From NCBI GenBank assembly GCA_016207245.1, contig JACQQA010000009.1, forward strand, positions 9,165 to 73,164: 64,000 bases of DNA, given 5' to 3'. Numbering within the stretch: position 1 is the first letter of the stretch; every line of letters starts with the position of its first letter. Source of the DNA: Candidatus Magasanikiibacteriota bacterium. GTDB lineage: Bacteria; Patescibacteriota; Patescibacteriia; Magasanikbacterales; UBA922. Made by a program: the position numbers and the translations under genes. The notes below the pieces were generated by a model. It worked only from the letters and a program-made list of their open reading frames with translations, ran no database searches and had not been told where the DNA came from. Positions 1 to 64,000 of the stretch are shown in pieces.

Positions 1-412
1 CGTAGAATCTTGAACCGATATAAAACTGAACAATACCCGCAAGTATTGTTTGAATTAGTTTGCTTTGATAAGACTCGTCGCGCAAAATCATGCTCAAAAT
101 CGCGACTGGAATTGTCAAAACCAAACTGAAAATAAACTGATTTCTTTCTTTTTTAATCGCTTGCTCGTGCTGGCTCTGGTGTTCGTCCACTGTTTCCTCA
201 TCAGCTATCTGCGCGCCATAGCCGGCGCCCTTGACTGTTTTAATGATTTTTTCGCTATCGCAAGAATCACAGTCGTATTCCACTGTCGCTTTTTCCGTGG
301 CTGAATTCACCTGCGCGCTTTTTACGCCCGGTAATTTATTTAATTTGCTCTCAATCATCAAGGCGCAGGAAGCGCAATGCATGCCGGTAATATTAAATTG
401 TTCTTTTTTCAT
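1..412 (-). CDS. copA: Heavy-metal (Cu+-type) P-type ATPase, N-terminal part only; the gene runs off the window start
   Basis: Own minus-strand translation from ATG at 412: MKKEQFNITGMHCASCALMIESKLNKLPGVKSAQV...ATVEYD. This is an HMA domain with a GMxCxxC motif followed by a TM segment. It is absent from the ORF track because no stop lies in the window. Confidence 0.85.
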   Translation of the reverse strand, partial: MKKEQFNITGMHCASCALMIESKLNKLPGVKSAQVNSATEKATVEYDCDSCDSEKIIKTVKGAGYGAQIADEETVDEHQSQHEQAIKKERNQFIFSLVLTIPVAILSMILRDESYQSKLIQTILAGIVQFYIGSRFY

Positions 413-423
413 AGGTCGCACAC

Positions 424-473
424 TGTCATCCCGAGCGACACCGAGCTCGCGCGAGAGGGAGCCGAGGGATCCC
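424..473. repeat. GC-rich hairpin element (TGTCATCCCG family) in the copA leader
   Basis: tgtcatcccgagcg...cgagggatccc is an imperfect GC-rich inverted repeat in AT-rich intergenic DNA. The same TGTCATCCC start recurs at 53332 inside holA. Confidence 0.4.
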
Positions 474-567
474 TTTTAAAACAAAATAAACGCATTAAAA
501 TAATTTTCTTTCAAGAATAAATAATAATATTAAAAAGGGATTCCTCACCCATTTGGGGGGTTCGGAA

Positions 568-933
568 TTATTGAACGACGAGCTTCCCCTGATACATCCC
601 CATGTCGCAAGTAAATTTATATTCTCCGGCTTTGGGAGTGAATTCTACCGGCACAATTTGATCGCGTGGCAATTCTTTGCGGATATTCAAGGCGTCAAAC
701 ACCACGAAACGCGAACATTCAGTATCTTCTTGACGCAAAAAATTTATCCGCACCGGCCGACCGGCTTTGGCTTTAATCACGCTCGGTGAATAAACGCCTT
801 TTACTTTAATCTCAAATTCCTGCGTCCCGCCGGTTTCTTTGGCGCTGGCGCCGGTTTGTTTCTTGGTCCAATAAAGCCAAGCGAGGAACAAGCCGATGAT
901 TAGTAAAATTAGAACGCTGCCGATGATTTGCAT
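568..933 (-). CDS. Membrane-anchored cupredoxin-like domain protein
   Basis: N-terminal TM helix, then FEIKVKG...YKFTCDMGMYQGKLVV (C-x-M-x-M end typical of Cupredoxin_1-type proteins). Adjacent to copA. Confidence 0.7.
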   Translation of the reverse strand: MQIIGSVLILLIIGLFLAWLYWTKKQTGASAKETGGTQEFEIKVKGVYSPSVIKAKAGRPVRINFLRQEDTECSRFVVFDALNIRKELPRDQIVPVEFTPKAGEYKFTCDMGMYQGKLVVQ

Positions 934-942
934 ACAATTTAA

Positions 943-1611
943 TTAATACTTAATAGCTTTGGCGATAAAAAATGTGCCAAAATTTAAATTTTTAATTTCT
1001 AAATTGCCGAATATGGCTCTAATTTTTTCCGGAATATTTTTAGACGGATCCCAGGCCGCCAAGCGCGAGTAAATTAATTTTACCAAAGGATTTAAAAAAC
1101 GCAAACCGCCGTCAAACAAACGCGCGTCGCACACTACCAATGTTCCGCCCGGCTTTAATGCCTCATAACACCTTTGCAAAGCGCTTTCCCAGCCCGGAAT
1201 GGCGCTAATTCCCAACACGCTGATGATTGCGTCAAAATTGCTCTCGCCGATTTTCAACTCGGCCGCGTCGCCTTGCAGCAATTTCACGCTGTTCCACTCT
1301 TTTTGTCTGCATAACTTTTTCGCCGCGTCAAGCATCTTTTGGCTATAATCAAAACCGAACAATTTGCCTTCCGGGCCAATCGCTTGCATTATAAAAGAAA
1401 AATTCCGGCCTGAACCGCAAGCCACCTCCAGCACCCTATCTCCCAGCCGCAAATTCAATCGCTTGACCGCCAACCCGCGGATAAACTTCGGCCGGCCCAT
1501 AAAAGTAAAATAATCCTGCCACGCGTAAAGCCAGGGAAGCCGACCCCAAAACGAATAAACTGTTTTTACTTTATTCAATTGTCTGTCTGTATTTTTATCT
1601 TTAACTGGCAT
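943..1611 (-). CDS. Class I SAM-dependent methyltransferase
   Basis: VLEVACGSGRN glycine-rich SAM motif and UbiE/COQ5-like layout. Confidence 0.85.
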   Translation of the reverse strand: MPVKDKNTDRQLNKVKTVYSFWGRLPWLYAWQDYFTFMGRPKFIRGLAVKRLNLRLGDRVLEVACGSGRNFSFIMQAIGPEGKLFGFDYSQKMLDAAKKLCRQKEWNSVKLLQGDAAELKIGESNFDAIISVLGISAIPGWESALQRCYEALKPGGTLVVCDARLFDGGLRFLNPLVKLIYSRLAAWDPSKNIPEKIRAIFGNLEIKNLNFGTFFIAKAIKY

Positions 1612-1655
1612 AAAAACAAACGGAGCAGAGGGACGCCTGCTCCGTCCGATTAAAA

Positions 1656-1937
1656 TTACTTATGTTCGCACTCTACTCCGCTTTTGAGGCAACAGCCGAC
1701 CAAAAACCACAAACCCAGTCCGATATAAGCGTAGATATAGCTTTGGATTAAACCGAGAACAAAACTGACAAAATTCATGCCGGAAAAACCAAAGAAAGCC
1801 ATCTGGAACAATTTAACGCGCAATTCCGCGTCCACCGGACGAAAATAATGAACCGTAAAACAAAGAATAAACAAAAGCGCCAAAAATAGACCGATGCGAT
1901 TGGCACAGCGCCAATAATTGCATTTTACGCCTTCCAT
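1656..1937 (-). CDS. Small integral membrane protein, unknown function
   Basis: 93 aa with 2-3 hydrophobic helices and Cys at both ends. Confidence 0.5.
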   Translation of the reverse strand: MEGVKCNYWRCANRIGLFLALLFILCFTVHYFRPVDAELRVKLFQMAFFGFSGMNFVSFVLGLIQSYIYAYIGLGLWFLVGCCLKSGVECEHK

Positions 1938-1979
1938 ACTTTTTCACCCCCTTTCTATGAATATAAGTTAACATTTTTT

Positions 1980-2636
1980 TCACAATTTAGCCAGCTCTCC
2001 AACCAATTGATCGTTGTGTATGGCCATGTTCGGATCATCAAAAACGTGCTGGATTATCCCTTGTTTATCAATCACTATATAAGTGTGTCCGGGCAAAGAA
2101 CCGTAGTGCATTGATGACGGTGTGGTCAACAAACCCAATCTGCTGGCTAGCGCGGCGTTCTTATCAAACCCGACCAGCGCCAATCCCAATTCCGGCATTT
2201 TGTCAATCGCCCTTTGCCAGTCTTTGGCCGGATCCACCACCACGGAAAAAATTATTTCATCATCGGTTTTCAAACGCTCATCTTTTGCCAACGCCGCGAT
2301 TTGATTCCAACAAGCCGGATAGCACATCAATCCTTCGTTGAAAAACATCGCCACTTTCTTGCCCTGTAAATCTTTCATTGTATACTCCTTGCCACTGATG
2401 TCAGTCAAAGAAAAATCCGGCATGGGTTTGCCCACCAAATCACCAAGGGCGCTCGCCGACGGCGTTGGTTGAGAACCTCCTCCGTGGTGGCCGGACATGT
2501 CGTCGCCGGCGGCCGTTGTCGCCTGTTCGCCCGACGCGGAACGGCGGGAAATCGCGGACACCAAACCGAATATGACCAGCATGATAACCGCCGTGGTAAC
2601 TACCGCCACCGCTGTGTTCCTATTGTTTTTCGTCAT
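1980..2636 (-). CDS. Membrane-anchored thioredoxin-fold redoxin (AhpC/TSA/TlpA-like)
   Basis: N-terminal TM, then PMPDFSLTDISGKEYTMKDLQGKKVAMFF and a CYPAC (CxxC) motif. Confidence 0.75.
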   Translation of the reverse strand: MTKNNRNTAVAVVTTAVIMLVIFGLVSAISRRSASGEQATTAAGDDMSGHHGGGSQPTPSASALGDLVGKPMPDFSLTDISGKEYTMKDLQGKKVAMFFNEGLMCYPACWNQIAALAKDERLKTDDEIIFSVVVDPAKDWQRAIDKMPELGLALVGFDKNAALASRLGLLTTPSSMHYGSLPGHTYIVIDKQGIIQHVFDDPNMAIHNDQLVGELAKL

Positions 2637-3498
2637 ATTGTTGTTTTTCTTTTTTAAATAAATAAAACACTTTGATAGTCAGTCCGATTAAAATCGCCAA
2701 AAAAAACAAAGCCCATGCCCATTCGGGAACAACCACTACCGCGAACTTGATGACATTGAACAGTTTTGCGGAAAAAATATTAATATCAATTTGAAAAGAC
2801 GAACGCATTTGTAATTTATTGGTGAAGGCCAAGATGACTGTCAACAAACCCATAACCACAAACATCGCGCCGGCGATAATTTCGGCGATGGTCGCGGAAA
2901 TCCGGCGGCCGAACATAGAATATTTCACCTGCTTCTTCGCGCCCGTTAGTTTGCGCATAATGTTCGTTTTGTCCAAAAAAATGGAAATGAAAAAAAGCGG
3001 CGCCACCATACCGAGAACATAGCTCAAGGTGTAAGCCGCGCCCAAAAAAATTGAACCGGGCAAGACCGCCAAAGCCAAAACACCGGCCAAAACCGGAGCG
3101 CAGCAGGTGGTCGCGATGCCGGAAAATATGCCGAGAATAAATACTGAAATAGCATGATGATTTTTCAGGGCGGGATTAACGTGAAAAGGCAAAGAATAAT
3201 GTTTTCCCATAAGCAAAACTAAACCGGAAAATAACAAAAATGCTCCGCCAACAATAAAAATCGCGTTATGATACTTGCTCAAAAGCTGGCCGAAAAACGC
3301 CGCTCCCAGGCCGAGCGGCAGAAAGACCAAGAGAATCCCCAAAAAGAAAATAAAAGTCATCAAAAAAACCGTTCTCTTTTCACGGAAAACCGAAGCCAAG
3401 TAAGATGGCAGCAAAACCGTAATGCAACATGGAGCAAACAAAGCCGCCAAACCGGCGATAAACGCCGCCACCATGGATGTGCTGACTAATAAATCCAC
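2620..3498 (-). CDS. ccdA: CcdA/DsbD-family transmembrane thiol-disulfide electron transporter
   Basis: FAPCCITVLLPSYL and TTCCAPVLAG motifs in a polytopic membrane protein. Overlaps the redoxin gene by 17 nt. Confidence 0.8.
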   Translation of the reverse strand: MDLLVSTSMVAAFIAGLAALFAPCCITVLLPSYLASVFREKRTVFLMTFIFFLGILLVFLPLGLGAAFFGQLLSKYHNAIFIVGGAFLLFSGLVLLMGKHYSLPFHVNPALKNHHAISVFILGIFSGIATTCCAPVLAGVLALAVLPGSIFLGAAYTLSYVLGMVAPLFFISIFLDKTNIMRKLTGAKKQVKYSMFGRRISATIAEIIAGAMFVVMGLLTVILAFTNKLQMRSSFQIDINIFSAKLFNVIKFAVVVVPEWAWALFFLAILIGLTIKVFYLFKKEKQQYDEKQ

Positions 3499-3503
3499 AA
3501 GGT

Positions 3504-3740
3504 TTAAACTAAATCTTTCTTTTTTTCCTCAAATTCTTTTTTGTCAATCTCGCCTTTGGCATAGCGCTCCTTCAAAACATCCAAAGCGCGGCCGGCGCTA
3601 ACGCTGTTATTGCCGCCAGTCAAAGACTTTACCAACAACACAATGCCCGCGATCACCAGCGCCCAGAAAAGAATCATAAAAATCCAGCCAAAAAACATCG
3701 TTCCGTAACCAAAATTACTTCCCCAGAAATAACTCATCAT
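3504..3740 (-). CDS. SHOCT-domain small membrane protein
   Basis: TM helix plus C-terminal [22 protein letters not shown] (SHOCT signature). Confidence 0.75.
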
Positions 3741-3772
3741 ATGATTTGAATTTAGAATAAATAAATAAAAAA

Positions 3773-4954
3773 TTAATGAACACGGCCAAACACCTCATCG
3801 TCTGGTCGTAAAATTTTATTTTTCAAAAAATACGCGGCAATGAGCGATGTCAAGGGCACGGCCACCACAAGCCCCATGCTCCCCACCACAGTCCGGACAA
3901 TCTCGGTGGCGATGGCTTCATTGTTTATAATTTGCGCGGCTGACAGAACGGGCGGCGAATCCAGAGAAAACAAAAGCAGGAGTGGAAGCGAAGCGCCGGC
4001 GTAAGCCAAAACCAGAGTATTTACTATGGAACTGACATGATCAACTCCGACTTTCATCGCCCGCCGATAAATTTCCCACGAACTTAACTTGGTGTTGGCC
4101 AAATAGATTTGTTCCACGACCGATGCCTGGCTAATGGTAATATCGTCAAGTACGCCCAAAGCGCCAATTATCATGCCGGCCAAGAGAATGCCTTTCATGT
4201 TAAAAACATTCTGCCCCAAACTGACCAAAAAAACCGCGCTCTCATCGCCAAAACCGGTCAAGCGAGTGAACTGAACGAACACTGACGACAAAATGCCGGT
4301 AAACACCAGGCTCAAAAAAGTCCCGGTCAAGGCTACGCTGGTTTTAGCGTTAAAGCCATGCACTAAATACAATGATATGATAAGAATAACAAAAGAACCG
4401 ATGATGCTAATAACAATCGGATCCGATCCGGCAAGAATTCTCGGTATAATAAACTTCATTAAAACCAAAAAAGTAAATCCCAAGCCGACAATCGCTTTGC
4501 CGCCCTGTCTTTTACCGACAAGCAAAATTAAGCCGAAAAAAAGCGCCAGTAAAAAATATAACCGGTTCGTGCGCGCGTAATCCGTGACGTAGAAAGTTTC
4601 CCCGCCCTCTGCATCCACGTTTCTATTCATCACTACTTTATCTCCGACCTTAAAGGCCGGCAAACCAATAATATCCGCTGTCAAATTCATGCCGTCATAG
4701 TTTATTTCTTTATTTTTCCATTCTCCTTCCAATCCTTTCAACCTCAAAACTTGCGCGGTGTATTCCTTGCCGTTTTCATCGGTTTTTTTCTGCTCGCTCA
4801 CCACCGCTGTCACTTTGGCAAAAAACGGCTTTTCCGCTGGAGCGGAGTTTTCTTCGGCAGAAACAAATTTAGGAAGCGCTAAAATCGCCAAAAATATTAA
4901 TGCCAATAAAAATGGACGATAAATAAAATTCATACGCGCTTTAATTAATGCCAA
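3773..4954 (-). CDS. YibE/F family membrane protein
   Basis: Signal/TM, extracellular N-domain, then multi-TM with [14 protein letters not shown], typical of YibE/F. Confidence 0.8.
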
Positions 4955-5446
4955 CTATTCTTTGCAACAATCCAACAGCCGGCTCATTACTTCTTCTTGA
5001 CTCATTGGGATGTCGGCATCCGATGATTGGTTGTTTGGCAAGCTGACAAGCTTTAGCCGCAGACTCCAAAATAACAAATAAACTTCATAAGCTTTTTTAA
5101 ACATTGCTTCCGCTTCGCTCTTTTTGTTACTGCCCAAAAGCTTAGTCCCAACCTCAATCATCCGCATGCTGGCCGCGAGCAAATGTTTGGCCACACACCA
5201 GGTTTCGCCCTCATGCTGATCTATCATCTTGCCTAAAAGTTCTTTTCTCATTGTCCGAACCTGATTTAACAAATCAAAATACTCTTTTTTACCGGTCTTT
5301 TCCGCGGTAAAGAAAAAATGCTCTTCCAAACTTATTAGATTCATCACCGCGATGCTCAAATCTTCTTCCAACGACAAATCCATCGTTCCGCTCGCTTTTA
5401 ATTTTTCCACTTTGGCCAAAAATTCCTCCAGGCTGGGTTTAGACAT
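4955..5446 (-). CDS. Hypothetical helical cytoplasmic protein ending DCCKE
   Basis: 163-aa ORF abutting its neighbours with no gap. No motif recognised. Confidence 0.5.
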   Translation of the reverse strand: MSKPSLEEFLAKVEKLKASGTMDLSLEEDLSIAVMNLISLEEHFFFTAEKTGKKEYFDLLNQVRTMRKELLGKMIDQHEGETWCVAKHLLAASMRMIEVGTKLLGSNKKSEAEAMFKKAYEVYLLFWSLRLKLVSLPNNQSSDADIPMSQEEVMSRLLDCCKE

Positions 5447-5455
5447 AATAAAAAA

Positions 5456-6718
5456 TTAGGTGAACCAAACTAAAATCATAACACCGAGAATAAGCATAAC
5501 CGCGGCTGACAAAATCTTCATATTCCGGCTTTCATTCTGCTCCCACGCCGTTATTTTCTCCACCGCGTATTTATTCGCTGACAAAAGCAAAATAATCACG
5601 AGCGGCATGACAAACATTAAATTATACAAGAACAAATAACCGACGCCGGAAAAATAGGTGGTCTTAACAGCGAGCAAGCCGATTATTGCCACGTAAATTC
5701 CGCCGGAACACGGAAAAGTGCAGAGCCCAACGAGAAATCCGGCCACAAACGCGGCCGGCATGGTCGCCTTGGTAATCCACTGGCGCAAAGTTTCCTTGCT
5801 AAACATGGGAATGCGAAATTTTATCGGAAATTTGGGGAAAACCAGACCGACAATATTTATCACGCCCAAAACAATCACCAGCCAAGCTCCGAGCTTGGCC
5901 ATCAGGTGCGGCGAATTGGTAAAGACCAACGCTTTCATCAGACCAAAACCGATTAGAACATAAGCCAAAAAAATCGCCGCGATATAAATTACGCCCATTT
6001 TCCCGATGTTAGCTCTGGTTCTTTTGAGAGAAAAAAGAAAAGCAATAAACAAGAGCAGAACGGCAAAAGCGCAAGGATTGATGCCGTCCAAAAAACCGGA
6101 AACTAATACCACCGGCAGAAGCGATTTATATTTTTCCGCCTGTCCGCCCACCCTATCATCCAGGCTAAACTGACTTTTATTATCATTTAAATATTTGAAA
6201 TACTCGCTGACCGGCGTGTTAATCGGATAAATTTTGATTTCGCCGACAAAATTATCGGCGTAAGCGGGAATGGCAAAAATTTTATATTCCTTCGCGTCAG
6301 TGTGCATTTCATCCTGCGATACCACCACTAGTTTGAATTGGTGACTGATTTCTTCGCTGAACAAATCTTCAACTATTTTGTTTGGCACATGCCCGCCTAA
6401 AATAAACTTATTGCCCACAAAAGCCATAATATGGCTCTGCAAATCAATCGGAATTTTATATCGCGTTAAAAGTTGATTCATTTCCGCTCTCACTCCCTGC
6501 TGACTGATATAGTCCTTTTTAATAATTTCACCCACGCCGTGCTCATTCAAAAGCGCCGGCAAATCAGTATTCACGTGAACAGCGCAGGCGCCGCAGGCTT
6601 CGTTATAATAAATAACGGCCTTGGCTCCGGCCACATCGCCGTGCGCGAATGCCAAATGCAATGGCGACAAAATCGCGGTGATAATAACAGTAAAAATAAA
6701 AAACTTCTTTAATTTCAT
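5456..6718 (-). CDS. CcdA/DsbD-like membrane domain fused to an N-terminal extracytoplasmic CxxC domain
   Basis: Signal peptide, CGACAVH motif, then GINPCAFAVLLLF and CTFPCSGG motifs in TM helices. Confidence 0.7.
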   Translation of the reverse strand: MKLKKFFIFTVIITAILSPLHLAFAHGDVAGAKAVIYYNEACGACAVHVNTDLPALLNEHGVGEIIKKDYISQQGVRAEMNQLLTRYKIPIDLQSHIMAFVGNKFILGGHVPNKIVEDLFSEEISHQFKLVVVSQDEMHTDAKEYKIFAIPAYADNFVGEIKIYPINTPVSEYFKYLNDNKSQFSLDDRVGGQAEKYKSLLPVVLVSGFLDGINPCAFAVLLLFIAFLFSLKRTRANIGKMGVIYIAAIFLAYVLIGFGLMKALVFTNSPHLMAKLGAWLVIVLGVINIVGLVFPKFPIKFRIPMFSKETLRQWITKATMPAAFVAGFLVGLCTFPCSGGIYVAIIGLLAVKTTYFSGVGYLFLYNLMFVMPLVIILLLSANKYAVEKITAWEQNESRNMKILSAAVMLILGVMILVWFT

Positions 6719-7188
6719 ACTTTGGGCATGTCCGCGCAGTGGGCCTTAATTTTTTTATACTTATAAACCATATAAACCAATCCGCCAAAAGAAAACAAAA
6801 TGCTGATTAAAAAAATATAATTTTGATAGGCGGCAAAGAAAACCGCCAAACCGCTGATGCCGGCGATTGACATAACGCCGACAAAATTATGCATACAACA
6901 CGCTATCATCGCGCTGGTGGAAACCCCGCCCGACGCGGCCACGGGCTTGCCACGCCGAAGTGAAACGAAGGCGGGGCTGCTGCTAATTTTAACAACTTCT
7001 CTCATCCTCTGCCACAAACCGACCTGAATCGCGAACAAAATTATCAACGGCGAAATAAAATACCAATTCTTTTGAAAAAAATAGTACGGTCCGGACAAAC
7101 TCTGCATCCCCAGCGCCTGAACTGAATAAAAAACTAAAATAATCCCGCCAGCCCCCAGCAATCCCCAAATGTACGCGGAGCGATTCAT
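6715..7188 (-). CDS. Integral membrane protein with ACCMHN and HCADM motifs
   Basis: 157 aa, 4 predicted TM helices, Cys/His/Met clusters. 4-nt overlap with the next gene. Confidence 0.5.
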   Translation of the reverse strand: MNRSAYIWGLLGAGGIILVFYSVQALGMQSLSGPYYFFQKNWYFISPLIILFAIQVGLWQRMREVVKISSSPAFVSLRRGKPVAASGGVSTSAMIACCMHNFVGVMSIAGISGLAVFFAAYQNYIFLISILFSFGGLVYMVYKYKKIKAHCADMPKV

Positions 7189-7189
7189 A

Positions 7190-7678
7190 TCATTTTATAT
7201 CAAATTCAAACTGCAAATCGCTTTTTAATCCCACCAACAGCCTGCCGTATAATTCTCCCGGAAAAACTAGACTGACTTCCAAATGATGCCCGCCTTGCTG
7301 CGCTACAGGCGAGGCAGGCCCGCCGACTTGATCGCCTTCTATGTTATAACCATCCGGCTGAACGCCGTTTAAACTGGAAAAATCTTTGACGGCAAAATCC
7401 GCCAGATTATAAACATGATTATCCATCGCCAGTTTTATTATAGTTCGATTATTTTCACGCTTCACTTCTTCAACCGCGACTTGAATCCCGTCTTTTTCCA
7501 CCGTCAACTGATCCGGCGATTGGCTGCCCTGCTCAGGCGAATTCGAACTCGATTCTACCGACCCATTGGTCTGCGGCTTGGTCCCAGCCCGCGTATAAAC
7601 GAACGCGCCAATTATAAACATCGTCACTATTATCGCTAAAATAACTAAATTTTTCTTCATATGGATTTGGGTTGACAA
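7190..7678 (-). CDS. Membrane-anchored extracytoplasmic protein, unknown function
   Basis: N-terminal TM, Ser/Gln-rich linker, then a beta-rich domain with a QQGGHH motif. Confidence 0.5.
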   Translation of the reverse strand: MSTQIHMKKNLVILAIIVTMFIIGAFVYTRAGTKPQTNGSVESSSNSPEQGSQSPDQLTVEKDGIQVAVEEVKRENNRTIIKLAMDNHVYNLADFAVKDFSSLNGVQPDGYNIEGDQVGGPASPVAQQGGHHLEVSLVFPGELYGRLLVGLKSDLQFEFDIK

Positions 7679-8199
7679 ACCAATTGTTTTTTAATATTTT
7701 CCACCAATAAATTAACAGATAATAGCAGCAGAGTCACGCTTAATGCTTTCAATTCCAAACCGTGAAACGGCAAAGAAAAAAGCGCTAACGGCGCGCCGAA
7801 CAAAGCGAACAGCGGCGCTCCGCAAGTCGGACAGCCGGCGGCGAAAAGTCCGGCGGCCATTCCGCTGACGCCGGACAATTTGTTTTTCCCGCCCGAGGCG
7901 AGTCCTCCTTTGGTGGATATTTCTTTGCTTTTAATTATCCGCCGCCTCGCTAAAAATAAAGACGAGTAGACGCCTGCCAAAACTGAAATAATTAAACTCA
8001 AAAATAGAGAAAATAAAGTGAATGGCCAGCCGCTCATCGCCGCGTAAGCGCTTAGACTTTTGCCGGTAATATTCCAAACTGTCAAAATATAAGACAAAAT
8101 AAACGTTACCGTCGCCGTCAGCAAAACTGAAACAAAATACCGCCGTCTCTTAAGTATCAAAGGAATCGTAATCAACATAATTCCTGATTCATCCCTCAT
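7657..8199 (-). CDS. Integral membrane protein with an intramembrane CPTC motif
   Basis: AAGCPTCGAPLFALFG (CxxC inside a TM helix, MerT-like style), 180 aa. Confidence 0.5.
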   Translation of the reverse strand: MRDESGIMLITIPLILKRRRYFVSVLLTATVTFILSYILTVWNITGKSLSAYAAMSGWPFTLFSLFLSLIISVLAGVYSSLFLARRRIIKSKEISTKGGLASGGKNKLSGVSGMAAGLFAAGCPTCGAPLFALFGAPLALFSLPFHGLELKALSVTLLLLSVNLLVENIKKQLVCQPKSI

Positions 8200-8723
8200 T
8201 TAGTTACATTGCCGCTAAAATTAATCGTTGACTGCGTGCCGTCTTGCCCGCCGTCATTGCTAAAAATATCAATCGTGCGAGTAATCAAACCCGTCGCGTT
8301 CGGCCCATGCGCGTTTGGATCAAAAATTATCTCCAGTTCCCCGCTCTCGCCCGGTTTGATAACTTGCGACCAGCCCGATGCGCCGCCCCCATGCCCGGGC
8401 ATGCCAAACTCCGGGCTTTGTTTTCCTCCGGCATCTAAAGTTACTTTAGTGCACATGCACGAAGTTTGCATTCGGCTGATTTTCAAATCACCATCGCCGA
8501 TGTTGGTTATTTTAACTTTTTTTTTCGCCAAACCATTGGCCATGGACACGTCGCCAAAATCAAACTTATTAATCTCCAGCGCCAATTTCGGCGTCCCCTT
8601 GCTTTCGCTCCCCGCGCTCTCGCTTTTTATCGCCCAAATTATCCCCGCGAAGCCCAAAACCAGCACCGCGACAGCAATACCTAAAAAAATTTTAATTCTC
8701 GGGTCGGTATTGTTTGTTGTCAT
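8196..8723 (-). CDS. DUF1573-like domain protein, membrane-anchored
   Basis: FDFGDV...ITNIGDGDLKI...TSCMCT pattern of DUF1573. Confidence 0.7.
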   Translation of the reverse strand: MTTNNTDPRIKIFLGIAVAVLVLGFAGIIWAIKSESAGSESKGTPKLALEINKFDFGDVSMANGLAKKKVKITNIGDGDLKISRMQTSCMCTKVTLDAGGKQSPEFGMPGHGGGASGWSQVIKPGESGELEIIFDPNAHGPNATGLITRTIDIFSNDGGQDGTQSTINFSGNVTK

Positions 8724-8733
8724 AAAAATAGAA

Positions 8734-9222
8734 TTATTTTTTAATCACTGTCGCGCTAAATTCCGCCTCAATTTCCGGATTGCCAGGCTCATCGGTGCCA
8801 ATATAAACGACCCGCTTAATTTCCCCCACATCAGTATCATCTTTGTGAACAGCCGGATCAAATGTAACTTCTATTTTCACCACCTGCCCGGGAGCGACTT
8901 CTTTATCTTTTTCATCCATAACCGCTTTGGTGCAACCGCAAGAGGTGGAAAGCCTCAAAATTTTAACTGATATGTCGCTGACATTTTTAACTTGCAAAGT
9001 ATATTTACCGATTTCGCCGTAAATCACGGTACCCAAATTATAATCTTGCGGTTCAACTACCAATGAAGACGCGGCGGATGGTTGCTGATTATTTTGCGCG
9101 ACCGGCAACGGCTCTGGCAAAGCAGTCTGATAATTATAAACTGCCGCGCCGGCTATCACCAGCAAAATCACGGCTAAAAAAATTAAAACGGTATTTTTAT
9201 TATTCATAATATCAACAGCCAC
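8734..9222 (-). CDS. DUF1573-like domain protein, membrane-anchored
   Basis: YNLGTV...VKNVSD...LSTSCGCTKAV pattern. Paralog of the previous gene. Confidence 0.7.
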   Translation of the reverse strand: MAVDIMNNKNTVLIFLAVILLVIAGAAVYNYQTALPEPLPVAQNNQQPSAASSLVVEPQDYNLGTVIYGEIGKYTLQVKNVSDISVKILRLSTSCGCTKAVMDEKDKEVAPGQVVKIEVTFDPAVHKDDTDVGEIKRVVYIGTDEPGNPEIEAEFSATVIKK

Positions 9223-9228
9223 TCACAA

Positions 9229-10080
9229 TTACTGCGAGGCAGACGTGGTTGCCTCTGGTTTCACTACCATTCCTGTCATCATATTTTTATACGCGCCCAT
9301 CTGCTTCACGCCTTCGCGGAAAACATAGGCGCCGTCTTTTTCTATCGTGCCGACTTTAGACCAGATATTGACCAGACCGCCATAAACATCTACCTCGCCC
9401 TTTAACACAAATGTTGGCATCATTTTGATGTTATATTTATTTTTCATCATCATTCCTTCGCCGCTGGCGATTGATAATACTTTGATATTCTCCGTTGGAA
9501 TGCCAAAACCGCCGCCCAAAATCTGCTTATGCCCCATTACATCATAGCACTCGCCGCAAGAATCGTCGGTCAGAAAAAACACTTCCACTTCGCCTTTTGT
9601 CTTTCCAGTGGCGACTTCAACATACGGCGCGCCGGTTTGGCGTAAAACAAAATTGCCGTCAATTGTCTCTCCAATTCCGGGCCACGCATTTTTTAATTTA
9701 ACATTTTTATTTATCTCTCCGCTTAAAATTACGGTTGGAATTTTTTCAATTTTATATTTCTCCACCAGCGCTTTTCCTTCATCGCTTTTCCAATCAACAT
9801 TTTTTTGTTCAACAAATTTAACGTTCTCTTTCTTCACCGCCGCCAAAAAACCGTCTAATTTAAAACAATCGGTGCAATCAAGCGCGTCCACTAGGGTGGC
9901 TTTAAACTCCGCCGGCCGCACCGCCTCCGCCGCTTCGGCCACTTTCTTGCCGACAAAAGCATTAGTCTTAAAAGAGATCACCAAACCGACCACCAAGGCG
10001 AGAATTAATACGCCGCCAAAAATGTAAAACAGTTTGGAGTCAAGATGAATTGTGTTTTTTGATTGTGGCGCCTCATCCAT
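9229..10080 (-). CDS. Membrane-anchored protein with two thioredoxin-like CxxC domains
   Basis: CTDC...KIPTVIL and CGEC...MMPTFVL. Each is a CxxC followed by a cis-Pro-like motif of the Trx fold. Confidence 0.6.
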   Translation of the reverse strand: MDEAPQSKNTIHLDSKLFYIFGGVLILALVVGLVISFKTNAFVGKKVAEAAEAVRPAEFKATLVDALDCTDCFKLDGFLAAVKKENVKFVEQKNVDWKSDEGKALVEKYKIEKIPTVILSGEINKNVKLKNAWPGIGETIDGNFVLRQTGAPYVEVATGKTKGEVEVFFLTDDSCGECYDVMGHKQILGGGFGIPTENIKVLSIASGEGMMMKNKYNIKMMPTFVLKGEVDVYGGLVNIWSKVGTIEKDGAYVFREGVKQMGAYKNMMTGMVVKPEATTSASQ

Positions 10081-10136
10081 ATAAAATAGAGGTTATTCGT
10101 TTGTTAGTTGTTAATTGTTCATTGTTAATTTACCAA

Positions 10137-10475
10137 TCAGCATCCTCCTACCATATCCGGCGCGTCTTGCACGCTGGCTGCCGGAGCGCTGCCGCCCAAG
10201 TTCACATTTCCGCTCTTAATTTTGCTTAATAAGATTGCTGATTGCGCGGTTTGAACAACCGATAATAAGGTTAAGAGCGCCAGAACAATCGTCACTGACA
10301 AACTGCCCCACGGCAATTTTGGTTTTTCCGCTTTATTTTCCAAGGTGCTCAAAATCTCCGCCTTTAACTGCTGAATTTCGTTGGGTGTTTCTCTCGCCTC
10401 CGCCGACTGATGTTCGTGATTTTCACAACAATTATTATTTTCGTCGTGATGTTCTTCATTGTGTGTTTGGGTCAT
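10137..10475 (-). CDS. Single-pass membrane protein with a His/Cys-rich N-terminus and C-terminal DAPDMVGGC
   Basis: MTQTHNEEHHDENNNCCENHEH..., one TM helix, and the tail ...SVQDAPDMVGGC*. Confidence 0.55.
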   Translation of the reverse strand: MTQTHNEEHHDENNNCCENHEHQSAEARETPNEIQQLKAEILSTLENKAEKPKLPWGSLSVTIVLALLTLLSVVQTAQSAILLSKIKSGNVNLGGSAPAASVQDAPDMVGGC

Positions 10476-10515
10476 ATTTACTATTAAGAAATTAGTTTGA
10501 AAATTGAAAATTTCG

Positions 10516-11274
10516 TCAGCAACCTCCCACCATCCCCGGCGCGTCTTTGATTGAGCTCGGCAGCGGGGCGTCGCCGGACTGTCCGCTATATTTCGGAACT
10601 TCTAACTCCAATAAAAGCGCCGCCATATCCGGAGTATATTGTCCGTTTTGCAATTGTTCGGTCATTTTCTTGGTCATCTGTTTCGGAAAATATCTCCCTT
10701 TCCAGCGCGCCAATTCGCGCAAAATCTGGTCATCGGTGTATTCCGCGCCGTGATTTTGAATTAAATAGGCCGCCAACCCGCGCATCGCCTGGGAGTGGGC
10801 GCAGCCGCAGGCGGCTTCGCCGTTGGGAAAAACCAAAGATTTCGCTCCGCAGCAATACTCGCACGCGATTCTTGAACCGATATCCACGTATCTTTTTAAA
10901 TCCGCGCCTTGCAAAACAATTTTTTTATTGCCATAAGTCGGATCATAGGCTTTCATGGCCGTCATTGACGGCACGACCTGATCAAAACTTACATTAAGTT
11001 CCTGGCCATAAATACCCGGTACTCCGCTGGCAATTGCCAATTTCACCGCGTCTTCGCCCAGATTGCCGCTTAATTTAATCGCGCCGCCGCCCGCGCCGCT
11101 GAAAAACGATAAGGGAGACAAACGATCAAACAACCCCTTGCTGTTCAAACCGAGCTTATCTTTTGTTTCTCCCATTATCCAGCCGTTAGCAATCATGGAC
11201 ACCGCCACCACCCCAAGTAGCGCGAAGTTAACAACTTTTAATTTTGGATTAAAACCCGTTAAATCCTTTGGCAT
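10516..11274 (-). CDS. Membrane-anchored Cys-rich domain protein (CEYCCG...CGCAHS) with C-terminal DAPGMVGGC
   Basis: N-terminal TM. The Cys cluster is reminiscent of the PCYCGC-motif family (uncertain). The tail ...SIKDAPGMVGGC* matches the neighbouring gene. Confidence 0.55.
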   Translation of the reverse strand: MPKDLTGFNPKLKVVNFALLGVVAVSMIANGWIMGETKDKLGLNSKGLFDRLSPLSFFSGAGGGAIKLSGNLGEDAVKLAIASGVPGIYGQELNVSFDQVVPSMTAMKAYDPTYGNKKIVLQGADLKRYVDIGSRIACEYCCGAKSLVFPNGEAACGCAHSQAMRGLAAYLIQNHGAEYTDDQILRELARWKGRYFPKQMTKKMTEQLQNGQYTPDMAALLLELEVPKYSGQSGDAPLPSSIKDAPGMVGGC

Positions 11275-11290
11275 AATTTAAAAATTTAAA

Positions 11291-11315
11291 AACCTACTAC
11301 ATAGTATAGTAGGTT
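11291..11315. promoter_or_regulatory. 9-bp-arm inverted repeat AACCTACTA-N7-TAGTAGGTT (candidate operator or M56-gene terminator)
   Basis: Arms paired by hand. It lies between a TATAAT (minus strand) and the start of the 252-aa gene, and a T-run follows on the minus strand. Confidence 0.45.
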
Positions 11316-11347
11316 CTTTTATTATAGTAAATAGTAGTTATCCACAC

Positions 11348-12478
11348 CTACTTCTCGCACGCCTGCGCGTGGTTTAGATAGCTGTCCTCGCAAACTTGCT
11401 TGCTATTGCTTTCCGCCGCGCATTTATTATCCGCCGCTGTCATTTCTTGCATCTGGCAAGAACCTAATTCTTGATGTGTCGCTAAAGCGGCCGAACTATC
11501 CTTGAATAAAACCATGATTGACAGCAAAATTACTGCCAAAATCGCCGCGGCCGCAAAAAACTGACGATTAAAAATCTTAAACACCGGGGCATAAGAGGCG
11601 TCTGACAAACGATTTACCCGCTCTTCAATCACTGAGTTGAAAAACGACAACGCCAAACCATTCCTCAATATTGTCTGTTCCTCTTGATTGATGATTTTAA
11701 ACAACGCGCCAGCCAAACTGATTTTTTCATTATCGCCGGCACCAACCTCTTCGTCCGCCGCCATTTCTGAATAAGTAATATACTGTTTGACCAAAGCTTT
11801 AAAACCCGGAACGAAAAAGAAAAAACCTTCTCCCAATTTAAGACAAAATAGTTTCAATGGATCGCGATTTAACAAATGACGACGCTCATGGCGTAATACC
11901 GCTCGCAGTTCCTCCTCGCTCAAAGCCAAAATCAAACCGTCGGAAACGCAAATTTTGGTCTGAAAAAATCCGTAACAAAATACTGTCGGCGACTGTTCCC
12001 GAATTTCAACCACCTTCCCGGCCAAACCCAGTTCATCGGCAATTTTACGCAAATTCGCGCGCAATGTCGGCCTCGCTCTTTTCAAATGCGCTCTGACGAA
12101 TCTGTGATTTAATTTTTTAAATTTTATTGTTTTGTAAATCAGGAGCCCCGCGCCCGCAAACAATCCCAGTCCCAAGACAACAAAAGTGGAGATAATAAAC
12201 GGATGCATGGAAAAAGACAAATGTTCGGTACAGCCGCAAGCAGATTTAATTTTATCCAAAAGCATTCCGCTGAAAAAAAACAGCCGCTGGTAAACAAAAA
12301 AACCAAAAATCAAAAGACCGACCAAAACCGCCGTTGCTAATATGACAATGTTCCTTAATACTTGCTGGGATTTTGTCGTAAAGTTGTTCGACATACAGAT
12401 TTGAACGACTAGATTTCCTTTTCCAAGGGAATGACAAAAGAGAATTATCTTACCAGCTCTTTTAATTTCTTCTTCCAC
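11348..12478 (-). CDS. M56 (BlaR1-like) membrane metallopeptidase / signal transducer with a Cys-rich C-terminal tail
   Basis: HERRHLLNRDPL (HExxH) after TM helices. The C-terminus has 4 Cys (SCQMQEM..KCAAE..VCED..ACEK). Alternative start at 12394 (MSNNF). Confidence 0.8.
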   Translation of the reverse strand: MEEEIKRAGKIILFCHSLGKGNLVVQICMSNNFTTKSQQVLRNIVILATAVLVGLLIFGFFVYQRLFFFSGMLLDKIKSACGCTEHLSFSMHPFIISTFVVLGLGLFAGAGLLIYKTIKFKKLNHRFVRAHLKRARPTLRANLRKIADELGLAGKVVEIREQSPTVFCYGFFQTKICVSDGLILALSEEELRAVLRHERRHLLNRDPLKLFCLKLGEGFFFFVPGFKALVKQYITYSEMAADEEVGAGDNEKISLAGALFKIINQEEQTILRNGLALSFFNSVIEERVNRLSDASYAPVFKIFNRQFFAAAAILAVILLSIMVLFKDSSAALATHQELGSCQMQEMTAADNKCAAESNSKQVCEDSYLNHAQACEK

Positions 12479-12846
12479 TCTTTTGACTGTTTAGAATCGG
12501 AACTTTCCACGATGTCAACAAATTGCGCCACCGCCACGTCGCCATATTCGCGAATAAATGATTGCAGCGCCAGTTTGGATGCCGCGGCCAGAAACGATTC
12601 GCGACAACGAGTCGGCTGATAAACATAAGCGCCGCCCTCATCCATTTTTCGCTTCAAAATTCCTTTATCAAACAATCGCGACATCACTGTCATTATCGTG
12701 GTATAGGCGATTTGCTTCTTTTGTTTAATAACAGCCAAAACCTCCCGCACTGACGCGTTTTTTAATTTCCAAACGACTTCCATTACCTCTGCCTCCAGCT
12801 CGCCCATGGCATAATTAAGTTTTGACTGTGGTTTCATAATATGCAT
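12445..12846 (-). CDS. BlaI/MecI/CopY-family winged-helix repressor
   Basis: MGELEAEVMEVVWKL...YTTIMTVMSRLFDKGILKR is typical of BlaI/CopY. It sits immediately upstream of the M56 gene. Confidence 0.85.
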   Translation of the reverse strand: MHIMKPQSKLNYAMGELEAEVMEVVWKLKNASVREVLAVIKQKKQIAYTTIMTVMSRLFDKGILKRKMDEGGAYVYQPTRCRESFLAAASKLALQSFIREYGDVAVAQFVDIVESSDSKQSKEWKKKLKELVR

Positions 12847-12887
12847 ACTACACAGAGTAGTATAAAAAATTCCGCGATGCTTGTCAA
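12845..12887 (-). promoter_or_regulatory. Promoter TTGACA-N17-TATACT overlapped by inverted repeat ATACTAC-N5-GTAGTAT
   Basis: -35 at 12882-12887 (overlaps the recA stop), -10 at 12859-12864. The inverted repeat at 12845-12863 covers the -10 to start-codon region. Confidence 0.6.
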
Positions 12888-13945
12888 CCTTCGTCCGCCA
12901 CCGCGTCCGCGCCCGCCACTCCCGCCTCTTCGTCCGGCGCCTCGCCTTTTTCCGCCGCTTCCCAGATTTTTTCTCTGATTTCTTTCATCAGTTTTGGATT
13001 CTCGCGCAAATACTGCTTGGCTTTCTCGCGCCCCACGCCTAATTTTTCCTCGCCGAATGAGTAGCTGTTGCCGAGTTTAGTCACAATTTTATGGATAACG
13101 CCGGTATCCAGCAAATCCCCGCTGACAGAAATGCCCTCATTATACATGATATCAAACTCGGTCGTCCGAAATGGCGCCGCCACTTTATTTTTTACTACTT
13201 TTGCTTTCACGCGATTGCCAATAATTTTTTCGCCCTGTTTGATTTGCGCCGCGCGCCTAACCTCAATTCTTACTGAGCAATAAAATTTCAAAGCATTACC
13301 CCCGGGCGTAGTTTCCGGATTGCCGAAAAATACGCCGATCTTGTGGCGAATTTGGTTGATAAAAATCGTTACGGTTTTTGTCTTGCTCACAATGCCGGTG
13401 AGTTTGCGTAAAGCTTGGCTCATCAAACGCGCCTGCAAACCCATGTGCGAATCCCCCATTTCGCCTTCAATTTCCGCTTTCGGCACTAACGCGGCGACAG
13501 AATCAACCACCACCACGTCAACCGCATTGGAACGAACCAGGGTTTCAAGAATTTCCAGCGCCTGCTCGCCGGTGTCCGGCTGGGAAATTAATAGATTGTC
13601 AACATCAACCCCGATTTTGCGCGCGTAATCAGGATCCAGCGCGTGTTCCGCGTCAATGAAAGCCGCGATGCCGCCCAATTTCTGCACTTCCGCGATAATG
13701 TGCTGGGCCAAAGTGGTTTTGCCGCTGGCTTCCGGCCCAAAAATTTCAATTATCCTCCCGCGCGGCACTCCGCCAACACCCAAAGCCATATCCAATGACA
13801 CTGAGCCGGTTGATACTGCGTCAACTTCCATGGCTTTTGATTCGCCAAATCGCATAATCGCGTTATCGCCAAAACGTTCTTTTATCTGCGCGATTGCCGT
13901 TTCCGCCACCGCCAATTTTGCTTTTTCTTCGTCTTTTTTAGACAT
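12884..13945 (-). CDS. recA: Recombinase RecA
   Basis: [11 protein letters not shown] Walker A plus full-length RecA-like sequence. Confidence 0.98.
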
Positions 13946-14008
13946 AATAAAGAGTTAAAAAGGAGGGGTTTAATTCCCCTACCCAGTCATAGAATAATAT
14001 TTTTTGTT

Positions 14009-14692
14009 TTAACTGTCAACCTCCTTATACACCACATATCTCGTCTCGCTCGTCGTCTTGCCATGCTTCTTCTTCGCCAGAATAATAATGGTGTTAACGC
14101 CGGATGATAAATTGATTTCTTCCTTAAACATGCCTTTCTCATTGGTCATTATTTTTTGGCCATTGATCAGCACTTCAACCTCCGGATTTGTTTCGCCCTG
14201 TATAACCACCGCTGGTTTGTCCACCACCAAGCCGTCGGGCGGATAATAAATCAACAGCCGCGGCACTTCCACGATTCTTTTAACTTGCAATCCCAAATAA
14301 AAAACTATTGCCAGTAATAAAATCGCAATGAAGCCATAACGCGCTATCGTCGGCACCCACTGCCAATACTGGCCGGTGAATTTTTTAAAAGAGTAGCGCG
14401 GTTTGTTTTCTCCGGTTTTTTCTTCAACCAAATATTGTTCCAAAAACGGAATCGGATCAATCCCCAGCGCTTCCACATAGCGCCGCAAATAATTTTTTTG
14501 ATAAATTTCCGCCGCCGGCAAATCGCAGAACCTGCATTCTTCCAACGCCAGCAAATATTTTTTTATTATTTTAGTCTTAATCACCAAATCATCCAAACTT
14601 ACTTTCTTTTTCTCCCTTTCTTCCTTAAGACGCAAACACACCCGACGAGGCGTTTCTAGATTTTTCTGCTGAAAAACACTCTTTGATAACAT
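14009..14692 (-). CDS. RodZ-like HTH membrane protein
   Basis: N-terminal XRE-type HTH, central TM helix, extracytoplasmic C-domain. Confidence 0.6.
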   Translation of the reverse strand: MLSKSVFQQKNLETPRRVCLRLKEEREKKKVSLDDLVIKTKIIKKYLLALEECRFCDLPAAEIYQKNYLRRYVEALGIDPIPFLEQYLVEEKTGENKPRYSFKKFTGQYWQWVPTIARYGFIAILLLAIVFYLGLQVKRIVEVPRLLIYYPPDGLVVDKPAVVIQGETNPEVEVLINGQKIMTNEKGMFKEEINLSSGVNTIIILAKKKHGKTTSETRYVVYKEVDS

Positions 14693-14714
14693 AAAAATCG
14701 TTAGGTCAAACGCA

Positions 14715-14770
14715 AAATAAAAATGAAAAAAATATGAAACAAATACGACTTCGCAATATCTGTTTCATAT
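14715..14770 (-). terminator. Rho-independent terminator after ftsK
   Basis: ATATGAAACA ... TGTTTCATAT 10-bp stem followed by a T-run on the minus strand. Confidence 0.6.
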
Positions 14771-14805
14771 TTGTCTCGTATCTGTTTTATATTCTTCTGA
14801 TATTT

Positions 14806-17238
14806 TTATCTATCCTCAGCCCTGTCTTCCTCTGCTCCCTCAACCTCTTCTTCAATGGCTCCAACGTCTTCCTCATCTTCTTCACTATTTTCATCGTCTT
14901 CATCACTATCTCCGTTATCTCCACTATCTCCATTTTCCTCGCCGCTCTCTCCATCATCAAACACATTAAACTCGCCGCCGGAATCAGTGCCGGAAACTTC
15001 TACCTCGGTCGTTAAAATTTCGCGCGGTTTCGCGCCATCAGCCGGGCCGATAATTCCCGCCGCCTCCATCTCATCCAAAATTCGCGCCGCGCGGGCGTAG
15101 CCGACTTTCAAACGGCGCTGTAATAATGACGCGCTGGCTTTGCCGGCTTGTAAAACCGCTGTTTTCGCTTCATCAAACATCGCGTCATGGTCATCGCTCG
15201 GCCCGCCGAACATATTCGCGGTTCCGCCGACAGCTTTCCCCACGATTGCTTCATCATATTCCGGCTCTTCATCGCCTTTCAAATAATTACCCACATTATT
15301 AACTTCCCCTTCGGAAATATAGGCGCCCTGAATCCGTTTTGGTTTGCTTAATTCCGCGGTTAAAAACAGCATATCGCCGCGGCCAAGCAGTTTTTCCGCG
15401 CCGGGACAGTCAAGAATCGTGCGCGAATCAATCAGCGACGCCACGGAAAACGCGATGCGAGCCGGAATGTTCGCCTTCATCAAGCCGGTGATAATATCAA
15501 CGCTCGGCCTCTGTGTGGCGACGATTAAATGAATGCCGACCGCGCGCGCCATCTGCGCCAGACGGATAATGCCGGCTTCAACTTCGCTCGCCGCGGATGC
15601 CATTAAATCCGCCAGTTCGTCAATGATAAACACAATGTGGGGTAATTTGGTTTCCGGATGTTTTTCATTATATGAATGAATATCGCGCGAACCGGCTTGC
15701 GCTAAAATTTCAAACCGCCGATCCATTTCGCCGGTTGTCCACTTCAGCGCGTTCACGGTTTTCTGCACATTGGTAATCACCGGCGCCAACAAGTGCGGGA
15801 TGCCATTATATAAAGTAAGCTCAACTCGTTTCGGGTCAACCATAATAAACCGCAAAGTTTCCGCGGTGTTCTGATACAACAAACTCATGATAATTGTGTT
15901 GATGCACACGGTTTTTCCCGAACCGGTCGCGCCGGCAACCAATAAATGCGGCATTTTCGGCAAATCCGCGAACCACACTTTGCCCGCGACATCTTTCCCC
16001 AACGCGATCATCAGATTGTGTTCGCGCTCGGCAAATTCCCGGCTTTCCAAAAGCTCTTTCAATGTTACCAGCGCGGCTTTGAAATTTGGCACTTCAATTC
16101 CGACCAAGGATTTCCCCGGAATCGGAGCTTCAATACGAATCGGATGCGCGGCCAAAGCCAAAGCCAAATCATTTGAAAGCGAGGTAATGCGGGAGAGTTT
16201 GACACCCTTCGCCGGTTTCAAAGAATATTGGGTAACCGCCGGACCAACTCTGATTTCCCCCATTTCCACTTCGATGCCAAACTCAGACAACATGCTCTGG
16301 ATCGCCTGTGCGTTCGCCTCAATGTCTCCGCTCGTCGGCTTGTCCCGTTTCGTGGTTAACAAAGAAAGCGGCGGCAAATTTTTTATAATCACTCTCTTTG
16401 TCCACGGCGAAGAATTTTTTTCTTTACCCTGAGCTTGCCGAAGGGCTTCCTCCTCTTCTGTTTCCGCGCCTTCTTCCTCGCCGTTGTTGTTCCCAGCCAT
16501 GGCTTTTTTAACAAACGCCCGCTGTTTATTCACATCCACTTCATCATCTTCATCACCTTCCCCGCCATAGACGGGTCCGCCTTGGGCGGAAACATTATCA
16601 TCATCTTCGCTTTCATATCCTTCAAACTCGCCGTTAACTTTAACGCCACCACTCCCGGTCTTAACGAATAATTTAAACAAATTAATTACTGTCTGTCCGG
16701 CCAAGCCCAAGCCCGCGAATAATTTTTTATTCAACAAAACAAAATGGGCAAGCGCAGTGTTGAAAATTAAAAATACGGATACGGCCGCCATTCCGACCAG
16801 AACCACCACGCTCGCGATTGAACCCAAATATGTTTTCATCGGCCAAGCCAGCATTCCGAACACGCCGCCACCGCTTCCTTCTAGCGCCATACTCCACATT
16901 TCCGTTGGATTAAAACCGATATGGAACAAGCTGGAGAGCGAAAGAAAAAATAAAATCGCGCCAATGCCATGCGTCTTGCGATAGTTGTATTCAATGTCTT
17001 TAAAATAAAACCAGGCGAGGATTAAAATAATCGCCGGCGCCGCATAACGCATTGAACCAAACAAAAAACTCAAAATATACTCGTCCAGCATAATGCCGAC
17101 CGCGCCCGCTTTTCCCAAAAAACTCAAAACAAAAAGAATGGCGGCAATCACCAAAACAATGCCGATAATCCCGCGGGATAATTCCGGGTCAAAGCGTTGG
17201 GAATGGTGATGGTATGGGCGGGGCATAAAAAACAACAA
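14806..17238 (-). CDS. ftsK: DNA translocase FtsK/SpoIIIE
   Basis: N-terminal TM helices, acidic linker, AGATGSGKT Walker A, and C-terminal gamma winged helix. Confidence 0.97.
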   Translation of the reverse strand: MLFFMPRPYHHHSQRFDPELSRGIIGIVLVIAAILFVLSFLGKAGAVGIMLDEYILSFLFGSMRYAAPAIILILAWFYFKDIEYNYRKTHGIGAILFFLSLSSLFHIGFNPTEMWSMALEGSGGGVFGMLAWPMKTYLGSIASVVVLVGMAAVSVFLIFNTALAHFVLLNKKLFAGLGLAGQTVINLFKLFVKTGSGGVKVNGEFEGYESEDDDNVSAQGGPVYGGEGDEDDEVDVNKQRAFVKKAMAGNNNGEEEGAETEEEEALRQAQGKEKNSSPWTKRVIIKNLPPLSLLTTKRDKPTSGDIEANAQAIQSMLSEFGIEVEMGEIRVGPAVTQYSLKPAKGVKLSRITSLSNDLALALAAHPIRIEAPIPGKSLVGIEVPNFKAALVTLKELLESREFAEREHNLMIALGKDVAGKVWFADLPKMPHLLVAGATGSGKTVCINTIIMSLLYQNTAETLRFIMVDPKRVELTLYNGIPHLLAPVITNVQKTVNALKWTTGEMDRRFEILAQAGSRDIHSYNEKHPETKLPHIVFIIDELADLMASAASEVEAGIIRLAQMARAVGIHLIVATQRPSVDIITGLMKANIPARIAFSVASLIDSRTILDCPGAEKLLGRGDMLFLTAELSKPKRIQGAYISEGEVNNVGNYLKGDEEPEYDEAIVGKAVGGTANMFGGPSDDHDAMFDEAKTAVLQAGKASASLLQRRLKVGYARAARILDEMEAAGIIGPADGAKPREILTTEVEVSGTDSGGEFNVFDDGESGEENGDSGDNGDSDEDDENSEEDEEDVGAIEEEVEGAEEDRAEDR

Positions 17239-17308
17239 TTTAGCAATTTAATAATTTAACAATTCAACACCCCAATATTTTATCACAATTCCATAAAAAG
17301 CCAAAGTC

Positions 17309-17337
17309 TTGACAATTAAAGAAAAAAGTGATTTAAT
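17309..17337 (+). promoter_or_regulatory. Sigma70-type promoter TTGACA-N17-TTTAAT
   Basis: Hexamers and 17-nt spacer counted by hand, directly upstream of GC-rich island 1. Confidence 0.55.
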
Positions 17338-17356
17338 TCGCCGCAAGGAGGTGCCC

Positions 17357-17581
17357 ATGAGTTTCAAATTGACAGCAGAAATGAGACGAAGCGCTATGCC
17401 GCTCAACATTACCATAACTGAGGATGGCAAGTTTCGAGCATGGACAAGTTGCGAGGGTACAAGAAAGGCGGGAATCATGTTTCTTGAGGACTTCGCCCAG
17501 AGGCTCGTTCTGACAGATGACCAGTTGGTCGCTCTCGTTGGCGAGCTCTGCCAACAACTGCCGGATCTCCCGCCCCGCTGA
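17357..17581 (+). CDS. GC-rich island 1: 74-aa hypothetical protein
   Basis: AAGGAGG SD 6 nt before the ATG at 17357. Sequence MSFKLTAEMRR...ELCQQLPDLPPR; no family recognised. Confidence 0.55.
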   Translation: MSFKLTAEMRRSAMPLNITITEDGKFRAWTSCEGTRKAGIMFLEDFAQRLVLTDDQLVALVGELCQQLPDLPPR

Positions 17582-17625
17582 ATGCCACACCGCTCACCCG
17601 CCGAATCGGTGACGCAGGGAAACCC

Positions 17626-17708
17626 AAAACCCGCTCGCGCCACCATCTATCTTTCTAACTGAATTAGAAAAATAGATGGGAGGAATCCGCGAGCGGGTTT
17701 TGTTTTTT
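17626..17708. terminator. Nested double hairpin, bidirectional terminator
   Basis: Outer stem AAAACCCGCTCGCG/CGCGAGCGGGTTTT encloses CCATCTAT...ATAGATGG. A T-run follows. It sits between convergent genes. Confidence 0.7.
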
Positions 17709-18429
17709 ACACTCTCTCCCACAAATTTTCAAACATCGCCATCTCCATATCAGCTAATTCTTTGCTTTCAATAACAACGGCAACAAAATCGCCGGTAAAA
17801 GAAAACATGGCGATTTTATTTTTCCATATATATTTTAATCCGTGAAAAGGATAATCGTCTTTGACTAACTTCATCTGCCGCAATTCTTTTGGAGCGAGAG
17901 CCTGTCTCTCCCTGGCCGCGGCTGAATCTCGGGCAATTACCCTGACTGGAATTTTCTTTTCCATTCTTTTCATCAAAAATTTCCGATGGCGCTCGCCTAA
18001 CTCACTCAAATAATCGCCGGCAGAGGCAAAACACGTTATGGCTTCCGCTTCGCTCACGATTTCATTCAAAATCAACCCCATCTCTTCCTTGCCTTGATAA
18101 AAACGGACGGTCGGACGCTTTCTGGCGCGTCCGGCAATCGCGTTCAGTTCCGGCAATGCGTCTTTTAGAGTCGCCGCGCGGCTTTCGGCCAAACGAATAA
18201 TCTGACCCGGGTCTTCGGCGCTAAAATAATGGATCTGTTTTTTATTATAAGTGCTAACAAACCCTTCATCAACCAAGTGTTCTAAAACTTCATAAACTGT
18301 GGAGCGCGACAATCTTGCTTTTTGCGCTATTTTGACTACCGGCCCTGAGCCAAGCTCTAAGCAGGCTAAATATACTTTGGCTTGTTTTTCCGATAAACCA
18401 TAAGTTTGGAGAATCTTGGGTAGGTTCAT
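17707..18429 (-). CDS. TrmB-family transcriptional regulator (paralog 1)
   Basis: LSEKQAKVYLACLELGSGPVVKIAQKARLSRSTVYEVLEHLVDEGFV, an N-terminal TrmB-type wHTH. Confidence 0.8.
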   Translation of the reverse strand: MNLPKILQTYGLSEKQAKVYLACLELGSGPVVKIAQKARLSRSTVYEVLEHLVDEGFVSTYNKKQIHYFSAEDPGQIIRLAESRAATLKDALPELNAIAGRARKRPTVRFYQGKEEMGLILNEIVSEAEAITCFASAGDYLSELGERHRKFLMKRMEKKIPVRVIARDSAAARERQALAPKELRQMKLVKDDYPFHGLKYIWKNKIAMFSFTGDFVAVVIESKELADMEMAMFENLWERV

Positions 18430-18467
18430 ATTATTGTCGGCAAAAGCGACGATATTTTTATATCAAT

Positions 18468-18508
18468 ATTTTAGCATAGATAAGCTAATTTGTCAAGGGT
18501 GTGGATAA
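18468..18508 (-). promoter_or_regulatory. Promoter TTGACA-N17-TAAAAT with an abutting perfect DnaA-box 9-mer
   Basis: -10 at 18468-18473, -35 at 18491-18496, TGTGGATAA at 18500-18508. Confidence 0.55.
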
Positions 18509-18524
18509 CAAACTGTCGTTAATA

Positions 18525-18553
18525 TTGGCAAACATAAAAAAATTTCTTATACT
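18525..18553 (+). promoter_or_regulatory. Promoter TTGGCA-N17-TATACT for GC-rich island 2
   Basis: Spacer counted by hand. It is followed by the leader hairpin TCCACT-CCACGG...CCGTGG-AGTGGA. Confidence 0.5.
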
Positions 18554-18622
18554 GCCCTGTTCCACTACCACGGTACAGTGCCGTGGAAAGTGGACGCTCG
18601 TTCAAAACAAAGGAGACAGACA

Positions 18623-19153
18623 ATGAAACACACGGTATTCGTCATCGTTCGCCACGCCGAGGTGGACAAGAAACACCCTCTGGGCGAAAGCGCCCCGCTC
18701 ACCGAGAATGGGGTGAAGCAGGCGAAGGAATTGGCCCGAAAGTGTAAGAACGCGGGAGTAGGCCTGGCCGTTCTCCCCACCGAAGACCTGCCGAGGTTCA
18801 GTCAGGCCGCGGCCGAGATGGAGGCGGTCGGGATCAGGGTGAAACGCGTGGACGGCATCAGCTTCAAGAACATGAAGGGCCAGATCCCAATCCGCGAAAT
18901 CGCCGCGAAGTACCGCGAAGCTGGGCTGACTCTCGTGTTCAAGCTGTTGAACCTCGGCACCGTGGCCAAGGGCGAGAAGGTCGTCATCATCGGATCCTAT
19001 CCGCTCATCGCCGGCCTGCGCTACGATCCGGCCACAGCCACGGACGAAGAGCTGGAAACCAAGCCGGACTTCTGCACCGGCATTGTGGTTGAAATCGCCA
19101 GCAACGGCATGGTGACAGTCACCTCACATGACTTCTGCCCTCTGGATGACTAG
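18623..19153 (+). CDS. GC-rich island 2: histidine-phosphatase-like (SixA/PGAM-type RHAE motif) protein
   Basis: AAAGGAG SD. VFVIVRHAEVD...PLTENGVKQAKELA resembles the N-terminal RHG motif region. The second catalytic His is not evident (GSYP). Confidence 0.45.
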   Translation: MKHTVFVIVRHAEVDKKHPLGESAPLTENGVKQAKELARKCKNAGVGLAVLPTEDLPRFSQAAAEMEAVGIRVKRVDGISFKNMKGQIPIREIAAKYREAGLTLVFKLLNLGTVAKGEKVVIIGSYPLIAGLRYDPATATDEELETKPDFCTGIVVEIASNGMVTVTSHDFCPLDD

Positions 19154-19284
19154 TCTCTCTGATCTCCTTTCTTTTTTGCGCGACCTCTCCTGATGCACAT
19201 CAGGACTGAGACCACCGCGCAATTCCCTTTTGCTTATCAATTTGGTAATCAGGATGGAGGAAATAACTTTTAAACTAAAAATTT

Positions 19285-19950
19285 ATGCTGTACAAAAATA
19301 TCAGTGTGGAAAAAATTTTTCATGCCGGAATAAAAATCAAAAATAATTCTACTGTCATTTATGTTGACCCGCTCAATCTGCCGACTGATTCTGAATCTGC
19401 TGATTTTGTTTTAATCACACATGAACATTTAGACCACCTCAGTCCAAACGATATCAAAAAAATTTCCGGTAAAAATACAGTCATAATTACAACCCCGCTC
19501 TGTGCGAAAAAAATATCTGGAATTGAAAATAAACAAATTTTACATACTAAACCTGGAAAAATTTTTGATTTTGGCAATCTAAAAATATCCGCTGTTCCAG
19601 CCTATAACACCAACAAATTCCGCTCCCCAGGCGTTCCTTTTCATCCAAAAGAACACGGCGGAGTTGGTTTTGTTTTGGGGATTGACGGTGTAAAAATTTA
19701 TCACGCGGGCGACACTGATGTTGTTCCTGAAATGAGTGATTTAAAAGATGTTGATGTCGCGCTTCTGCCTGTTTCCGGGATCTTTGTTATGACACCGGAA
19801 GAAGCGGCCGAAGCCGCTGGAACTATCAAGCCCGCTCTTGCCATACCCATCCACTATGGCGATTTTGAATTTAACGGCCAAATAGTCGGCGCTAAAGAAA
19901 ACGGCGCCAAATTCAAATCTCTCTGTAATTTTCCAACAAGTATTGTATAG
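19285..19950 (+). CDS. MBL-fold metallo-hydrolase
   Basis: ITHEHLDHL (HxHxDH) motif. Confidence 0.85.
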   Translation: MLYKNISVEKIFHAGIKIKNNSTVIYVDPLNLPTDSESADFVLITHEHLDHLSPNDIKKISGKNTVIITTPLCAKKISGIENKQILHTKPGKIFDFGNLKISAVPAYNTNKFRSPGVPFHPKEHGGVGFVLGIDGVKIYHAGDTDVVPEMSDLKDVDVALLPVSGIFVMTPEEAAEAAGTIKPALAIPIHYGDFEFNGQIVGAKENGAKFKSLCNFPTSIV

Positions 19951-21439
19951 CTATATGAAATGGGAAAAATTCGTCGGGGCCGGCATTCGTTTACCCTACT
20001 ATATGCACTTGTATATGTTAGGTAAATTGATCGACGCTCCGAAGGTCGGCGGGTGGAAACACAGCCCTTGGTTGCTACAGGTTGAAAAACAATTATCAAC
20101 CATATATTTTAATCCTGATGAAATTGAGTTGGCCGCCCAGTGGTTTAAAGATAATATCCACGATGCCAAATTTTTGGAAAACTTTCTAAGCGCTATCCAT
20201 CAAATTGAAAATCGGCTTTTGGTATTTTCCCAGCGGTTGCTTTTCGTCAACTTCAAAAAGGCAAGCGACCAAAAACTAATTGATATTTTAAATTACTTCT
20301 CCCTGTTATTCCGGATAAAATTCGGAGTCTATGGCTTTCCCAAAATTATTGACGCGGCTTTTACCGGTCTGCTCACAGAGATTCTCGCTGTCGTTCCTGC
20401 CAAAAAAGACTACGCATTGCTGGTGGAGAATCTTGAGCTTAGCGAGTACCAAAAAGAGCGGCTTTCGCACTTAAAAATAGTTAAAAAAATTATCGACGAG
20501 AATCTCCGGCCGCTATTTGAAGAAACCTCTCAAGAAATAATAGAAAAGACCGGACGTTTCCACCCGGGACTTTACCACCAATTGGAAAAACACACACAAA
20601 ATTTCGCGTGGCTCACCACCGGCCACCATGTACAGCCAATGAATATTGATCGGACAATTTTATCAATCAAAAATTCTTTGAGAGACAGCGCGGCGCTGGT
20701 TGAATTGGATAATTTATTGGAACGAAATGAAAAAATAATTTCCGCGCACAATCAACTGATTAAAAAATATCAATTCGGCGCGAAAGATTTAAAAATCATT
20801 GAATTCTTGCGCCAAATCAATCATTATAGCGAAACGCGAAAGGCCGGAATGAGCAAGGCGGTTTTATGGTCTTATCCATTGTTTCAAGAAATCGCCGAAC
20901 GTTTAAACACAGATATCGTTTCCTTGCGCCAACTCACGGTCAAACAAATCACCGCGTCGCTCCGCGCTGGCAGTATCAACCCAAAACATCAGACAATAAT
21001 TAAAAAAAGGCTGGAATATTATTTGTGCCTATTGCATCAAAATAAAATTTATGAACTAAACGGCGATGAAGCAAAAAAGTATTTTGAACAGCGGTTCTCA
21101 TCTGTCAACCAAGATATTAAAGAGTTAAAAGGGGTCGTAGCCCATCCTGGCAAAGCTGCTGGCAAAGCCAGATTAATATTAATTGAACATCAGGTGGAAA
21201 AACTGCAAGAAGGAGAAATCTTAATTTCTTCCATGACTGACCCGCAAATGCTGCCGGCCATGAAAAAAGCCGCGGCGATTGTTACTGACGAAGGCGGCAC
21301 CCTCTGCCATGCCGCGATCGTCGCCCGCGAACTGAAAAAACCCTGCCTCATTGCCACAAAAATCGCCACCAAGGTTTTCCATGATGGCGATTTGATTGAG
21401 GTGGACGCGGATGCTGGAGTGGTAAAAAAACTGAGTTAA
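19943..21439 (+). CDS. Protein with a C-terminal PEP-utilising-enzyme mobile (swivel His) domain and an N-terminal helical region of unknown function
   Basis: C-terminus GGTLCHAAIVARELKKPCLIATK...GDLIEVDADAGVV. Overlaps the MBL gene by 8 nt. Confidence 0.7.
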   Translation: MYSYMKWEKFVGAGIRLPYYMHLYMLGKLIDAPKVGGWKHSPWLLQVEKQLSTIYFNPDEIELAAQWFKDNIHDAKFLENFLSAIHQIENRLLVFSQRLLFVNFKKASDQKLIDILNYFSLLFRIKFGVYGFPKIIDAAFTGLLTEILAVVPAKKDYALLVENLELSEYQKERLSHLKIVKKIIDENLRPLFEETSQEIIEKTGRFHPGLYHQLEKHTQNFAWLTTGHHVQPMNIDRTILSIKNSLRDSAALVELDNLLERNEKIISAHNQLIKKYQFGAKDLKIIEFLRQINHYSETRKAGMSKAVLWSYPLFQEIAERLNTDIVSLRQLTVKQITASLRAGSINPKHQTIIKKRLEYYLCLLHQNKIYELNGDEAKKYFEQRFSSVNQDIKELKGVVAHPGKAAGKARLILIEHQVEKLQEGEILISSMTDPQMLPAMKKAAAIVTDEGGTLCHAAIVARELKKPCLIATKIATKVFHDGDLIEVDADAGVVKKLS

Positions 21440-21513
21440 AAACGCTTCGCTATTATTATTGACACCCGCCAAAAAACACGATATACTCTACTCGTAGAAA
21501 CAATAACAATAAT

Positions 21514-21927
21514 ATGACGATAAACATTAAAAAATTATTTAACTACTGGCTGTCAGACGCAGAGGAAAGCTGGAGCGTGGCGGAGTCCTTAATGGAAAAA
21601 AATAAATACCCTGAAGCGTTATTTTTTGGACATCTGGCGCTAGAAAAAACACTGAAAGCGATAGTTGTCGCCAAACACAATGCTCACGCTCCGCCTATAC
21701 ATAATTTATTAGAATTGTGCAAAAAAACCGATATCGTCCTAGATAATAGACTCGTTGCGGAATTGCGCTTGTTCAGCGGCTTCTACATGGCCGGAAGATA
21801 CGATGAAGAAAAAATGGACTTCCGCAAAAAATGCACGAAAAAATTCAGCGAGGAAAATTTGAAAAAGATAAAAAAGTGTTATCTATGGCTAAAAGACGAA
21901 GCAAAAAAAATCTCCCGCTTGCTGTAA
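21514..21927 (+). CDS. HEPN domain protein (TA toxin-like)
   Basis: HEPN-like helices and a MAGRYDEE (R-x4-6-H-like) region. Paired with a nucleotidyltransferase. Confidence 0.7.
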   Translation: MTINIKKLFNYWLSDAEESWSVAESLMEKNKYPEALFFGHLALEKTLKAIVVAKHNAHAPPIHNLLELCKKTDIVLDNRLVAELRLFSGFYMAGRYDEEKMDFRKKCTKKFSEENLKKIKKCYLWLKDEAKKISRLL

Positions 21928-22220
21928 GCTCTTACATCTGGGGATACTTGACGATGCTGGAGAAGCAGGGCGTTCCGATCAAAAACGCCTATCTTTTTGG
22001 TTCGTGGGCAAAAGGCGCGCAACACAAAGATAGCGATATTGATCTGGCGATTGTTTCGTCCGCGTTTACTACCTGGTCTAAAAAAACAGAAAAATTAAGC
22101 CGAGCCATGCGAATGGACTTTAGTTTAATTGAATCGCACGGATTCCATCCCAAACAATTTGATCCTGAAATAAATCCCGTAGCGCACGAAATATTAAAAT
22201 ACGGAATAAAAATAATATAG
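21885..22220 (+). CDS. Minimal nucleotidyltransferase (MNT) domain protein
   Basis: YLFGSWAKGAQHKDSDIDLAIVS (GS...DxD). Start chosen at MAKRRSKK; 43-nt overlap with HEPN. Confidence 0.7.
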   Translation: MAKRRSKKNLPLAVSSYIWGYLTMLEKQGVPIKNAYLFGSWAKGAQHKDSDIDLAIVSSAFTTWSKKTEKLSRAMRMDFSLIESHGFHPKQFDPEINPVAHEILKYGIKII

Positions 22221-22302
22221 TATAAAAATACCCCGACAAACTGCCGGGGATATTTTTTTGTTGCCGCTTGCAAATCGTTGGTTGTTAGTTGCTAATTTTT
22301 AA

Positions 22303-22827
22303 TTATTCCACAATTATCGCTCCAAACTCGCTCGGGTTCAGATGATTGTGATACTTCCAATTGCCGACAATATTAAATTGAAATAACCAGCTACTGCCCG
22401 GCTGGATGTTTTGACAGGCATCAAAAGTACTACCGATGCATCCGCCGGTGGTCGGATAGACGGCATGGGTCGGATGCATAGCCGATGCCGGCCACATTGA
22501 TTCCGCGCTTTGATTTTTGAAAATAACCGTTTCTCCTTTTTTAATTTTTAACATCGCCGGCGAAAAACCTGAACCAGTGTAAGTTATTGTTTTTTTCTCA
22601 ACGACTGGAATGACTGTCGCTTCCGCTTCCACCGCCAGTTGGGCGATTGATGGTTGAGCCAACACTTCCACGGCGGACGCTTCAGAAACCGGCGATGATT
22701 CAGCTGTTGCCTGTTGATTTACAGCCGGGACAGCCGATGATGCCGGCTGGCTCTTTTCCCGAAAAATAAAATATCCGCCCAGCGCCACAACGACGATAAC
22801 AGCGGCGGTAATGGCTATTTTGTTCAT
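22303..22827 (-). CDS. Secreted or anchored cupredoxin-fold-like protein (uncertain)
   Basis: N-terminal TM, then LKIKKGETVIFKNQS...MHPTH...C..C...WKYHNHLNP, a His/Cys/Met ligand-like pattern. Confidence 0.45.
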   Translation of the reverse strand: MNKIAITAAVIVVVALGGYFIFREKSQPASSAVPAVNQQATAESSPVSEASAVEVLAQPSIAQLAVEAEATVIPVVEKKTITYTGSGFSPAMLKIKKGETVIFKNQSAESMWPASAMHPTHAVYPTTGGCIGSTFDACQNIQPGSSWLFQFNIVGNWKYHNHLNPSEFGAIIVE

Positions 22828-22853
22828 ATGACTATAAATTAAAAATAAAAGAA

Positions 22854-23234
22854 TTATTTTTTAAAAAAACCAATCCGATTAATGATTGATTGCGGCAGAG
22901 AATCAAGAAACAGCGCCAATGTACCGGCCAAAAGCCCGATATCCCGCACGGTTATATCGCTAATACCGCTCACCGTGAGCACAATAATCAGATGAACAGC
23001 GCCAATAAACGCCGCGAGCCAGGTAAAAATATCCACTAACAAAAATACGCCGATGACAATGTCCAAAATTGCCGTGCCGATCATGGCCTGCTCAATTGGA
23101 ACCAGCAAAAGCCTATCCGCCCATGGCTGAATATACCCGCCCCAGGTCTCCGGATTTTTCAAAATCAAAACCCCAATCCACAAAAACGTAATCGCCAATC
23201 CGACTCGTAAAATATGAAAGCTGATTTTTTTCAT
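22854..23234 (-). CDS. DoxX-like small membrane protein
   Basis: Start at MKKISFHILRVGLAITFLWIGVLILK, 4 TM helices. Confidence 0.5.
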   Translation of the reverse strand: MKKISFHILRVGLAITFLWIGVLILKNPETWGGYIQPWADRLLLVPIEQAMIGTAILDIVIGVFLLVDIFTWLAAFIGAVHLIIVLTVSGISDITVRDIGLLAGTLALFLDSLPQSIINRIGFFKK

Positions 23235-23635
23235 ATAGAAATTAAAATTATTACTCCCATCAACCACACGGTAAAAGCTGACATCAAACACCAAAAGCAC
23301 CATGCTTTAATTACTTTCCATTGCAGATAAGTAAAGACTAGCGACAAAAGCGACCCAACCGCGATTGCAAATTTAAAAATAAAATCCCAGAACGCGAGCG
23401 GCGCAACGCCGATTACCAAAAATCCGGAGATAAACAAAGCCGTGAAGTAGAATAGCAAACCCAAAATATCATTATGAATGCCGAAAATTTTGCTGTATTT
23501 GCTCTCTAAAACCAAATTACAACTGCCGCCAATCAAACAAACCGGTTTTTCCGCGGACACTCTTTTGCGAATAAGATAAACCGTTTCGCTGGCGCCAATG
23601 GCAGCCAAAGTGAAAAGCAAAGCGTAAACCGTCAT
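23231..23635 (-). CDS. Vitamin K epoxide reductase (VKOR) family protein
   Basis: CLIGGSC loop cysteines and a CFWC (CxxC) in the last TM helix. Start at MTVYALLF, just after the DoxX stop. Confidence 0.75.
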   Translation of the reverse strand: MTVYALLFTLAAIGASETVYLIRKRVSAEKPVCLIGGSCNLVLESKYSKIFGIHNDILGLLFYFTALFISGFLVIGVAPLAFWDFIFKFAIAVGSLLSLVFTYLQWKVIKAWCFWCLMSAFTVWLMGVIILISI

Positions 23636-23636
23636 A

Positions 23637-24020
23637 TTATTGAAGCCCGATTGTCCCTCCGCCGCCAAACAGAATGACTATGCTCGCGGCCAACAAAATC
23701 AAATCAAACTCCCAGCCGTTCTTATCCATCGCGCTAAATGGAATATGCCACTTCACGGTCTTCATCCAAATTGCGCCGATCATCACAATTGCCAGAAGAA
23801 ACGCGGCGAGCTGAATGTAGACACCGAATATCAATCCGACTGACGATAAAAACTCCGCCGCGCCGAGGACAAGCACCGCCCCTGCCGGCATCCCCATTCC
23901 CTGCGCCATGCCTTTCGCGTTCTTAAATTTCGGCAGAGCGTGATAAATAAAAATTATCGCCACCACTAAACGGAGAATGAAAAACCCGATGTCGTTGTAT
24001 TGTGTTAATTGCGCGAACAT
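23637..24020 (-). CDS. DoxX family membrane protein
   Basis: LRLVVAIIFIYHALPKF and overall DoxX topology. Confidence 0.75.
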   Translation of the reverse strand: MFAQLTQYNDIGFFILRLVVAIIFIYHALPKFKNAKGMAQGMGMPAGAVLVLGAAEFLSSVGLIFGVYIQLAAFLLAIVMIGAIWMKTVKWHIPFSAMDKNGWEFDLILLAASIVILFGGGGTIGLQ

Positions 24021-24121
24021 AGTTTTATGGATTAATTAATAAATTTGAACTACGGCCTTTTAGCCTTTCTTTTTATAGTATACCGGATTAGTCTGACTTG
24101 CGCAATAATTTTTTCAGCTTG

Positions 24122-24898
24122 TCAATGCTTTGAAACGTACTTCTTTCCTTGCTTCCAAAGATACTCAAAATGAGTGCGGTAGCTGGTGGCGATAGCTTTG
24201 TTCCAAATCTGGATAATGACTGTTTCCGCGTCGTAAATTTCAATCGTAGCCAGTTCCGGAGTAATACGCGTCTGGGTCAAACTGGAAAAATCCGGCGGCA
24301 TGATTTTTAAAATAGTATTTTTTTCCCGCGCGAAATTATCTTTAAACTCGGTGGCGGTATTTTCCGGAGAAATCTGCCATTTACTCACTTTCTTGCGCGT
24401 CAGCAACTCAACATAGTTGGGATACCAATCGCCGATAACCCGATAAAAATCTTTCGCCGCCGCGCCGCCGATCACTCGCATCACGTGGTCATAACGGGCG
24501 GCTGATTCAACCACATCCTGCAAGTTGTCAATAAATCCCTCATGTCCATACAAAATTTTGACCTGCAAACGGTCACTTCCTGTCTTCTGCAATTCTTTCA
24601 ACCGAGGTATCAGCGCTTGCGCGACATTTTCCATCTTGCGCACACTGTCTAACAAACCGGAGGGCGCGGAAGCTTGAAAATGCTTGCGTCCTCGCTTGAA
24701 AATAAAGCTAGTTAAATTGCGGGCCAACAAACTTTCTAACGCTTGATAAACTAGCTGGCCATGCAAACCGGTTTTTTTGATAATTGGACCGGTGGTGGTC
24801 AGTCCCAAACCCAGCAGCGCGCCATACACCACCGCCTCGTTGGCCGATAAACCAACGACCTGTAATTGTGACAACAAAGTGGATGAAATTTTAGTCAT
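24122..24898 (-). CDS. TrmB-family transcriptional regulator (paralog 2)
   Basis: GLSANEAVVYGALLGLGLTTTGPIIKKTGLHGQLVYQALESL. Confidence 0.75.
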   Translation of the reverse strand: MTKISSTLLSQLQVVGLSANEAVVYGALLGLGLTTTGPIIKKTGLHGQLVYQALESLLARNLTSFIFKRGRKHFQASAPSGLLDSVRKMENVAQALIPRLKELQKTGSDRLQVKILYGHEGFIDNLQDVVESAARYDHVMRVIGGAAAKDFYRVIGDWYPNYVELLTRKKVSKWQISPENTATEFKDNFAREKNTILKIMPPDFSSLTQTRITPELATIEIYDAETVIIQIWNKAIATSYRTHFEYLWKQGKKYVSKH

Positions 24899-24971
24899 AG
24901 ATTAAATTTTAAAGCCCAAAACTATTATACCGCCCCAAAATTACCCTGTCAATAACTATCATCAAAAATTG

Positions 24972-25000
24972 TTGACAAAATTTAAATGGTGTGCTATACT
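24972..25000 (+). promoter_or_regulatory. Promoter TTGACA-N17-TATACT
   Basis: Counted by hand, upstream of yjbQ. Confidence 0.6.
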
Positions 25001-25024
25001 ACGGAATAATCCTTAAATGACCAT

Positions 25025-25465
25025 ATGAAAACAGCCAATACGACCACAGTCATCGCGACCGCGCAAAAAATCCAGACGATAGATATTACCCAACAAGTAA
25101 CTTCGGTCGTGTACCACAGTGGAGTTAAAAACGGCTTGGCTTCGGTTTTCTGCCGCCATACTACCGCCGCGGTGATAATCAACGAGTGCGAACCCGGACT
25201 TAGTCAGCATGATATACCAAAAATACTGGAACAGCTTGTTTCCGCCGGCCAATACCGGCATGATAAAACCGCGGCTGGCCACACCATGGTGGGAGAAAGA
25301 GAAAATGGCCGCGCCCATCTTCAATCAATAATTTTATCAACCAACCAAACTGTACCGATAAAAGACGGGGAGTTAGCGTTGGGCAAATGGCAAAATATCA
25401 TTTTTGTGGAGTTAGACGGCCCGCGCCCGCAAAGAGAAATTATGATCCAAATTATTGGGGAATAA
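25025..25465 (+). CDS. yjbQ: YjbQ/UPF0047 family (secondary thiamine-phosphate synthase) protein
   Basis: IDITQQV...GLASVFCRHTTAAVIINE is typical of UPF0047. Confidence 0.8.
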   Translation: MKTANTTTVIATAQKIQTIDITQQVTSVVYHSGVKNGLASVFCRHTTAAVIINECEPGLSQHDIPKILEQLVSAGQYRHDKTAAGHTMVGERENGRAHLQSIILSTNQTVPIKDGELALGKWQNIIFVELDGPRPQREIMIQIIGE

Positions 25466-25466
25466 T

Positions 25467-25835
25467 ATGAAACTGATTAAAAAAGAAAATTTAGCTTGGT
25501 TTGACCGCTTCACCTACCGCAAGGCGGTACCATTCATGGAAAAAGATTTTAATCAGCCGGGAACGCAATTTCAAATCGTGTGCTTCCCGTCTCACTCTTC
25601 CATCGGCGAACACTGGCACAAAAAAACCCGTGAATTATTTTTTGTGGAATCAGGACGCGGCACGGCTGTTATTAATGCGGAAAACATAGATCTGACGCCT
25701 GGCGATATATTACTGTGCGAGCCGGGCGACCATCACGCGTTCAGCAACACAAGCAACGAAGACCTGGTACTGTTGGATTTTAAAATCAACGCGCGGGAAG
25801 ATGACATTTTCTGGCAAACCCAATCGATCAATTGA
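25467..25835 (+). CDS. Cupin domain protein
   Basis: HSSIGEHWHKKTRELFFV...GDHHAF cupin motifs. Confidence 0.75.
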   Translation: MKLIKKENLAWFDRFTYRKAVPFMEKDFNQPGTQFQIVCFPSHSSIGEHWHKKTRELFFVESGRGTAVINAENIDLTPGDILLCEPGDHHAFSNTSNEDLVLLDFKINAREDDIFWQTQSIN

Positions 25836-25888
25836 CTAATTATGATAAAAACAAAATCTAGTACCGGCTAAATTTATCATCCACTGAA

Positions 25889-26158
25889 TTAATTATACGC
25901 TTCCCGCCGATGGCGAACCACCAAAATCACCAAAATTATTATTCGTCCTTTTTCAGCAAGATCAAAAATGACTCGATAGTCGCCAATACGAAAACGATAC
26001 TGCCCGCCGGAGAAATTTGTAAGTTTTTTGGCGTAATACAAGGGATTATTTTGTCGGCAATAAAAATCAACTTTATCCAAAATTCTTTGCGCTGTCATTT
26101 TTTCTATTCTTTGTAAATCTTCGGCGGCTTGTGTCGTGTAATGCGGAAAAAAGTTCAT
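25889..26158 (-). CDS. RelE/ParE-family type II toxin
   Basis: YRFRIGDYRVIFDL motif, 89 aa, 3 nt downstream of the antitoxin gene. Confidence 0.75.
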   Translation of the reverse strand: MNFFPHYTTQAAEDLQRIEKMTAQRILDKVDFYCRQNNPLYYAKKLTNFSGGQYRFRIGDYRVIFDLAEKGRIIILVILVVRHRREAYN

Positions 26159-26161
26159 ATT

Positions 26162-26413
26162 TTAATCAATCCCCAGCTGTTTTCTCATTTCTTCCGCCGT
26201 ATAATATCTCCCTTGTTTATAATCCTCGCGCGCTTTGGCAATGTCAGCATATAACTTTTCCAGGGTGGCATTTTTGCCTCTAATCGGCCTGACTTCAAAA
26301 ATCGGTTGATTGCGATTCATGATCAAAAATCGCCAATCATTTCTGATAGATTTACGGTAATAAGAAGCGATGTTTTGGCGGAACTCCCTCACGCCGATAA
26401 GTTTGGTAACCAT
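26162..26413 (-). CDS. Type II antitoxin (Phd/YefM-like)
   Basis: 83 aa, position upstream of the RelE-like gene, sequence GVREFRQNIASY... Confidence 0.65.
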   Translation of the reverse strand: MVTKLIGVREFRQNIASYYRKSIRNDWRFLIMNRNQPIFEVRPIRGKNATLEKLYADIAKAREDYKQGRYYTAEEMRKQLGID

Positions 26414-26597
26414 AAATTTTTATAATTATGTTAGAGCCTGCCCTGAGCCATAAGCTTGTCGAATGGCCGAAGGGTGTATCTTAAGTGTACACCATATTAA
26501 AATATGTGTCAACAAAACACCCCCGCGTTCGGAGGTGTTTCAATTTCAATTACCACAATCTGCGATCTGTGTTATCTGTGTCGCCAATATCTGTGGT

Positions 26598-28589
26598 TTA
26601 TTTCAACAATCCAACAATCAACAGCGCCACTATGTTCGCCACTTTTATCATCGGATTTACCGCCGGACCGGCAGTGTCTTTGTACGGGTCGCCGACTGTG
26701 TCGCCGGTAACCGCGGCTTGATGCGCGAACGAACCTTTGCCGCCGTAATTTCCGCTTTCAATATATTTCTTCGCGTTGTCCCACGCTCCGCCGCCGGCGG
26801 TCATGGAAATCGCGACAAATAAACCGGTAATAATCGTACCCACCAACAAACCGCCCAAGGCCGCGGCGCCCAAAAATAATCCGACCAAAATCGGCGCGAG
26901 AACCGGAATCAGCGCCGGCAAAACCATTTGTCCGATCGCGCCTTTGGTAACAATATCAACGCATTTCGCGTAATCCGGTTTGCCATGTCCATCCATAATT
27001 CCGGCAATTTCTTTAAACTGCGTCCGCACTTCTTCCACCACTTTGCCGGCGACTTTACCGACCGACTGCATTAAAAGCGAACCGAATAAATACGGTAATA
27101 ACCCGCCGATAAATAATCCGGCCAAAACCAACGGGTCATCAATTTTAAACACTGAAGAAATCCCGCGCTCAACCAATTTATGAGTAAAGTCCGCGAATAA
27201 AACCAGCGCGGCTAAACCGGCGGAAGCAATCGCGTAGCCTTTTGTTACCGCTTTGGTCGTATTGCCAACCGCGTCCAATGGATCGGTGACTGAACGAACT
27301 TCTTCGCCCAACTCCGCCATTTCGGCGATGCCGCCGGCGTTATCCGTAATCGGGCCATACGCGTCAATCGTTACGATTATTCCAGCAAGTGAAAGCATTG
27401 CCATCGCCGCGATCGCCACACCATAAAGTCCGGCCAAGTTAAACGCGGCCAGTACTGCCGCCACAATAAAAATTACCGGCAGCGCCGTCGCTTTCATTGA
27501 TACTGCAAGGCCGGTAATAACATTCGTCCCATGTCCGGTTTCCGACGCTTTGGCAATTGATTTAACCGGCCCGTATTTTGTTGAGGTGTAATATTCGGTT
27601 ATCCAAACCATTAGTCCGGTTAAAATTAAACCGGCTAACGCGCTTCCCAATAATTGTTTAACTGATAATCCCAAATCTCCAGCATAAGCGCGGGAGGCGA
27701 AATAAAAACCGATTAAGGCCAATACCCCCGCGGCCGCCAGTCCTTTGTACAATGCGGCCATAATTTTTTTCTTTTTGCCAAGCTTGATAAAAAATGTGCC
27801 GATGATAGAAGCGATAATTGAAATCCCGCCCAAAATCAATGGAAACATAATCGCTGATTCATTGCCTTTGAAAGTCAGCGCGCCCAGCACCATTGCCGCG
27901 ACCGCTGTCACGGCGTAAGTTTCAAACAAATCCGCGGCCATGCCGGCGCAATCACCCACATTATCGCCGACATTATCGGCAATCACTGCCGGATTTCTCG
28001 GATCGTCTTCAGGAATGCCTTTTTCAACCTTACCAACCAAATCAGCGCCCACATCAGCGGCTTTGGTAAAAATCCCGCCGCCAATTCTGGCAAAAATAGA
28101 GATTAAACTTCCACCGAAGGCTAAACCGATCAAAGAATTGATGTCTTTAAAAATTAAATAAAAACCGCCGACACCCAAAAGCCCCAAACCAACCACCAAC
28201 AAACCGGTAATTGACCCGCCTTTAACCGCCACATCAAGCGCCTGCTTCAGGCCTTTTTTAGCGGCTTCGGTTGTCCTGACATTGGCTTTAACGGAAACGC
28301 GCATGCCCAAATAACCGGCCAAACCGGAAAACGCGGCGCCGATCAAGAACCCTAAACCGGTCTTCCAGCCCAAAAACCACCATAATACCGCAAAAAATAC
28401 CACCGCGACCAGCGCGATTGTGCTAAACTGACGTTTTAAATACGCTTTCGCGCCATCTTCAATCGCCCGCGCGATCGCTTGCATCCTGTCCGTGCCAGCC
28501 GGCAACTTATTGATTAAAAAAATAAGCGTGATTCCGTAAATAATCGCCGCCACTGCCGGTATGAGGACTAAAAGCCATGTTCCTAACAT
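26598..28589 (-). CDS. hppA: Membrane-bound pyrophosphate-energised ion pump
   Basis: 663 aa polytopic with [18 protein letters not shown] and DPYKDTAGP motifs. Confidence 0.97.
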
Positions 28590-28627
28590 AATGTGTGATT
28601 AAGAGTTAATTGATTTAGATGCGGTTA

Positions 28628-28656
28628 ATTATAGGAAAACTGAAGGGAAAAGTCAA
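28628..28656 (-). promoter_or_regulatory. Promoter TTGACT-N17-TATAAT for hppA
   Basis: Counted by hand. Confidence 0.6.
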
Positions 28657-28686
28657 GATATGCCGCCTTTTTAAAAATAAACTGAC

Positions 28687-28729
28687 ATGTGGATAATGTC
28701 CTTGACAAATACAAAATTTTGTAGTATAG
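28687..28729 (+). promoter_or_regulatory. Perfect DnaA-box 9-mer (TGTGGATAA) plus promoter TTGACA-N17-TATAGT
   Basis: Box at 28687-28695, -35 at 28701-28706, -10 at 28724-28729. Confidence 0.55.
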
Positions 28730-28735
28730 TGATAG

Positions 28736-28819
28736 TAATCTGATGTGTTGCTTGGACACCACAAGCCGCACCCGAAAACAGAGTATCACAATAAGAGTCT
28801 TTGTAAAAGGACTCTTTTT
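28736..28819 (+). ncRNA. Candidate ~85-nt small RNA (promoter to terminator unit) upstream of tRNA-Ile
   Basis: No ORF. Hairpin GCTTG-GACACCA-CAAGC, then terminator AAGAGTC...GACTCTT + TTTT at 28793-28819. Confidence 0.35.
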
Positions 28820-28845
28820 GTTGTATAATTTGGCGCGGACCCGGA

Positions 28846-28916
28846 GGGCCCGTGGTGTAACAGTAACACATCAGATTGATACTCTGACTATACGGGTGCA
28901 ATTCCCGTCGGGTCCA
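28846..28916 (+). tRNA. tRNA-Ile (anticodon GAU)
   Basis: Hand-folded cloverleaf: acceptor GGGCCCG/CGGGTCC, D stem GTGT/ACAC, anticodon stem TCAGA/TCTGA with loop TTGATAC, T stem ACGGG/CCCGT. Own TTGTAA-N17-TATAAT promoter at 28801-28829. Confidence 0.8.
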
Positions 28917-29072
28917 CAAAAATCGTCTCTAAAGAGGCGGTTTTTGATTTAACAATCCATGCGGGTGGCTAGATTGTGTTTTGCAATAATCGGTGCTAAA
29001 CTTATTTTAGGTCAGAACCCAAACCGTATGAGCAAAACAAAAATAATCCCAACCGCCCGCTAACAACATTTT

Positions 29073-29582
29073 ATGCGCTTAATAAAACCCACACTAAAAT
29101 ACAAAACAAGCTTTCAAAGAGGATTGAAAGAGTTTCTTAAAATTGATAAAAGAAATCAAGAAGGCCATGGCAACGAAGGAGATCCGGCGAAAATTGAAGA
29201 ATACATTAAAAAAAGCCGGTGCTACGAAAGAGGCGTAAATTTACCCAAAGGCATTGTCCCGGCCTCCACCTTTTGGCTGATAGATAAAGGTATTTTTATT
29301 GGGCGAGTGGGCATAAGGCACAAATTAAACAAAAAACTGCGCGGCTTCGGTGGTCATATCGGCTACGCCATCCGGCCATCAAAACGCAATCGAGGCTATG
29401 GCAGTAAAATTTTGAGGCTCGCCCTGCAAAAGGCCAAACAATTGGGACTCAAAAAAGCTCTGGTCACTTGTGATGATACCAACATCGCCTCGCAAAAAAT
29501 TATTGAAAAAAACGGCGGCAAATTGCGAAGAAAAAAGAAATGGGAAAAAAAATTAATGCGGTTTTATTGGATTGAGCTTTAA
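29073..29582 (+). CDS. GNAT family N-acetyltransferase
   Basis: IRPSKRNRGYGSKILRLALQKAKQLG (acetyl-CoA binding R/Q-x-x-G-x-G/A). Confidence 0.8.
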   Translation: MRLIKPTLKYKTSFQRGLKEFLKIDKRNQEGHGNEGDPAKIEEYIKKSRCYERGVNLPKGIVPASTFWLIDKGIFIGRVGIRHKLNKKLRGFGGHIGYAIRPSKRNRGYGSKILRLALQKAKQLGLKKALVTCDDTNIASQKIIEKNGGKLRRKKKWEKKLMRFYWIEL

Positions 29583-29793
29583 CATTAACAAAAACATATC
29601 ATATACTATTTGGCATACTGTGATATACAAAATAGGATCTTATTATATTATACATAGCAGTTACCCACAAACCACCCATATTTTATGGGCGGTTTTGTTT
29701 TAAAACCAAACCTCTTAATCAACGGCTCAATCTGTGCTATACTTTAAATTGACACAAAGACAAAATGGGTAGATAATATCTACCTTCTGTTTT

Positions 29794-31161
29794 ATGCCAA
29801 TTAACCGACATAAAATTCTGCTGGTTGGCCTAAAAAGCCTGGTTTATCTAAAACGAGGCTTGATTTGGTCGTTGACGCGGATTTCTTTTTTATTTATCAA
29901 GCTCGGCCTGCTCGGAAAAAATATTTTCGGCTTTAGGGTTTTAAAAATCGGCTTTCGTTTTAAAAAATTGTTCGGCAAACTTAATTTAGGCGGCAACAAT
30001 CGCCTAACTGAATTGCTGGGGGCAAGGTGGACACTGCAAATAATTATTTTCCTTGTCATAACTTTTTTAATGGTCCCGCATAGCCGGCTTTACACGCGCG
30101 ACACGACTGAAATCGCGGGCCAAAAAACCTTGCTTTACAAAATCGTCGGCCCGGGCGAACAAGACTTTAGTCTTGACGCGATAACTTTTGAAACCGTTTC
30201 CGCTACAGTTCAAGAAAAAACCGCGCCGAACTGGAAAGAGGGCGCGGTTGGCGCGCAACCCGGCGCGACGGCCGGCGCCGCGAGCCAGCCGTTTCAACCG
30301 CAGGATATCGCGTCCATAAGTTCCGGCGGCATGGCTTTATCAAAGCCGACCATCTTGCCCGGGGCAGTTGTTCCGGGCTCAACTTCCGGCCCGACAAGAA
30401 CGCAAATTGTTTTACATACCGTGCAAACCGGCGACACCATCGGCAGTATCGCGGAAAAATATCGCGTCAGCATAGCCACCATACTTTGGGCTAATAACCT
30501 AACCGAGCGTTCTTACATCCGGCCGGGAAACGAATTAAAAATCTTGCCGGTGTCCGGACTTCTTCATACCGTTAAAAAAGGCGACACAATCGCGAAAATC
30601 GCCAAACTCTACAAAACTGACGCGGAAAAAATAATTAAATTTAATAAATTAAAAGAAGACGGATCTGATGTGGTAATCGGCGAAGGATTGGTAATTCCCG
30701 ATGGTTTGAAACCGCAGCCGGTTTACGCTCCGAGCCGCGTTTACACCCAGCTTGGCAGTGTTTCCGCGCCGCCGTATTCGGTTAACGCGCCCGCCGGCTC
30801 CGGTTATTTATGGCCGACAACCGTACGCAGAATCACGCAGTACTTTAGTTGGCGGCATACCGGCATAGATATCGCCGGCCCGGTTGGCACGCCGATTTAC
30901 GCGTCGCGCAACGGAACGGTTATCCGCTCGCAATGCGGCTGGAACGGCGGTTACGGCTGTTATATAATAATCGACCACGGCGGCGGAATCACCACTCTTT
31001 ACGGCCACAACTCGCGCTTGTATGTGAAAGTCGGCGAATCAGTTTCGCAAGGCCAGACCATCGCTCTCATGGGCTCTACCGGACGCTCAACCGGCCCCCA
31101 CTCGCACTTTGAAGTCCGCGTCAACGGCCGCCGTGTCAATCCGTTCCAATACGTAAAATAA
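29794..31161 (+). CDS. LysM-domain M23 family metallopeptidase
   Basis: Two LysM repeats (HTVQTGDTIGSIAEKY.., HTVKKGDTIAKIAKLY..) and M23 motifs HTGIDI...GSTGRSTGPHSHFEV. Confidence 0.93.
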   Translation: MPINRHKILLVGLKSLVYLKRGLIWSLTRISFLFIKLGLLGKNIFGFRVLKIGFRFKKLFGKLNLGGNNRLTELLGARWTLQIIIFLVITFLMVPHSRLYTRDTTEIAGQKTLLYKIVGPGEQDFSLDAITFETVSATVQEKTAPNWKEGAVGAQPGATAGAASQPFQPQDIASISSGGMALSKPTILPGAVVPGSTSGPTRTQIVLHTVQTGDTIGSIAEKYRVSIATILWANNLTERSYIRPGNELKILPVSGLLHTVKKGDTIAKIAKLYKTDAEKIIKFNKLKEDGSDVVIGEGLVIPDGLKPQPVYAPSRVYTQLGSVSAPPYSVNAPAGSGYLWPTTVRRITQYFSWRHTGIDIAGPVGTPIYASRNGTVIRSQCGWNGGYGCYIIIDHGGGITTLYGHNSRLYVKVGESVSQGQTIALMGSTGRSTGPHSHFEVRVNGRRVNPFQYVK

Positions 31162-31163
31162 AT

Positions 31164-32684
31164 ATGTTTACAAAAATAAACTCGTCCACCACTGTCGGTC
31201 TGGATTGCGCGCCGATTACCGTGGAAATTGATCTTGGCAAAGGTTTTCCTAATTTTCAAATCGTCGGCTTGCCTGATACCGCGATACAAGAAGCCAAAGA
31301 AAGAATCCGAGCGGCGTGGAAAAACAGTGAATTGCATTTTCCCAACGGCCACCGGATTTTAATTAACCTCGCGCCCGCAGATGTGCGCAAAGAAGGGTCG
31401 GCTTTTGACTTGCCAATGGCTGTCGGCATGTACACCGCGCTGGAATTGCCGGAATTGGATTTGAATAATTCAATTTTTATCGGCGAATTGGCGCTGGATG
31501 GAAAACTCCGGCGCACTACCGGAATTTTGCCGCTGGCGATTTACGCGAAACAAGCCGGCTACCAAAAAATTTTTGTGCCGGCGAGCAACGCGAAAGAAGC
31601 CGGACTGATTTCCGGCATTGAAATTTATCCGGTGGAATCTTTTCGCGCGATAGTAAATCACTTGTCTGAATTTGAACAAATCCCACAGCTTCCGCCGCAA
31701 GAAATCAGCAAACTATTTTCCCGCTCTGTTTACGAAATGGACATGGCATATATAAAAGGACAGGAATATGTTAAACGGGCGATGGAAATCGCGGCTTCCG
31801 GCGCGCATAACATCTTGCTCTCCGGCCCGCCCGGGTCTGGCAAAACTTTGCTGGCGAGAACTTTGCCGTCAATCTTGCCGCAAATGACCGCGGATGAAGC
31901 GATTGAAGTAACAAAAATTTATTCGGTTGCCGGCATGTTGCCGGAAGAAATGCCGTTAATCACTGAACGCCCTTTTCGCGCCCCGCATCACAGCGCGTCA
32001 GATGTGGCTCTGGTCGGCGGCGGCAAGTTTCCGCGCCCCGGAGAAATTTCTCTCGCCCACCGCGGCGTTTTATTTTTAGATGAATTTCCGGAATTTCCGC
32101 GCACGGTTTTGGAAAGTCTGCGCCAACCCCTAGAAGACGGCGTCGTCACCATCTCCCGCGCCCAGGGAACAATTACCTTTCCCGCCAGTTTCACATTAGT
32201 CGCGAGTCAAAATCCCTGTCCTTGCGGCTATGCCACTGATCCGGATCGAACCTGCTCGTGTTCGCCGATGCAGGTCTCGCGTTATCAAAAAAAAATCAGC
32301 GGCCCATTGTTGGACCGCATTGATTTGCACGTGGAAGTGCCGCGAGTGAAATTTGAAAAACTCGCGAAAGAAGAGTTGGCGGAATCTTCGGAAAAAATCC
32401 GCGAGCGGGTTGAGGCCGCGCGCGAACGGCAAAGAAAAAGATTGAAAGATTCGCCGTATCAAGCGAACAGCGAAATGAAAAACAAAGACATCAGAGAATT
32501 TTGCAAATTAAACGACCAATCAATTGATTTGCTCCGCCAGGCCGTAACCCAAATGCATCTCTCCGCCCGCGGTTATCATCGCATCTTAAAACTCGCCCGC
32601 ACCATCGCCGACCTCGGCGGGTCTGACGACATTGCCACCGAACATGTGGCCGAAGCTTTGCAGTATAGAGCGAAGGTGGAATGA
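31164..32684 (+). CDS. comM: YifB/ComM family Mg-chelatase-like AAA+ ATPase
   Basis: Lon-like N-domain, GPPGSGKT Walker A, full-length YifB-like sequence. Confidence 0.93.
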   Translation: MFTKINSSTTVGLDCAPITVEIDLGKGFPNFQIVGLPDTAIQEAKERIRAAWKNSELHFPNGHRILINLAPADVRKEGSAFDLPMAVGMYTALELPELDLNNSIFIGELALDGKLRRTTGILPLAIYAKQAGYQKIFVPASNAKEAGLISGIEIYPVESFRAIVNHLSEFEQIPQLPPQEISKLFSRSVYEMDMAYIKGQEYVKRAMEIAASGAHNILLSGPPGSGKTLLARTLPSILPQMTADEAIEVTKIYSVAGMLPEEMPLITERPFRAPHHSASDVALVGGGKFPRPGEISLAHRGVLFLDEFPEFPRTVLESLRQPLEDGVVTISRAQGTITFPASFTLVASQNPCPCGYATDPDRTCSCSPMQVSRYQKKISGPLLDRIDLHVEVPRVKFEKLAKEELAESSEKIRERVEAARERQRKRLKDSPYQANSEMKNKDIREFCKLNDQSIDLLRQAVTQMHLSARGYHRILKLARTIADLGGSDDIATEHVAEALQYRAKVE

Positions 32685-32830
32685 GATGACGTGAAATGGA
32701 GTATAGAACACGTAACTTAGGAACAAATTAGACAATTTAATTTTTTACAACTCCCTCACCACAATAATTTGCAACGAAAGAGATGTGCCCTGCGACTTCC
32801 GAGTGCCGGAAGTCCAAGGCTCGCCTTCCG

Positions 32831-33052
32831 TTACCCGTGCGGAAGGAACACGTTTTTGGGACCTTCGGGCCCGAAGAACTTCTCCGTGGCCCAAAAGATC
32901 CACGTCCAGTGGATCGTGGCAACAATGACGGCCGCCAAGGCCGCTATTATCGCCCCGGTGCTCTGGATAAGCACCAAAAATACAGAAAGTGGGCCAGCGC
33001 CGGCCCACAACACTGCCGCGACAAACAGTACCACAAAAAATACACTTTTCAC
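32831..33052 (-). CDS. GC-rich island 3: 73-aa two-TM membrane protein
   Basis: TAGGAGG SD 6 nt before GTG at 33052. VKSVFFVVLFVAAVLWAGAG...IIAALAAVIVATIHW. Followed by hairpins GACTTCCG/CGGAAGTC and CCTTCCG/CGGAAGG. Confidence 0.5.
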   Translation of the reverse strand: MKSVFFVVLFVAAVLWAGAGPLSVFLVLIQSTGAIIAALAAVIVATIHWTWIFWATEKFFGPEGPKNVFLPHG

Positions 33053-33123
33053 TTCTCGCCTCCTATTTAAAGAACACTTTCGGGTACTCTCTGCCACCAT
33101 GACAGTTCATTCCCGAACAATTA

Positions 33124-33152
33124 AGTATATTCTATTTTTACAATTTTGTCAA
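33124..33152 (-). promoter_or_regulatory. Promoter TTGACA-N17-TATACT for island 3
   Basis: Counted by hand. The leader contains a TTCGGG...CCCGAA stem. Confidence 0.6.
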
Positions 33153-33177
33153 GACCTATGACGAAAATATATATGAC

Positions 33178-33206
33178 TTGACACAATAGTTCAAATTAAC
33201 TATAAT
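33178..33206 (+). promoter_or_regulatory. Promoter TTGACA-N17-TATAAT for the TrmB paralog
   Basis: Counted by hand. Confidence 0.6.
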
Positions 33207-33256
33207 ATTAAATATAAAAATGACGAAAAGTTTGTCAAATATTACTTATCAACAGT

Positions 33257-34003
33257 GTGGTCAAAGAAAAACTAAAATCCGCCCTACGGGGGTATGGCTT
33301 AAACGACAGAGAAACCGGTGTGTATCTTGCCTTATTGGAGTTGGGTGTGGCCAATGGCCACGAGGTGGCGGAAAAATCCGGAATGATTAGAACAACAACT
33401 TACAGCTTGCTGGAAGAGTTAAAAAGAAAAGGCTTGGTAACCGAAGTCGAAAAAGGGAAGATAAAACACTACTCAATAGAAAACCCGCAAAAAATAATTA
33501 CTGAAATGGAAGAAAGAAACAAGTTAATAAAAGAAACGCGAGGGGAGCTCTTGTCTTTATATCAAGCCGCGGAACATCGGCCGATAGTGCGATTTTATAA
33601 AGGTTTGGAAGCGATAAAAAAATTGCACGATGACATTCTGAAAGAACGCGGACTTAAACAATATGATATTCTGACTGCCGAAGCTGACTGGCTGAATCTG
33701 GATAAAGAATTTTTCTCATCTTTTTTGCAGCGTCGCGCTGACCGCGGCATCCATACTCGCCTGATTCTTGACAGTAAATCTAAGGGGTTAGAGCATCAAG
33801 AAAAAAACAAACAACTGAACAGGGAGGTGAGGTTTTTGCCGCCCGAATACCAGGACGCTTACACTTCTGAAGTCTATATCATGCCACGCAAAGTGATTTT
33901 CATCGCGGAAAAAAAAGAATTGCTGGCCGTGGAAATTGAAAGCATGGATATTGTTGAGGCACAGCAATTCTTGTTTAATTTTTTGTGGAATAATACAAAA
34001 TAA
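33257..34003 (+). CDS. TrmB-family transcriptional regulator (paralog 3), GTG start
   Basis: GLNDRETGVYLALLELGVANGHEVAEKSGMIRTTTYSLLEELKRKGLV. Confidence 0.8.
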   Translation: MVKEKLKSALRGYGLNDRETGVYLALLELGVANGHEVAEKSGMIRTTTYSLLEELKRKGLVTEVEKGKIKHYSIENPQKIITEMEERNKLIKETRGELLSLYQAAEHRPIVRFYKGLEAIKKLHDDILKERGLKQYDILTAEADWLNLDKEFFSSFLQRRADRGIHTRLILDSKSKGLEHQEKNKQLNREVRFLPPEYQDAYTSEVYIMPRKVIFIAEKKELLAVEIESMDIVEAQQFLFNFLWNNTK

Positions 34004-34102
34004 ATGCTCCACAAATGGAAACAGCCGCTGCTCTTTCCTGGTTTCAATTTTGTTATATTATAACCCCCAACCCCTCATCATTATTCTCATATGAAGATAG
34101 TT

Positions 34103-34588
34103 TTATAATGCTTGCCCAATCTTTTTCTTTTTTGTCCTTGTCAGTTCTCCAAAAACAATCGTTGTCGCTCCCACCACAATCATCACATCCGCCAAATTTA
34201 TCACCCCAGTCAAAATCCGCAAGTAATCAATCGTGGCGCTGAAGAGAACTCTGTCTATAAAATTAGATAACGCACCAGAGATAATTAAACAATTAGCAAT
34301 TAACAAATAACAATCGGCCGCTTTGTCAGCAAATAATTTAATTAACCAAACAACCAGTCCAAAAATAATCAACGGCGTGATTAAAACCAACAGCCAATTC
34401 GGAAACGGTAAAGAAAACGCGATGCCGGGATTGGCCATATACTCCCATCCCAGCCACTTGCCAATAATATGATACTCAAAATCCTGATTGCTCCGCGCGA
34501 AAAATTTTAATAACTGGTCCACCAACAAAAAAATTCCGCCCATGCCCACTAATACGCAGACCCTCGGACGGAATTCTTTAATAAACAT
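34103..34588 (-). CDS. lspA: Lipoprotein signal peptidase II
   Basis: NPGIAFS, ALSNFIDR and INLADVMIVVG motifs. Confidence 0.9.
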   Translation of the reverse strand: MFIKEFRPRVCVLVGMGGIFLLVDQLLKFFARSNQDFEYHIIGKWLGWEYMANPGIAFSLPFPNWLLVLITPLIIFGLVVWLIKLFADKAADCYLLIANCLIISGALSNFIDRVLFSATIDYLRILTGVINLADVMIVVGATTIVFGELTRTKKKKIGQAL

Positions 34589-34652
34589 ATTTCTCTATCT
34601 CTATATCTCTATTTATCTCCGTTATCTCAACCATCTCCCATCTCAAATCCCT
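34589..34652. repeat. ~8-nt-period degenerate tandem repeat (ATCTC on plus strand, GAGAT on minus strand) in the lspA leader
   Basis: tctctatctctatatctctatttatctccgttatctcaaccatctcccatctc. Related tract at 40561-40596. Confidence 0.6.
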
Positions 34653-34696
34653 CAATAACAATTTTAAAAATAGAACAATTCAACAACAATCACTCA

Positions 34697-35089
34697 CTAT
34701 ATCTCATCCGTCAACGCCTTCTTGCAACTCACGCACGCGCCGGATGTCGGCCGAGCCAACAAACGTTTCTCGTCAATCGGCTTATCGCAATACTTGCAAA
34801 TTCCATAACCGCCCTTTTTCAAGCGCTCCAAAGATTTATTTACATCGCGTAATTCTTTTTCCAACGCGATCTCCATCGGCTTGTCCGCGGTGTATTGCGC
34901 GATCTCTTGGGCGTTCTCATCTTCTTTGTCGCCATATTCAGGAAACTCAGCGTCATAATCATCTTTGATATGTTTGTTTTTTGTGGTAAATTTTGCCAGC
35001 TCGCTTTCCAGTCTGGTTTTTTCCGACAATAATAATTTCTTTATTTTGTCTAAAAACTCTGGGCTGAACGCATTAATCTTTTTAGCCAT
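34697..35089 (-). CDS. TraR/DksA-family C4 zinc-finger protein
   Basis: CKYCDKPIDEKRLLARPTSGACVSCK four-Cys finger after a coiled-coil region. Confidence 0.8.
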   Translation of the reverse strand: MAKKINAFSPEFLDKIKKLLLSEKTRLESELAKFTTKNKHIKDDYDAEFPEYGDKEDENAQEIAQYTADKPMEIALEKELRDVNKSLERLKKGGYGICKYCDKPIDEKRLLARPTSGACVSCKKALTDEI

Positions 35090-35190
35090 ATAATTAACAT
35101 TACTCCATTATTATAAATAAAATCACTAATCAATGCAAGGGGAGATAGTATAAAACACAAAACTCGCGCTGTCAAGCATAACAACAAAAT

Positions 35191-35660
35191 AAAAAAGGCG
35201 GTCAAGCGCCCTAGGTAAATAACTTAACGGCGTGCCGCCTCAGTATCCCCAGGATACGCCTTTCAGGTAATCTAAAGGTGTTTTCCTCGCCACGCCGTAG
35301 TCCGCCCGAGGCGGACGAAGGCAGGCAAAAATACACTTAGAATACCTGAAACGCGACTGTCCTTGGGGACAGTAGTCTCCTTTCTACCGCCATAAGGTGG
35401 ACATTCCCGGCGATTCGGCCCGAAGGCACAAAACGCATAATGGGAAGTCACCGTTTCGAGCTAGCCATTAATTTTTGGCTTTTATTTTTGTTTCTTCGTC
35501 ACGCCGTAGTCCGCCCGAGGCGGACGAAGGCGGACACCCGATTGAGTCGGGAGCTAACGAATGGTAAGCTCGAAATTTGAGGTAGTAAAAAGGGAAGTGC
35601 TCCACCTGAATAAATTCAGAAGGAACAAATCCTGACTTTTAAAGAACAATTTTAAAGTAT
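35191..35660 (-). ncRNA. Candidate ~470-nt structured RNA of unknown class
   Basis: ORF-free region with a consensus promoter at 35667-35695 and a GGCG..CGCC + T6 end at 35191-35210. Many hand-paired helices, for example ACUGUCC-CCAA-GGACAGU, CCCGA-CUCAA-UCGGG, GUAUCC-UGGG-GAUAC, GGCGU...ACGCC. A ~36-nt hairpin module is duplicated. Confidence 0.6.
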
Positions 35661-35666
35661 ATTAAT

Positions 35667-35695
35667 AGTATAGCACATTTTTTAACTCTTGTCAA
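35667..35695 (-). promoter_or_regulatory. Promoter TTGACA-N17-TATACT driving the candidate ncRNA
   Basis: -35 at 35690-35695, -10 at 35667-35672, 17-nt spacer counted by hand. Confidence 0.65.
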
Positions 35696-35734
35696 GGGCA
35701 TTATGATGCTTTTTTAATTTTTTGCTAATTTTAG

Positions 35735-35771
35735 ATAAAAAATAATAAAACTTGTCCGCCGAAGAGGCGGA
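35735..35771 (-). terminator. Rho-independent terminator after ychF
   Basis: Minus strand TCCGCC-TCTTC-GGCGGA followed by CAAGTTTTATTATTTTTT. Confidence 0.6.
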
Positions 35772-35796
35772 ATAGTATACACTAGTGTATACTATT
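35771..35796. promoter_or_regulatory. Perfect 26-bp palindrome AATAGTATACACT|AGTGTATACTATT
   Basis: All 13 pairs checked by hand. Candidate dimeric-protein binding site. Confidence 0.5.
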
Positions 35797-35812
35797 GGGC
35801 TAAAAAATAGAA

Positions 35813-35857
35813 AGTTATCCACAATTTAGCCAAGTTTTCCCCAGAGTTATCCACAAT
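35813..35857 (+). promoter_or_regulatory. Two identical 13-mers AGTTATCCACAAT, each with a perfect DnaA box TTATCCACA, 32 bp apart
   Basis: Boxes at 35815-35823 and 35847-35855, upstream of the ncRNA promoter and next to an AT-rich tract (35712-35752). Confidence 0.55.
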
Positions 35858-35882
35858 AGTATAGAGTGTTGTATACTTTCGG

Positions 35883-36959
35883 CTATGTCGCGACATGAAA
35901 ATAGACCACATCTCCATCTCTCACCACATAATCTTTCCCTTCCAACCTCAACTTGCCAGAAGTTTTGATCCCGCTCCAGCCGCCAAACAGGATGAAGTCC
36001 TGCCAGCTACAAACATCGGCTTTGATAAAGCCCTTGATAAAATCGGTATGAATCACTCCTGCCGCTTGGGGGGCGGATGCCCCCCGTTTTACTGTCCAGG
36101 CGCGAGTTTCCGGCTCGCCGGAAGTAAGAAAAGTAATTAAATCTAAAAGCTTATAACTGGCCAAAATTAGCTTATCTAAGCCGGTTTGCTCAATCCCCAA
36201 CTCTTTCAAATACTGCTTCGCCTCTTCCGGCGACAACTCCGCCACCTCGGCTTCCAGCTTCGCGCAAACATGTGTTTGGTCCGTTCGTTCGCCAAGATTT
36301 AGGATTTCTGATTTAGGATTTAGAGTTTCGTCATCATTTATGACGTAAAGCACTGGTTTCATCGTCAACAAATGCAAGTCTTTCACAACCACCACTTCAT
36401 CCTCTGTAAATTCAAGCGCCCGCGCGGGTTTTTCGCTTTCTAAACACAATTTAATTTTTTCCAAAACTTCAATCTCTATTTTAATTTTATCATCAATTTT
36501 GCCTTTGGCGCCTTTTTTTGTTGTGTTTAATTTTTTTTCAACCGTCTGTAAGTCCGCTAAAATAAGCTCTAAATTTATTATCTCCGCGTCTTCTTTCGGA
36601 TCAACGCGGTTTTGCACGTGAACCACATTGCTGTCGGAAAACGCGCGCACGACCTGAACAATCGCGTCAACTTCTCTGATGTGAGATAAAAACTTATTGC
36701 CTAAACCGGCGCCTTCAGAGGCGCCCTTAACCAGGCCGGCAATATCAACAAACTGAATCGCGGTCGGAATTGTTTTTTTTGATTTTGAAACTTCGGCAAG
36801 CTGTGCCAAACGCTCATCTGGGACCTCTACAATGCCCACGTTGGGCTCAATCGTGCAAAAAGGATAATTCTGCGCGTCCGCTTGTTTACTGCGCGTCAGA
36901 GCGTTAAAAAGCGTTGATTTGCCGACGTTAGGAAGACCGACTATTCCGATGGAAAGCAT
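35883..36959 (-). CDS. ychF: Redox-regulated ATPase YchF
   Basis: True start MLSIGIVGLPNVGKSTLFNALT. The longer ORF-track N-terminus reads through the tRNA-Ala gene. Confidence 0.93.
   Translation of the reverse strand: MLSIGIVGLPNVGKSTLFNALTRSKQADAQNYPFCTIEPNVGIVEVPDERLAQLAEVSKSKKTIPTAIQFVDIAGLVKGASEGAGLGNKFLSHIREVDAIVQVVRAFSDSNVVHVQNRVDPKEDAEIINLELILADLQTVEKKLNTTKKGAKGKIDDKIKIEIEVLEKIKLCLESEKPARALEFTEDEVVVVKDLHLLTMKPVLYVINDDETLNPKSEILNLGERTDQTHVCAKLEAEVAELSPEEAKQYLKELGIEQTGLDKLILASYKLLDLITFLTSGEPETRAWTVKRGASAPQAAGVIHTDFIKGFIKADVCSWQDFILFGGWSGIKTSGKLRLEGKDYVVRDGDVVYFHVAT
36296..36323. repeat. Four tandem heptamers (minus strand AAATCCT-type) inside ychF, in frame
   Basis: Plus strand GATTTAG GATTTCT GATTTAG GATTTAG. 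Encodes LNPKSEILNL in YchF. Confidence 0.7.
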
Positions 36960-36962
36960 ACG

Positions 36963-37035
36963 TGGACCTGAAGGGAATCGAACCCTTAGTCTCCTCCATG
37001 CCATGGAGGCGCGATAACCGTTACGCTACAGGCCC
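36963..37035 (-). tRNA. tRNA-Ala (anticodon GGC)
   Basis: Hand-folded: acceptor GGGCCTG/CAGGTCC with G3:U70, anticodon loop ATGGCAT, T arm GGGTTCGATTCCC. Confidence 0.85.
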
Positions 37036-37049
37036 GTTTTTATTTAAAA

Positions 37050-37078
37050 ATAGTATCATTTCCCTCAAAACTTGTCAA
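37050..37078 (-). promoter_or_regulatory. Promoter TTGACA-N17-TACTAT for tRNA-Ala(GGC)-ychF
   Basis: Counted by hand. Confidence 0.55.
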
Positions 37079-37338
37079 CAAAACACCCTGACATCCTGTT
37101 TTATTATACTAAATATTCTACGACACTGTTTATGTGCTTTGTATAAATATATTTTTAATACTTTATTAATATCCCGTAAATATTTTCTTTTTTTGTCCAT
37201 CTTTCCAGTTTCATAAGGAACTGATCACTTTCCCGCCCAATTCTCATAGTCGCTGCTCCATGTTACGTGTTTTATATTTCATGCTTCTCGCCTCACTTTT
37301 GTCATGAAAGTATACAACACTCTACACTTTCGTGCTGT

Positions 37339-37359
37339 TTTGTGGACCCACCGGGAATC
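37339..37359 (-). repeat. Orphan copy of the 3' end of tRNA-Ala(CGC) (21-nt direct repeat)
   Basis: tttgtggacccaccgggaatc at 37339-37359 is identical to 37417-37437 (tRNA 3' acceptor/T arm plus 4 nt). Confidence 0.75.
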
Positions 37360-37420
37360 TCCGCCCAAGGCGGATGCGCCTCGGGCGCAGAACCCCTGCT
37401 TCACTATATTCAAAAATTTG

Positions 37421-37491
37421 TGGACCCACCGGGAATCGAACCCGGACCTCGGCAATGCGAATGCCGCGTAATACCGTTTTACTATGGGCCC
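37421..37491 (-). tRNA. tRNA-Ala (anticodon CGC)
   Basis: Hand-folded: acceptor GGGCCCA/TGGGTCC with G3:U70, anticodon stem CGGCA/TGCCG with loop TTCGCAT, T arm CCGGGTTCGATTCCCGG. Confidence 0.85.
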
Positions 37492-37500
37492 TTTTAATAG

Positions 37501-37572
37501 TGCCCTCGGAGGGAATTGAACCCCCATTTCGTCCTTAGGACGGACTTGTTCTATCCGTTGAACTACGAGGGC
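37501..37572 (-). tRNA. tRNA-Arg (anticodon CCU)
   Basis: Hand-folded: acceptor GCCCTCG/CGAGGGC, D stem GTTC/GAAC, anticodon loop GTCCTAA, T arm GGGGGTTCAATTCCCTC. One mismatch at the top of the anticodon stem. Confidence 0.75.
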
Positions 37573-37777
37573 CAAAGCCGTGGCGGGCAGGTATCCGTTG
37601 CCATGCACCGCGTGGGGCGCATGGTCCGCCTCTGGCGGAAACTACGAGGGCTTATTTCGCGATATGACAATCTTCTGACCACCAAAAATAATGGACAAAA
37701 GATTGTTGGGGCGGTGTGAATGATAGTCGCCCCAAAGAAAAAGAACGGGTGGGCCATGGTTTCAACGCGCCGGCGTT

Positions 37778-37981
37778 TTACTCCACTGCTAGAGGTGGGG
37801 CGACAAAGGATGTTGTGGAAGCCGAAGGCGGGGATTGTGAGCCGTTGTCAGGAGTCTCCCCACAACAGCGCGGACAACAATGCCCTTCGCAGGTGTGTTC
37901 GTTGCCATGGTCTGGCTTTCCTGCGCAACAGCCCGATTGACCACGACAGGACGGTGGAGAAAGTGTATTGGAAAGATTCAC
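37778..37981 (-). CDS. GC-rich island 4: 67-aa Cys-rich peptide (8 Cys, 3 His)
   Basis: AAAGGAGG SD 5 nt before GTG at 37981. (M)NLSNTLSPPSCRGQSGCCAGKPDHGNEHTCEGHCCPRCCGETPDNGSQSPP...; consensus promoter upstream. Confidence 0.5.
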   Translation of the reverse strand: MNLSNTLSPPSCRGQSGCCAGKPDHGNEHTCEGHCCPRCCGETPDNGSQSPPSASTTSFVAPPLAVE

Positions 37982-38051
37982 TCTTACCTCCTTTTGGATT
38001 TTCCGCCTTGAACATTCAGGGCGGTACCGCATTTGCATACGGATGGCCGGT

Positions 38052-38080
38052 AGTTTACTGACAAAAATAAATTTTGTCAA
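38052..38080 (-). promoter_or_regulatory. Promoter TTGACA-N17-TAAACT for the Cys-rich peptide gene (and possibly downstream tRNAs)
   Basis: Counted by hand. Confidence 0.55.
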
Positions 38081-38095
38081 ATTAGTTGTTAACTC

Positions 38096-38124
38096 TTGAC
38101 AAGATACTTAACATATGTTAATAT
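38096..38124 (+). promoter_or_regulatory. Promoter TTGACA-N17-TAATAT for the HTH-Doc operon
   Basis: Counted by hand. Confidence 0.6.
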
Positions 38125-38148
38125 ACTAAGTGTACTTAACAGAGCACT

Positions 38149-38406
38149 ATGGCGGACAAAAATCAAATTTCTACAGCCGAGCTGGCCAAAATGCTCAGAA
38201 TCAGCCGGGTGGCGATTTTTTATAAAATCAAACGCGGAGAAATACCGGCGATTAAGGTTGGACGAAATTATGTTATCAACACTTTTGATTTGCCGTATTT
38301 ATTTGGTCATGAATTAAATGCGGATAATAAGCGCGAGGTTGTCGGCGCGGTAAGACGAACAGTCAAACAATACCGCAAAACCCTGGAATTGCTGGGACGA
38401 GAATAA
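38149..38406 (+). CDS. Excisionase/MerR-type HTH protein (likely antitoxin of Doc)
   Basis: LAKMLRISRVAIFYKIKRGEIPAIKVGRNYVI (HTH_17-like). 5 nt upstream of the Doc gene. Confidence 0.7.
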   Translation: MADKNQISTAELAKMLRISRVAIFYKIKRGEIPAIKVGRNYVINTFDLPYLFGHELNADNKREVVGAVRRTVKQYRKTLELLGRE

Positions 38407-38411
38407 TTTTT

Positions 38412-38828
38412 ATGCGCAAAATTTATATTCAAGAGGTAGAATTCGTCGCGCATACCTTGGCGAAAGAAACCGTGGCTTGGAATGAACCAATCCCGCCTTT
38501 TGATACCCGTTTCCCTGGTGTTTTGGAAGGATGTCTCGCCACGCCTTTTGGCGCCTTCAGCAGACATCCGTTTTATCCCGGCCTTACCGGCAAAGCCGCC
38601 ATGCTTTTTTATTTGTTGATAAAAAACCACCCTTTCCAAAACGGCAACAAAAGAATCGCTGTGGTCGCCCTGTTGTTTTTCTTGTTAAAAAACAAAAAAT
38701 GGATTAGAGTTGATAGTGTAGAATTCTACAATTTCGCCCGGTGGGTGGCGGAAAGCAACCCTAAACTAAAAAACGAAACTGCGGCGGCGATAAAAAAATT
38801 CATTGATACTTACCTAACTGACACCTAA
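38412..38828 (+). CDS. doc: Fic/Doc family toxin (death-on-curing)
   Basis: HPFQNGNKRIAVVAL is the Fic motif HxFxxGNKR. Confidence 0.85.
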   Translation: MRKIYIQEVEFVAHTLAKETVAWNEPIPPFDTRFPGVLEGCLATPFGAFSRHPFYPGLTGKAAMLFYLLIKNHPFQNGNKRIAVVALLFFLLKNKKWIRVDSVEFYNFARWVAESNPKLKNETAAAIKKFIDTYLTDT

Positions 38829-38831
38829 TCT

Positions 38832-39917
38832 ATGCAAACATTCTTAATCATTTTCCTGTCCGCCCTTTCAATCGCCCTGCTGATCGGTTTTGTTTTGCTA
38901 TACAAAAAACTCTCAACTCTGCAAAAACCAAAAGAAGGCGAGCAGAATCTGTTTGTCATGCTGCAAAACCAAATTCAAGACCTCTCGCGCGTGATGGACC
39001 AGAAAATGGCTGACACGCATCGGGTTGTCAATGACACGCAGGCAAATCTGCACAAAACCATCCAAACGCAATTCGGCCAAAGCATGAGAATCATTACTGA
39101 TGTCACGGAAAAACTTGCCAAACTGGATGAAACCAACCGGCAGGTGGTCGGGGTCGCGGAACAATTGCAGGGGTTGGAAAATGTTTTGAAAAACCCCAAA
39201 CACCGCGGGGTTTTGGGCGAGTATTATTTGGAGAACGTGCTGAAAAACGTGATGCCGCCGGGCGCGTATGAGATGCAATATAAATTCTCCGACGGTGATA
39301 TCGTTGATGCGGCGATTTTTATCAAAGACAAAATCGTCCCGATTGATTCCAAATTCAGTTTGGAAAACTACAACCGCGTTGTTGAGGAAAAGGATGAAAC
39401 CCACCGCGCCGAGTTGGAAAAATTGTTTAAACAAGATTTAAAAAATCGGATTGACGAGACAGCAAAATACATTAAGCCGAAAGAAAACACCATGGATTTC
39501 GCGTTTATGTTTATTCCGGCCGAGGGGATTTATTATGATTTATTGATTAACAAAGTCGGGGCGATTAAAATCAACACCCAGGATTTAATTGAGTACGCGT
39601 TCAAAGACAAGCATGTGATTATTGTTTCTCCCACCTCGTTTTTCGCTTACCTGCAAACCGTAATGCAGGGTTTGCGCGCCCTGCAGATTGAAGAATCAGC
39701 CAAAGAAATCCGCAAACAAGTGGAACAGCTCGGCAAACATCTGCTGTCTTACGAGGAATATATGAAAAAACTCGGTGTAAGCCTCGGCACAGTCGTAAAC
39801 CACTATAATACTTCTTACAAAGAGTTTGCTAAAATTGAAAAAGATGTGGTGAAAATCACCGAAGGCGAACGGCGAGTTGAGCCGCTGCAATTGGAGAAGC
39901 CGGCGATTGATGAGTAA
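38832..39917 (+). CDS. rmuC: DNA recombination protein RmuC
   Basis: N-terminal TM, coiled coil, C-terminal RmuC nuclease-like region (FAFMFIPAEGIYYD). Confidence 0.88.
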   Translation: MQTFLIIFLSALSIALLIGFVLLYKKLSTLQKPKEGEQNLFVMLQNQIQDLSRVMDQKMADTHRVVNDTQANLHKTIQTQFGQSMRIITDVTEKLAKLDETNRQVVGVAEQLQGLENVLKNPKHRGVLGEYYLENVLKNVMPPGAYEMQYKFSDGDIVDAAIFIKDKIVPIDSKFSLENYNRVVEEKDETHRAELEKLFKQDLKNRIDETAKYIKPKENTMDFAFMFIPAEGIYYDLLINKVGAIKINTQDLIEYAFKDKHVIIVSPTSFFAYLQTVMQGLRALQIEESAKEIRKQVEQLGKHLLSYEEYMKKLGVSLGTVVNHYNTSYKEFAKIEKDVVKITEGERRVEPLQLEKPAIDE

Positions 39918-40013
39918 CAGAACACAGAATGCAAATAACAGAATACTTTTGTGAACGATTTTTGTCACTGTCGTCAAATCGTTGTATTCTGTTATTTGTG
40001 TCCTGCATTTTGA
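39916..40013. repeat. P1 palindromic element, alpha core
   Basis: Arms cagaacacagaatgcaaataacagaatac / gtattctgttatttgtgtcctgcattttg around the core ttttgtgaacgatttttgtcactgtcgtcaaatcgtt. Confidence 0.8.
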
Positions 40014-40020
40014 AAAAATT

Positions 40021-40251
40021 ATGTTCCAAATAATAAAAATCAAGGTCATTCCCCGCGCTGGCAAAAATGAAATTGTCGGCAAGCTGGCGGACGGAACATT
40101 TAAAATAAAACTAAAAGCCCCGCCGGTGGATGGCAAGGCGAATGAAGAGTTGGTGAAATTTTTGAGTAAAGAGTGGGGTGTTGCCAAGTCAGAAGTCTGT
40201 ATAGTAAGCGGACAAAAAACCAGAACCAAGCTTGTCCAAATTGCCAATTAA
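40021..40251 (+). CDS. yggU: DUF167 (YggU) family protein
   Basis: IKVIPRAGKNEIVG...IKLKAPPVDGKANEELVKFLSK. Confidence 0.8.
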   Translation: MFQIIKIKVIPRAGKNEIVGKLADGTFKIKLKAPPVDGKANEELVKFLSKEWGVAKSEVCIVSGQKTRTKLVQIAN

Positions 40252-40253
40252 AA

Positions 40254-40517
40254 TTACGGCAAATCTACCCCGCCCTTTCCCCATGGATTACATTTTGCTA
40301 TTCTCCACATCGCTTTCGGAATCCCCACAATGATTCCTCTTTTTTTTATTACCTGATAGGCATATTCGGAACAGGTGGGATAAAAGCGGCAGTATCCGCG
40401 CGGGTGCCGAAATTTAAACCAACCGTGGTCGGGTGAGAGGGTCTTCTGATAAAAGTAAATTAAACAAAGAAAAAAACGGCGAGGTAAAACTAAAATTATT
40501 TTAAAAATCCTCTTCAT
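40254..40517 (-). CDS. yidD: Membrane protein insertion efficiency factor YidD
   Basis: CRFYPTCSEYAYQVIKKRG...CNPWGKGGVD. Confidence 0.9.
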   Translation of the reverse strand: MKRIFKIILVLPRRFFLCLIYFYQKTLSPDHGWFKFRHPRGYCRFYPTCSEYAYQVIKKRGIIVGIPKAMWRIAKCNPWGKGGVDLP

Positions 40518-40584
40518 AAATTTCTAATTGGAAATTTTATTAGAAATTACTGCCCACCACTCTTATCTCCTATCTCCATCTATC

Positions 40585-40968
40585 TCAATCTATTTTCATC
40601 ACTCCTGCTTTTCCCAAAACAAAATTTATATCTTTTTCAATCTCCCCATACTCCGCCCCCACCACTCCCGGCTTGGCCATAACAGAAACATGAAAACCGG
40701 TTTTCAGTTTCCCATCCTTCAATAATAAACGAACAACCTCGCGCATTTGCCGTTTAATCCGGTTGCGTTTAACCGCGCTCTTGCTAACTTTGACGCTAAC
40801 AACAAAAGCAATCTTTAAGTCGTCTGTCATATATTTCCGCCGCGGATATTTTTCCAGATTTATTTTCCAAATCTTCGCGGTAATGAATTTGCCGACAAAA
40901 AATCCACTCTCTTTAAAGAGAATATCAAAATCTTTCATGTGTTTTAGGCGATTTTCTTGCGGAAGCAT
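40585..40968 (-). CDS. rnpA: Ribonuclease P protein component
   Basis: Start MLPQENRLKHMKDFDILF, then KSAVKRNRIKRQMRE. Sits downstream of rpmH. Confidence 0.85.
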   Translation of the reverse strand: MLPQENRLKHMKDFDILFKESGFFVGKFITAKIWKINLEKYPRRKYMTDDLKIAFVVSVKVSKSAVKRNRIKRQMREVVRLLLKDGKLKTGFHVSVMAKPGVVGAEYGEIEKDINFVLGKAGVMKID

Positions 40969-41064
40969 AAAAACATCCAAACATATTAACATTCTAACAT
41001 ATTGGCACAAAAACAAAAGCGGCTGTTGCCGCTCGTGTTTCAATGTTAAAATGATTGTTTGTTT

Positions 41065-41241
41065 TTAGTGCGTTCTCTTGGTTCTCTTACCCTTGCGCTC
41101 ATCGCTTACAGTTAATTTCTTTCTGCCTTTAACTCGGCGTCTTTTTAATACCCCGCGGCCGTCCTGGGTCTTCATCCTGGCGCGGAAACCATGTTTTTTC
41201 GCTCTCTTGCGCTTATTTGGTTGGTAAGTTCGTTTAGACAT
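41065..41241 (-). CDS. rpmH: 50S ribosomal protein L34
   Basis: Own translation: [45 protein letters not shown]... (58 aa, below the ORF-track cutoff). Confidence 0.93.
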
Positions 41242-41312
41242 AAAATTAAATTTAGTGTGGAATAACTATATCATTGCCGTGTTTTATTGTCAAATTTGGC
41301 ATTTTCGCCTCT

Positions 41313-41351
41313 TTATCCCCACTATCCACAGTTTATCCCCAATTTACCCAC
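41313..41351 (+). promoter_or_regulatory. Four tandem DnaA-box-like 9-mers upstream of dnaA
   Basis: TTATCCCCA (41313), CTATCCACA (41322), TTATCCCCA (41333), TTTACCCAC (41343), all in the same orientation. Confidence 0.7.
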
Positions 41352-41418
41352 TTTTTGGCTGGTTTAAGCCATTTTTGCTTTATAAAAAGTGTGGTAGAAT
41401 AGGACAAAAGAGAAAATT

Positions 41419-42819
41419 ATGACTAATCACGAAATATGGCAAGCAGTGTTAGCAGAGTTTGAATTAAAGCTAACTAAAGCCAATTTTACCACATGGTTCC
41501 ACCACACCGGCATATCTGAATATGAAAACAATCAGGTGGTGATTTGTGTTCCCAGCGCTTTTGCCAAAAACTGGCTAGAAAAAAAACACCACTCTGAAGT
41601 GGTAAAAATACTGGAAAAAGTGACTGGGAAGCCTTTAAAAAGGGTGGAATATCGAGTGGAAAACATAAAAAACATCGCGGAGCATGAGTGTGTTGTTGCC
41701 ACAACAAAAACAACACCTGCTCCGACTAGTGCTTTGGTGGCGCCCCAAAACATTCCAACACCCAAAACAAGCGGCCAAAACGGCGTTAGGTTTGGCCTTA
41801 ACCAAAACTACCTCTTTGATACTTTTGTTGTTGGCAAAGGTAATGAGTTGGCGCACGCCGCGGCTCAAGCGGTTGTAAATAGGCCGGGAGAAGCTTACAA
41901 TCCTCTCTTTATATATGGCGGAGTGGGTTTGGGAAAAACCCATCTTTTGCAAGCGATTGGACATGGTCTTTTGGAAAAAAACCCGCAAACCAAGATTCTT
42001 TATGTGAGTTCCGAGCGTTTTACCAATGATTTTGTATCTTCGGTTAAAGAGGGCCGAGCCAAAGAGTTTAAAGATCGGTACCGCAATGTTGATTTATTAT
42101 TAATTGATGATATTCAGTTCATTGGCGGCAAAGAACAGACACAAGAAGAGTTTTTTCACACCTTTAACGAACTACACCAACAACACAAACAGGTGGTAAT
42201 GACGTCTGATCGTCCGCCAAAAGCTATTCCGTCGCTGGAAGACCGTTTGCGCAGCCGTTTTGAGTGGGGAATGATTGTTGATGTGGCGGCGCCAGATCTT
42301 GAGACTCGCGTAGCTATTTTACAAACAAAGTGCCAAGAAAAATCTTTTATTTTAGACCAAAAACTCGTTCAAATGGTCGCGGTTGCCATCCAAAGCAATA
42401 TCCGTGAACTTGAGGGGGTTCTAAATAAAATAATCGCGGTCCACCAACTAAAAAACATGTCACCAAACGAAGAGTCGGTCCGGTCAGTCTTGTCCACATT
42501 GGAAGCGCAAAACCTGAGGCGTTCGGCAACACCAAAAGATGTTGTTGGTGTTGTTTCCGAGTTTTATGGTGTCGGACTTGACGATATTGTTGGCAAAAGC
42601 AGGGAAAAACGCTTGGCCGGACCGCGGCAGGTTGTCATGTTTTTGTTGCGCAACGAGCTAAAGATGTCTTATCCCGCAATTGGCGATGAGTTGGGCGGCA
42701 GAGACCACACCACGGCCATGCACGCGCACACCAAGGTCGGCACAGAAATGGAAAACGACCTTAAACTAAAACAGGATATTGAGGCAATCAAACAAAAATT
42801 ATATATTGGCGCCAGCTAA
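41419..42819 (+). CDS. dnaA: Chromosomal replication initiator DnaA
   Basis: GGVGLGKTHLLQAIG Walker A and C-terminal DHTTAMHA DNA-binding motif. Confidence 0.98.
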   Translation: MTNHEIWQAVLAEFELKLTKANFTTWFHHTGISEYENNQVVICVPSAFAKNWLEKKHHSEVVKILEKVTGKPLKRVEYRVENIKNIAEHECVVATTKTTPAPTSALVAPQNIPTPKTSGQNGVRFGLNQNYLFDTFVVGKGNELAHAAAQAVVNRPGEAYNPLFIYGGVGLGKTHLLQAIGHGLLEKNPQTKILYVSSERFTNDFVSSVKEGRAKEFKDRYRNVDLLLIDDIQFIGGKEQTQEEFFHTFNELHQQHKQVVMTSDRPPKAIPSLEDRLRSRFEWGMIVDVAAPDLETRVAILQTKCQEKSFILDQKLVQMVAVAIQSNIRELEGVLNKIIAVHQLKNMSPNEESVRSVLSTLEAQNLRRSATPKDVVGVVSEFYGVGLDDIVGKSREKRLAGPRQVVMFLLRNELKMSYPAIGDELGGRDHTTAMHAHTKVGTEMENDLKLKQDIEAIKQKLYIGAS

Positions 42820-43067
42820 CAACATGTGGAGAACGTGCGCGAATCCTGTTTAAATATGGTTGATATCAACGAACATTAATCACAGTTTTTCCACCGACAA
42901 AAATTTTTTACGAAAAATAACAACAATTTCTTAACAGACAAACAACAAAAGCTTTAACACAAAATTCATTAAAACTAAGCGATAAATATCGTTTTTACAC
43001 CAAAAACACAGCCCCTACTATCTATTACTATATATTTATATAATTCGATTAGTAACACGATAATAAT
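42820..43067. other. AT-rich dnaA-dnaN spacer, candidate oriC/DUE
   Basis: 248 bp, strongly AT-rich (ctatctattactatatatttatataatt), with the degenerate box TGTGGAGAA at 42825-42833. Confidence 0.4.
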
Positions 43068-44192
43068 ATGAAGTTTATTTGCACCAAAGAAAACTTGTCT
43101 TATTCGTTGGATTTGGTTAGCGGGGTGGCGGGAAGGCATGCAAGCCTGCCCATCCTATCGAACATCCTTGTGCAGGCCGAGACGTCCGGCGTCAGGTTGG
43201 TGTCCACAAACCTTGAGATGGCCACAAAAGCGAACCTGCGCGCCAAAGTTGATGAAACAGGGTCTTTCACTGTGCCGGCAAAAACATTAACCGACTTTGT
43301 GCATCTTTTGCCGGACGAACAAGTGGAGATTTCTCTACAAGAGAACGAGCTGTCTATAAAATGCGGAAACTCTTCCACAAAAATAAAAGGCGCGCCAGCG
43401 GATGAATATCCGGTAGTGCCGGAAATTGAAGAACAACACGCGTACGCGATAAACGCGGACAAGTTTAAGGACGCGCTGTCTCGCGTGGTTTTTGCCAGCG
43501 CGAAAAACGAGATCAGGCCGGAGCTTTCCGGTGTTTATTTTGGTTTGTTTACGGAGAGACACGCAGGAATGATACTGGCGGCGACAGACTCTTTTCGTTT
43601 GGCGGAAAAGAAGCTTGAAGTTGAACAAGGAAGCGATGAGGCGCGGGCGATTGTTCCAGCCAGAACCGCTTATGAAATGTCGCGGCTGGTTTCTTTGGCA
43701 AAGAACAAACAGGGAGAAGCGCAGATTAGGTTGTGGCTGAGCGACGGGCAGATTGCCATGCGCTACGATGATTTTGAGGTTAGTTCTCGTTTGGTTGAGG
43801 GGAAGTATCCAGATTACGCGCAGATTATTCCGACAAAAACAAAAACCACCGCGAGTTTTCCTGTGGGCGTTATGGTAAACAAAATAAAAGCCGCGAGTTT
43901 GTTTACCGCCACGGGCGTAAACGCGGTTTCGTTTGATTTAAACGCGGGGCAAGGAACAATCGGACTGTCTTCCACCAGCACACAAACCGGCGAACACTCA
44001 TCGGAAATAGAATCCGAAGTGGTTGGCGAGGAAAACTCAATTTTATTAAACCACCGCTATGTTTTGGATGGCTTACAAAATCTTAACAACGAAGACGGCG
44101 AGCTTGGGGTGAACAGCAGCGACACACCCTGTGTGTTTAAAGCAAAAAGCAAAGACGATTATGTTTATGTGGTGATGCCGATTAGGCAGTAA
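43068..44192 (+). CDS. dnaN: DNA polymerase III beta sliding clamp
   Basis: Full-length DnaN-like, 374 aa, directly after dnaA. Confidence 0.96.
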   Translation: MKFICTKENLSYSLDLVSGVAGRHASLPILSNILVQAETSGVRLVSTNLEMATKANLRAKVDETGSFTVPAKTLTDFVHLLPDEQVEISLQENELSIKCGNSSTKIKGAPADEYPVVPEIEEQHAYAINADKFKDALSRVVFASAKNEIRPELSGVYFGLFTERHAGMILAATDSFRLAEKKLEVEQGSDEARAIVPARTAYEMSRLVSLAKNKQGEAQIRLWLSDGQIAMRYDDFEVSSRLVEGKYPDYAQIIPTKTKTTASFPVGVMVNKIKAASLFTATGVNAVSFDLNAGQGTIGLSSTSTQTGEHSSEIESEVVGEENSILLNHRYVLDGLQNLNNEDGELGVNSSDTPCVFKAKSKDDYVYVVMPIRQ

Positions 44193-44216
44193 TTGGGGGA
44201 GGGAGGAGAGGTGGGA

Positions 44217-44717
44217 TTAGGGCAGAGAGACAATTGACATGCGAAGGTCTTCCGCCATAGCCAATTCTTTCGCGCAGCCGGTAGATCCAGGGAGATCTTC
44301 CTTGAAGTGGTAGAGTGTCGCGCCTCTTTTGCTAAGCGCCACAATCACCCACACCCAAAAGACCATGTGCTCGGTTGGTCCCCAATGGGTCGACGGCATT
44401 TTGTCGGCGGCAGGATTGATCGTGTTTGAAGGAAGGTGTTTTGCGCGCCACTTACCGAGCAGGATGTTTTTTTGGTACGTCCAGCCAAGAGTGCCGTTGT
44501 CACCAATACGAGTGGACAAGTAGTGTTCAGCCGACAAGAGTTTGCGCAGGAAACAGCAGACTTCTCTTGGACTAAGCATGATTCCAAGAATGAAAGCGGC
44601 CGGACGGAACGGACGATAGCCGTTCGTGGTGCGGAGCTTCAGAATTTCGTAGCGGCGCAGAAGATGAAGCGTGGTGCGGATAGTGTGGGGGGAGAACAGC
44701 GCCAGATACCTCTGCAT
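44217..44717 (-). CDS. GC-rich island 5: 166-aa hypothetical protein
   Basis: GAGGAGG SD 5 nt before the ATG at 44717. MQRYLALFSPHTIRTTLHLLRRYEILKL...; no family recognised. Confidence 0.5.
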   Translation of the reverse strand: MQRYLALFSPHTIRTTLHLLRRYEILKLRTTNGYRPFRPAAFILGIMLSPREVCCFLRKLLSAEHYLSTRIGDNGTLGWTYQKNILLGKWRAKHLPSNTINPAADKMPSTHWGPTEHMVFWVWVIVALSKRGATLYHFKEDLPGSTGCAKELAMAEDLRMSIVSLP

Positions 44718-44784
44718 CACAGCCTCCTCTCTGTGTGTGTTGAGAACCTCTCCGTTATTGATAAAAAGAACCAAATGAATTTTA

Positions 44785-47763
44785 TCAGATAACATTTATT
44801 TCCACAACATCGCTTTTGGTTTTATCCCCAGTCTTTGTCTCCGGTTCCGCGATTAGACTCCAAGCGCCTGTTTCCGGCGCGGAATTCCAGGTAAAAATAA
44901 TTTGATTATTAAAAAGATTTGAAAAGTCTGATATTGTTGCGAGAATAGTTTTTTCTCCGCCGGGTTTTTGTTGATAAATTATTACCTCTTTAATTTGTTC
45001 TAATTTAAACGGCTCCAGCGCGAACTGAATCGGAAAATTGTTTTGCGAAACAGTTTTATTTTTTTCCACCCACGAAACACTCGGCGGCTCCTCTCCGGCC
45101 TGCAAAGTAAAATTTATTGTCTGTTCGGTTTTGTTGCCAATATCATCTTCAACTAAAACCAACAGTGTGTGCGCGCCCGGCTCTAACCACTTAGCATAGT
45201 AATTTAAATTAAATGGGCTGGTTTTTATCACACCAACATAGCGATCCTCAATTTTGTAAGTTACCCGACTCACTCCGCGTGGAGCGCGGAAAATAAAATT
45301 GGTGTCAATTTGGCGAGAGTATAATATTGCTCCGTCGGTTGGAAAAACAAATTCTATTGTCGGCGCCAGTTCCGCGGAATGTTCGCTGTCATATTCTGTT
45401 GGCGGGTCGGCAAAACTTATCTGCCAGTCCGGATTTTTTTCTTTGGTCCTTTTTATCCAGTCTTGAATCGCGTTTTCCCAGATTTGATATTGCGGGTCAT
45501 CGGCGGGGTTTTCCGGCGCCGGTCCGCGCGGGTCGTCTTTATTCACGTAATGCAAAATGGAATGCGCCGGCAAGTAAGAACGCTGAACAATATATTTTTC
45601 CGGTGTTGAGCTGGAAGCGATTTTGCCGGTCAGTTTATCAATTGACAAGGTGATCGCGCCGTTGGTTGAGCCGCGTAAAATCGGCTTCTGCGCGTCGTTT
45701 GGCGGCGGTTCCGGAAAAACCTCCACCGGCGAATTTTTTAACGCCTCGCGCATAAATTTGTTCCAAATAACGCCGGCTACTTTGCTGCCGCCATACCCCT
45801 GCTTCATTTGGGTATTATCCGTATTACCGGCCCACACGCCGGCGACAAAGCTTGGGGTATATCCGATTGTCCACGCGTCAACATAATTATTCGTGGTGCC
45901 GGTTTTTGCCGCCACCGGCCGATCAGGCAAAGTTAAAGTTCCGCCGGCGCCGAACATATAAGCCCGCGCCGCGTCATCGCTTAAAACATTGGAAATCGTC
46001 GCGGTGATTTTTTCATCCAAAACTTTTTCGCCTTTGGTTTTTTTCCATTCAAACAAAGTGTCGCCGGCGCTGTCTTCCACGCGCAAAATGCTAACCGACT
46101 CAAACTTATTTCCGTTATCAGCAAAAACAGAATAAGCGCGAACATGATCAAGTAATTTTATTTCTCCGCCGCCCAGCACGAGAGTTAAACCAAACTCGCC
46201 GTCGCTTAAAGTCGTATAACCCATTCTTTTGGCAAACTCCACAGACTTATCCTGCCCGACCAAATACATAGTCTGCACCGCCGGAATATTCAGCGAGCCC
46301 TGCAATGCCTGCCGCATACTCACCGGTCCGCGCTCTTTGGAATCATAATCAACCGGCTGGTAAGGTTTTCCGGAAACCGCGAAATTAGTCAACACATCAA
46401 AAAGCACCGTATCCGGAGTGTAGCCTTTTTCAAATGCCGCGGCGTAAATAATCGGTTTGAAAGACGAACCCGGCTGGCGCTTGCCCAAGGTCGCGACATT
46501 AAATTGGCCATCAATGGTTTCATCAAAAAAATCTCGCGAGCCGATCATTGATAAAATTTGCCCATTTTTTGGATCCATTGCCACCAGCGCGGCATTGTTC
46601 GCGCCGGCTTCCAGCAAACTTTTTTCATTTTCTTTTATCGCCAGTTCAGCGGCCTGTTGTTTTTCCCAATCTAATGTGGTAATTACTTTCAAACCGCCGG
46701 TGTCAACCAACTGTTCGCCGAACAAACCCACCAGCTGTCCTTTAACATAAAGCACAAAATGCGGAGCCTGTATATTTTCAATTTTCTGCTTGATTTTCAG
46801 CGGCTCGGCCTGCGCCGTGTCAGCTTCGGCGCGCGAAAGATAGCCTTCGGCGACCATTCTTTCCAAAACAAAATCGCGCCGATTTTTTAATTTATCCGGG
46901 TCGTTTAAATAGAGCGATGGCGCTTTCGGCAGACCGGCGAGCGTCGCGGCCTCGGCGAGCGTTACGTCAGAAACATGTTTGCCAAAATAACTTTGCGCGG
47001 CGGACTCAACACCATAATTGGTTGATCCGTAAGGAATTTCGTTAAAATAAATTTTCAGAATCTGCTCTTTGGTATATTTTTGTTCCAAACGGACGGATAA
47101 AATAATTTCTTTGATTTTGCGGGTAATTTTTCTTTCATTGGTCAGCACCGCGTTTTTCACCAACTGTTGCGTCAAAGTTGATGTGCCGCCAATGCGCTTG
47201 CTGGTGAACACGCCATAGAAAATCGCGCGCAACATGCTTAGGGGCCGGATGCCCTTGTGTTGGAAAAATTCCGTGTCTTCTGTCGCGATTACACCGTTGA
47301 CTAGATATTGCGGAACCTGATCAAGCTCAACCAGAGTTCTTTTTTCCTGCGAGTAAACCTCATAAAGCAAATGCTCGCCGGTGCGGTCAAAAATTTTTGT
47401 GCTTTGCGCCACCTTGCGGTCCGTCAGTTTATCAGGATCCGGCAGGTCTCGGCTGGCCCAGGCAACCATAATGGTACCAGCCAGAAAGATAAATATAAGC
47501 CCAACCAGTGTCAGCCAACAGGCTTTTTTCCAGAGATATTTTTTTGTTTGCGGGTTTGGTTTGGGCAGTTTTTTCCAAACCCAAAACAAGGTTTTTAAGA
47601 CAAAAAAGGCAATAATCATGGGCGACAAAAGGAGCTTGATAATAAATTTTTGCCGTCTTGTCCAGCCACCGCGGTTTTGCGCGTATACGCGAGTTTTGGG
47701 CTCAATCGGATTGGTTTTGCCGGTATAACCGTAAGTCCGGCGATAGTTATCCCCATTGCTCAT
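44785..47763 (-). CDS. Class A penicillin-binding protein (glycosyltransferase + transpeptidase) with a long C-terminal Ig-like extension
   Basis: EDTEFFQHKGI (GT51), SSFKP (SxxK), KTGTT motifs, 992 aa. Confidence 0.93.
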   Translation of the reverse strand: MSNGDNYRRTYGYTGKTNPIEPKTRVYAQNRGGWTRRQKFIIKLLLSPMIIAFFVLKTLFWVWKKLPKPNPQTKKYLWKKACWLTLVGLIFIFLAGTIMVAWASRDLPDPDKLTDRKVAQSTKIFDRTGEHLLYEVYSQEKRTLVELDQVPQYLVNGVIATEDTEFFQHKGIRPLSMLRAIFYGVFTSKRIGGTSTLTQQLVKNAVLTNERKITRKIKEIILSVRLEQKYTKEQILKIYFNEIPYGSTNYGVESAAQSYFGKHVSDVTLAEAATLAGLPKAPSLYLNDPDKLKNRRDFVLERMVAEGYLSRAEADTAQAEPLKIKQKIENIQAPHFVLYVKGQLVGLFGEQLVDTGGLKVITTLDWEKQQAAELAIKENEKSLLEAGANNAALVAMDPKNGQILSMIGSRDFFDETIDGQFNVATLGKRQPGSSFKPIIYAAAFEKGYTPDTVLFDVLTNFAVSGKPYQPVDYDSKERGPVSMRQALQGSLNIPAVQTMYLVGQDKSVEFAKRMGYTTLSDGEFGLTLVLGGGEIKLLDHVRAYSVFADNGNKFESVSILRVEDSAGDTLFEWKKTKGEKVLDEKITATISNVLSDDAARAYMFGAGGTLTLPDRPVAAKTGTTNNYVDAWTIGYTPSFVAGVWAGNTDNTQMKQGYGGSKVAGVIWNKFMREALKNSPVEVFPEPPPNDAQKPILRGSTNGAITLSIDKLTGKIASSSTPEKYIVQRSYLPAHSILHYVNKDDPRGPAPENPADDPQYQIWENAIQDWIKRTKEKNPDWQISFADPPTEYDSEHSAELAPTIEFVFPTDGAILYSRQIDTNFIFRAPRGVSRVTYKIEDRYVGVIKTSPFNLNYYAKWLEPGAHTLLVLVEDDIGNKTEQTINFTLQAGEEPPSVSWVEKNKTVSQNNFPIQFALEPFKLEQIKEVIIYQQKPGGEKTILATISDFSNLFNNQIIFTWNSAPETGAWSLIAEPETKTGDKTKSDVVEINVI

Positions 47764-47862
47764 ATTTGGCTTATTTAAGCTGGTTTTTTGTTAGTTTGAC
47801 CAATGTAAATATTATATCACACTATTGACAAAAGCGCATTTTTATGATATAATGTCGCGGTT

Positions 47863-48369
47863 ATGAGTTTACTTAACAAAAGTCAAAAAATTTGGGTAAA
47901 AAGAACTGTCGCCATATTGGCCATAATCAGTTTTATTGTGTCTGCCGGCAGGCCGCAGATGGCCGAAGCCGTGTCTTTGGCCGACTTGTTTAGTTTGGAT
48001 TTTGTAAACGCGGTTGAGCCATCTGAATTGCCAACCTCTTCTGACCGCGAGCCGGTAAGGATGGTTTGGGTGGTAGTAACGGCCTATTCCAGCACTTCTG
48101 ACCAAACTGACAACACACCTTGCATTGCCGCCAAAGGTTTTGATTTGTGCAAAGCGCATGCGGAATTCGGCGAGGGCAACACGATCGCCGCCAACTTTTT
48201 GCCGATAAACAAACAAATTAAACTGCCGGAACTGTTCGGCGACAAAACTTTCGTGGTTCGCGACCGCATGAACGAACGCTACGGCAACGGCCGGATTGAT
48301 GTCTGGATGCCGACGCGGGAAATGGCGAAAGAGTTTGGGGTGAAGAGGGTGAAGATGGAGATTTATTAA
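47863..48369 (+). CDS. 3D-domain (MltA/YuiC-like) cell-wall protein
   Basis: VVVTAYSSTSDQTDNTPCIAA...VVRDRMNERYGNGRIDVWM. Confidence 0.8.
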   Translation: MSLLNKSQKIWVKRTVAILAIISFIVSAGRPQMAEAVSLADLFSLDFVNAVEPSELPTSSDREPVRMVWVVVTAYSSTSDQTDNTPCIAAKGFDLCKAHAEFGEGNTIAANFLPINKQIKLPELFGDKTFVVRDRMNERYGNGRIDVWMPTREMAKEFGVKRVKMEIY

Positions 48370-48370
48370 T

Positions 48371-48400
48371 CAGAATGCAAAATTCAGATAACAGAATACA
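48371..48400. repeat. P1 element, isolated left arm
   Basis: cagaatgcaaaattcagataacagaataca. Confidence 0.65.
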
Positions 48401-48404
48401 TACG

Positions 48405-48430
48405 AAACCCGCCGATGAGGCGGGTTTTAG
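48405..48430 (+). terminator. Rho-independent terminator
   Basis: AAACCCGCC-GATGA-GGCGGGTTT followed by TAGTTT. Confidence 0.7.
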
Positions 48431-48434
48431 TTTG

Positions 48435-48506
48435 AGGTACCGGCGAGAATTGCACTCGCGCATAGAGGTTTTGCAGACCTCTGCCTTACTGCTTGGCTAC
48501 GGTACC
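48435..48506 (-). tRNA. tRNA-Cys (anticodon GCA)
   Basis: Hand-folded: acceptor GGTACCG/CGGTACC, anticodon stem GAGGT/ACCTC with loop CTGCAAA, T arm GCGAG-TGCAATT-CTCGC. Confidence 0.8.
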
Positions 48507-48556
48507 GCGAATGTGGATATTCTAACATTTTTTTCAAATTAGTCAACCGGCAGCCG

Positions 48557-48660
48557 CAGAAATCAGAAGACAGATAACAGGATACATTTTTGTGAACGAT
48601 TTTTATCACTGTCGTCAATTCGCTGCATTTTGTTATCTGTATTCTGAATTCTGACATCTG
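48557..48660. repeat. P1 palindromic element, alpha core
   Basis: Arms cagaaatcagaagacagataacaggataca / tgcattttgttatctgtattctgaattctg. The core is near-identical to the copy at 39947-39983. Confidence 0.8.
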
Positions 48661-48662
48661 TC

Positions 48663-48691
48663 TTGACTTTTTTTTCGCCAACAAATATAAT
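48663..48691 (+). promoter_or_regulatory. Promoter TTGACT-N17-TATAAT for island 6
   Basis: Counted by hand. Confidence 0.6.
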
Positions 48692-48893
48692 TAACCCCAT
48701 CGTCTCGGCGAACCGAGGCAGACACAGCTCGTATGCGACGGGTTGCCGCATTTCGCGGTCTTTTCTCTACCTTGGCTGTCGTATTAAGGAGGACGGCAGA
48801 CGAATTTGGTGAATCCAAGGAATGAGACAAGAGCGTCTGGTTTGGCGAGTCGGACAGTGACAACACTGGTTCTCAACCAACAGAAAGGACAAG
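48692..48893 (+). promoter_or_regulatory. ~200-nt GC-rich structured 5' leader (candidate cis-regulatory RNA)
   Basis: Hand-paired stems GTCT-CGG-CGAA-CCG...AGAC, ATGCG...CGCAT, and CCTTGG...CCAAGG enclosing CTGTCGT-ATTAAGGAGG-ACGGCAG. Confidence 0.4.
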
Positions 48894-49325
48894 ATGAAGA
48901 AGATTCTCGGAATTGCAGCGGTTCTGCTCCTTTGTGGGGCGACCGCCTCTGCCAAGGCGACCGGTGTCGGTCCGCCTTCCAACGCGCGGGACTGTATCAG
49001 TATATGCTTCGGCGACATGGCGATCGGCGTGCAGGTCAATGGCGACCAGGCAGCCGACATCGGCGTGATCTTCAACGACACCGCGATCTTCATGGGCGCG
49101 ACTGACGGCGGCTTACAAGAGTACCTGCACGTCATACACATCGCGGCGACACAGCTCGAGGCCAACTCTGGCTCGGCAACGGGGGTGGACCTCCTGGGCG
49201 CCGGGAAGATTGACGCGGCCTTCTTCATGAGCGAGGATGAGGCGCAGCCTGTGTCCACGGCTGTCATTCACTCTCCGCCACCCGACCCCAACACCGGATT
49301 CCGTGGCATCACCAGCGTCGGCTGA
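48894..49325 (+). CDS. GC-rich island 6: secreted 143-aa hypothetical protein
   Basis: Signal peptide MKKILGIAAVLLLCGATASA. No family recognised. Followed by GGGAGGGC...GCCCTCCC and a CGCCC...GGGCG + T6 terminator. Confidence 0.55.
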   Translation: MKKILGIAAVLLLCGATASAKATGVGPPSNARDCISICFGDMAIGVQVNGDQAADIGVIFNDTAIFMGATDGGLQEYLHVIHIAATQLEANSGSATGVDLLGAGKIDAAFFMSEDEAQPVSTAVIHSPPPDPNTGFRGITSVG

Positions 49326-49580
49326 ACTGCTGCGTATCCTCGGGGGCGGTCGCCTCCGCTGTTCTTTCACACACCACGGGAGGGCTGAACAGACATGCTC
49401 TGACTTCGCCCTCCCAAACTCCCATAAAATCAAACCCGCCCCAAGCTTGCCGAAGGGCGTTTTTTATTTCGCCGACTTCCAACCATTCGTTGTTAATTGT
49501 TAGTTGCTCATTGCTAATTGTATTGTTAAGATGTAAAATTGTTTTAGTTAACAAGCAGGCTGTATGGTAATAATTCGTGT

Positions 49581-49613
49581 CCCCTCCCCTATGAGGGGAG
49601 GGTGAGGGTGGGG
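49581..49613. repeat. G/C hairpin CCCCTCCCC-TATG-AGGGGAGGG plus G4-type tract
   Basis: GGGG-A-GGG-TGA-GGG-T-GGGG on the plus strand. Left flank of the DUF559 gene. Confidence 0.6.
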
Positions 49614-49636
49614 TTTTCAAAGCACAATTTTTAATT

Positions 49637-50038
49637 ATGAAATTTGTTCCTTACTCAAACCAGAAAGAATACAAAAGTTTGCGAGTCGCTCTGAGAAAAA
49701 CACAGACGGATGCTGAAGAATTATTATGGGCATACTTGAGGAACAAGAGAGCAGGCTTTAAATTTCGCAGACAGCACGGGATTGGTAATTATATTGTTGA
49801 TTTTTATTGCCACCGCTCAAAAGTAATAATTGAGATAGACGGTTTTGTGCATGAAGATGACGGTGTGTTTGAAAAAGACAAAATTAGACAAGGTGAGCTT
49901 GAAAGATTGGGTTTTAAAGTTTTACGTTACACCAATAAGCAAGTTTATAAAAATTTAAGAGGTGTCTGGTATCACATAATTGAAGAGTGTAAACAGAGAT
50001 GTGGGCCATTAACCCCCTCCCGAACCTCCCCCTCATAG
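49637..50038 (+). CDS. DUF559 (Vsr-like endonuclease fold) protein
   Basis: TDAEELLWAYLRNKRAGFKFRRQHGIGNYIVDFYC...IEIDG...LRYTN is typical of DUF559. Confidence 0.8.
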   Translation: MKFVPYSNQKEYKSLRVALRKTQTDAEELLWAYLRNKRAGFKFRRQHGIGNYIVDFYCHRSKVIIEIDGFVHEDDGVFEKDKIRQGELERLGFKVLRYTNKQVYKNLRGVWYHIIEECKQRCGPLTPSRTSPS

Positions 50039-50046
50039 GGGGAGGG
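50025..50046. repeat. G/C hairpin CCTCCCCCT-CAT-AGGGGGAGG (right flank of the DUF559 gene)
   Basis: Paired by hand. Same type as the element at 49581-49602. Confidence 0.6.
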
Positions 50047-50061
50047 ACTGTGTCCGACCGT

Positions 50062-50748
50062 ATGAATCAAAAAAAATTTGTCATTATTGACGGCAACGCC
50101 ATCATCCATCGCGCTTACCACGCCTTGCCGCCGATGACGGTCAAGGGCACGATGGTGAACGCGGTGTATGGCTTCACATCAATGCTGTTGAAAGTGATTA
50201 AAGATTTAAAACCGGATTATTTGGCCGTTAGTTTTGATGTGGCGGGCGGAACTTTTCGCGATAAAGTTTTTGACGGTTATAAAGCCAAGCGCGTGAAAGC
50301 GGACCAAGAATTATATGATCAAATTCCGCTCGTGCATAAAGTTGTTGAGGCATTTGGTTTGCCGATTTTGAAAAAAGAAGGTTTTGAAGCTGACGACGTC
50401 ATTGCCACTGTTGTGGCTAAAATTAAAAATGAAAAAATCAAAATGAAAAATGTTGTAGTGAGTGGCGATATGGACTTACTACAACTCGTTGACGATGACA
50501 CGAGCGTTTACGCGTTAAGAAAGGGCATGAGCGATATTGTGATGTATGACGCGGAAGAAGTCCAAAAGAAATATGGTTTTGGGCCGGAGCATATTGTTGA
50601 TTACAAGTCTTTGCGCGGGGATCCGTCGGATAATATTCCGGGCGTGCCGGGGATTGGGGAGAAGACGGCGACGGAGTTGATACAGAAAGTTGGAGGGATT
50701 TATGAGATTTACAAACAAATCCGAAATCCGAAATCAAAAATCTACTGA
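50062..50748 (+). CDS. polA: DNA polymerase I, 5'-3' exonuclease (FEN) portion; the frame ends inside a heptamer repeat
   Basis: MNQKKFVIIDGNAIIHRAYHALPP...GIGEKTATELI. Stop at 50746 directly after the AAATCCG repeats. Confidence 0.9.
   Translation: MNQKKFVIIDGNAIIHRAYHALPPMTVKGTMVNAVYGFTSMLLKVIKDLKPDYLAVSFDVAGGTFRDKVFDGYKAKRVKADQELYDQIPLVHKVVEAFGLPILKKEGFEADDVIATVVAKIKNEKIKMKNVVVSGDMDLLQLVDDDTSVYALRKGMSDIVMYDAEEVQKKYGFGPEHIVDYKSLRGDPSDNIPGVPGIGEKTATELIQKVGGIYEIYKQIRNPKSKIY
50717..50744. repeat. Heptamer tandem repeat AAATCCG AAATCCG AAATCAA AAATCTA at the polA frame break
   Basis: Read directly. Removing the first two units (14 nt) fuses both polA frames. Confidence 0.85.
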
Positions 50749-50795
50749 GCGAAAATATTATAAGAAAACTTACTGACGGGGAGGAGAGCGCGAGG

Positions 50796-52745
50796 ATGAG
50801 CCAGAAGCTGGCAACGGTAGTGAACGATGTGCCGGGATTGAATTTTAAATTGGAAGACTGCGCGATGAAAGATTTTGACCGGCAGAGCGTGGTGGAGTTG
50901 TTGAGGAAGTTTGATTTTTTTTCGCTGATTAAACGCCTCCCCGGAGGCGACGATTCACTTCATCACACCACCACACCACCACACCATCACCGGAAACACG
51001 TGGATTTTGAGTTGGTTGAAACTGATGAGAATAATGTTAAAGAATTTGAAAAGGCATTATCAACAACAAACGTTTTTGCTTGTAAGGAAATTTTGAGCGG
51101 AACGGATATTTTGAACAGCGATTTGCTGGGTCTGGTTTTCGTCGTTGGAGATAAATCGTTTTACTTTAAAAATCCGCAACAATTTGTGGGGTCTGTGTTT
51201 CACCAAAAAGACAAGACATTGGTTGGTCATAATTTGAAACAATTAGTCAAGATACTTACACACTTACACACTTACACACTTACACACTTATTCGACACCA
51301 TGATCGCTTCCTATCTCCTCAACTCCAGCACTCGCGCCCATGACGCGAAAAGCGTGATTTTGCGCGAATTGGGGCAAGAGATCCATGGTAGCTCAGATCA
51401 AAGCAGCTTGTTCGGCGCTAATCCAAGACAGGTTGCCGAAGAATTAAAATTGATTTTGCAAGCGCATGAAACACAAAAGAAAAAATTGGCGGATTTGGAA
51501 GACTTCGGTTTGTTTGAAAAAGTTGAGATGAAATTGATACCGGTTTTAGCCGAGATGGAATTAAACGGTGTGGCAATTGATTCTGGTGTGCTAAAAAAAT
51601 TATCCAAAGATGTTGGCGAAGAAATAAATAAAATTGACAAACAAATTCAAAAAGAGGCGGGCGAGGAATTTAATGTCGCTTCGCCCACGCAGCTGCGCGA
51701 TATTTTATTTGATAAATTAAAATTGCCGAGCGAGGGAGTTAAAAAGGGCAAGACCGGATATTCCACGGCCGACGCGGAATTGGAAAAGTTGATTGACGCG
51801 CATCCGATTATCAGTCTGATTCGCGACTATCGCGAGCTGGCGAAGTTGCAAAACACTTATGTGGATGTTTTGCCAACGCTGGTAAATAAAAAAACCGGAC
51901 GCATCCACACAACTTTTAATCAGGCGGTAACAACAACCGGCCGGCTTTCCAGTTCGGAGCCGAATCTGCAAAATATTCCAATCAGAACAGACTTGGGCAA
52001 AGAAATTCGCAACGCGTTTATCGCCGAGGCCGGAAATAATTTAATCGCCGCGGATTATTCTCAAATTGAACTGCGCATTGTCGCTTCGCTGGCCAAAGAC
52101 CAGACAATGATTGACGTATTTAAGCGTGGTGAGGATATTCATCAAGCCACGGCCGCGGTTATAAATGATGTGCCGTTGGAAAAAGTAACGAAAGAAATGC
52201 GCTACGCGGCCAAAGCGGTAAATTTCGGCGTGCTATATGGCATGGGTTCTTATGGATTGGCGTGGCGGACAAAAATGCCGCAATGGCAGGCGAAAGATTT
52301 TATAAAAAAATATTTTGAAAAATTTTCCAGCGTGAAAAAATATATTGATCAGACTTTGGAATTCGCCAAAAAAGAGGGCTATGTGGAAACTTTGTTTGGC
52401 CGTCGGCGTTATATTCCGGAATTAAAATCCGACAATTTTCAACTGCGTTCGGCCGGCGAGCGGATGGCGATCAATATGCCGATTCAAGGCACAGCCGCGG
52501 ATTTGATGAAAATGGCGATGATTGCCGTTCATGACCAAATCCGAAATCCTAAATCCGAAATCCTAAATCACGACGATACAAAAATGATTTTGCAGGTGCA
52601 TGATGAGTTGGTATTAGAAGTTAAAAAGGGTTTGGAAAAAGAAGTGTCAAAATTAGTGAAAGACGCGATGGAGAATGTGGTGAAATTAAACGTGCCGGTG
52701 GAGGCGCATGTAAGTGTTGGGAAAAGGTGGGGAGAGTTGAAATAG
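50796..52745 (+). CDS. polA: DNA polymerase I, 3'-5' exo-like and polymerase domains (frame open from 50706, first ATG at 50796)
   Basis: TGRLSSSEPNLQNIP, DYSQIELR and QVHDELVLEV motifs. The pre-ATG in-frame codons encode LLSENIIRKLTDGEESAR, which is homologous to the Pol I linker. Confidence 0.93.
   Translation: MSQKLATVVNDVPGLNFKLEDCAMKDFDRQSVVELLRKFDFFSLIKRLPGGDDSLHHTTTPPHHHRKHVDFELVETDENNVKEFEKALSTTNVFACKEILSGTDILNSDLLGLVFVVGDKSFYFKNPQQFVGSVFHQKDKTLVGHNLKQLVKILTHLHTYTLTHLFDTMIASYLLNSSTRAHDAKSVILRELGQEIHGSSDQSSLFGANPRQVAEELKLILQAHETQKKKLADLEDFGLFEKVEMKLIPVLAEMELNGVAIDSGVLKKLSKDVGEEINKIDKQIQKEAGEEFNVASPTQLRDILFDKLKLPSEGVKKGKTGYSTADAELEKLIDAHPIISLIRDYRELAKLQNTYVDVLPTLVNKKTGRIHTTFNQAVTTTGRLSSSEPNLQNIPIRTDLGKEIRNAFIAEAGNNLIAADYSQIELRIVASLAKDQTMIDVFKRGEDIHQATAAVINDVPLEKVTKEMRYAAKAVNFGVLYGMGSYGLAWRTKMPQWQAKDFIKKYFEKFSSVKKYIDQTLEFAKKEGYVETLFGRRRYIPELKSDNFQLRSAGERMAINMPIQGTAADLMKMAMIAVHDQIRNPKSEILNHDDTKMILQVHDELVLEVKKGLEKEVSKLVKDAMENVVKLNVPVEAHVSVGKRWGELK
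51254..51290. repeat. 8-nt tandem repeat ACTTACAC x4.6 inside polA
   Basis: Encodes LTHLHTYTLTHL. Confidence 0.75.
52537..52571. repeat. Five heptamers AAATCCG/AAATCCT inside the polA polymerase domain, in frame
   Basis: Encodes QIRNPKSEILNH in the loop before QVHDELV. Confidence 0.8.
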
Positions 52746-52746
52746 T

Positions 52747-53775
52747 ATGCTTATTTTTCTCTATGGCACGGATACGTTCCGTAGCCGGCAACAATTAAAA
52801 AAAATGATTGCCAAATTCAGGCAAGACCGCGATCCTGGCGGATACAACGTGGCGGTTTTGGATTGTCAAAAAGAAGAAGGCGGGAAAATAATGGAACAGA
52901 TTTTGTCCGCGCCATTTTTGGCAGAAAAAAGAATGGTGGTTTTGGAAAATTTTTTGTCTGCCACAGGCCGCGGTGATTTACAAGAAGAGATTTTAAAAAG
53001 AATAACAAACAAGACATTGCCGGAATCAACAGTGCTTGTTTTTTATGAAAGCCCTTCGGCTCCTTCGACAAGCTCAGGACGAGTCGCTCAGGGCAAGCCC
53101 AAAACAAAAGTTGCTAAAGAATTGTTTGATATATTAAGTAAAGAAAAATTTAGCCAGCAATTTGATTTATTGATCGGGGTGAAGTTAATCAGCTGGATTT
53201 TACAAGAAGTAAAAGATCATGGCGGCAAGATTAATCAGCCGGCGGCACAATATCTGGCGCAAAATGTTGGTGGAGACATGTGGAGGTTGAGTTCATTGGT
53301 GAAACAGTTGATTGCCTTCAAACAATCGTCTTGTCATCCCCGTGAAAACGGGGATCCAGAAATCGCGCTGTCCGATGTCCAACTCTTTCTTGACGAAAAA
53401 GCAGATGACAGCATTTTCAACCTCGTTGATGCGGTTGTCGGCGGGCAAGCGAAAAAAGCCTTTGAAATGATTCGCGAACAATACAGAATCGGCGAGGACG
53501 CGCAGTTTGTTTTTGCCATGCTATTGAGGCAATTCAGAATTTTGCTGGAATTGCGGGATTTGTACGACCGTGAGGATAATTTATCGAGCGAACAGTTGGC
53601 GAAAAAATTAAACCTGCATCCATTTGTGGTAAAAAAATCTTTGGTATTCGTCAAAAAATATTCTTTGGCTAAATTAAAAACAGTTTATCAGCGGTTGTTG
53701 GATTTAGATGTAAAAACAAAGACCGGCCAAGGAGACCAGTCGTTATTGTTGGATGTTTTTGTGGGAACCGTTTAG
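52747..53775 (+). CDS. holA: DNA polymerase III delta subunit
   Basis: MLIFLYGTDTFRSRQQLKKMI... with a HolA-like layout. Carries two GC-hairpin insertions (53053-53099, 53336-53355). Confidence 0.75.
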   Translation: MLIFLYGTDTFRSRQQLKKMIAKFRQDRDPGGYNVAVLDCQKEEGGKIMEQILSAPFLAEKRMVVLENFLSATGRGDLQEEILKRITNKTLPESTVLVFYESPSAPSTSSGRVAQGKPKTKVAKELFDILSKEKFSQQFDLLIGVKLISWILQEVKDHGGKINQPAAQYLAQNVGGDMWRLSSLVKQLIAFKQSSCHPRENGDPEIALSDVQLFLDEKADDSIFNLVDAVVGGQAKKAFEMIREQYRIGEDAQFVFAMLLRQFRILLELRDLYDREDNLSSEQLAKKLNLHPFVVKKSLVFVKKYSLAKLKTVYQRLLDLDVKTKTGQGDQSLLLDVFVGTV

Positions 53776-54329
53776 GACAACCTTCTGTCATTGGATAGTT
53801 CGGCGGCTGCTTCAGCGGCCTCTTTTTGTTTTTGATATTCAGGATCTTTTTCCGGGTCAAAACGAGTGGTTTGGCGCAGCTCATTGAAGTCTTTTATTAA
53901 TTCACCAGCTTCTTTAGCTAAAGCTAATGATTCGTTTTTTTCCGATGATAGCCGGTCATGAATATCATCCAGTTGGCGTTGAAAAAATTCTCGCAAATAA
54001 TCGGCGTATTCAAGGCATTCTTTCAGCTCGGGGATATTTTCAACAATTTTTAGGCAATCCACTTCCGAACCTTCCGGGAGTGTTTCCGCCGTCTTCCCAA
54101 ACTGTTCCGGCAGGTTTTTTTCAACCCAGCTTTTTAACAGCCAATTTTTAGCGCCACAGGTTCCATACGACTCGTCAAATTTTGGGAGCTGCCAATCTTT
54201 TGGCTGCAGCGATTCGGTATCATCATCATTTAAGCAGTCTCGCAAAAAAGAAATGGGGACGCCAACTCCGTTCGGCAAGTAATCTCCGCGGGTTATGTCA
54301 GTGAGAAAACTTTCTTTTAATTTTGACAT
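53772..54329 (-). CDS. Hypothetical acidic protein
   Basis: 185-aa ORF, no recognised motif. 4-nt convergent overlap with holA. Confidence 0.45.
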   Translation of the reverse strand: MSKLKESFLTDITRGDYLPNGVGVPISFLRDCLNDDDTESLQPKDWQLPKFDESYGTCGAKNWLLKSWVEKNLPEQFGKTAETLPEGSEVDCLKIVENIPELKECLEYADYLREFFQRQLDDIHDRLSSEKNESLALAKEAGELIKDFNELRQTTRFDPEKDPEYQKQKEAAEAAAELSNDRRLS

Positions 54330-54375
54330 ATAATATAAAATCCCAGCCTTAACCGGGATTTATTGTATACTATTT

Positions 54376-54642
54376 TTACTTTTTTGCAACCTTGTTGATC
54401 TGCGCCATAATGCGGGAGAGCCGCCGGCCGGCGGTATTTTTTTTGATGACCCCGCGTTTGGCCGCTTTGTCCAGCGCCTTTTGGGCGAGACGGAGTTTTT
54501 CTTTTAATTCCGTTTCTCCGGCAACCACCGCTTTTTTTACTGTTTTCACCGCGGTTTTGTATGTCTTGGCGGCAACAACATTGCCGATTGCTCTTTTTTT
54601 CGCTCGGCGCAAGGCTTTTTTGGCGTTTTTTAGATTTGGCAT
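54376..54642 (-). CDS. rpsT: 30S ribosomal protein S20
   Basis: MPNLKNAKKALRRAKKRAIGN... is a typical S20. Confidence 0.92.
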   Translation of the reverse strand: MPNLKNAKKALRRAKKRAIGNVVAAKTYKTAVKTVKKAVVAGETELKEKLRLAQKALDKAAKRGVIKKNTAGRRLSRIMAQINKVAKK

Positions 54643-54698
54643 AGTGTTTTAAGAGGAAATTAAGTGTGGGTAGAGTATATTATAGCGCAGAAGAAAAG

Positions 54699-55976
54699 TC
54701 AAGCCGCCGCACCCTTCATCCACTGTATAGCTTTTTTATTTTGCAAGGAGACAGCGATGGCCCCGCGTACTTCCGGAAGCTTCAACCGTTCCAGATACTC
54801 TTTATTATCTTTATACATTCTCTCCATTGTTTTTATTTCTTCGTCAATTTCTTCATTTTCAACTTTAATATTATTTTCCTTCGCGATTTGGCGGGAGACC
54901 AGCGCGGCTTTGGCGCGTTTTTCCGCCTGCGCGCGGAAGCCCTCAAACATTTCTTGCTCGGTTTTTTTGATATCTTCCAAATATTGCTCAATTGTAATGC
55001 CATGGTGTTCAAGATCAGTTTTTAATTCATAAAACATTTTTTGCCGTTCGGCGTTAAGCAAAACTTCCGGAATTTCGCCAAACTCTGATTGAGCGACCAC
55101 GGTGTCTAACAATTCAATCTCATATTTTTGCTCGGCGTGTTTTTCCGCTTCTTCGGTCAAATTTTTGCGGAGCAGTTCTTGAAGCTTGACAAAATTTTCC
55201 TGTCCAAGATTTTTAGCGAATTCATCATCGGCCGGCGGCAATTGTCTTTCAAAAACATCTTTAACTTTTACTTTAAAATTAACTTTTTTGCCGGCGAGAT
55301 TTTTTTGATAATGCGTTGGCGGAAAATCCAGCGCGAATTCTTTTTCATCGCCTTTTTGCAATCCGGCAACCTGCTGATTAAATCCTGGCACGTAGTGATC
55401 TTCGCCCAAATACACGCGATAATCTTTTGCTTGCCCGCCTTCAACCGGTATTTTGTCTAAAAACATTTCCAAGTCAATCAATAGCATGTCGTTGCCAATG
55501 GCCGCGCCGGTTTTTATTGCTTCTTTTGCCCGCATTTCGCGCAGACTGTCCAAAGTTTTTTCTATATCTTTGTCTTCAACCGGTTTGGTCTCTTTTTTAA
55601 TTTTTACTTTTTTAATATCAGCCAAACCAACTTTTGGCATCAGCGCCACAGTTGCTTTGAAAACAACATCATTGCCCGGAGCCATTTTTTCCACGCTGAT
55701 TTGCGGCATGCCGACAGTTTCCACGCCTTCGGATTTTATCGCTTCAAAAAAACCGCTCTGCATGATTGTTTCCAGCGCTTCCTGCATTATTTTCATCTCG
55801 CCGATTTCTTTTTTTATTATTTCATACGGCGCCTTGCCCGGGCGGAAGCCCTTGATCGCGGCTCGCTCCGATATTCTCTGCGCCGCCTTTTCCAAATGTT
55901 TTTGGTATTCAGCCGGCGGGACGGTAATGGTTAGTTCAATTTGCGATTTTTCCAGTTTTTTTGTAGTGTGGGACAT
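54699..55976 (-). CDS. tig: Trigger factor
   Basis: True start MSHTTKKLEKSQIELTITV...GFRPGKAP. The longer ORF-track N-terminus reads into the P1 repeat. Confidence 0.9.
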   Translation of the reverse strand: MSHTTKKLEKSQIELTITVPPAEYQKHLEKAAQRISERAAIKGFRPGKAPYEIIKKEIGEMKIMQEALETIMQSGFFEAIKSEGVETVGMPQISVEKMAPGNDVVFKATVALMPKVGLADIKKVKIKKETKPVEDKDIEKTLDSLREMRAKEAIKTGAAIGNDMLLIDLEMFLDKIPVEGGQAKDYRVYLGEDHYVPGFNQQVAGLQKGDEKEFALDFPPTHYQKNLAGKKVNFKVKVKDVFERQLPPADDEFAKNLGQENFVKLQELLRKNLTEEAEKHAEQKYEIELLDTVVAQSEFGEIPEVLLNAERQKMFYELKTDLEHHGITIEQYLEDIKKTEQEMFEGFRAQAEKRAKAALVSRQIAKENNIKVENEEIDEEIKTMERMYKDNKEYLERLKLPEVRGAIAVSLQNKKAIQWMKGAAA

Positions 55977-56041
55977 AAGATGGGTGATAAATAAAGTTGC
56001 TATATTATGGCAGAAAAAGTAGAGCAAGTCAAGTCCGCTGT

Positions 56042-56145
56042 CAGAATACAGAAGGCAGATAACAGAATGCACTTATGATTTGTGTTTGTTCTGCTCGCCA
56101 ATCATCCGCTCGTTGCATTTTGTTATCCGTATTCTGCATTCTGTG
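56042..56145. repeat. P1 palindromic element, beta core
   Basis: Arms cagaatacagaaggcagataacagaatgca / tgcattttgttatccgtattctgcattctg. The core contains ctcgccaatcat. Confidence 0.8.
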
Positions 56146-56180
56146 TCCGTTTGTGATATAATACCTCCAAACCACCGCAG

Positions 56181-57971
56181 ATGATTAGCAAAACAAAACA
56201 CAAAGGTTTCACTCTGGTCGAGATCGTCGTCGCGCTCGGCGTGTTTTTATTATTCGTGAGCGGGATTTATTCCGGCATTCAATTTGTTTTCAAATCGGTT
56301 TATTATTCTCGCCTGAAAATTTTGGAGACCGGAATTTTGAATGAACAATTGGAAATCATCCGCAATCTGCCGTTTGAAGACGTCGGCATTATCAACGGCA
56401 GTCCGTCTGGTGTTTTAGAAAGAACAGCCACAACAACCCGCAACAACATTGATTTTGAAATTACGCGCACAATCAGAAATATTGACGACCCGTTTGACGG
56501 CACTATCGGCGGCGCGCCGAACGATCTCGCGCCGGCGGACTATAAAATGGCTGAAGTGGAAATAATCTGTACAAATTGTAATCAGACAAAAAAAGTCAGC
56601 GAGGTTACTTATGTCTCGCCAAAACTTTTGGAAGGCGACCCGACTCACGGCGCGCTGTTTATTGAAGTGTTTGACGCTAACGGAGATCCGGTTTCCGGCG
56701 CCGATGTTCATGTGGTCGCGACTGAAACCGATCCGAGTATTGATTTGACCGACACCACGGACAATGACGGCATGTTAAAATTGGTTGATTTGGGCGCGGG
56801 CATCGGTGTTTATAATATTACCGTCTCTAAAGATGGATACACGACTGATCAGACAGTTATTCCAACCGAAGCAAACCCGAACCCAACAAAAGGTTCGGCA
56901 TCGGTTGAAGCGCAAAATGTTACCGAAATCAGTTTTTCCATTGATCATGTTTCACAGCTTGATTTGTCAACCATAAATAGCGCTTGCAACGCGGTCGGCA
57001 ATGTTGGTGTCCGCGTGATGGGAACAAAATTGCTTGGCACAGACCCGGATGTATTAAAAGTGGATGAGAATGTTTCTACTGACAGCGGCGGCAATTACAG
57101 TTTAGCTGATTTGGAATGGGATGCTTATGCTTTGCCGATTTTGTCCAGCTATGATTTGATTGGGTCAATTCCGATTTTGCCGATTAGTTTGCCGCCCGGA
57201 GTTACTCAGCCGGTTCAGCTTTTGGTTGGCGCCAACACCAACAATTCTTTATTAGTTAATGTTTCCGACAACATGACAAACCAGCCGATTTCCAACGCGA
57301 GCGTGCGCGTTTATGCCGGAAGCTACGACCAGACCAAGACAACCGGAATCGGTTTTACCCGGCAGACCGACTGGTCGGGAGGTTCCGGCCAGGAAAGTTT
57401 CGTCAATGAAACAAAATATTGGGATGACGACGGCAAAGTTAATGTGACCGGAAGCGCCGGCAGTATTACTTTAAAAAAAGTTGGGCAAGATTATTTATCA
57501 AGCGGAGAATTGGAATCTTCCACTTTTGATTTAGGTTCCGCGGTTAATTTTGTTAATTTAATTTGGGAACCGCTGGGTCAGCCCGCCGAGGCGGGCGCTG
57601 ATCCGGTTCGCTGGCAGATTGCTACGAGCAATCTCGCTAATCCTGCTTCTTGGGATTATCTGGGGCCGGACGGCACGACAGCGACGTATTATGACGCGGA
57701 CGATATCGCGATAAACAGCGCGCATAATGGCGATAGATATTTTCGTTATAAATTATTTTTAAGCACCGCGTCAGACGAGGTTACGCCGACAGTTTCCGAT
57801 TTGATGGTAACTTACACCAATGCCTGCACCCCGCCCGGCCAATCATATTTTGGCGGTTTATCAGAGACAGATTACACGGTTGAAATTACAAAAACCGGCT
57901 ATCAGATCAACACTCAGACTGTCAGCGTTTCCGGAGATATGGTATTTGGAGCGGAGATGGCGAGTGAATAA
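56181..57971 (+). CDS. Large pseudopilin with a prepilin-type N-terminal methylation domain
   Basis: KGFTLVEIVVALGVFLL N-terminus. CarboxypepD_reg-like repeats (GDPVSGADVHVV..TDNDGMLKL). Confidence 0.8.
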   Translation: MISKTKHKGFTLVEIVVALGVFLLFVSGIYSGIQFVFKSVYYSRLKILETGILNEQLEIIRNLPFEDVGIINGSPSGVLERTATTTRNNIDFEITRTIRNIDDPFDGTIGGAPNDLAPADYKMAEVEIICTNCNQTKKVSEVTYVSPKLLEGDPTHGALFIEVFDANGDPVSGADVHVVATETDPSIDLTDTTDNDGMLKLVDLGAGIGVYNITVSKDGYTTDQTVIPTEANPNPTKGSASVEAQNVTEISFSIDHVSQLDLSTINSACNAVGNVGVRVMGTKLLGTDPDVLKVDENVSTDSGGNYSLADLEWDAYALPILSSYDLIGSIPILPISLPPGVTQPVQLLVGANTNNSLLVNVSDNMTNQPISNASVRVYAGSYDQTKTTGIGFTRQTDWSGGSGQESFVNETKYWDDDGKVNVTGSAGSITLKKVGQDYLSSGELESSTFDLGSAVNFVNLIWEPLGQPAEAGADPVRWQIATSNLANPASWDYLGPDGTTATYYDADDIAINSAHNGDRYFRYKLFLSTASDEVTPTVSDLMVTYTNACTPPGQSYFGGLSETDYTVEITKTGYQINTQTVSVSGDMVFGAEMASE

Positions 57972-57972
57972 A

Positions 57973-58057
57973 CATGCGAAATGCGAAAGATTGCGAAAAT
58001 GCGAACAACCGCTACAATTCGCTTTTCGCAATTTCGCAATCTTTCGCATTTCGCATG
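57973..58057. repeat. P2 palindromic element built from ATGCGAA heptamers
   Basis: catgcgaaatgcgaaagattgcgaaaatgcgaa ... ttcgcttttcgcaatttcgcaatctttcgcatttcgcatg. The outer 26 nt are perfectly complementary. Confidence 0.8.
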
Positions 58058-58066
58058 TATACTATT

Positions 58067-58687
58067 ATGTTTAAATTACAACTGCCAACAAAACATTACG
58101 GCTTTACCATCGTGGAGCTCTCCGTCGCTCTCGGTATTTCCGCCATGATTGCCGTAACCGTGGTTTGGCTTATTATTGACGGCTTGCGTTACAGCAATAT
58201 TATTTTTGATCAACTGCAAACGCAAAACGACGGCCGTCGGGTTTTACAACAGGTGGTTGATGTGGTGAGAAAGACGGAAGAATCCAGCATCGGCGGCTAT
58301 CCGCTGGTTTCTGCCGGAGAATATGAGCTGATAGTTTACGCCAATGTTGACAGCGACAGTTTGCGCGAGCGGGTCAGATTTTGGCTGGATGGAACCACGC
58401 TAAAAAAAGGCGTAATAAAACCCAGCGGCAGTCCGTTGAGCTATTCCGGCGCGGAACAAACGGTTGAAATAGCCCATGATGTTGTTAATTTTTCTGAAAA
58501 CAAGCCGTTGTTTTTATATTATGATGAAAATTACACCGGCACTGAAGAGGCGCTGGTTCAGCCGGTGGAAGAAGTTGGTGTGCGAATGGTGCGCGTGCGG
58601 CTGGAGTTGGAAGAAGATCCTGACAAGAGTCCGGTGCCGCTGGAAGTGGAAAGCGCGGCGATGATACGCAACCTGAAAGCGAATTGA
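58067..58687 (+). CDS. Minor pseudopilin (PilW/GspJ-like) with a prepilin N-terminal domain
   Basis: MFKLQLPTKHYGFTIVELSVALGISAMIAV. Confidence 0.75.
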   Translation: MFKLQLPTKHYGFTIVELSVALGISAMIAVTVVWLIIDGLRYSNIIFDQLQTQNDGRRVLQQVVDVVRKTEESSIGGYPLVSAGEYELIVYANVDSDSLRERVRFWLDGTTLKKGVIKPSGSPLSYSGAEQTVEIAHDVVNFSENKPLFLYYDENYTGTEEALVQPVEEVGVRMVRVRLELEEDPDKSPVPLEVESAAMIRNLKAN

Positions 58688-58691
58688 CGAA

Positions 58692-58832
58692 CAGAATGCA
58701 GCCACCAGATAACAGAATGCAACGAACGGGTGATTGGCGAGTAGAACAGACACCAATCGTAAATGTATTCTGTTATCTGTATTCTGGTAACTGTTCGTTG
58801 TAATTGCATTCTGTTATTTGTATTCTGCATTC
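58692..58832. repeat. P1 palindromic element, beta core, with a duplicated right arm
   Basis: cagaatgcagccaccagataacagaatgca ... ggtgattggcgagtagaac ... tgtattctgttatctgtattctg ... tgcattctgttatttgtattctgcattct. Confidence 0.8.
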
Positions 58833-58840
58833 TAAAAAAT

Positions 58841-60247
58841 ATGTTATTCAAAAAAACCAAACAACTCATCGCAGATAATCATTGCAAACGAAAGGGCAGC
58901 ATCTTGATGTTTGTTTTGGTTTTCGGCGCGGTGGCGAGCATGATGATAATTTCCGGCGTGGCGAGCTACGCGATTTTTGAGAATAAAGCGTCAAACCGCA
59001 AACATAATCGCGATTTAGCGTTTCAAATCGCCGAAGCCGGAGTAAATTATTATAAGTGGCATTTGGCGCATTCGCCCACCGACTATTGGGACGGCACCGG
59101 CGGTCAACCCGGACCGTATCAGCATGATTATGAAGATAAAAATGGGACAATAATAGGATATTATTCTTTGGAAATTGACGAACCGTTAGCCGGCAGCAGC
59201 GTAGTGGTAATGCGTTCAACAGGCTGGACTGTCGCCGAGCCGGAAACCAAACGAACACTTCAAGTCAGACTGGGCTTCGCGGCTTTGACTGATTACACCT
59301 TTCTTTCCAACGCCAACATGAATTTCAGTTTTACCACGGATGTTCACGGCACGGTTCATTCCAATGGTGGAATCAGGTTTGACGGCACGACCGACTCTTG
59401 GGTTAAAAGCGCTAAGGAAACATATACCTATTTAAATCAAACCCACAAAGGCGTTTGGGGCGCCGGCGGGCCGAAATCTTTTTGGCAATATCCTGTGCCA
59501 TGGATAGATTTTTTTGCCGTAACCTCTGATTTATCGAATATCAGCGATATGGCTGATGAATCAAACACCCACTACACATCTTCCGGCAAAGAAGGGTGGC
59601 ACATTGTTTTCACCGGGACGACTTACAAACTTTACAAAGTTACCAGCCGCGAGTGCCATTATGGCGAAGGGAGTTGGAAATATAAAAAGAAAACAGGTTG
59701 GTATTGGGTTGGGAGCACCTATTGTTATGATATTGGCGCGGAACAATTAGTCGGCACATATTCAATACCAACCACGGGCGCGATTTTTGTTGAGGATGAT
59801 GTGTGGATAGAGGGCACGGTTGATGGTAGAGTGAGTGTTGGCGTCGGTAAATTTCCCGTGCAGGAGCCGTATAAAACCGCGTATATCAGCAACAACCTGC
59901 TTTATACGGAAAAATCCAGCGATGATGTTATTGGCATCTTGGCGCAAGGCAATGTTGTTGTTCCGTATGATGTGCCTGATGATATGGAAATTAACGCCGC
60001 CATGCTGTCGCAGTTTGGCCAGCTTTACCGTCCGTATTATTACGATGATTTAAAAGACGATTTGACGATATTCGGTTCGCAGATTTCTTATCAGGGCGGC
60101 GGTTGGAAGTATGTCAATGGTTGGGGCAATGTAGTTTCCGGTTTCGTGGACACTCACCATGTTTACGATGGCAACCTGAAATACTACCCGCCCCCGGGCT
60201 TTCCGGTGGGAACGGTGTACGATTTGATTAGTTGGGAAGAGTTGTAG
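58841..60247 (+). CDS. PilX-like minor pilin / pilus-associated protein
   Basis: Start MLFKKTKQL..KGSILMFVLVFGAVASMMIISGVASY (PilX_N-like hydrophobic segment). Confidence 0.65.
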   Translation: MLFKKTKQLIADNHCKRKGSILMFVLVFGAVASMMIISGVASYAIFENKASNRKHNRDLAFQIAEAGVNYYKWHLAHSPTDYWDGTGGQPGPYQHDYEDKNGTIIGYYSLEIDEPLAGSSVVVMRSTGWTVAEPETKRTLQVRLGFAALTDYTFLSNANMNFSFTTDVHGTVHSNGGIRFDGTTDSWVKSAKETYTYLNQTHKGVWGAGGPKSFWQYPVPWIDFFAVTSDLSNISDMADESNTHYTSSGKEGWHIVFTGTTYKLYKVTSRECHYGEGSWKYKKKTGWYWVGSTYCYDIGAEQLVGTYSIPTTGAIFVEDDVWIEGTVDGRVSVGVGKFPVQEPYKTAYISNNLLYTEKSSDDVIGILAQGNVVVPYDVPDDMEINAAMLSQFGQLYRPYYYDDLKDDLTIFGSQISYQGGGWKYVNGWGNVVSGFVDTHHVYDGNLKYYPPPGFPVGTVYDLISWEEL

Positions 60248-60248
60248 A

Positions 60249-60407
60249 CAGAATACAGAGTGCAGATAACAGAATGCACACGACAAAAACAGCTACCAGA
60301 TAACAGAATGCAACGAGTTGGCATTGGTGAGTAAAATCGGTCGCGGATGTATTCTGCTATCTGTATTTTGGTAATTGCTCGTTTTGTTATCTGCATTCTG
60401 CATTCTG
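60249..60407. repeat. P1 palindromic element, beta core, nested double arms
   Basis: Outer arms at 60249-60278 and 60383-60407, inner arms at 60296-60311 and 60349-60375. Core is ggcattggtgagtaaaatc. Confidence 0.8.
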
Positions 60408-60450
60408 AAAAGCTGGTCAACCCACCCAAGTTTTGTTATAATAACGGCGT

Positions 60451-61290
60451 ATGAAAAAATCTTCAATAGTGAAAAAAGGTGTCATCCTCGCCGCGGGTTT
60501 GGGAACACGTTTTTTGCCAATCACCAAGTCCGTTCCCAAGGAAATGCTGCCGGTTTTGAATAAGCCGGTTTTGCAGTATATCGTGGAAGAAATGGCGGAC
60601 AGCGGGATTAAAAATATTACCATCGTCATCAGCCGCGAGAAGCAGGCGATCAAACATTATTTCACTCGCGATTTGAGATTTGAAAAAGAATTAAAAAAAT
60701 GCGGGAAGTATGATAGAATAGAGGGGCTGGTAGATTTGTTTAAAAAAGTTAAATTCAGTTTCGTGTATCAGGAAAGACCGTTGGGAAACGGTCACGCATT
60801 GCTGATGGCGCGCGGGTTAATTGGAAAAGATCCATTTGTCTGTTCCGATGCCGACAGTATTATCAGCGGCAAGATACCGGCGGTTAAACAATTATTGGAA
60901 GTGCATAATCAAACTTCGGCATCGGTGATCGGCGTGCAAAAAATTACTGACAAAAACATGATGACAAAATATGGCAATGTGTATGGAGAGCGAACTGCGG
61001 ACAAGCGGATTTATAAAGTAAAAGAATTTGTTGAAAAGCCGACGCTGGACGCGGTAACGCCGCTGGGACTGATTGTCGGCGGAATGCGGTATGTTTTTAC
61101 CGCGGACATCTGGCCGATTTTATTAAAACAAAAAAAGGGGCGGAGCGGGGAAATCTGGCTGGCGGAAGCGGCCAACACATTGGCGCGCCAAAAAGATTTT
61201 TTTGCTTACGAGTATGAGGGAAAATATTTAGACACCGGCAATCAGGACGCTCTATTAGACGCCGCGTCGTTTTTCAAGAACAAGTTATAG
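60451..61290 (+). CDS. galU: UTP-glucose-1-phosphate uridylyltransferase
   Basis: GVILAAGLGTRFLPITKSVPKEMLPV. Confidence 0.93.
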   Translation: MKKSSIVKKGVILAAGLGTRFLPITKSVPKEMLPVLNKPVLQYIVEEMADSGIKNITIVISREKQAIKHYFTRDLRFEKELKKCGKYDRIEGLVDLFKKVKFSFVYQERPLGNGHALLMARGLIGKDPFVCSDADSIISGKIPAVKQLLEVHNQTSASVIGVQKITDKNMMTKYGNVYGERTADKRIYKVKEFVEKPTLDAVTPLGLIVGGMRYVFTADIWPILLKQKKGRSGEIWLAEAANTLARQKDFFAYEYEGKYLDTGNQDALLDAASFFKNKL

Positions 61291-61310
61291 GCGATTGTTC
61301 GAACACACCC

Positions 61311-61372
61311 CCTGCCCCTCTCCGAGAGGGGAGGTTGCGAGTTCCCTCCTCAGAGGAAGGCGAGGGAGGTGT
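61311..61372. repeat. G/C-rich hairpin element (CCCCTC-TCCGA-GAGGGG type)
   Basis: Same CCCCTC/GAGGGG style as the hairpins flanking the DUF559 gene. Confidence 0.5.
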
Positions 61373-61391
61373 TCGGGTGAACACGAGAAGT

Positions 61392-62111
61392 ATGAAACAC
61401 AAGAACATTTTACTTTCATTACCATTCATATTTTCAGCATTTGGTTTTTTGTTTTTTAAGGCGGATTTCGCGTTTGGGGCGGACGGTATGTGCACCTGCG
61501 ACATTGTCCATACGGACACCGGGGAAAAAGAAACAGACGACGTGAGCGATAAGTCGCAAGCAGTGTGCTATGCGCTGGAGGGGACAGCGCCTTTTGAGAA
61601 TCAGCTTTATAAAAACTGCCTTTGGCAGGATACCGGCGGAACCTGCCAATGCAAAGTTAAAAACACACTGAACCAAGAAATAACTTTTGAAAAGATTGAC
61701 GGTATTGGGACAGAAGAGAAATGCAAGAATTTAGTAACGGAGACATCTGGTGGAGAAACAGATGTTTTAGTAAATGAAAGCTGTGAGTGGGTGGGGGGGG
61801 CGGCGCCACAACCAATTACTACCGAAGGATCCGAATCAGCTATTGATCTGCCTTCGGTCGCGGGTTTAAACAAACTAAAAAATACCGACGTAAAAGCCGT
61901 GTTTGGCAATATTATTTCTGTCGCCATGGGATTGCTGGGAAGTATCGCTTTGGCATTGTTCGCCTACGCCGGCGTGCTCTGGATGCTGGCCGGCGGCAAC
62001 GCCGAAAGGTCAACGCAAGCAAAAAATATTGTGGTCTGGGCGACGCTGGGTCTGTTTGTTATTTTCGCGAGTTATACTATAGTGAGTTTTATATTTAGCG
62101 CGGTAGAGTGA
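61392..62111 (+). CDS. Secreted Cys-rich protein with a C-terminal two-TM T4SS-pilin-like (TrbC/VirB2-style) segment
   Basis: Signal peptide MKHKNILLSLPFIFSAFG. The C-terminus GLLGSIALALFAYAGVLWMLAGGNAERSTQAKNIVVWATLGLFVIFASY resembles the T4SS_pilin family. Confidence 0.6.
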   Translation: MKHKNILLSLPFIFSAFGFLFFKADFAFGADGMCTCDIVHTDTGEKETDDVSDKSQAVCYALEGTAPFENQLYKNCLWQDTGGTCQCKVKNTLNQEITFEKIDGIGTEEKCKNLVTETSGGETDVLVNESCEWVGGAAPQPITTEGSESAIDLPSVAGLNKLKNTDVKAVFGNIISVAMGLLGSIALALFAYAGVLWMLAGGNAERSTQAKNIVVWATLGLFVIFASYTIVSFIFSAVE

Positions 62112-62112
62112 T

Positions 62113-62236
62113 AATACAGAACACATAACACAATTAACAAAACACACACGATTCAAAACACATAACCCAATAAACATAACACAACAAACCCAATCGCCAA
62201 TCCACTGTGTTCTGTTATCTGCATTCTGTATTCTGC
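62113..62236. repeat. P1 element, degenerate left arm and intact right arm
   Basis: Right arm tgtgttctgttatctgcattctgtattctg, core caatcgccaatcc (beta type). The left side has decayed to a CA-rich tract. Confidence 0.6.
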
Positions 62237-62242
62237 AAAACT

Positions 62243-63619
62243 ATGAAGCACAAAAAAATTATTTCCGTTGCAATACTATCTTTAGCTCTGCTAACTCTCG
62301 GTTTCGGCTGCAAGGGTCTTTCCGCCGAGCAAGCCGCCGCGGTCAAGCCGGTCAAGTTGAATTATTGGACGGTTTATAACGACTTGGATCAGCTTGAAGC
62401 GTTCAAAAAAGAATACGAGGCAAAGCGGCCGTATGTGAAAATAAATATCCGCAAAGTGCGCGGGGAAGAGCTTGAGCAATTATTATTGCGCGCGCTGGCC
62501 GACGATGTTCCGCCGGATATTATTTCCGTGAGTCCGCGCGACTTGCGGCGCTATGCCTCCTGGCTCGCGCCAATGCCGGCGAGCGTGAAAGTCGCGAATG
62601 TTTACATCAAGAGCCAATACACCAAAGAACAGGTCGTTACTATTGAAGAGAACAAAATGCCGTCGGTGAGCGCGGTGAAATCAAATTTTGTCAGCGCGGT
62701 TTATGATGACGCGGTGATTGACGGAAAAATTTACGGCCTTCCTTTGGCGTTTGATACCATGGCCATATACTATAACAAAGAACTGTTGGACAAGTCCGGA
62801 GTCGCGGAAACGCCGAAAACCTGGGATGAATTTATGGCCGCGGTTAAGCTCGGTACGCGATTTAATGAAAAGGGCGATATTGTTCAATCCGGCGTTGCTT
62901 TGGGCACCGGAAATAATATTGATCGCGCGTTTGATGTTCTTTCTTTGTTTATGCTGCAAAGCGGAGCCAAGATGGCGCAAGGCAATTCAGTTAGTTTTGC
63001 CAACGGTTTGACCCCGGGCAAGCCGAACCACCCCGCATTAGTCGCTCTCCGTTTTTACACTGATTTTGCTCGGCCCACCAAAGAAGTTTACAGCTGGAAT
63101 GAAACCATGAAAGACGCATTGGAAAATTTCGCATCCGGCAAAAGCGTATTTTATTTCGGCTTTGCTTATGACTATCCGCTCATCAAAGCTCGCGCTCCGC
63201 AAATGGATTTGGAAATTATGCCGATGCCGCAGTTGAACGAGGCCGCGCCGGTGAATGTGGCGAATTATTGGTTGGAAACAGTTATTAAAAAATCTAAACA
63301 TCCGGATGAGGCCTGGGACTTTGTCCGTTTTATGACCACGCCGGATAATATAAAGAAATACACTGACGCGACCAAACGGCCGACCCCTTTGCGTTCGCAA
63401 ATTAAAGACCAGGAAGCGGATGAGATGCTGAAGTCGTTTGTCAGCACGATTTTGCAGGCGGAGAATTGGTATAGAGGTAGAAACAAAGAAGCGGCCGCGA
63501 AAGTGTTTGCGGAAATGCTGCACAATAGTTTACAGCCATCCGGCTCCGCTAAGAGCGAGAATCAAAAAGACGTTCAATTATTAACCAACGCGGCGAAGTT
63601 AATTCAACAGACGATGTAG
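62243..63619 (+). CDS. ABC transporter substrate-binding lipoprotein (family-1 sugar-type SBP)
   Basis: Lipobox LTLGFGC. SBP_bac_1-like sequence (LNYWTVYND..., YNKELLDKSGV). Confidence 0.8.
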   Translation: MKHKKIISVAILSLALLTLGFGCKGLSAEQAAAVKPVKLNYWTVYNDLDQLEAFKKEYEAKRPYVKINIRKVRGEELEQLLLRALADDVPPDIISVSPRDLRRYASWLAPMPASVKVANVYIKSQYTKEQVVTIEENKMPSVSAVKSNFVSAVYDDAVIDGKIYGLPLAFDTMAIYYNKELLDKSGVAETPKTWDEFMAAVKLGTRFNEKGDIVQSGVALGTGNNIDRAFDVLSLFMLQSGAKMAQGNSVSFANGLTPGKPNHPALVALRFYTDFARPTKEVYSWNETMKDALENFASGKSVFYFGFAYDYPLIKARAPQMDLEIMPMPQLNEAAPVNVANYWLETVIKKSKHPDEAWDFVRFMTTPDNIKKYTDATKRPTPLRSQIKDQEADEMLKSFVSTILQAENWYRGRNKEAAAKVFAEMLHNSLQPSGSAKSENQKDVQLLTNAAKLIQQTM

Positions 63620-63628
63620 GTATATTGA

Positions 63629-64000
63629 TATGGGGAATAGTATAAAATATTTTGTCATTATCAGCATCAGCGCTGGTTTTGCTGGTATATTGGCATACGC
63701 GCAAAGTGTGCAAGCATCGGAAAATGCGGCGTTTTTAACCTATTATAACAAGTGTTCTTGTAAATATTCTCAACAAACTTCAGGTGGCGGGTGTTATTAT
63801 AGCGAGGAGGAATTGGAGATTGGTTTGGGGGAAACTCAGGATATAACATTTCAAGGAAATGATGAGAGCATTAAATTTTCAAAAGCTGAAGACTGTGAAG
63901 ATTTGTTGCAGTTTGCGGTTGATCAAAAGAAAGTTTGCGTTACCGCCACCACGCCCAAATGCCAGCTGTATCATGCCGTAACATACACAGATACCAACGG
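63629..64000 (+). CDS. Secreted Cys-rich protein, partial (runs off the window end)
   Basis: Own translation: MGNSIKYFVIISISAGFAGILAYAQSVQA SENAAFLTYYNKCSCKYSQQTSGGGCYY... Resembles the N-terminal domain of the 61392 protein. Confidence 0.55.

Follow-up and report, generated by a model that had tools for sequence, protein, structure and literature searches.

Heptad-armed palindromes between the genes of a Candidatus Magasanikbacteria genome as probable ORF-less relatives of 23S rRNA intervening sequences

In a Candidatus Magasanikbacteria MAG, a member of the candidate phyla radiation (CPR), intergenic gaps are occupied by hairpin repeats of ~100-160 bp whose arms are built of 7-base units. 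Our analysis of a 64,000-nt stretch of this genome (hereafter, the window) confirms that these repeats, designated P1, are a genuine dispersed, multi-copy palindromic family and not a peculiarity of the window. We propose that P1 copies probably belong, as miniature forms lacking an ORF, to a broadly distributed class of palindromic cassettes of the intervening-sequence (IVS) type. In such cassettes, inverted arms of tandem 7-nt units would enclose a loop that may hold a small gene, either for S23p (a 'four helix bundle' protein) or for a GxxExxY PD-(D/E)XK nuclease. The classical ORF-bearing 23S rRNA IVS would be the same kind of cassette, located in rRNA. An earlier sequence-only reading had described the palindromes and made no connection with S23p/GxxExxY cassettes, 23S rRNA intervening sequences or the occurrence of CAGA-heptad arms across phyla.

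The 16-nt arm sequence CAGATAACAGAATGCA has 21 matches in the window when up to 3 mismatches are tolerated, compared with 0.53 in shuffled sequence (sd 0.73); none of the 21 falls outside P1 elements. Every copy that the sequence-only reading had listed, together with an isolated arm, was located where it had been placed. Counting that solo arm, P1 in the window comprises seven elements, and an eighth CAGA arm (locus L189) lies ~1.1 kb beyond the window end, immediately after the next gene, for a tally of eight copies in ~65 kb. The elements and the other features discussed here are:

39916-40013, unstranded: E1, P1, CAGA-heptad arms and alpha core; the rmuC stop on one side, a yggU-like start (ATG 40021) on the other
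48371-48400, unstranded: solo P1 left arm, abutting the stop of ORF 47863-48369 and followed by an intrinsic-terminator-like hairpin (48405-48428)
48557-48660, unstranded: E2, P1, CAGA arms and alpha core; a consensus promoter, TTGACT-17-TATAAT, lies downstream (about 48663-48691)
49485-49522, unstranded: solo TTGTTAA heptad tract; similar tracts at 10091-10137 and 22274-22309
49577-50054, + strand: DUF559 (Vsr-like endonuclease) cassette, ORF 49637-50038
52529-52575, + strand: AAATCCG/AAATCCT heptad tract, in frame in polA (loop QIRNPKSEILN); the tract also ends the 5'-nuclease ORF (50711-50748)
56042-56145, unstranded: E3, P1, beta core inverted
57969-58061, unstranded: ATGCGAA-unit palindrome, 37-nt arms, 95% complementary, z -13.4
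58692-58833, unstranded: E4, P1, beta core and extra right arm
60249-60407, unstranded: E5, P1, nested double arms
61296-61385, unstranded: GC-rich palindrome of another type, resembling the inverted flanks of the DUF559 ORF
62113-62236, unstranded: E6, composite; ACACAA-type part with an inverted beta-like core, and a CAGA right arm

P1 elements are 98-159 bp long and ORF-less, and their inverted arms, composed in the window of CAGAATG/CAGATAA units, measure 26-35 nt and are 74-88% complementary. The two cores behave as first described: the alpha core is near-identical at 39947 and 48588 (97% over 31 nt), and the beta core occurs in both orientations, with 86-87% identity between 58722-58764 in E4 and 56072-56114 in E3. 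Searches with either core gave no match outside the lineage and no detectable relation to the cassette ORFs. E5 does have nested double arms and E4 an additional right arm, as initially described. What had been taken for a decayed left arm in E6, however, is not degraded CAGA sequence; it is built of a second kind of heptad, ACACAAN, and recurs at 81-92% identity in a different spacer of the relative L185 (3905-3992). Predicted RNA folds of P1 range from -33 to -52 kcal/mol (z -4.5 to -6.0), with E6 again apart in its weaker fold (-16.8 kcal/mol, z -3.3).

All window copies are sited between protein or tRNA genes. Elements begin 0-3 nt past stop codons and finish 7-10 nt ahead of start codons without a Shine-Dalgarno sequence. 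A right arm read in frame yields the spurious N-terminus MYSVICILV, as had been recognized, and the generation of false N-terminal extensions by such arms bears on CPR annotation in general. Between 56 and 62.3 kb, where P1 had been said to fill most gaps, four gaps do hold P1 copies and two hold palindromes of other types (57969-58061 and 61296-61385); the ends of the former, CATGCGAA...TTCGCATG, resemble arms around GxxExxY ORFs in relatives. All six of these gaps fold as long hairpins, in line with the view that a hairpin would separate every pair of cistrons, but that view is too broad: E3 occupies the gap between the oppositely directed tig (-) and pilin (+) promoters and probably belongs to no mRNA, and promoter-like sites come after E2 and E5. 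The DUF559 ORF has GC-rich inverted flanks (49577-49614 and 50012-50054), and this ORF-bearing cassette with a third arm type looks analogous to the heptad cassettes. Several independent short assemblies of the locus end at arms.

Intrinsic terminators were considered and rejected as the identity of P1, since there is no U tract behind its stems: the P1 right arms are never followed by a T run. The region has 12 terminator-like sites, which is at the shuffle level (8.8). At gathering score or above, Rfam returned tRNAs only for the window, and no rRNA is present there. The palindromes draw sub-threshold chance matches to Rfam miRNA models.

When filled and empty sites were compared among relatives, which have 77-86% nucleotide identity in coding sequence, orthologous spacers proved to be filled, empty, or in possession of a different element. 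The syntenic loci L187 and L185 carry palindromes in the same spacers with other heptads (ATGATAA and TACGAA, respectively). The E5 spacer is empty in L187, where 14 nt separate the 443-aa gene from galU, and is occupied in L185 by an element of ACACAA type; the 61296-61385 palindrome is missing in L185, in which the galU and T4SS-pilin genes overlap. In two spacers of relatives, a small ORF lies inside the hairpin loop. At the E4 site, L187 has an S23p cassette (ORF 1833-2204, PF05635/TIGR02436, S23p/23S_rRNA_IVP), and at the E6 site, L185 has a GxxExxY cassette (ORF 5640-6023, PF13366/TIGR04256, GxxExxY/PDDEXK_3 nuclease) whose 44-nt arms (1 mismatch) recur in the L185 element without an ORF at 2368-2512. 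Like arms in relatives, and identical arms within L185, flank small ORFs, and P1 behaves like a non-autonomous element. We found no consistent direct repeat flanking E1-E6 and no clean junction against the empty L187 spacer; since neither a target-site duplication (TSD) nor a precise empty/filled junction can be reconstructed, insertion is putative, and concerted evolution of ancestral spacers may have operated in its place.

The same spacers bear on the proposal that P1 copies are immobile hairpins kept by host selection for a regulatory role, with only a functional likeness to REP/BIME or Correia elements: they would stabilize upstream mRNA, assist processing or translational coupling between cistrons, or insulate neighboring promoters. 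Their tight fit between stop codons and Shine-Dalgarno-less starts would suit such a role, as would the presence of hairpins in spacers of the pilin-galU cluster in all three related genomes and the retention of an E3 arm at the orthologous site of the relative L122 (81% coding identity). Stem mismatches, however, include 45 transversions in 533 positions and give no sign of RNA-level selection, with G.U pairs on the sense strand (22) in no excess over the antisense strand (26). Some spacers are empty, the sequence at a site can be swapped wholesale between relatives, E3 lies outside likely transcripts, selfish-looking ORFs are enclosed by the same arms, and U-tract terminators were not found in the region. 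We consider regulatory selection an unlikely origin for the family.

The ORF-less cassette interpretation draws on a wider sample of 17 distinct S23p/GxxExxY ORFs from Kuenenia, Planctomycetia, Saccharibacteria, other Patescibacteria and IMG/VR contigs; loci L197-L202 and L206-L210 were picked by protein only, and some loci came from genomes picked for containing CAGA heptads. Inverted arms were visible by eye at 17/17 ORFs. By an automatic criterion, an inverted 14-mer with at least 13/14 positions matching between flanks, arms were detected at 13 of the 17 compared with 9 of 419 control ORFs, and a period of 7-8 in both flanks was found at 9 of the 17 versus 3 of the controls. S23p arms are clearly heptad-periodic, and GxxExxY arms, with a spacing of 7-8 nt, only loosely so. 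In a metagenome census, the CAGA pattern had 53 distinct matches, among them 14 short palindromes, 2 cases whose loop holds an S23p ORF, and 22 solitary tracts in open frames; CAGA-heptad arms were found across phyla.

Solitary in-frame tracts, 22 of the 53 matches, are what would be expected if P1 arms were plain heptanucleotide simple-sequence repeats of the LSSR/STRR/TAACTGA type, produced by slippage and weak repair, with palindromes and cores as incidental features. The window contains 19 period-7/14 tracts, several of them solitary or within genes, compared with 2.25 in shuffles; a 21-nt (3-unit) indel distinguishes L167 from L183; and orthologous arms differ in unit number, with five units in L122 and four in the window at E3. 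Heptamers are also reported to be the commonest class of long SSR in the majority of surveyed prokaryote genomes (Mrazek 2007, as cited in PMC4679880). Yet slippage does not make inverted arms that match each other across a distance of 40-110 nt, conserved cores of 35-43 nt or nested arms, nor does it make arms common to ORF-bearing and ORF-less copies. It likely accounts for variation in unit number and not for the elements themselves, and we regard it as an improbable explanation of P1.

A connection to rRNA comes from locus L164, a bacterial LSU rRNA (RF02541, 1139 bits) with an S23p ORF between inverted arms. This is a true helix-45 IVS, with a left arm reading CAGAGGA CAGTTAA CAGCATA CAGAGGA and a right arm reading TCTGTAT TCTGTTA TCTGTCC TCTGA. 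In Coxiella, the IVS has a 28-bp terminal stem and tandem GACAGAT heptamers whose number varies among strains, and it is excised by RNase III in vitro (PMC4990558). By analogy with rRNA IVSs, the 26-37-bp stems of transcribed intergenic elements would be RNase III substrates, and cleavage would remove the element from the transcript or cut the transcript, and would separate the cistrons. Elements would thereby be tolerated in spacers, with insertion between a stop and the next start nearly harmless. The window contains no rnc gene. At the DNA level, spread and turnover might proceed by breakage at the palindrome center and repair from another copy, with the arms as homology, a conjectural route that would also account for nested copies and for cores in either orientation; replication slippage would change heptad number.

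It is also possible, though we advance the idea tentatively, that S23p and GxxExxY proteins act in trans on the heptad-armed palindromes that belong to them, an arrangement like that of REPINs and RAYTs but with new protein families. Each protein lineage would then recognize its own 7-nt unit, a nuclease or pentameric binder would promote cassette copying into hairpin tips, and P1, classical rRNA IVSs and many bacterial heptanucleotide repeats would be products of one system. Alternatively, in line with the protein-binding option of the sequence-only reading, the heptads could be arrays of binding sites for a sequence-specific DNA- or RNA-binding protein, such as pentameric S23p or the GxxExxY nuclease, with one unit per contact; elements would then act when loaded with protein rather than as RNase III substrates. 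Arms of 4-6 units would fit, the arms of all four distinct GxxExxY loci are of (T)ACGAA type and end in TTCGCACAT or similar, and close S23p proteins have the same arm type (L144/L173, 91% identity; L031b/L136, 79%). At ~40% protein identity, however, S23p arm types do not follow the protein tree in this small, biased sample, and no partner gene lies within the window. We give binding arrays little credence as a substitute for cleavage, and the idea is compatible with the IVS-type interpretation rather than exclusive of it. Neither an S23p or GxxExxY homolog nor the predicted CAGA-armed master copy was seen within the 64 kb; a GxxExxY protein (P0154) is encoded on the source contig outside the window.

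Intervening sequences in rRNA have been known since 1990, and we know of no explanation for their origin and spread. To our knowledge, the S23p and GxxExxY families, with thousands of members, have no assigned function, and the heptamer repeats of many bacterial genomes are likewise a puzzle. The locus and its relatives tie the three together, with one kind of heptad-armed hairpin in three settings: in rRNA around an ORF, between genes around an ORF, and ORF-less in multiple copies. Predictions that follow are that RNase III would cut the stems between cistrons, that the encoded proteins would bind or cleave their arms specifically, and that the genome would contain a master copy elsewhere.

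Comparison with known systems helps to place P1. With heptanucleotide repeats (cyanobacterial STRR, TAACTGA, and the LSSR of Mrazek 2007) it shares a 7-nt unit, and TAACAGA is one base apart from the TAACTGA of Beggiatoaceae, Cyanobacteria and Bacteroidetes, units similar to which are present in Patescibacteria too (L167). Tracts beside Shine-Dalgarno-less start codons and occasional in-frame tracts in genes are further points in common. TAACTGA-type repeats have been described almost only as direct repeats, with 1 inverted set in 170 in BOGUAY (MacGregor 2015, PMC4679880). Unlike P1, whose tandem heptads come as matched inverted pairs with cores, heptanucleotide repeats have no paired arms, cores or link to S23p, GxxExxY or IVSs; the window also has other heptad tracts, some of them solitary.

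Small palindromic elements provide a second comparison. As with REPINs and REP/BIMEs, P1 consists of multi-copy extragenic palindromic doublets, and the L185 GxxExxY cassette and its gene-less counterpart at 2368-2512 recall the single-gene 'master' among gene-less repeats of the REPIN-RAYT system. We nevertheless rejected the REP/BIME-REPIN assignment that had been entertained: its defining features are absent, the arms being AT-rich heptad arrays of 26-44 nt rather than GC-rich 20-40-nt REPs with GTAG, no Y1/RAYT transposase occurs among the scanned ORFs, and the putative partners are a four-helix-bundle protein or a PD-(D/E)XK nuclease. Bacterial MITEs such as Correia/NEMIS of Neisseria resemble P1 in being 100-160 bp long, intergenic, cotranscribed and variably present between strains, with terminal inverted repeats. 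Correia/NEMIS hairpins on mRNA are cut by RNase III, of which P1 is by analogy a likely substrate. The MITE-like label holds for the small size (<300 bp), terminal inverted repeats, lack of coding capacity and non-autonomous behavior of P1. A classical MITE was rejected: as first noted, E1-E6 show no TA or other TSD, and no transposase is present in the window, or in the relatives; no related transposase-encoding IS is known to accompany P1, its arms are internally periodic, and the ORFs sharing P1-like arms are S23p and GxxExxY, not known transposases.

P1 itself matches no described repeat family, and rRNA IVSs and heptamer repeats are the related class. Unlike S23p-type IVSs, P1 sits between protein genes rather than in 23S or 16S rRNA, carries no S23p ORF, and is multi-copy with its own cores; RNase III excision has been demonstrated for rRNA IVSs alone and extends to P1 by analogy. 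Like the S23p-type IVSs of Leptospira, Coxiella burnetii, Brucella and Xanthomonas, P1 has a long terminal inverted repeat forming a stem of at least 20 bp, and like the Coxiella IVS (GACAGAT, 2-3 units) its arms consist of tandem CAGA-type heptamers. An S23p ORF occupies the loop at an orthologous P1 spacer in L187, and the arms of the L164 helix-45 IVS match the P1 arm pattern.

The palindromic repeats picked out in the sequence-only reading are real, and with minor corrections that observation is confirmed. The arm 16-mer CAGATAACAGAATGCA has 21 matches in the window at up to 3 mismatches, against 0.53 expected from dinucleotide-preserving shuffles, and all 21 fall within the seven places originally assigned to the family, here called P1.

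Palindromic features of the window
39916-40013, E1, P1 element with alpha core
48371-48400, solo P1 arm
48557-48660, E2, P1 element with alpha core
49577-50054, cassette with a DUF559 (Vsr-like endonuclease) ORF between GC-rich inverted repeats
56042-56145, E3, P1 element with beta core
57969-58061, non-P1 palindrome of ATGCGAA units; 37-nt arms, 95% complementary; z -13.4
58692-58833, E4, P1 element with beta core
60249-60407, E5, P1 element
61296-61385, non-P1 palindrome, GC-rich
62113-62236, E6, P1 element

The inverted P1 arms delimited by a repeat finder are 26-35 nt long and 74-88% complementary, and TRF detects periods of 7 and 14 within them. Folded as single strands, the elements give long hairpins (-33 to -52 kcal/mol; z -4.5 to -6.0), the fold of E6 being weaker (z -3.3). 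The near-identity proposed for the alpha core holds (its E1 and E2 copies are 97% identical over 31 nt), and the beta core does occur in both orientations, its copies in E3 and E4 being 86-87% identical on opposite strands. The left arm of E6, described earlier as decayed, is instead a second arm type composed of ACACAAN units; this arm and a GGATTGGCG core recur with 81-92% identity at 3905-3992 of L185, a syntenic relative, in a different spacer, between a 435-aa gene and galU. No Rfam family was found for the elements at gathering or permissive thresholds. Logan contigs lengthened the window flanks by only ~1-1.5 kb per end, and one independent assembly (L189) places another CAGA arm right after the next gene's stop codon, ~1.1 kb beyond the window end.

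The gene cluster at 56-62.3 kb encodes trigger factor, three type-IV-pilin-like proteins, a GalU-like nucleotidyltransferase, a T4SS-pilin-domain protein and a solute-binding protein (SBP), identities that agree with those first guessed. Hairpins occupy all six of its gaps, four of them P1 and two of other sequence. Only 0-3 nt separate the start of E1, E4 and E6 from the preceding stop codon, and 7-10 nt separate their end from a start codon that lacks a Shine-Dalgarno sequence. The suggestion that a hairpin would stand between every cistron on the mRNA holds only in part: E3 has the tig and pilin promoters on either side, pointing away from each other, and is probably untranscribed. Promoter-like sites of good quality come after E2 and E5. 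The hairpins were also considered as intrinsic terminators, a reading that we rejected because no T run follows any element.

A consensus promoter directly 3′ of E2 opens a unit (48663-49470) with a ~200-nt leader and a GC-rich ORF (48894-49325) for a lipoprotein-like protein of 143 aa that has no Pfam match; a terminator-like hairpin at ~49440-49465 closes the unit, and its composition suggests a foreign origin. A candidate non-coding RNA 3′ of E2 (48695-49470) was discarded, as this stretch is actually the lipoprotein-like ORF with its long leader (fold z -1.2).

Two contigs syntenic with the window, L185 and L187 (GCA_016212615.1), were reached through their GalU homologs, which are 91% and 88% identical to that of the window, respectively; nucleotide identity in coding sequence is 77-86%.

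Spacer contents in the window and two relatives
pilin596 to pilin206: window, ATGCGAA palindrome; L185, single TACGAA arm; L187, ATGATAA palindrome
pilin206 to 468-aa gene: window, E4; L185, TACGAA palindrome without ORF; L187, S23p cassette (GTGATAA/ATGATAA arms around a 123-aa PF05635 ORF)
468-aa gene to galU: window, E5; L185, ACACAA-type element; L187, empty (14 nt)
galU to T4SS pilin: window, GC palindrome; L185, 4-nt gene overlap; L187, different GC palindrome
T4SS pilin to SBP: window, E6; L185, GxxExxY cassette (TACGAA arms around a 127-aa PF13366 ORF); L187, ATGATAA palindrome

This comparison of empty and filled sites, proposed with the original observation, shows that the same spacers have been repeatedly occupied, emptied or re-occupied. 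The predominant heptad thus differs from genome to genome among the window, L185 and L187. At the E3 site, the sequence of a third relative (L122, 81% identical across tig) terminates in the same CAGA arm, which has 5 units there versus 4 in the window. In L185, the GxxExxY-bearing cassette (44-nt arms, one mismatch) and an ORF-less palindrome have their arms in common, as would an autonomous element and a miniature derived from it. Independent short-read assemblies of this genome or its sisters, from Logan and elsewhere, stop inside palindromes (L186, L189, L001, which spans window 60371-61329, and L190, which begins within E6); the palindromes seem to break up assemblies and to extend predicted N-termini.

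The association of heptad arms with small S23p and GxxExxY genes was examined for every such ORF in any locus retrieved, 17 distinct ORFs in all. Among them, the GxxExxY genes of L197/198, L201 and L202 were picked by protein homology only, and the S23p genes of L206-L210 by protein motif only, from IMG/VR, where a 4-sequence profile yielded five loci on viral contigs. By eye, inverted arms surround 17/17; an automatic criterion was applied in parallel to control ORFs of 100-160 aa from the same loci.

Arms flanking S23p/GxxExxY ORFs and control ORFs
Inverted 14-mer, at least 13/14 matching, between 160-nt flanks: S23p/GxxExxY 13/17, control 9/419
Perfect inverted 14-mer: S23p/GxxExxY 9/17, control 0/419
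Period 7-8 in both flanks: S23p/GxxExxY 9/17, control 3/419

The S23p arms are clearly heptad-periodic and differ in sequence (CAGANNN, AGTTGGG, AGAAACC, GTAAAAA, ATGATAA, GGTAAGA, AGTGGAG), and heptad type agrees with S23p protein similarity in close pairs only, in a small and biased sample compared down to ~40% identity. GxxExxY arms consist of (T)ACGAA or TTCGAA units that recur every 7-8 nt, and they terminate in TTCGCACAT or similar; the ends of the 57969-58061 palindrome resemble them. No S23p or GxxExxY homolog is encoded in the 64-kb window; a GxxExxY protein, P0154, is encoded elsewhere on the source contig. The GC palindrome at 61296-61385, which has no ORF, is similar to the inverted repeats of the DUF559 cassette; each of these repeats is itself a small palindrome, and the DUF559 stop codon is central in the downstream one. 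The Ca. Kuenenia hertensis locus L031 has an S23p cassette with TAACAGA arms (3050-3650) immediately 5′ of cas2, a second palindrome of CCGTNNN heptads (3920-4055) 3′ of cas2, and a second S23p ORF (1645-1968) with GAGTTGG arms.

In metagenomes, the CAGA arm pattern gave 53 distinct matches from many samples. Short palindromes with a TCTG-heptad partner at most 200 nt away account for 14, and solitary tracts within long open frames for 22; in two (L136 and L164) the partner lies ~370 nt off with an S23p ORF between, and 15 fall outside these classes. L164 is a bacterial 23S rRNA (Rfam RF02541, 1139 bits), and its S23p ORF and CAGA arms occupy the classical helix-45 position of rRNA intervening sequences (IVSs). 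A genome-contig scan with the arm 16-mer was unspecific, nearly all matches being single and due to chance, and only CAYIJI01 (Saccharibacteria), L031 and L042 (Balneolales) were informative. The viral-contig scan returned two matches only and gave no sign that phages carry the arm.

Heptad tracts also occur alone. Tracts of period 7 or 14 number 19 in the window, solitary ones included, versus 2.25 in shuffles, and 4 of the 19 lie within genes. Two of these four belong to polA, a gene split in the 49999-52745 region into a 5′-nuclease ORF, which ends at 50748, and a Klenow-like ORF at 50796-52745. The same AAATCCG/AAATCCT tract is present in each ORF; it encodes the C-terminal KQIRNPKSKIY of the former and, in the latter, the loop QIRNPKSEILN, located between motifs B and C of the polymerase. 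In other Patescibacteria, in-frame CAGA or ACTGATA tracts (L029 6680-6712; L063 1785-1805 and 2065-2140; L119 5073-5105) are found in conserved rsmI-like, cysteine-desulfurase-like and dus-like genes, and two strains (L167 and L183) differ by a 21-nt, three-unit indel.

Elsewhere in the window, the replication origin region (41300-44200 and 35830-35870) contains dnaA (41419-42819), dnaN (43068-44192) and the cumulative GC-skew minimum (~40-44 kb); DnaA boxes similar to TTATCCACA are clustered both upstream of dnaA and around 35.85 kb. The 793 nt at 35090-35882 have no ORF, hold two copies of CACGCCGTAGTCCGCCCGAGGCGGACGAAGGC and a palindrome with 28-nt arms (35257-35355), and match no Rfam family, permissive thresholds included.

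The most likely reading of the P1 copies is that they belong, as members without an ORF, to an IVS-type class of heptad-armed hairpin cassettes. Their anatomy, copy number, turnover between relatives and arms common to ORF-bearing and ORF-less copies are observed directly, as are CAGA arms around S23p ORFs, rRNA included. By analogy with rRNA IVSs, a transcribed 26-37-bp stem would be an RNase III substrate, and an element would then be harmless between a stop codon and the next start and would separate the cistrons. An E. coli RNase III query had no match in the window and loci. A purely host-selected RNA function of the hairpins is argued against by the stem mismatches, among which sense-strand G.U is no more frequent than A.C (22 versus 26; transversions number 45), by the empty spacers in relatives, and by the probable lack of E3 transcription. 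The elements would spread at the DNA level, and their heptad units may drift in number via slippage. Recombination between inverted arms would flip the cores, so that both orientations could arise without transposition; the nested arms of E5 and the extra arm of E4 are compatible with palindromes that were already there and then received an insertion or recombined with each other.

Published accounts of heptamer repeats concern mostly direct repeats (Mrazek 2007, as cited in PMC4679880; TAACTGA repeats, MacGregor 2015, PMC4679880). Full-text literature on S23p, GxxExxY and IVSs with repeats yielded one relevant paper, on Coxiella (PMC4990558); neither heptad-armed cassettes beyond rRNA nor their ORF-less copies were found described, a weak negative given that few subscription journals were covered. 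The Coxiella burnetii IVS has a 28-bp terminal stem, an S23p ORF, tandem GACAGAT heptamers (two or three, the number depending on the strain) and an additional GACAGAA unit, and is excised in vitro by RNase III (PMC4990558); GACAGAT is the CAGA-type unit of P1 in another register. The earlier interpretation is partly supported. P1 shows neither the target-site duplication nor, in the window and relatives, the transposase partner of a MITE, and fails as a REP/RAYT system. With S23p-type rRNA IVSs it has the stem and CAGA heptamers in common, but differs in lacking the rRNA location and, in the window, the ORF. These are best classed as IVS-type, MITE-like palindromic elements, and the broader pattern of interest is that S23p and GxxExxY genes lie inside inverted arms of 7-nt units (7-8 nt for GxxExxY), with gene-less copies in spacers.
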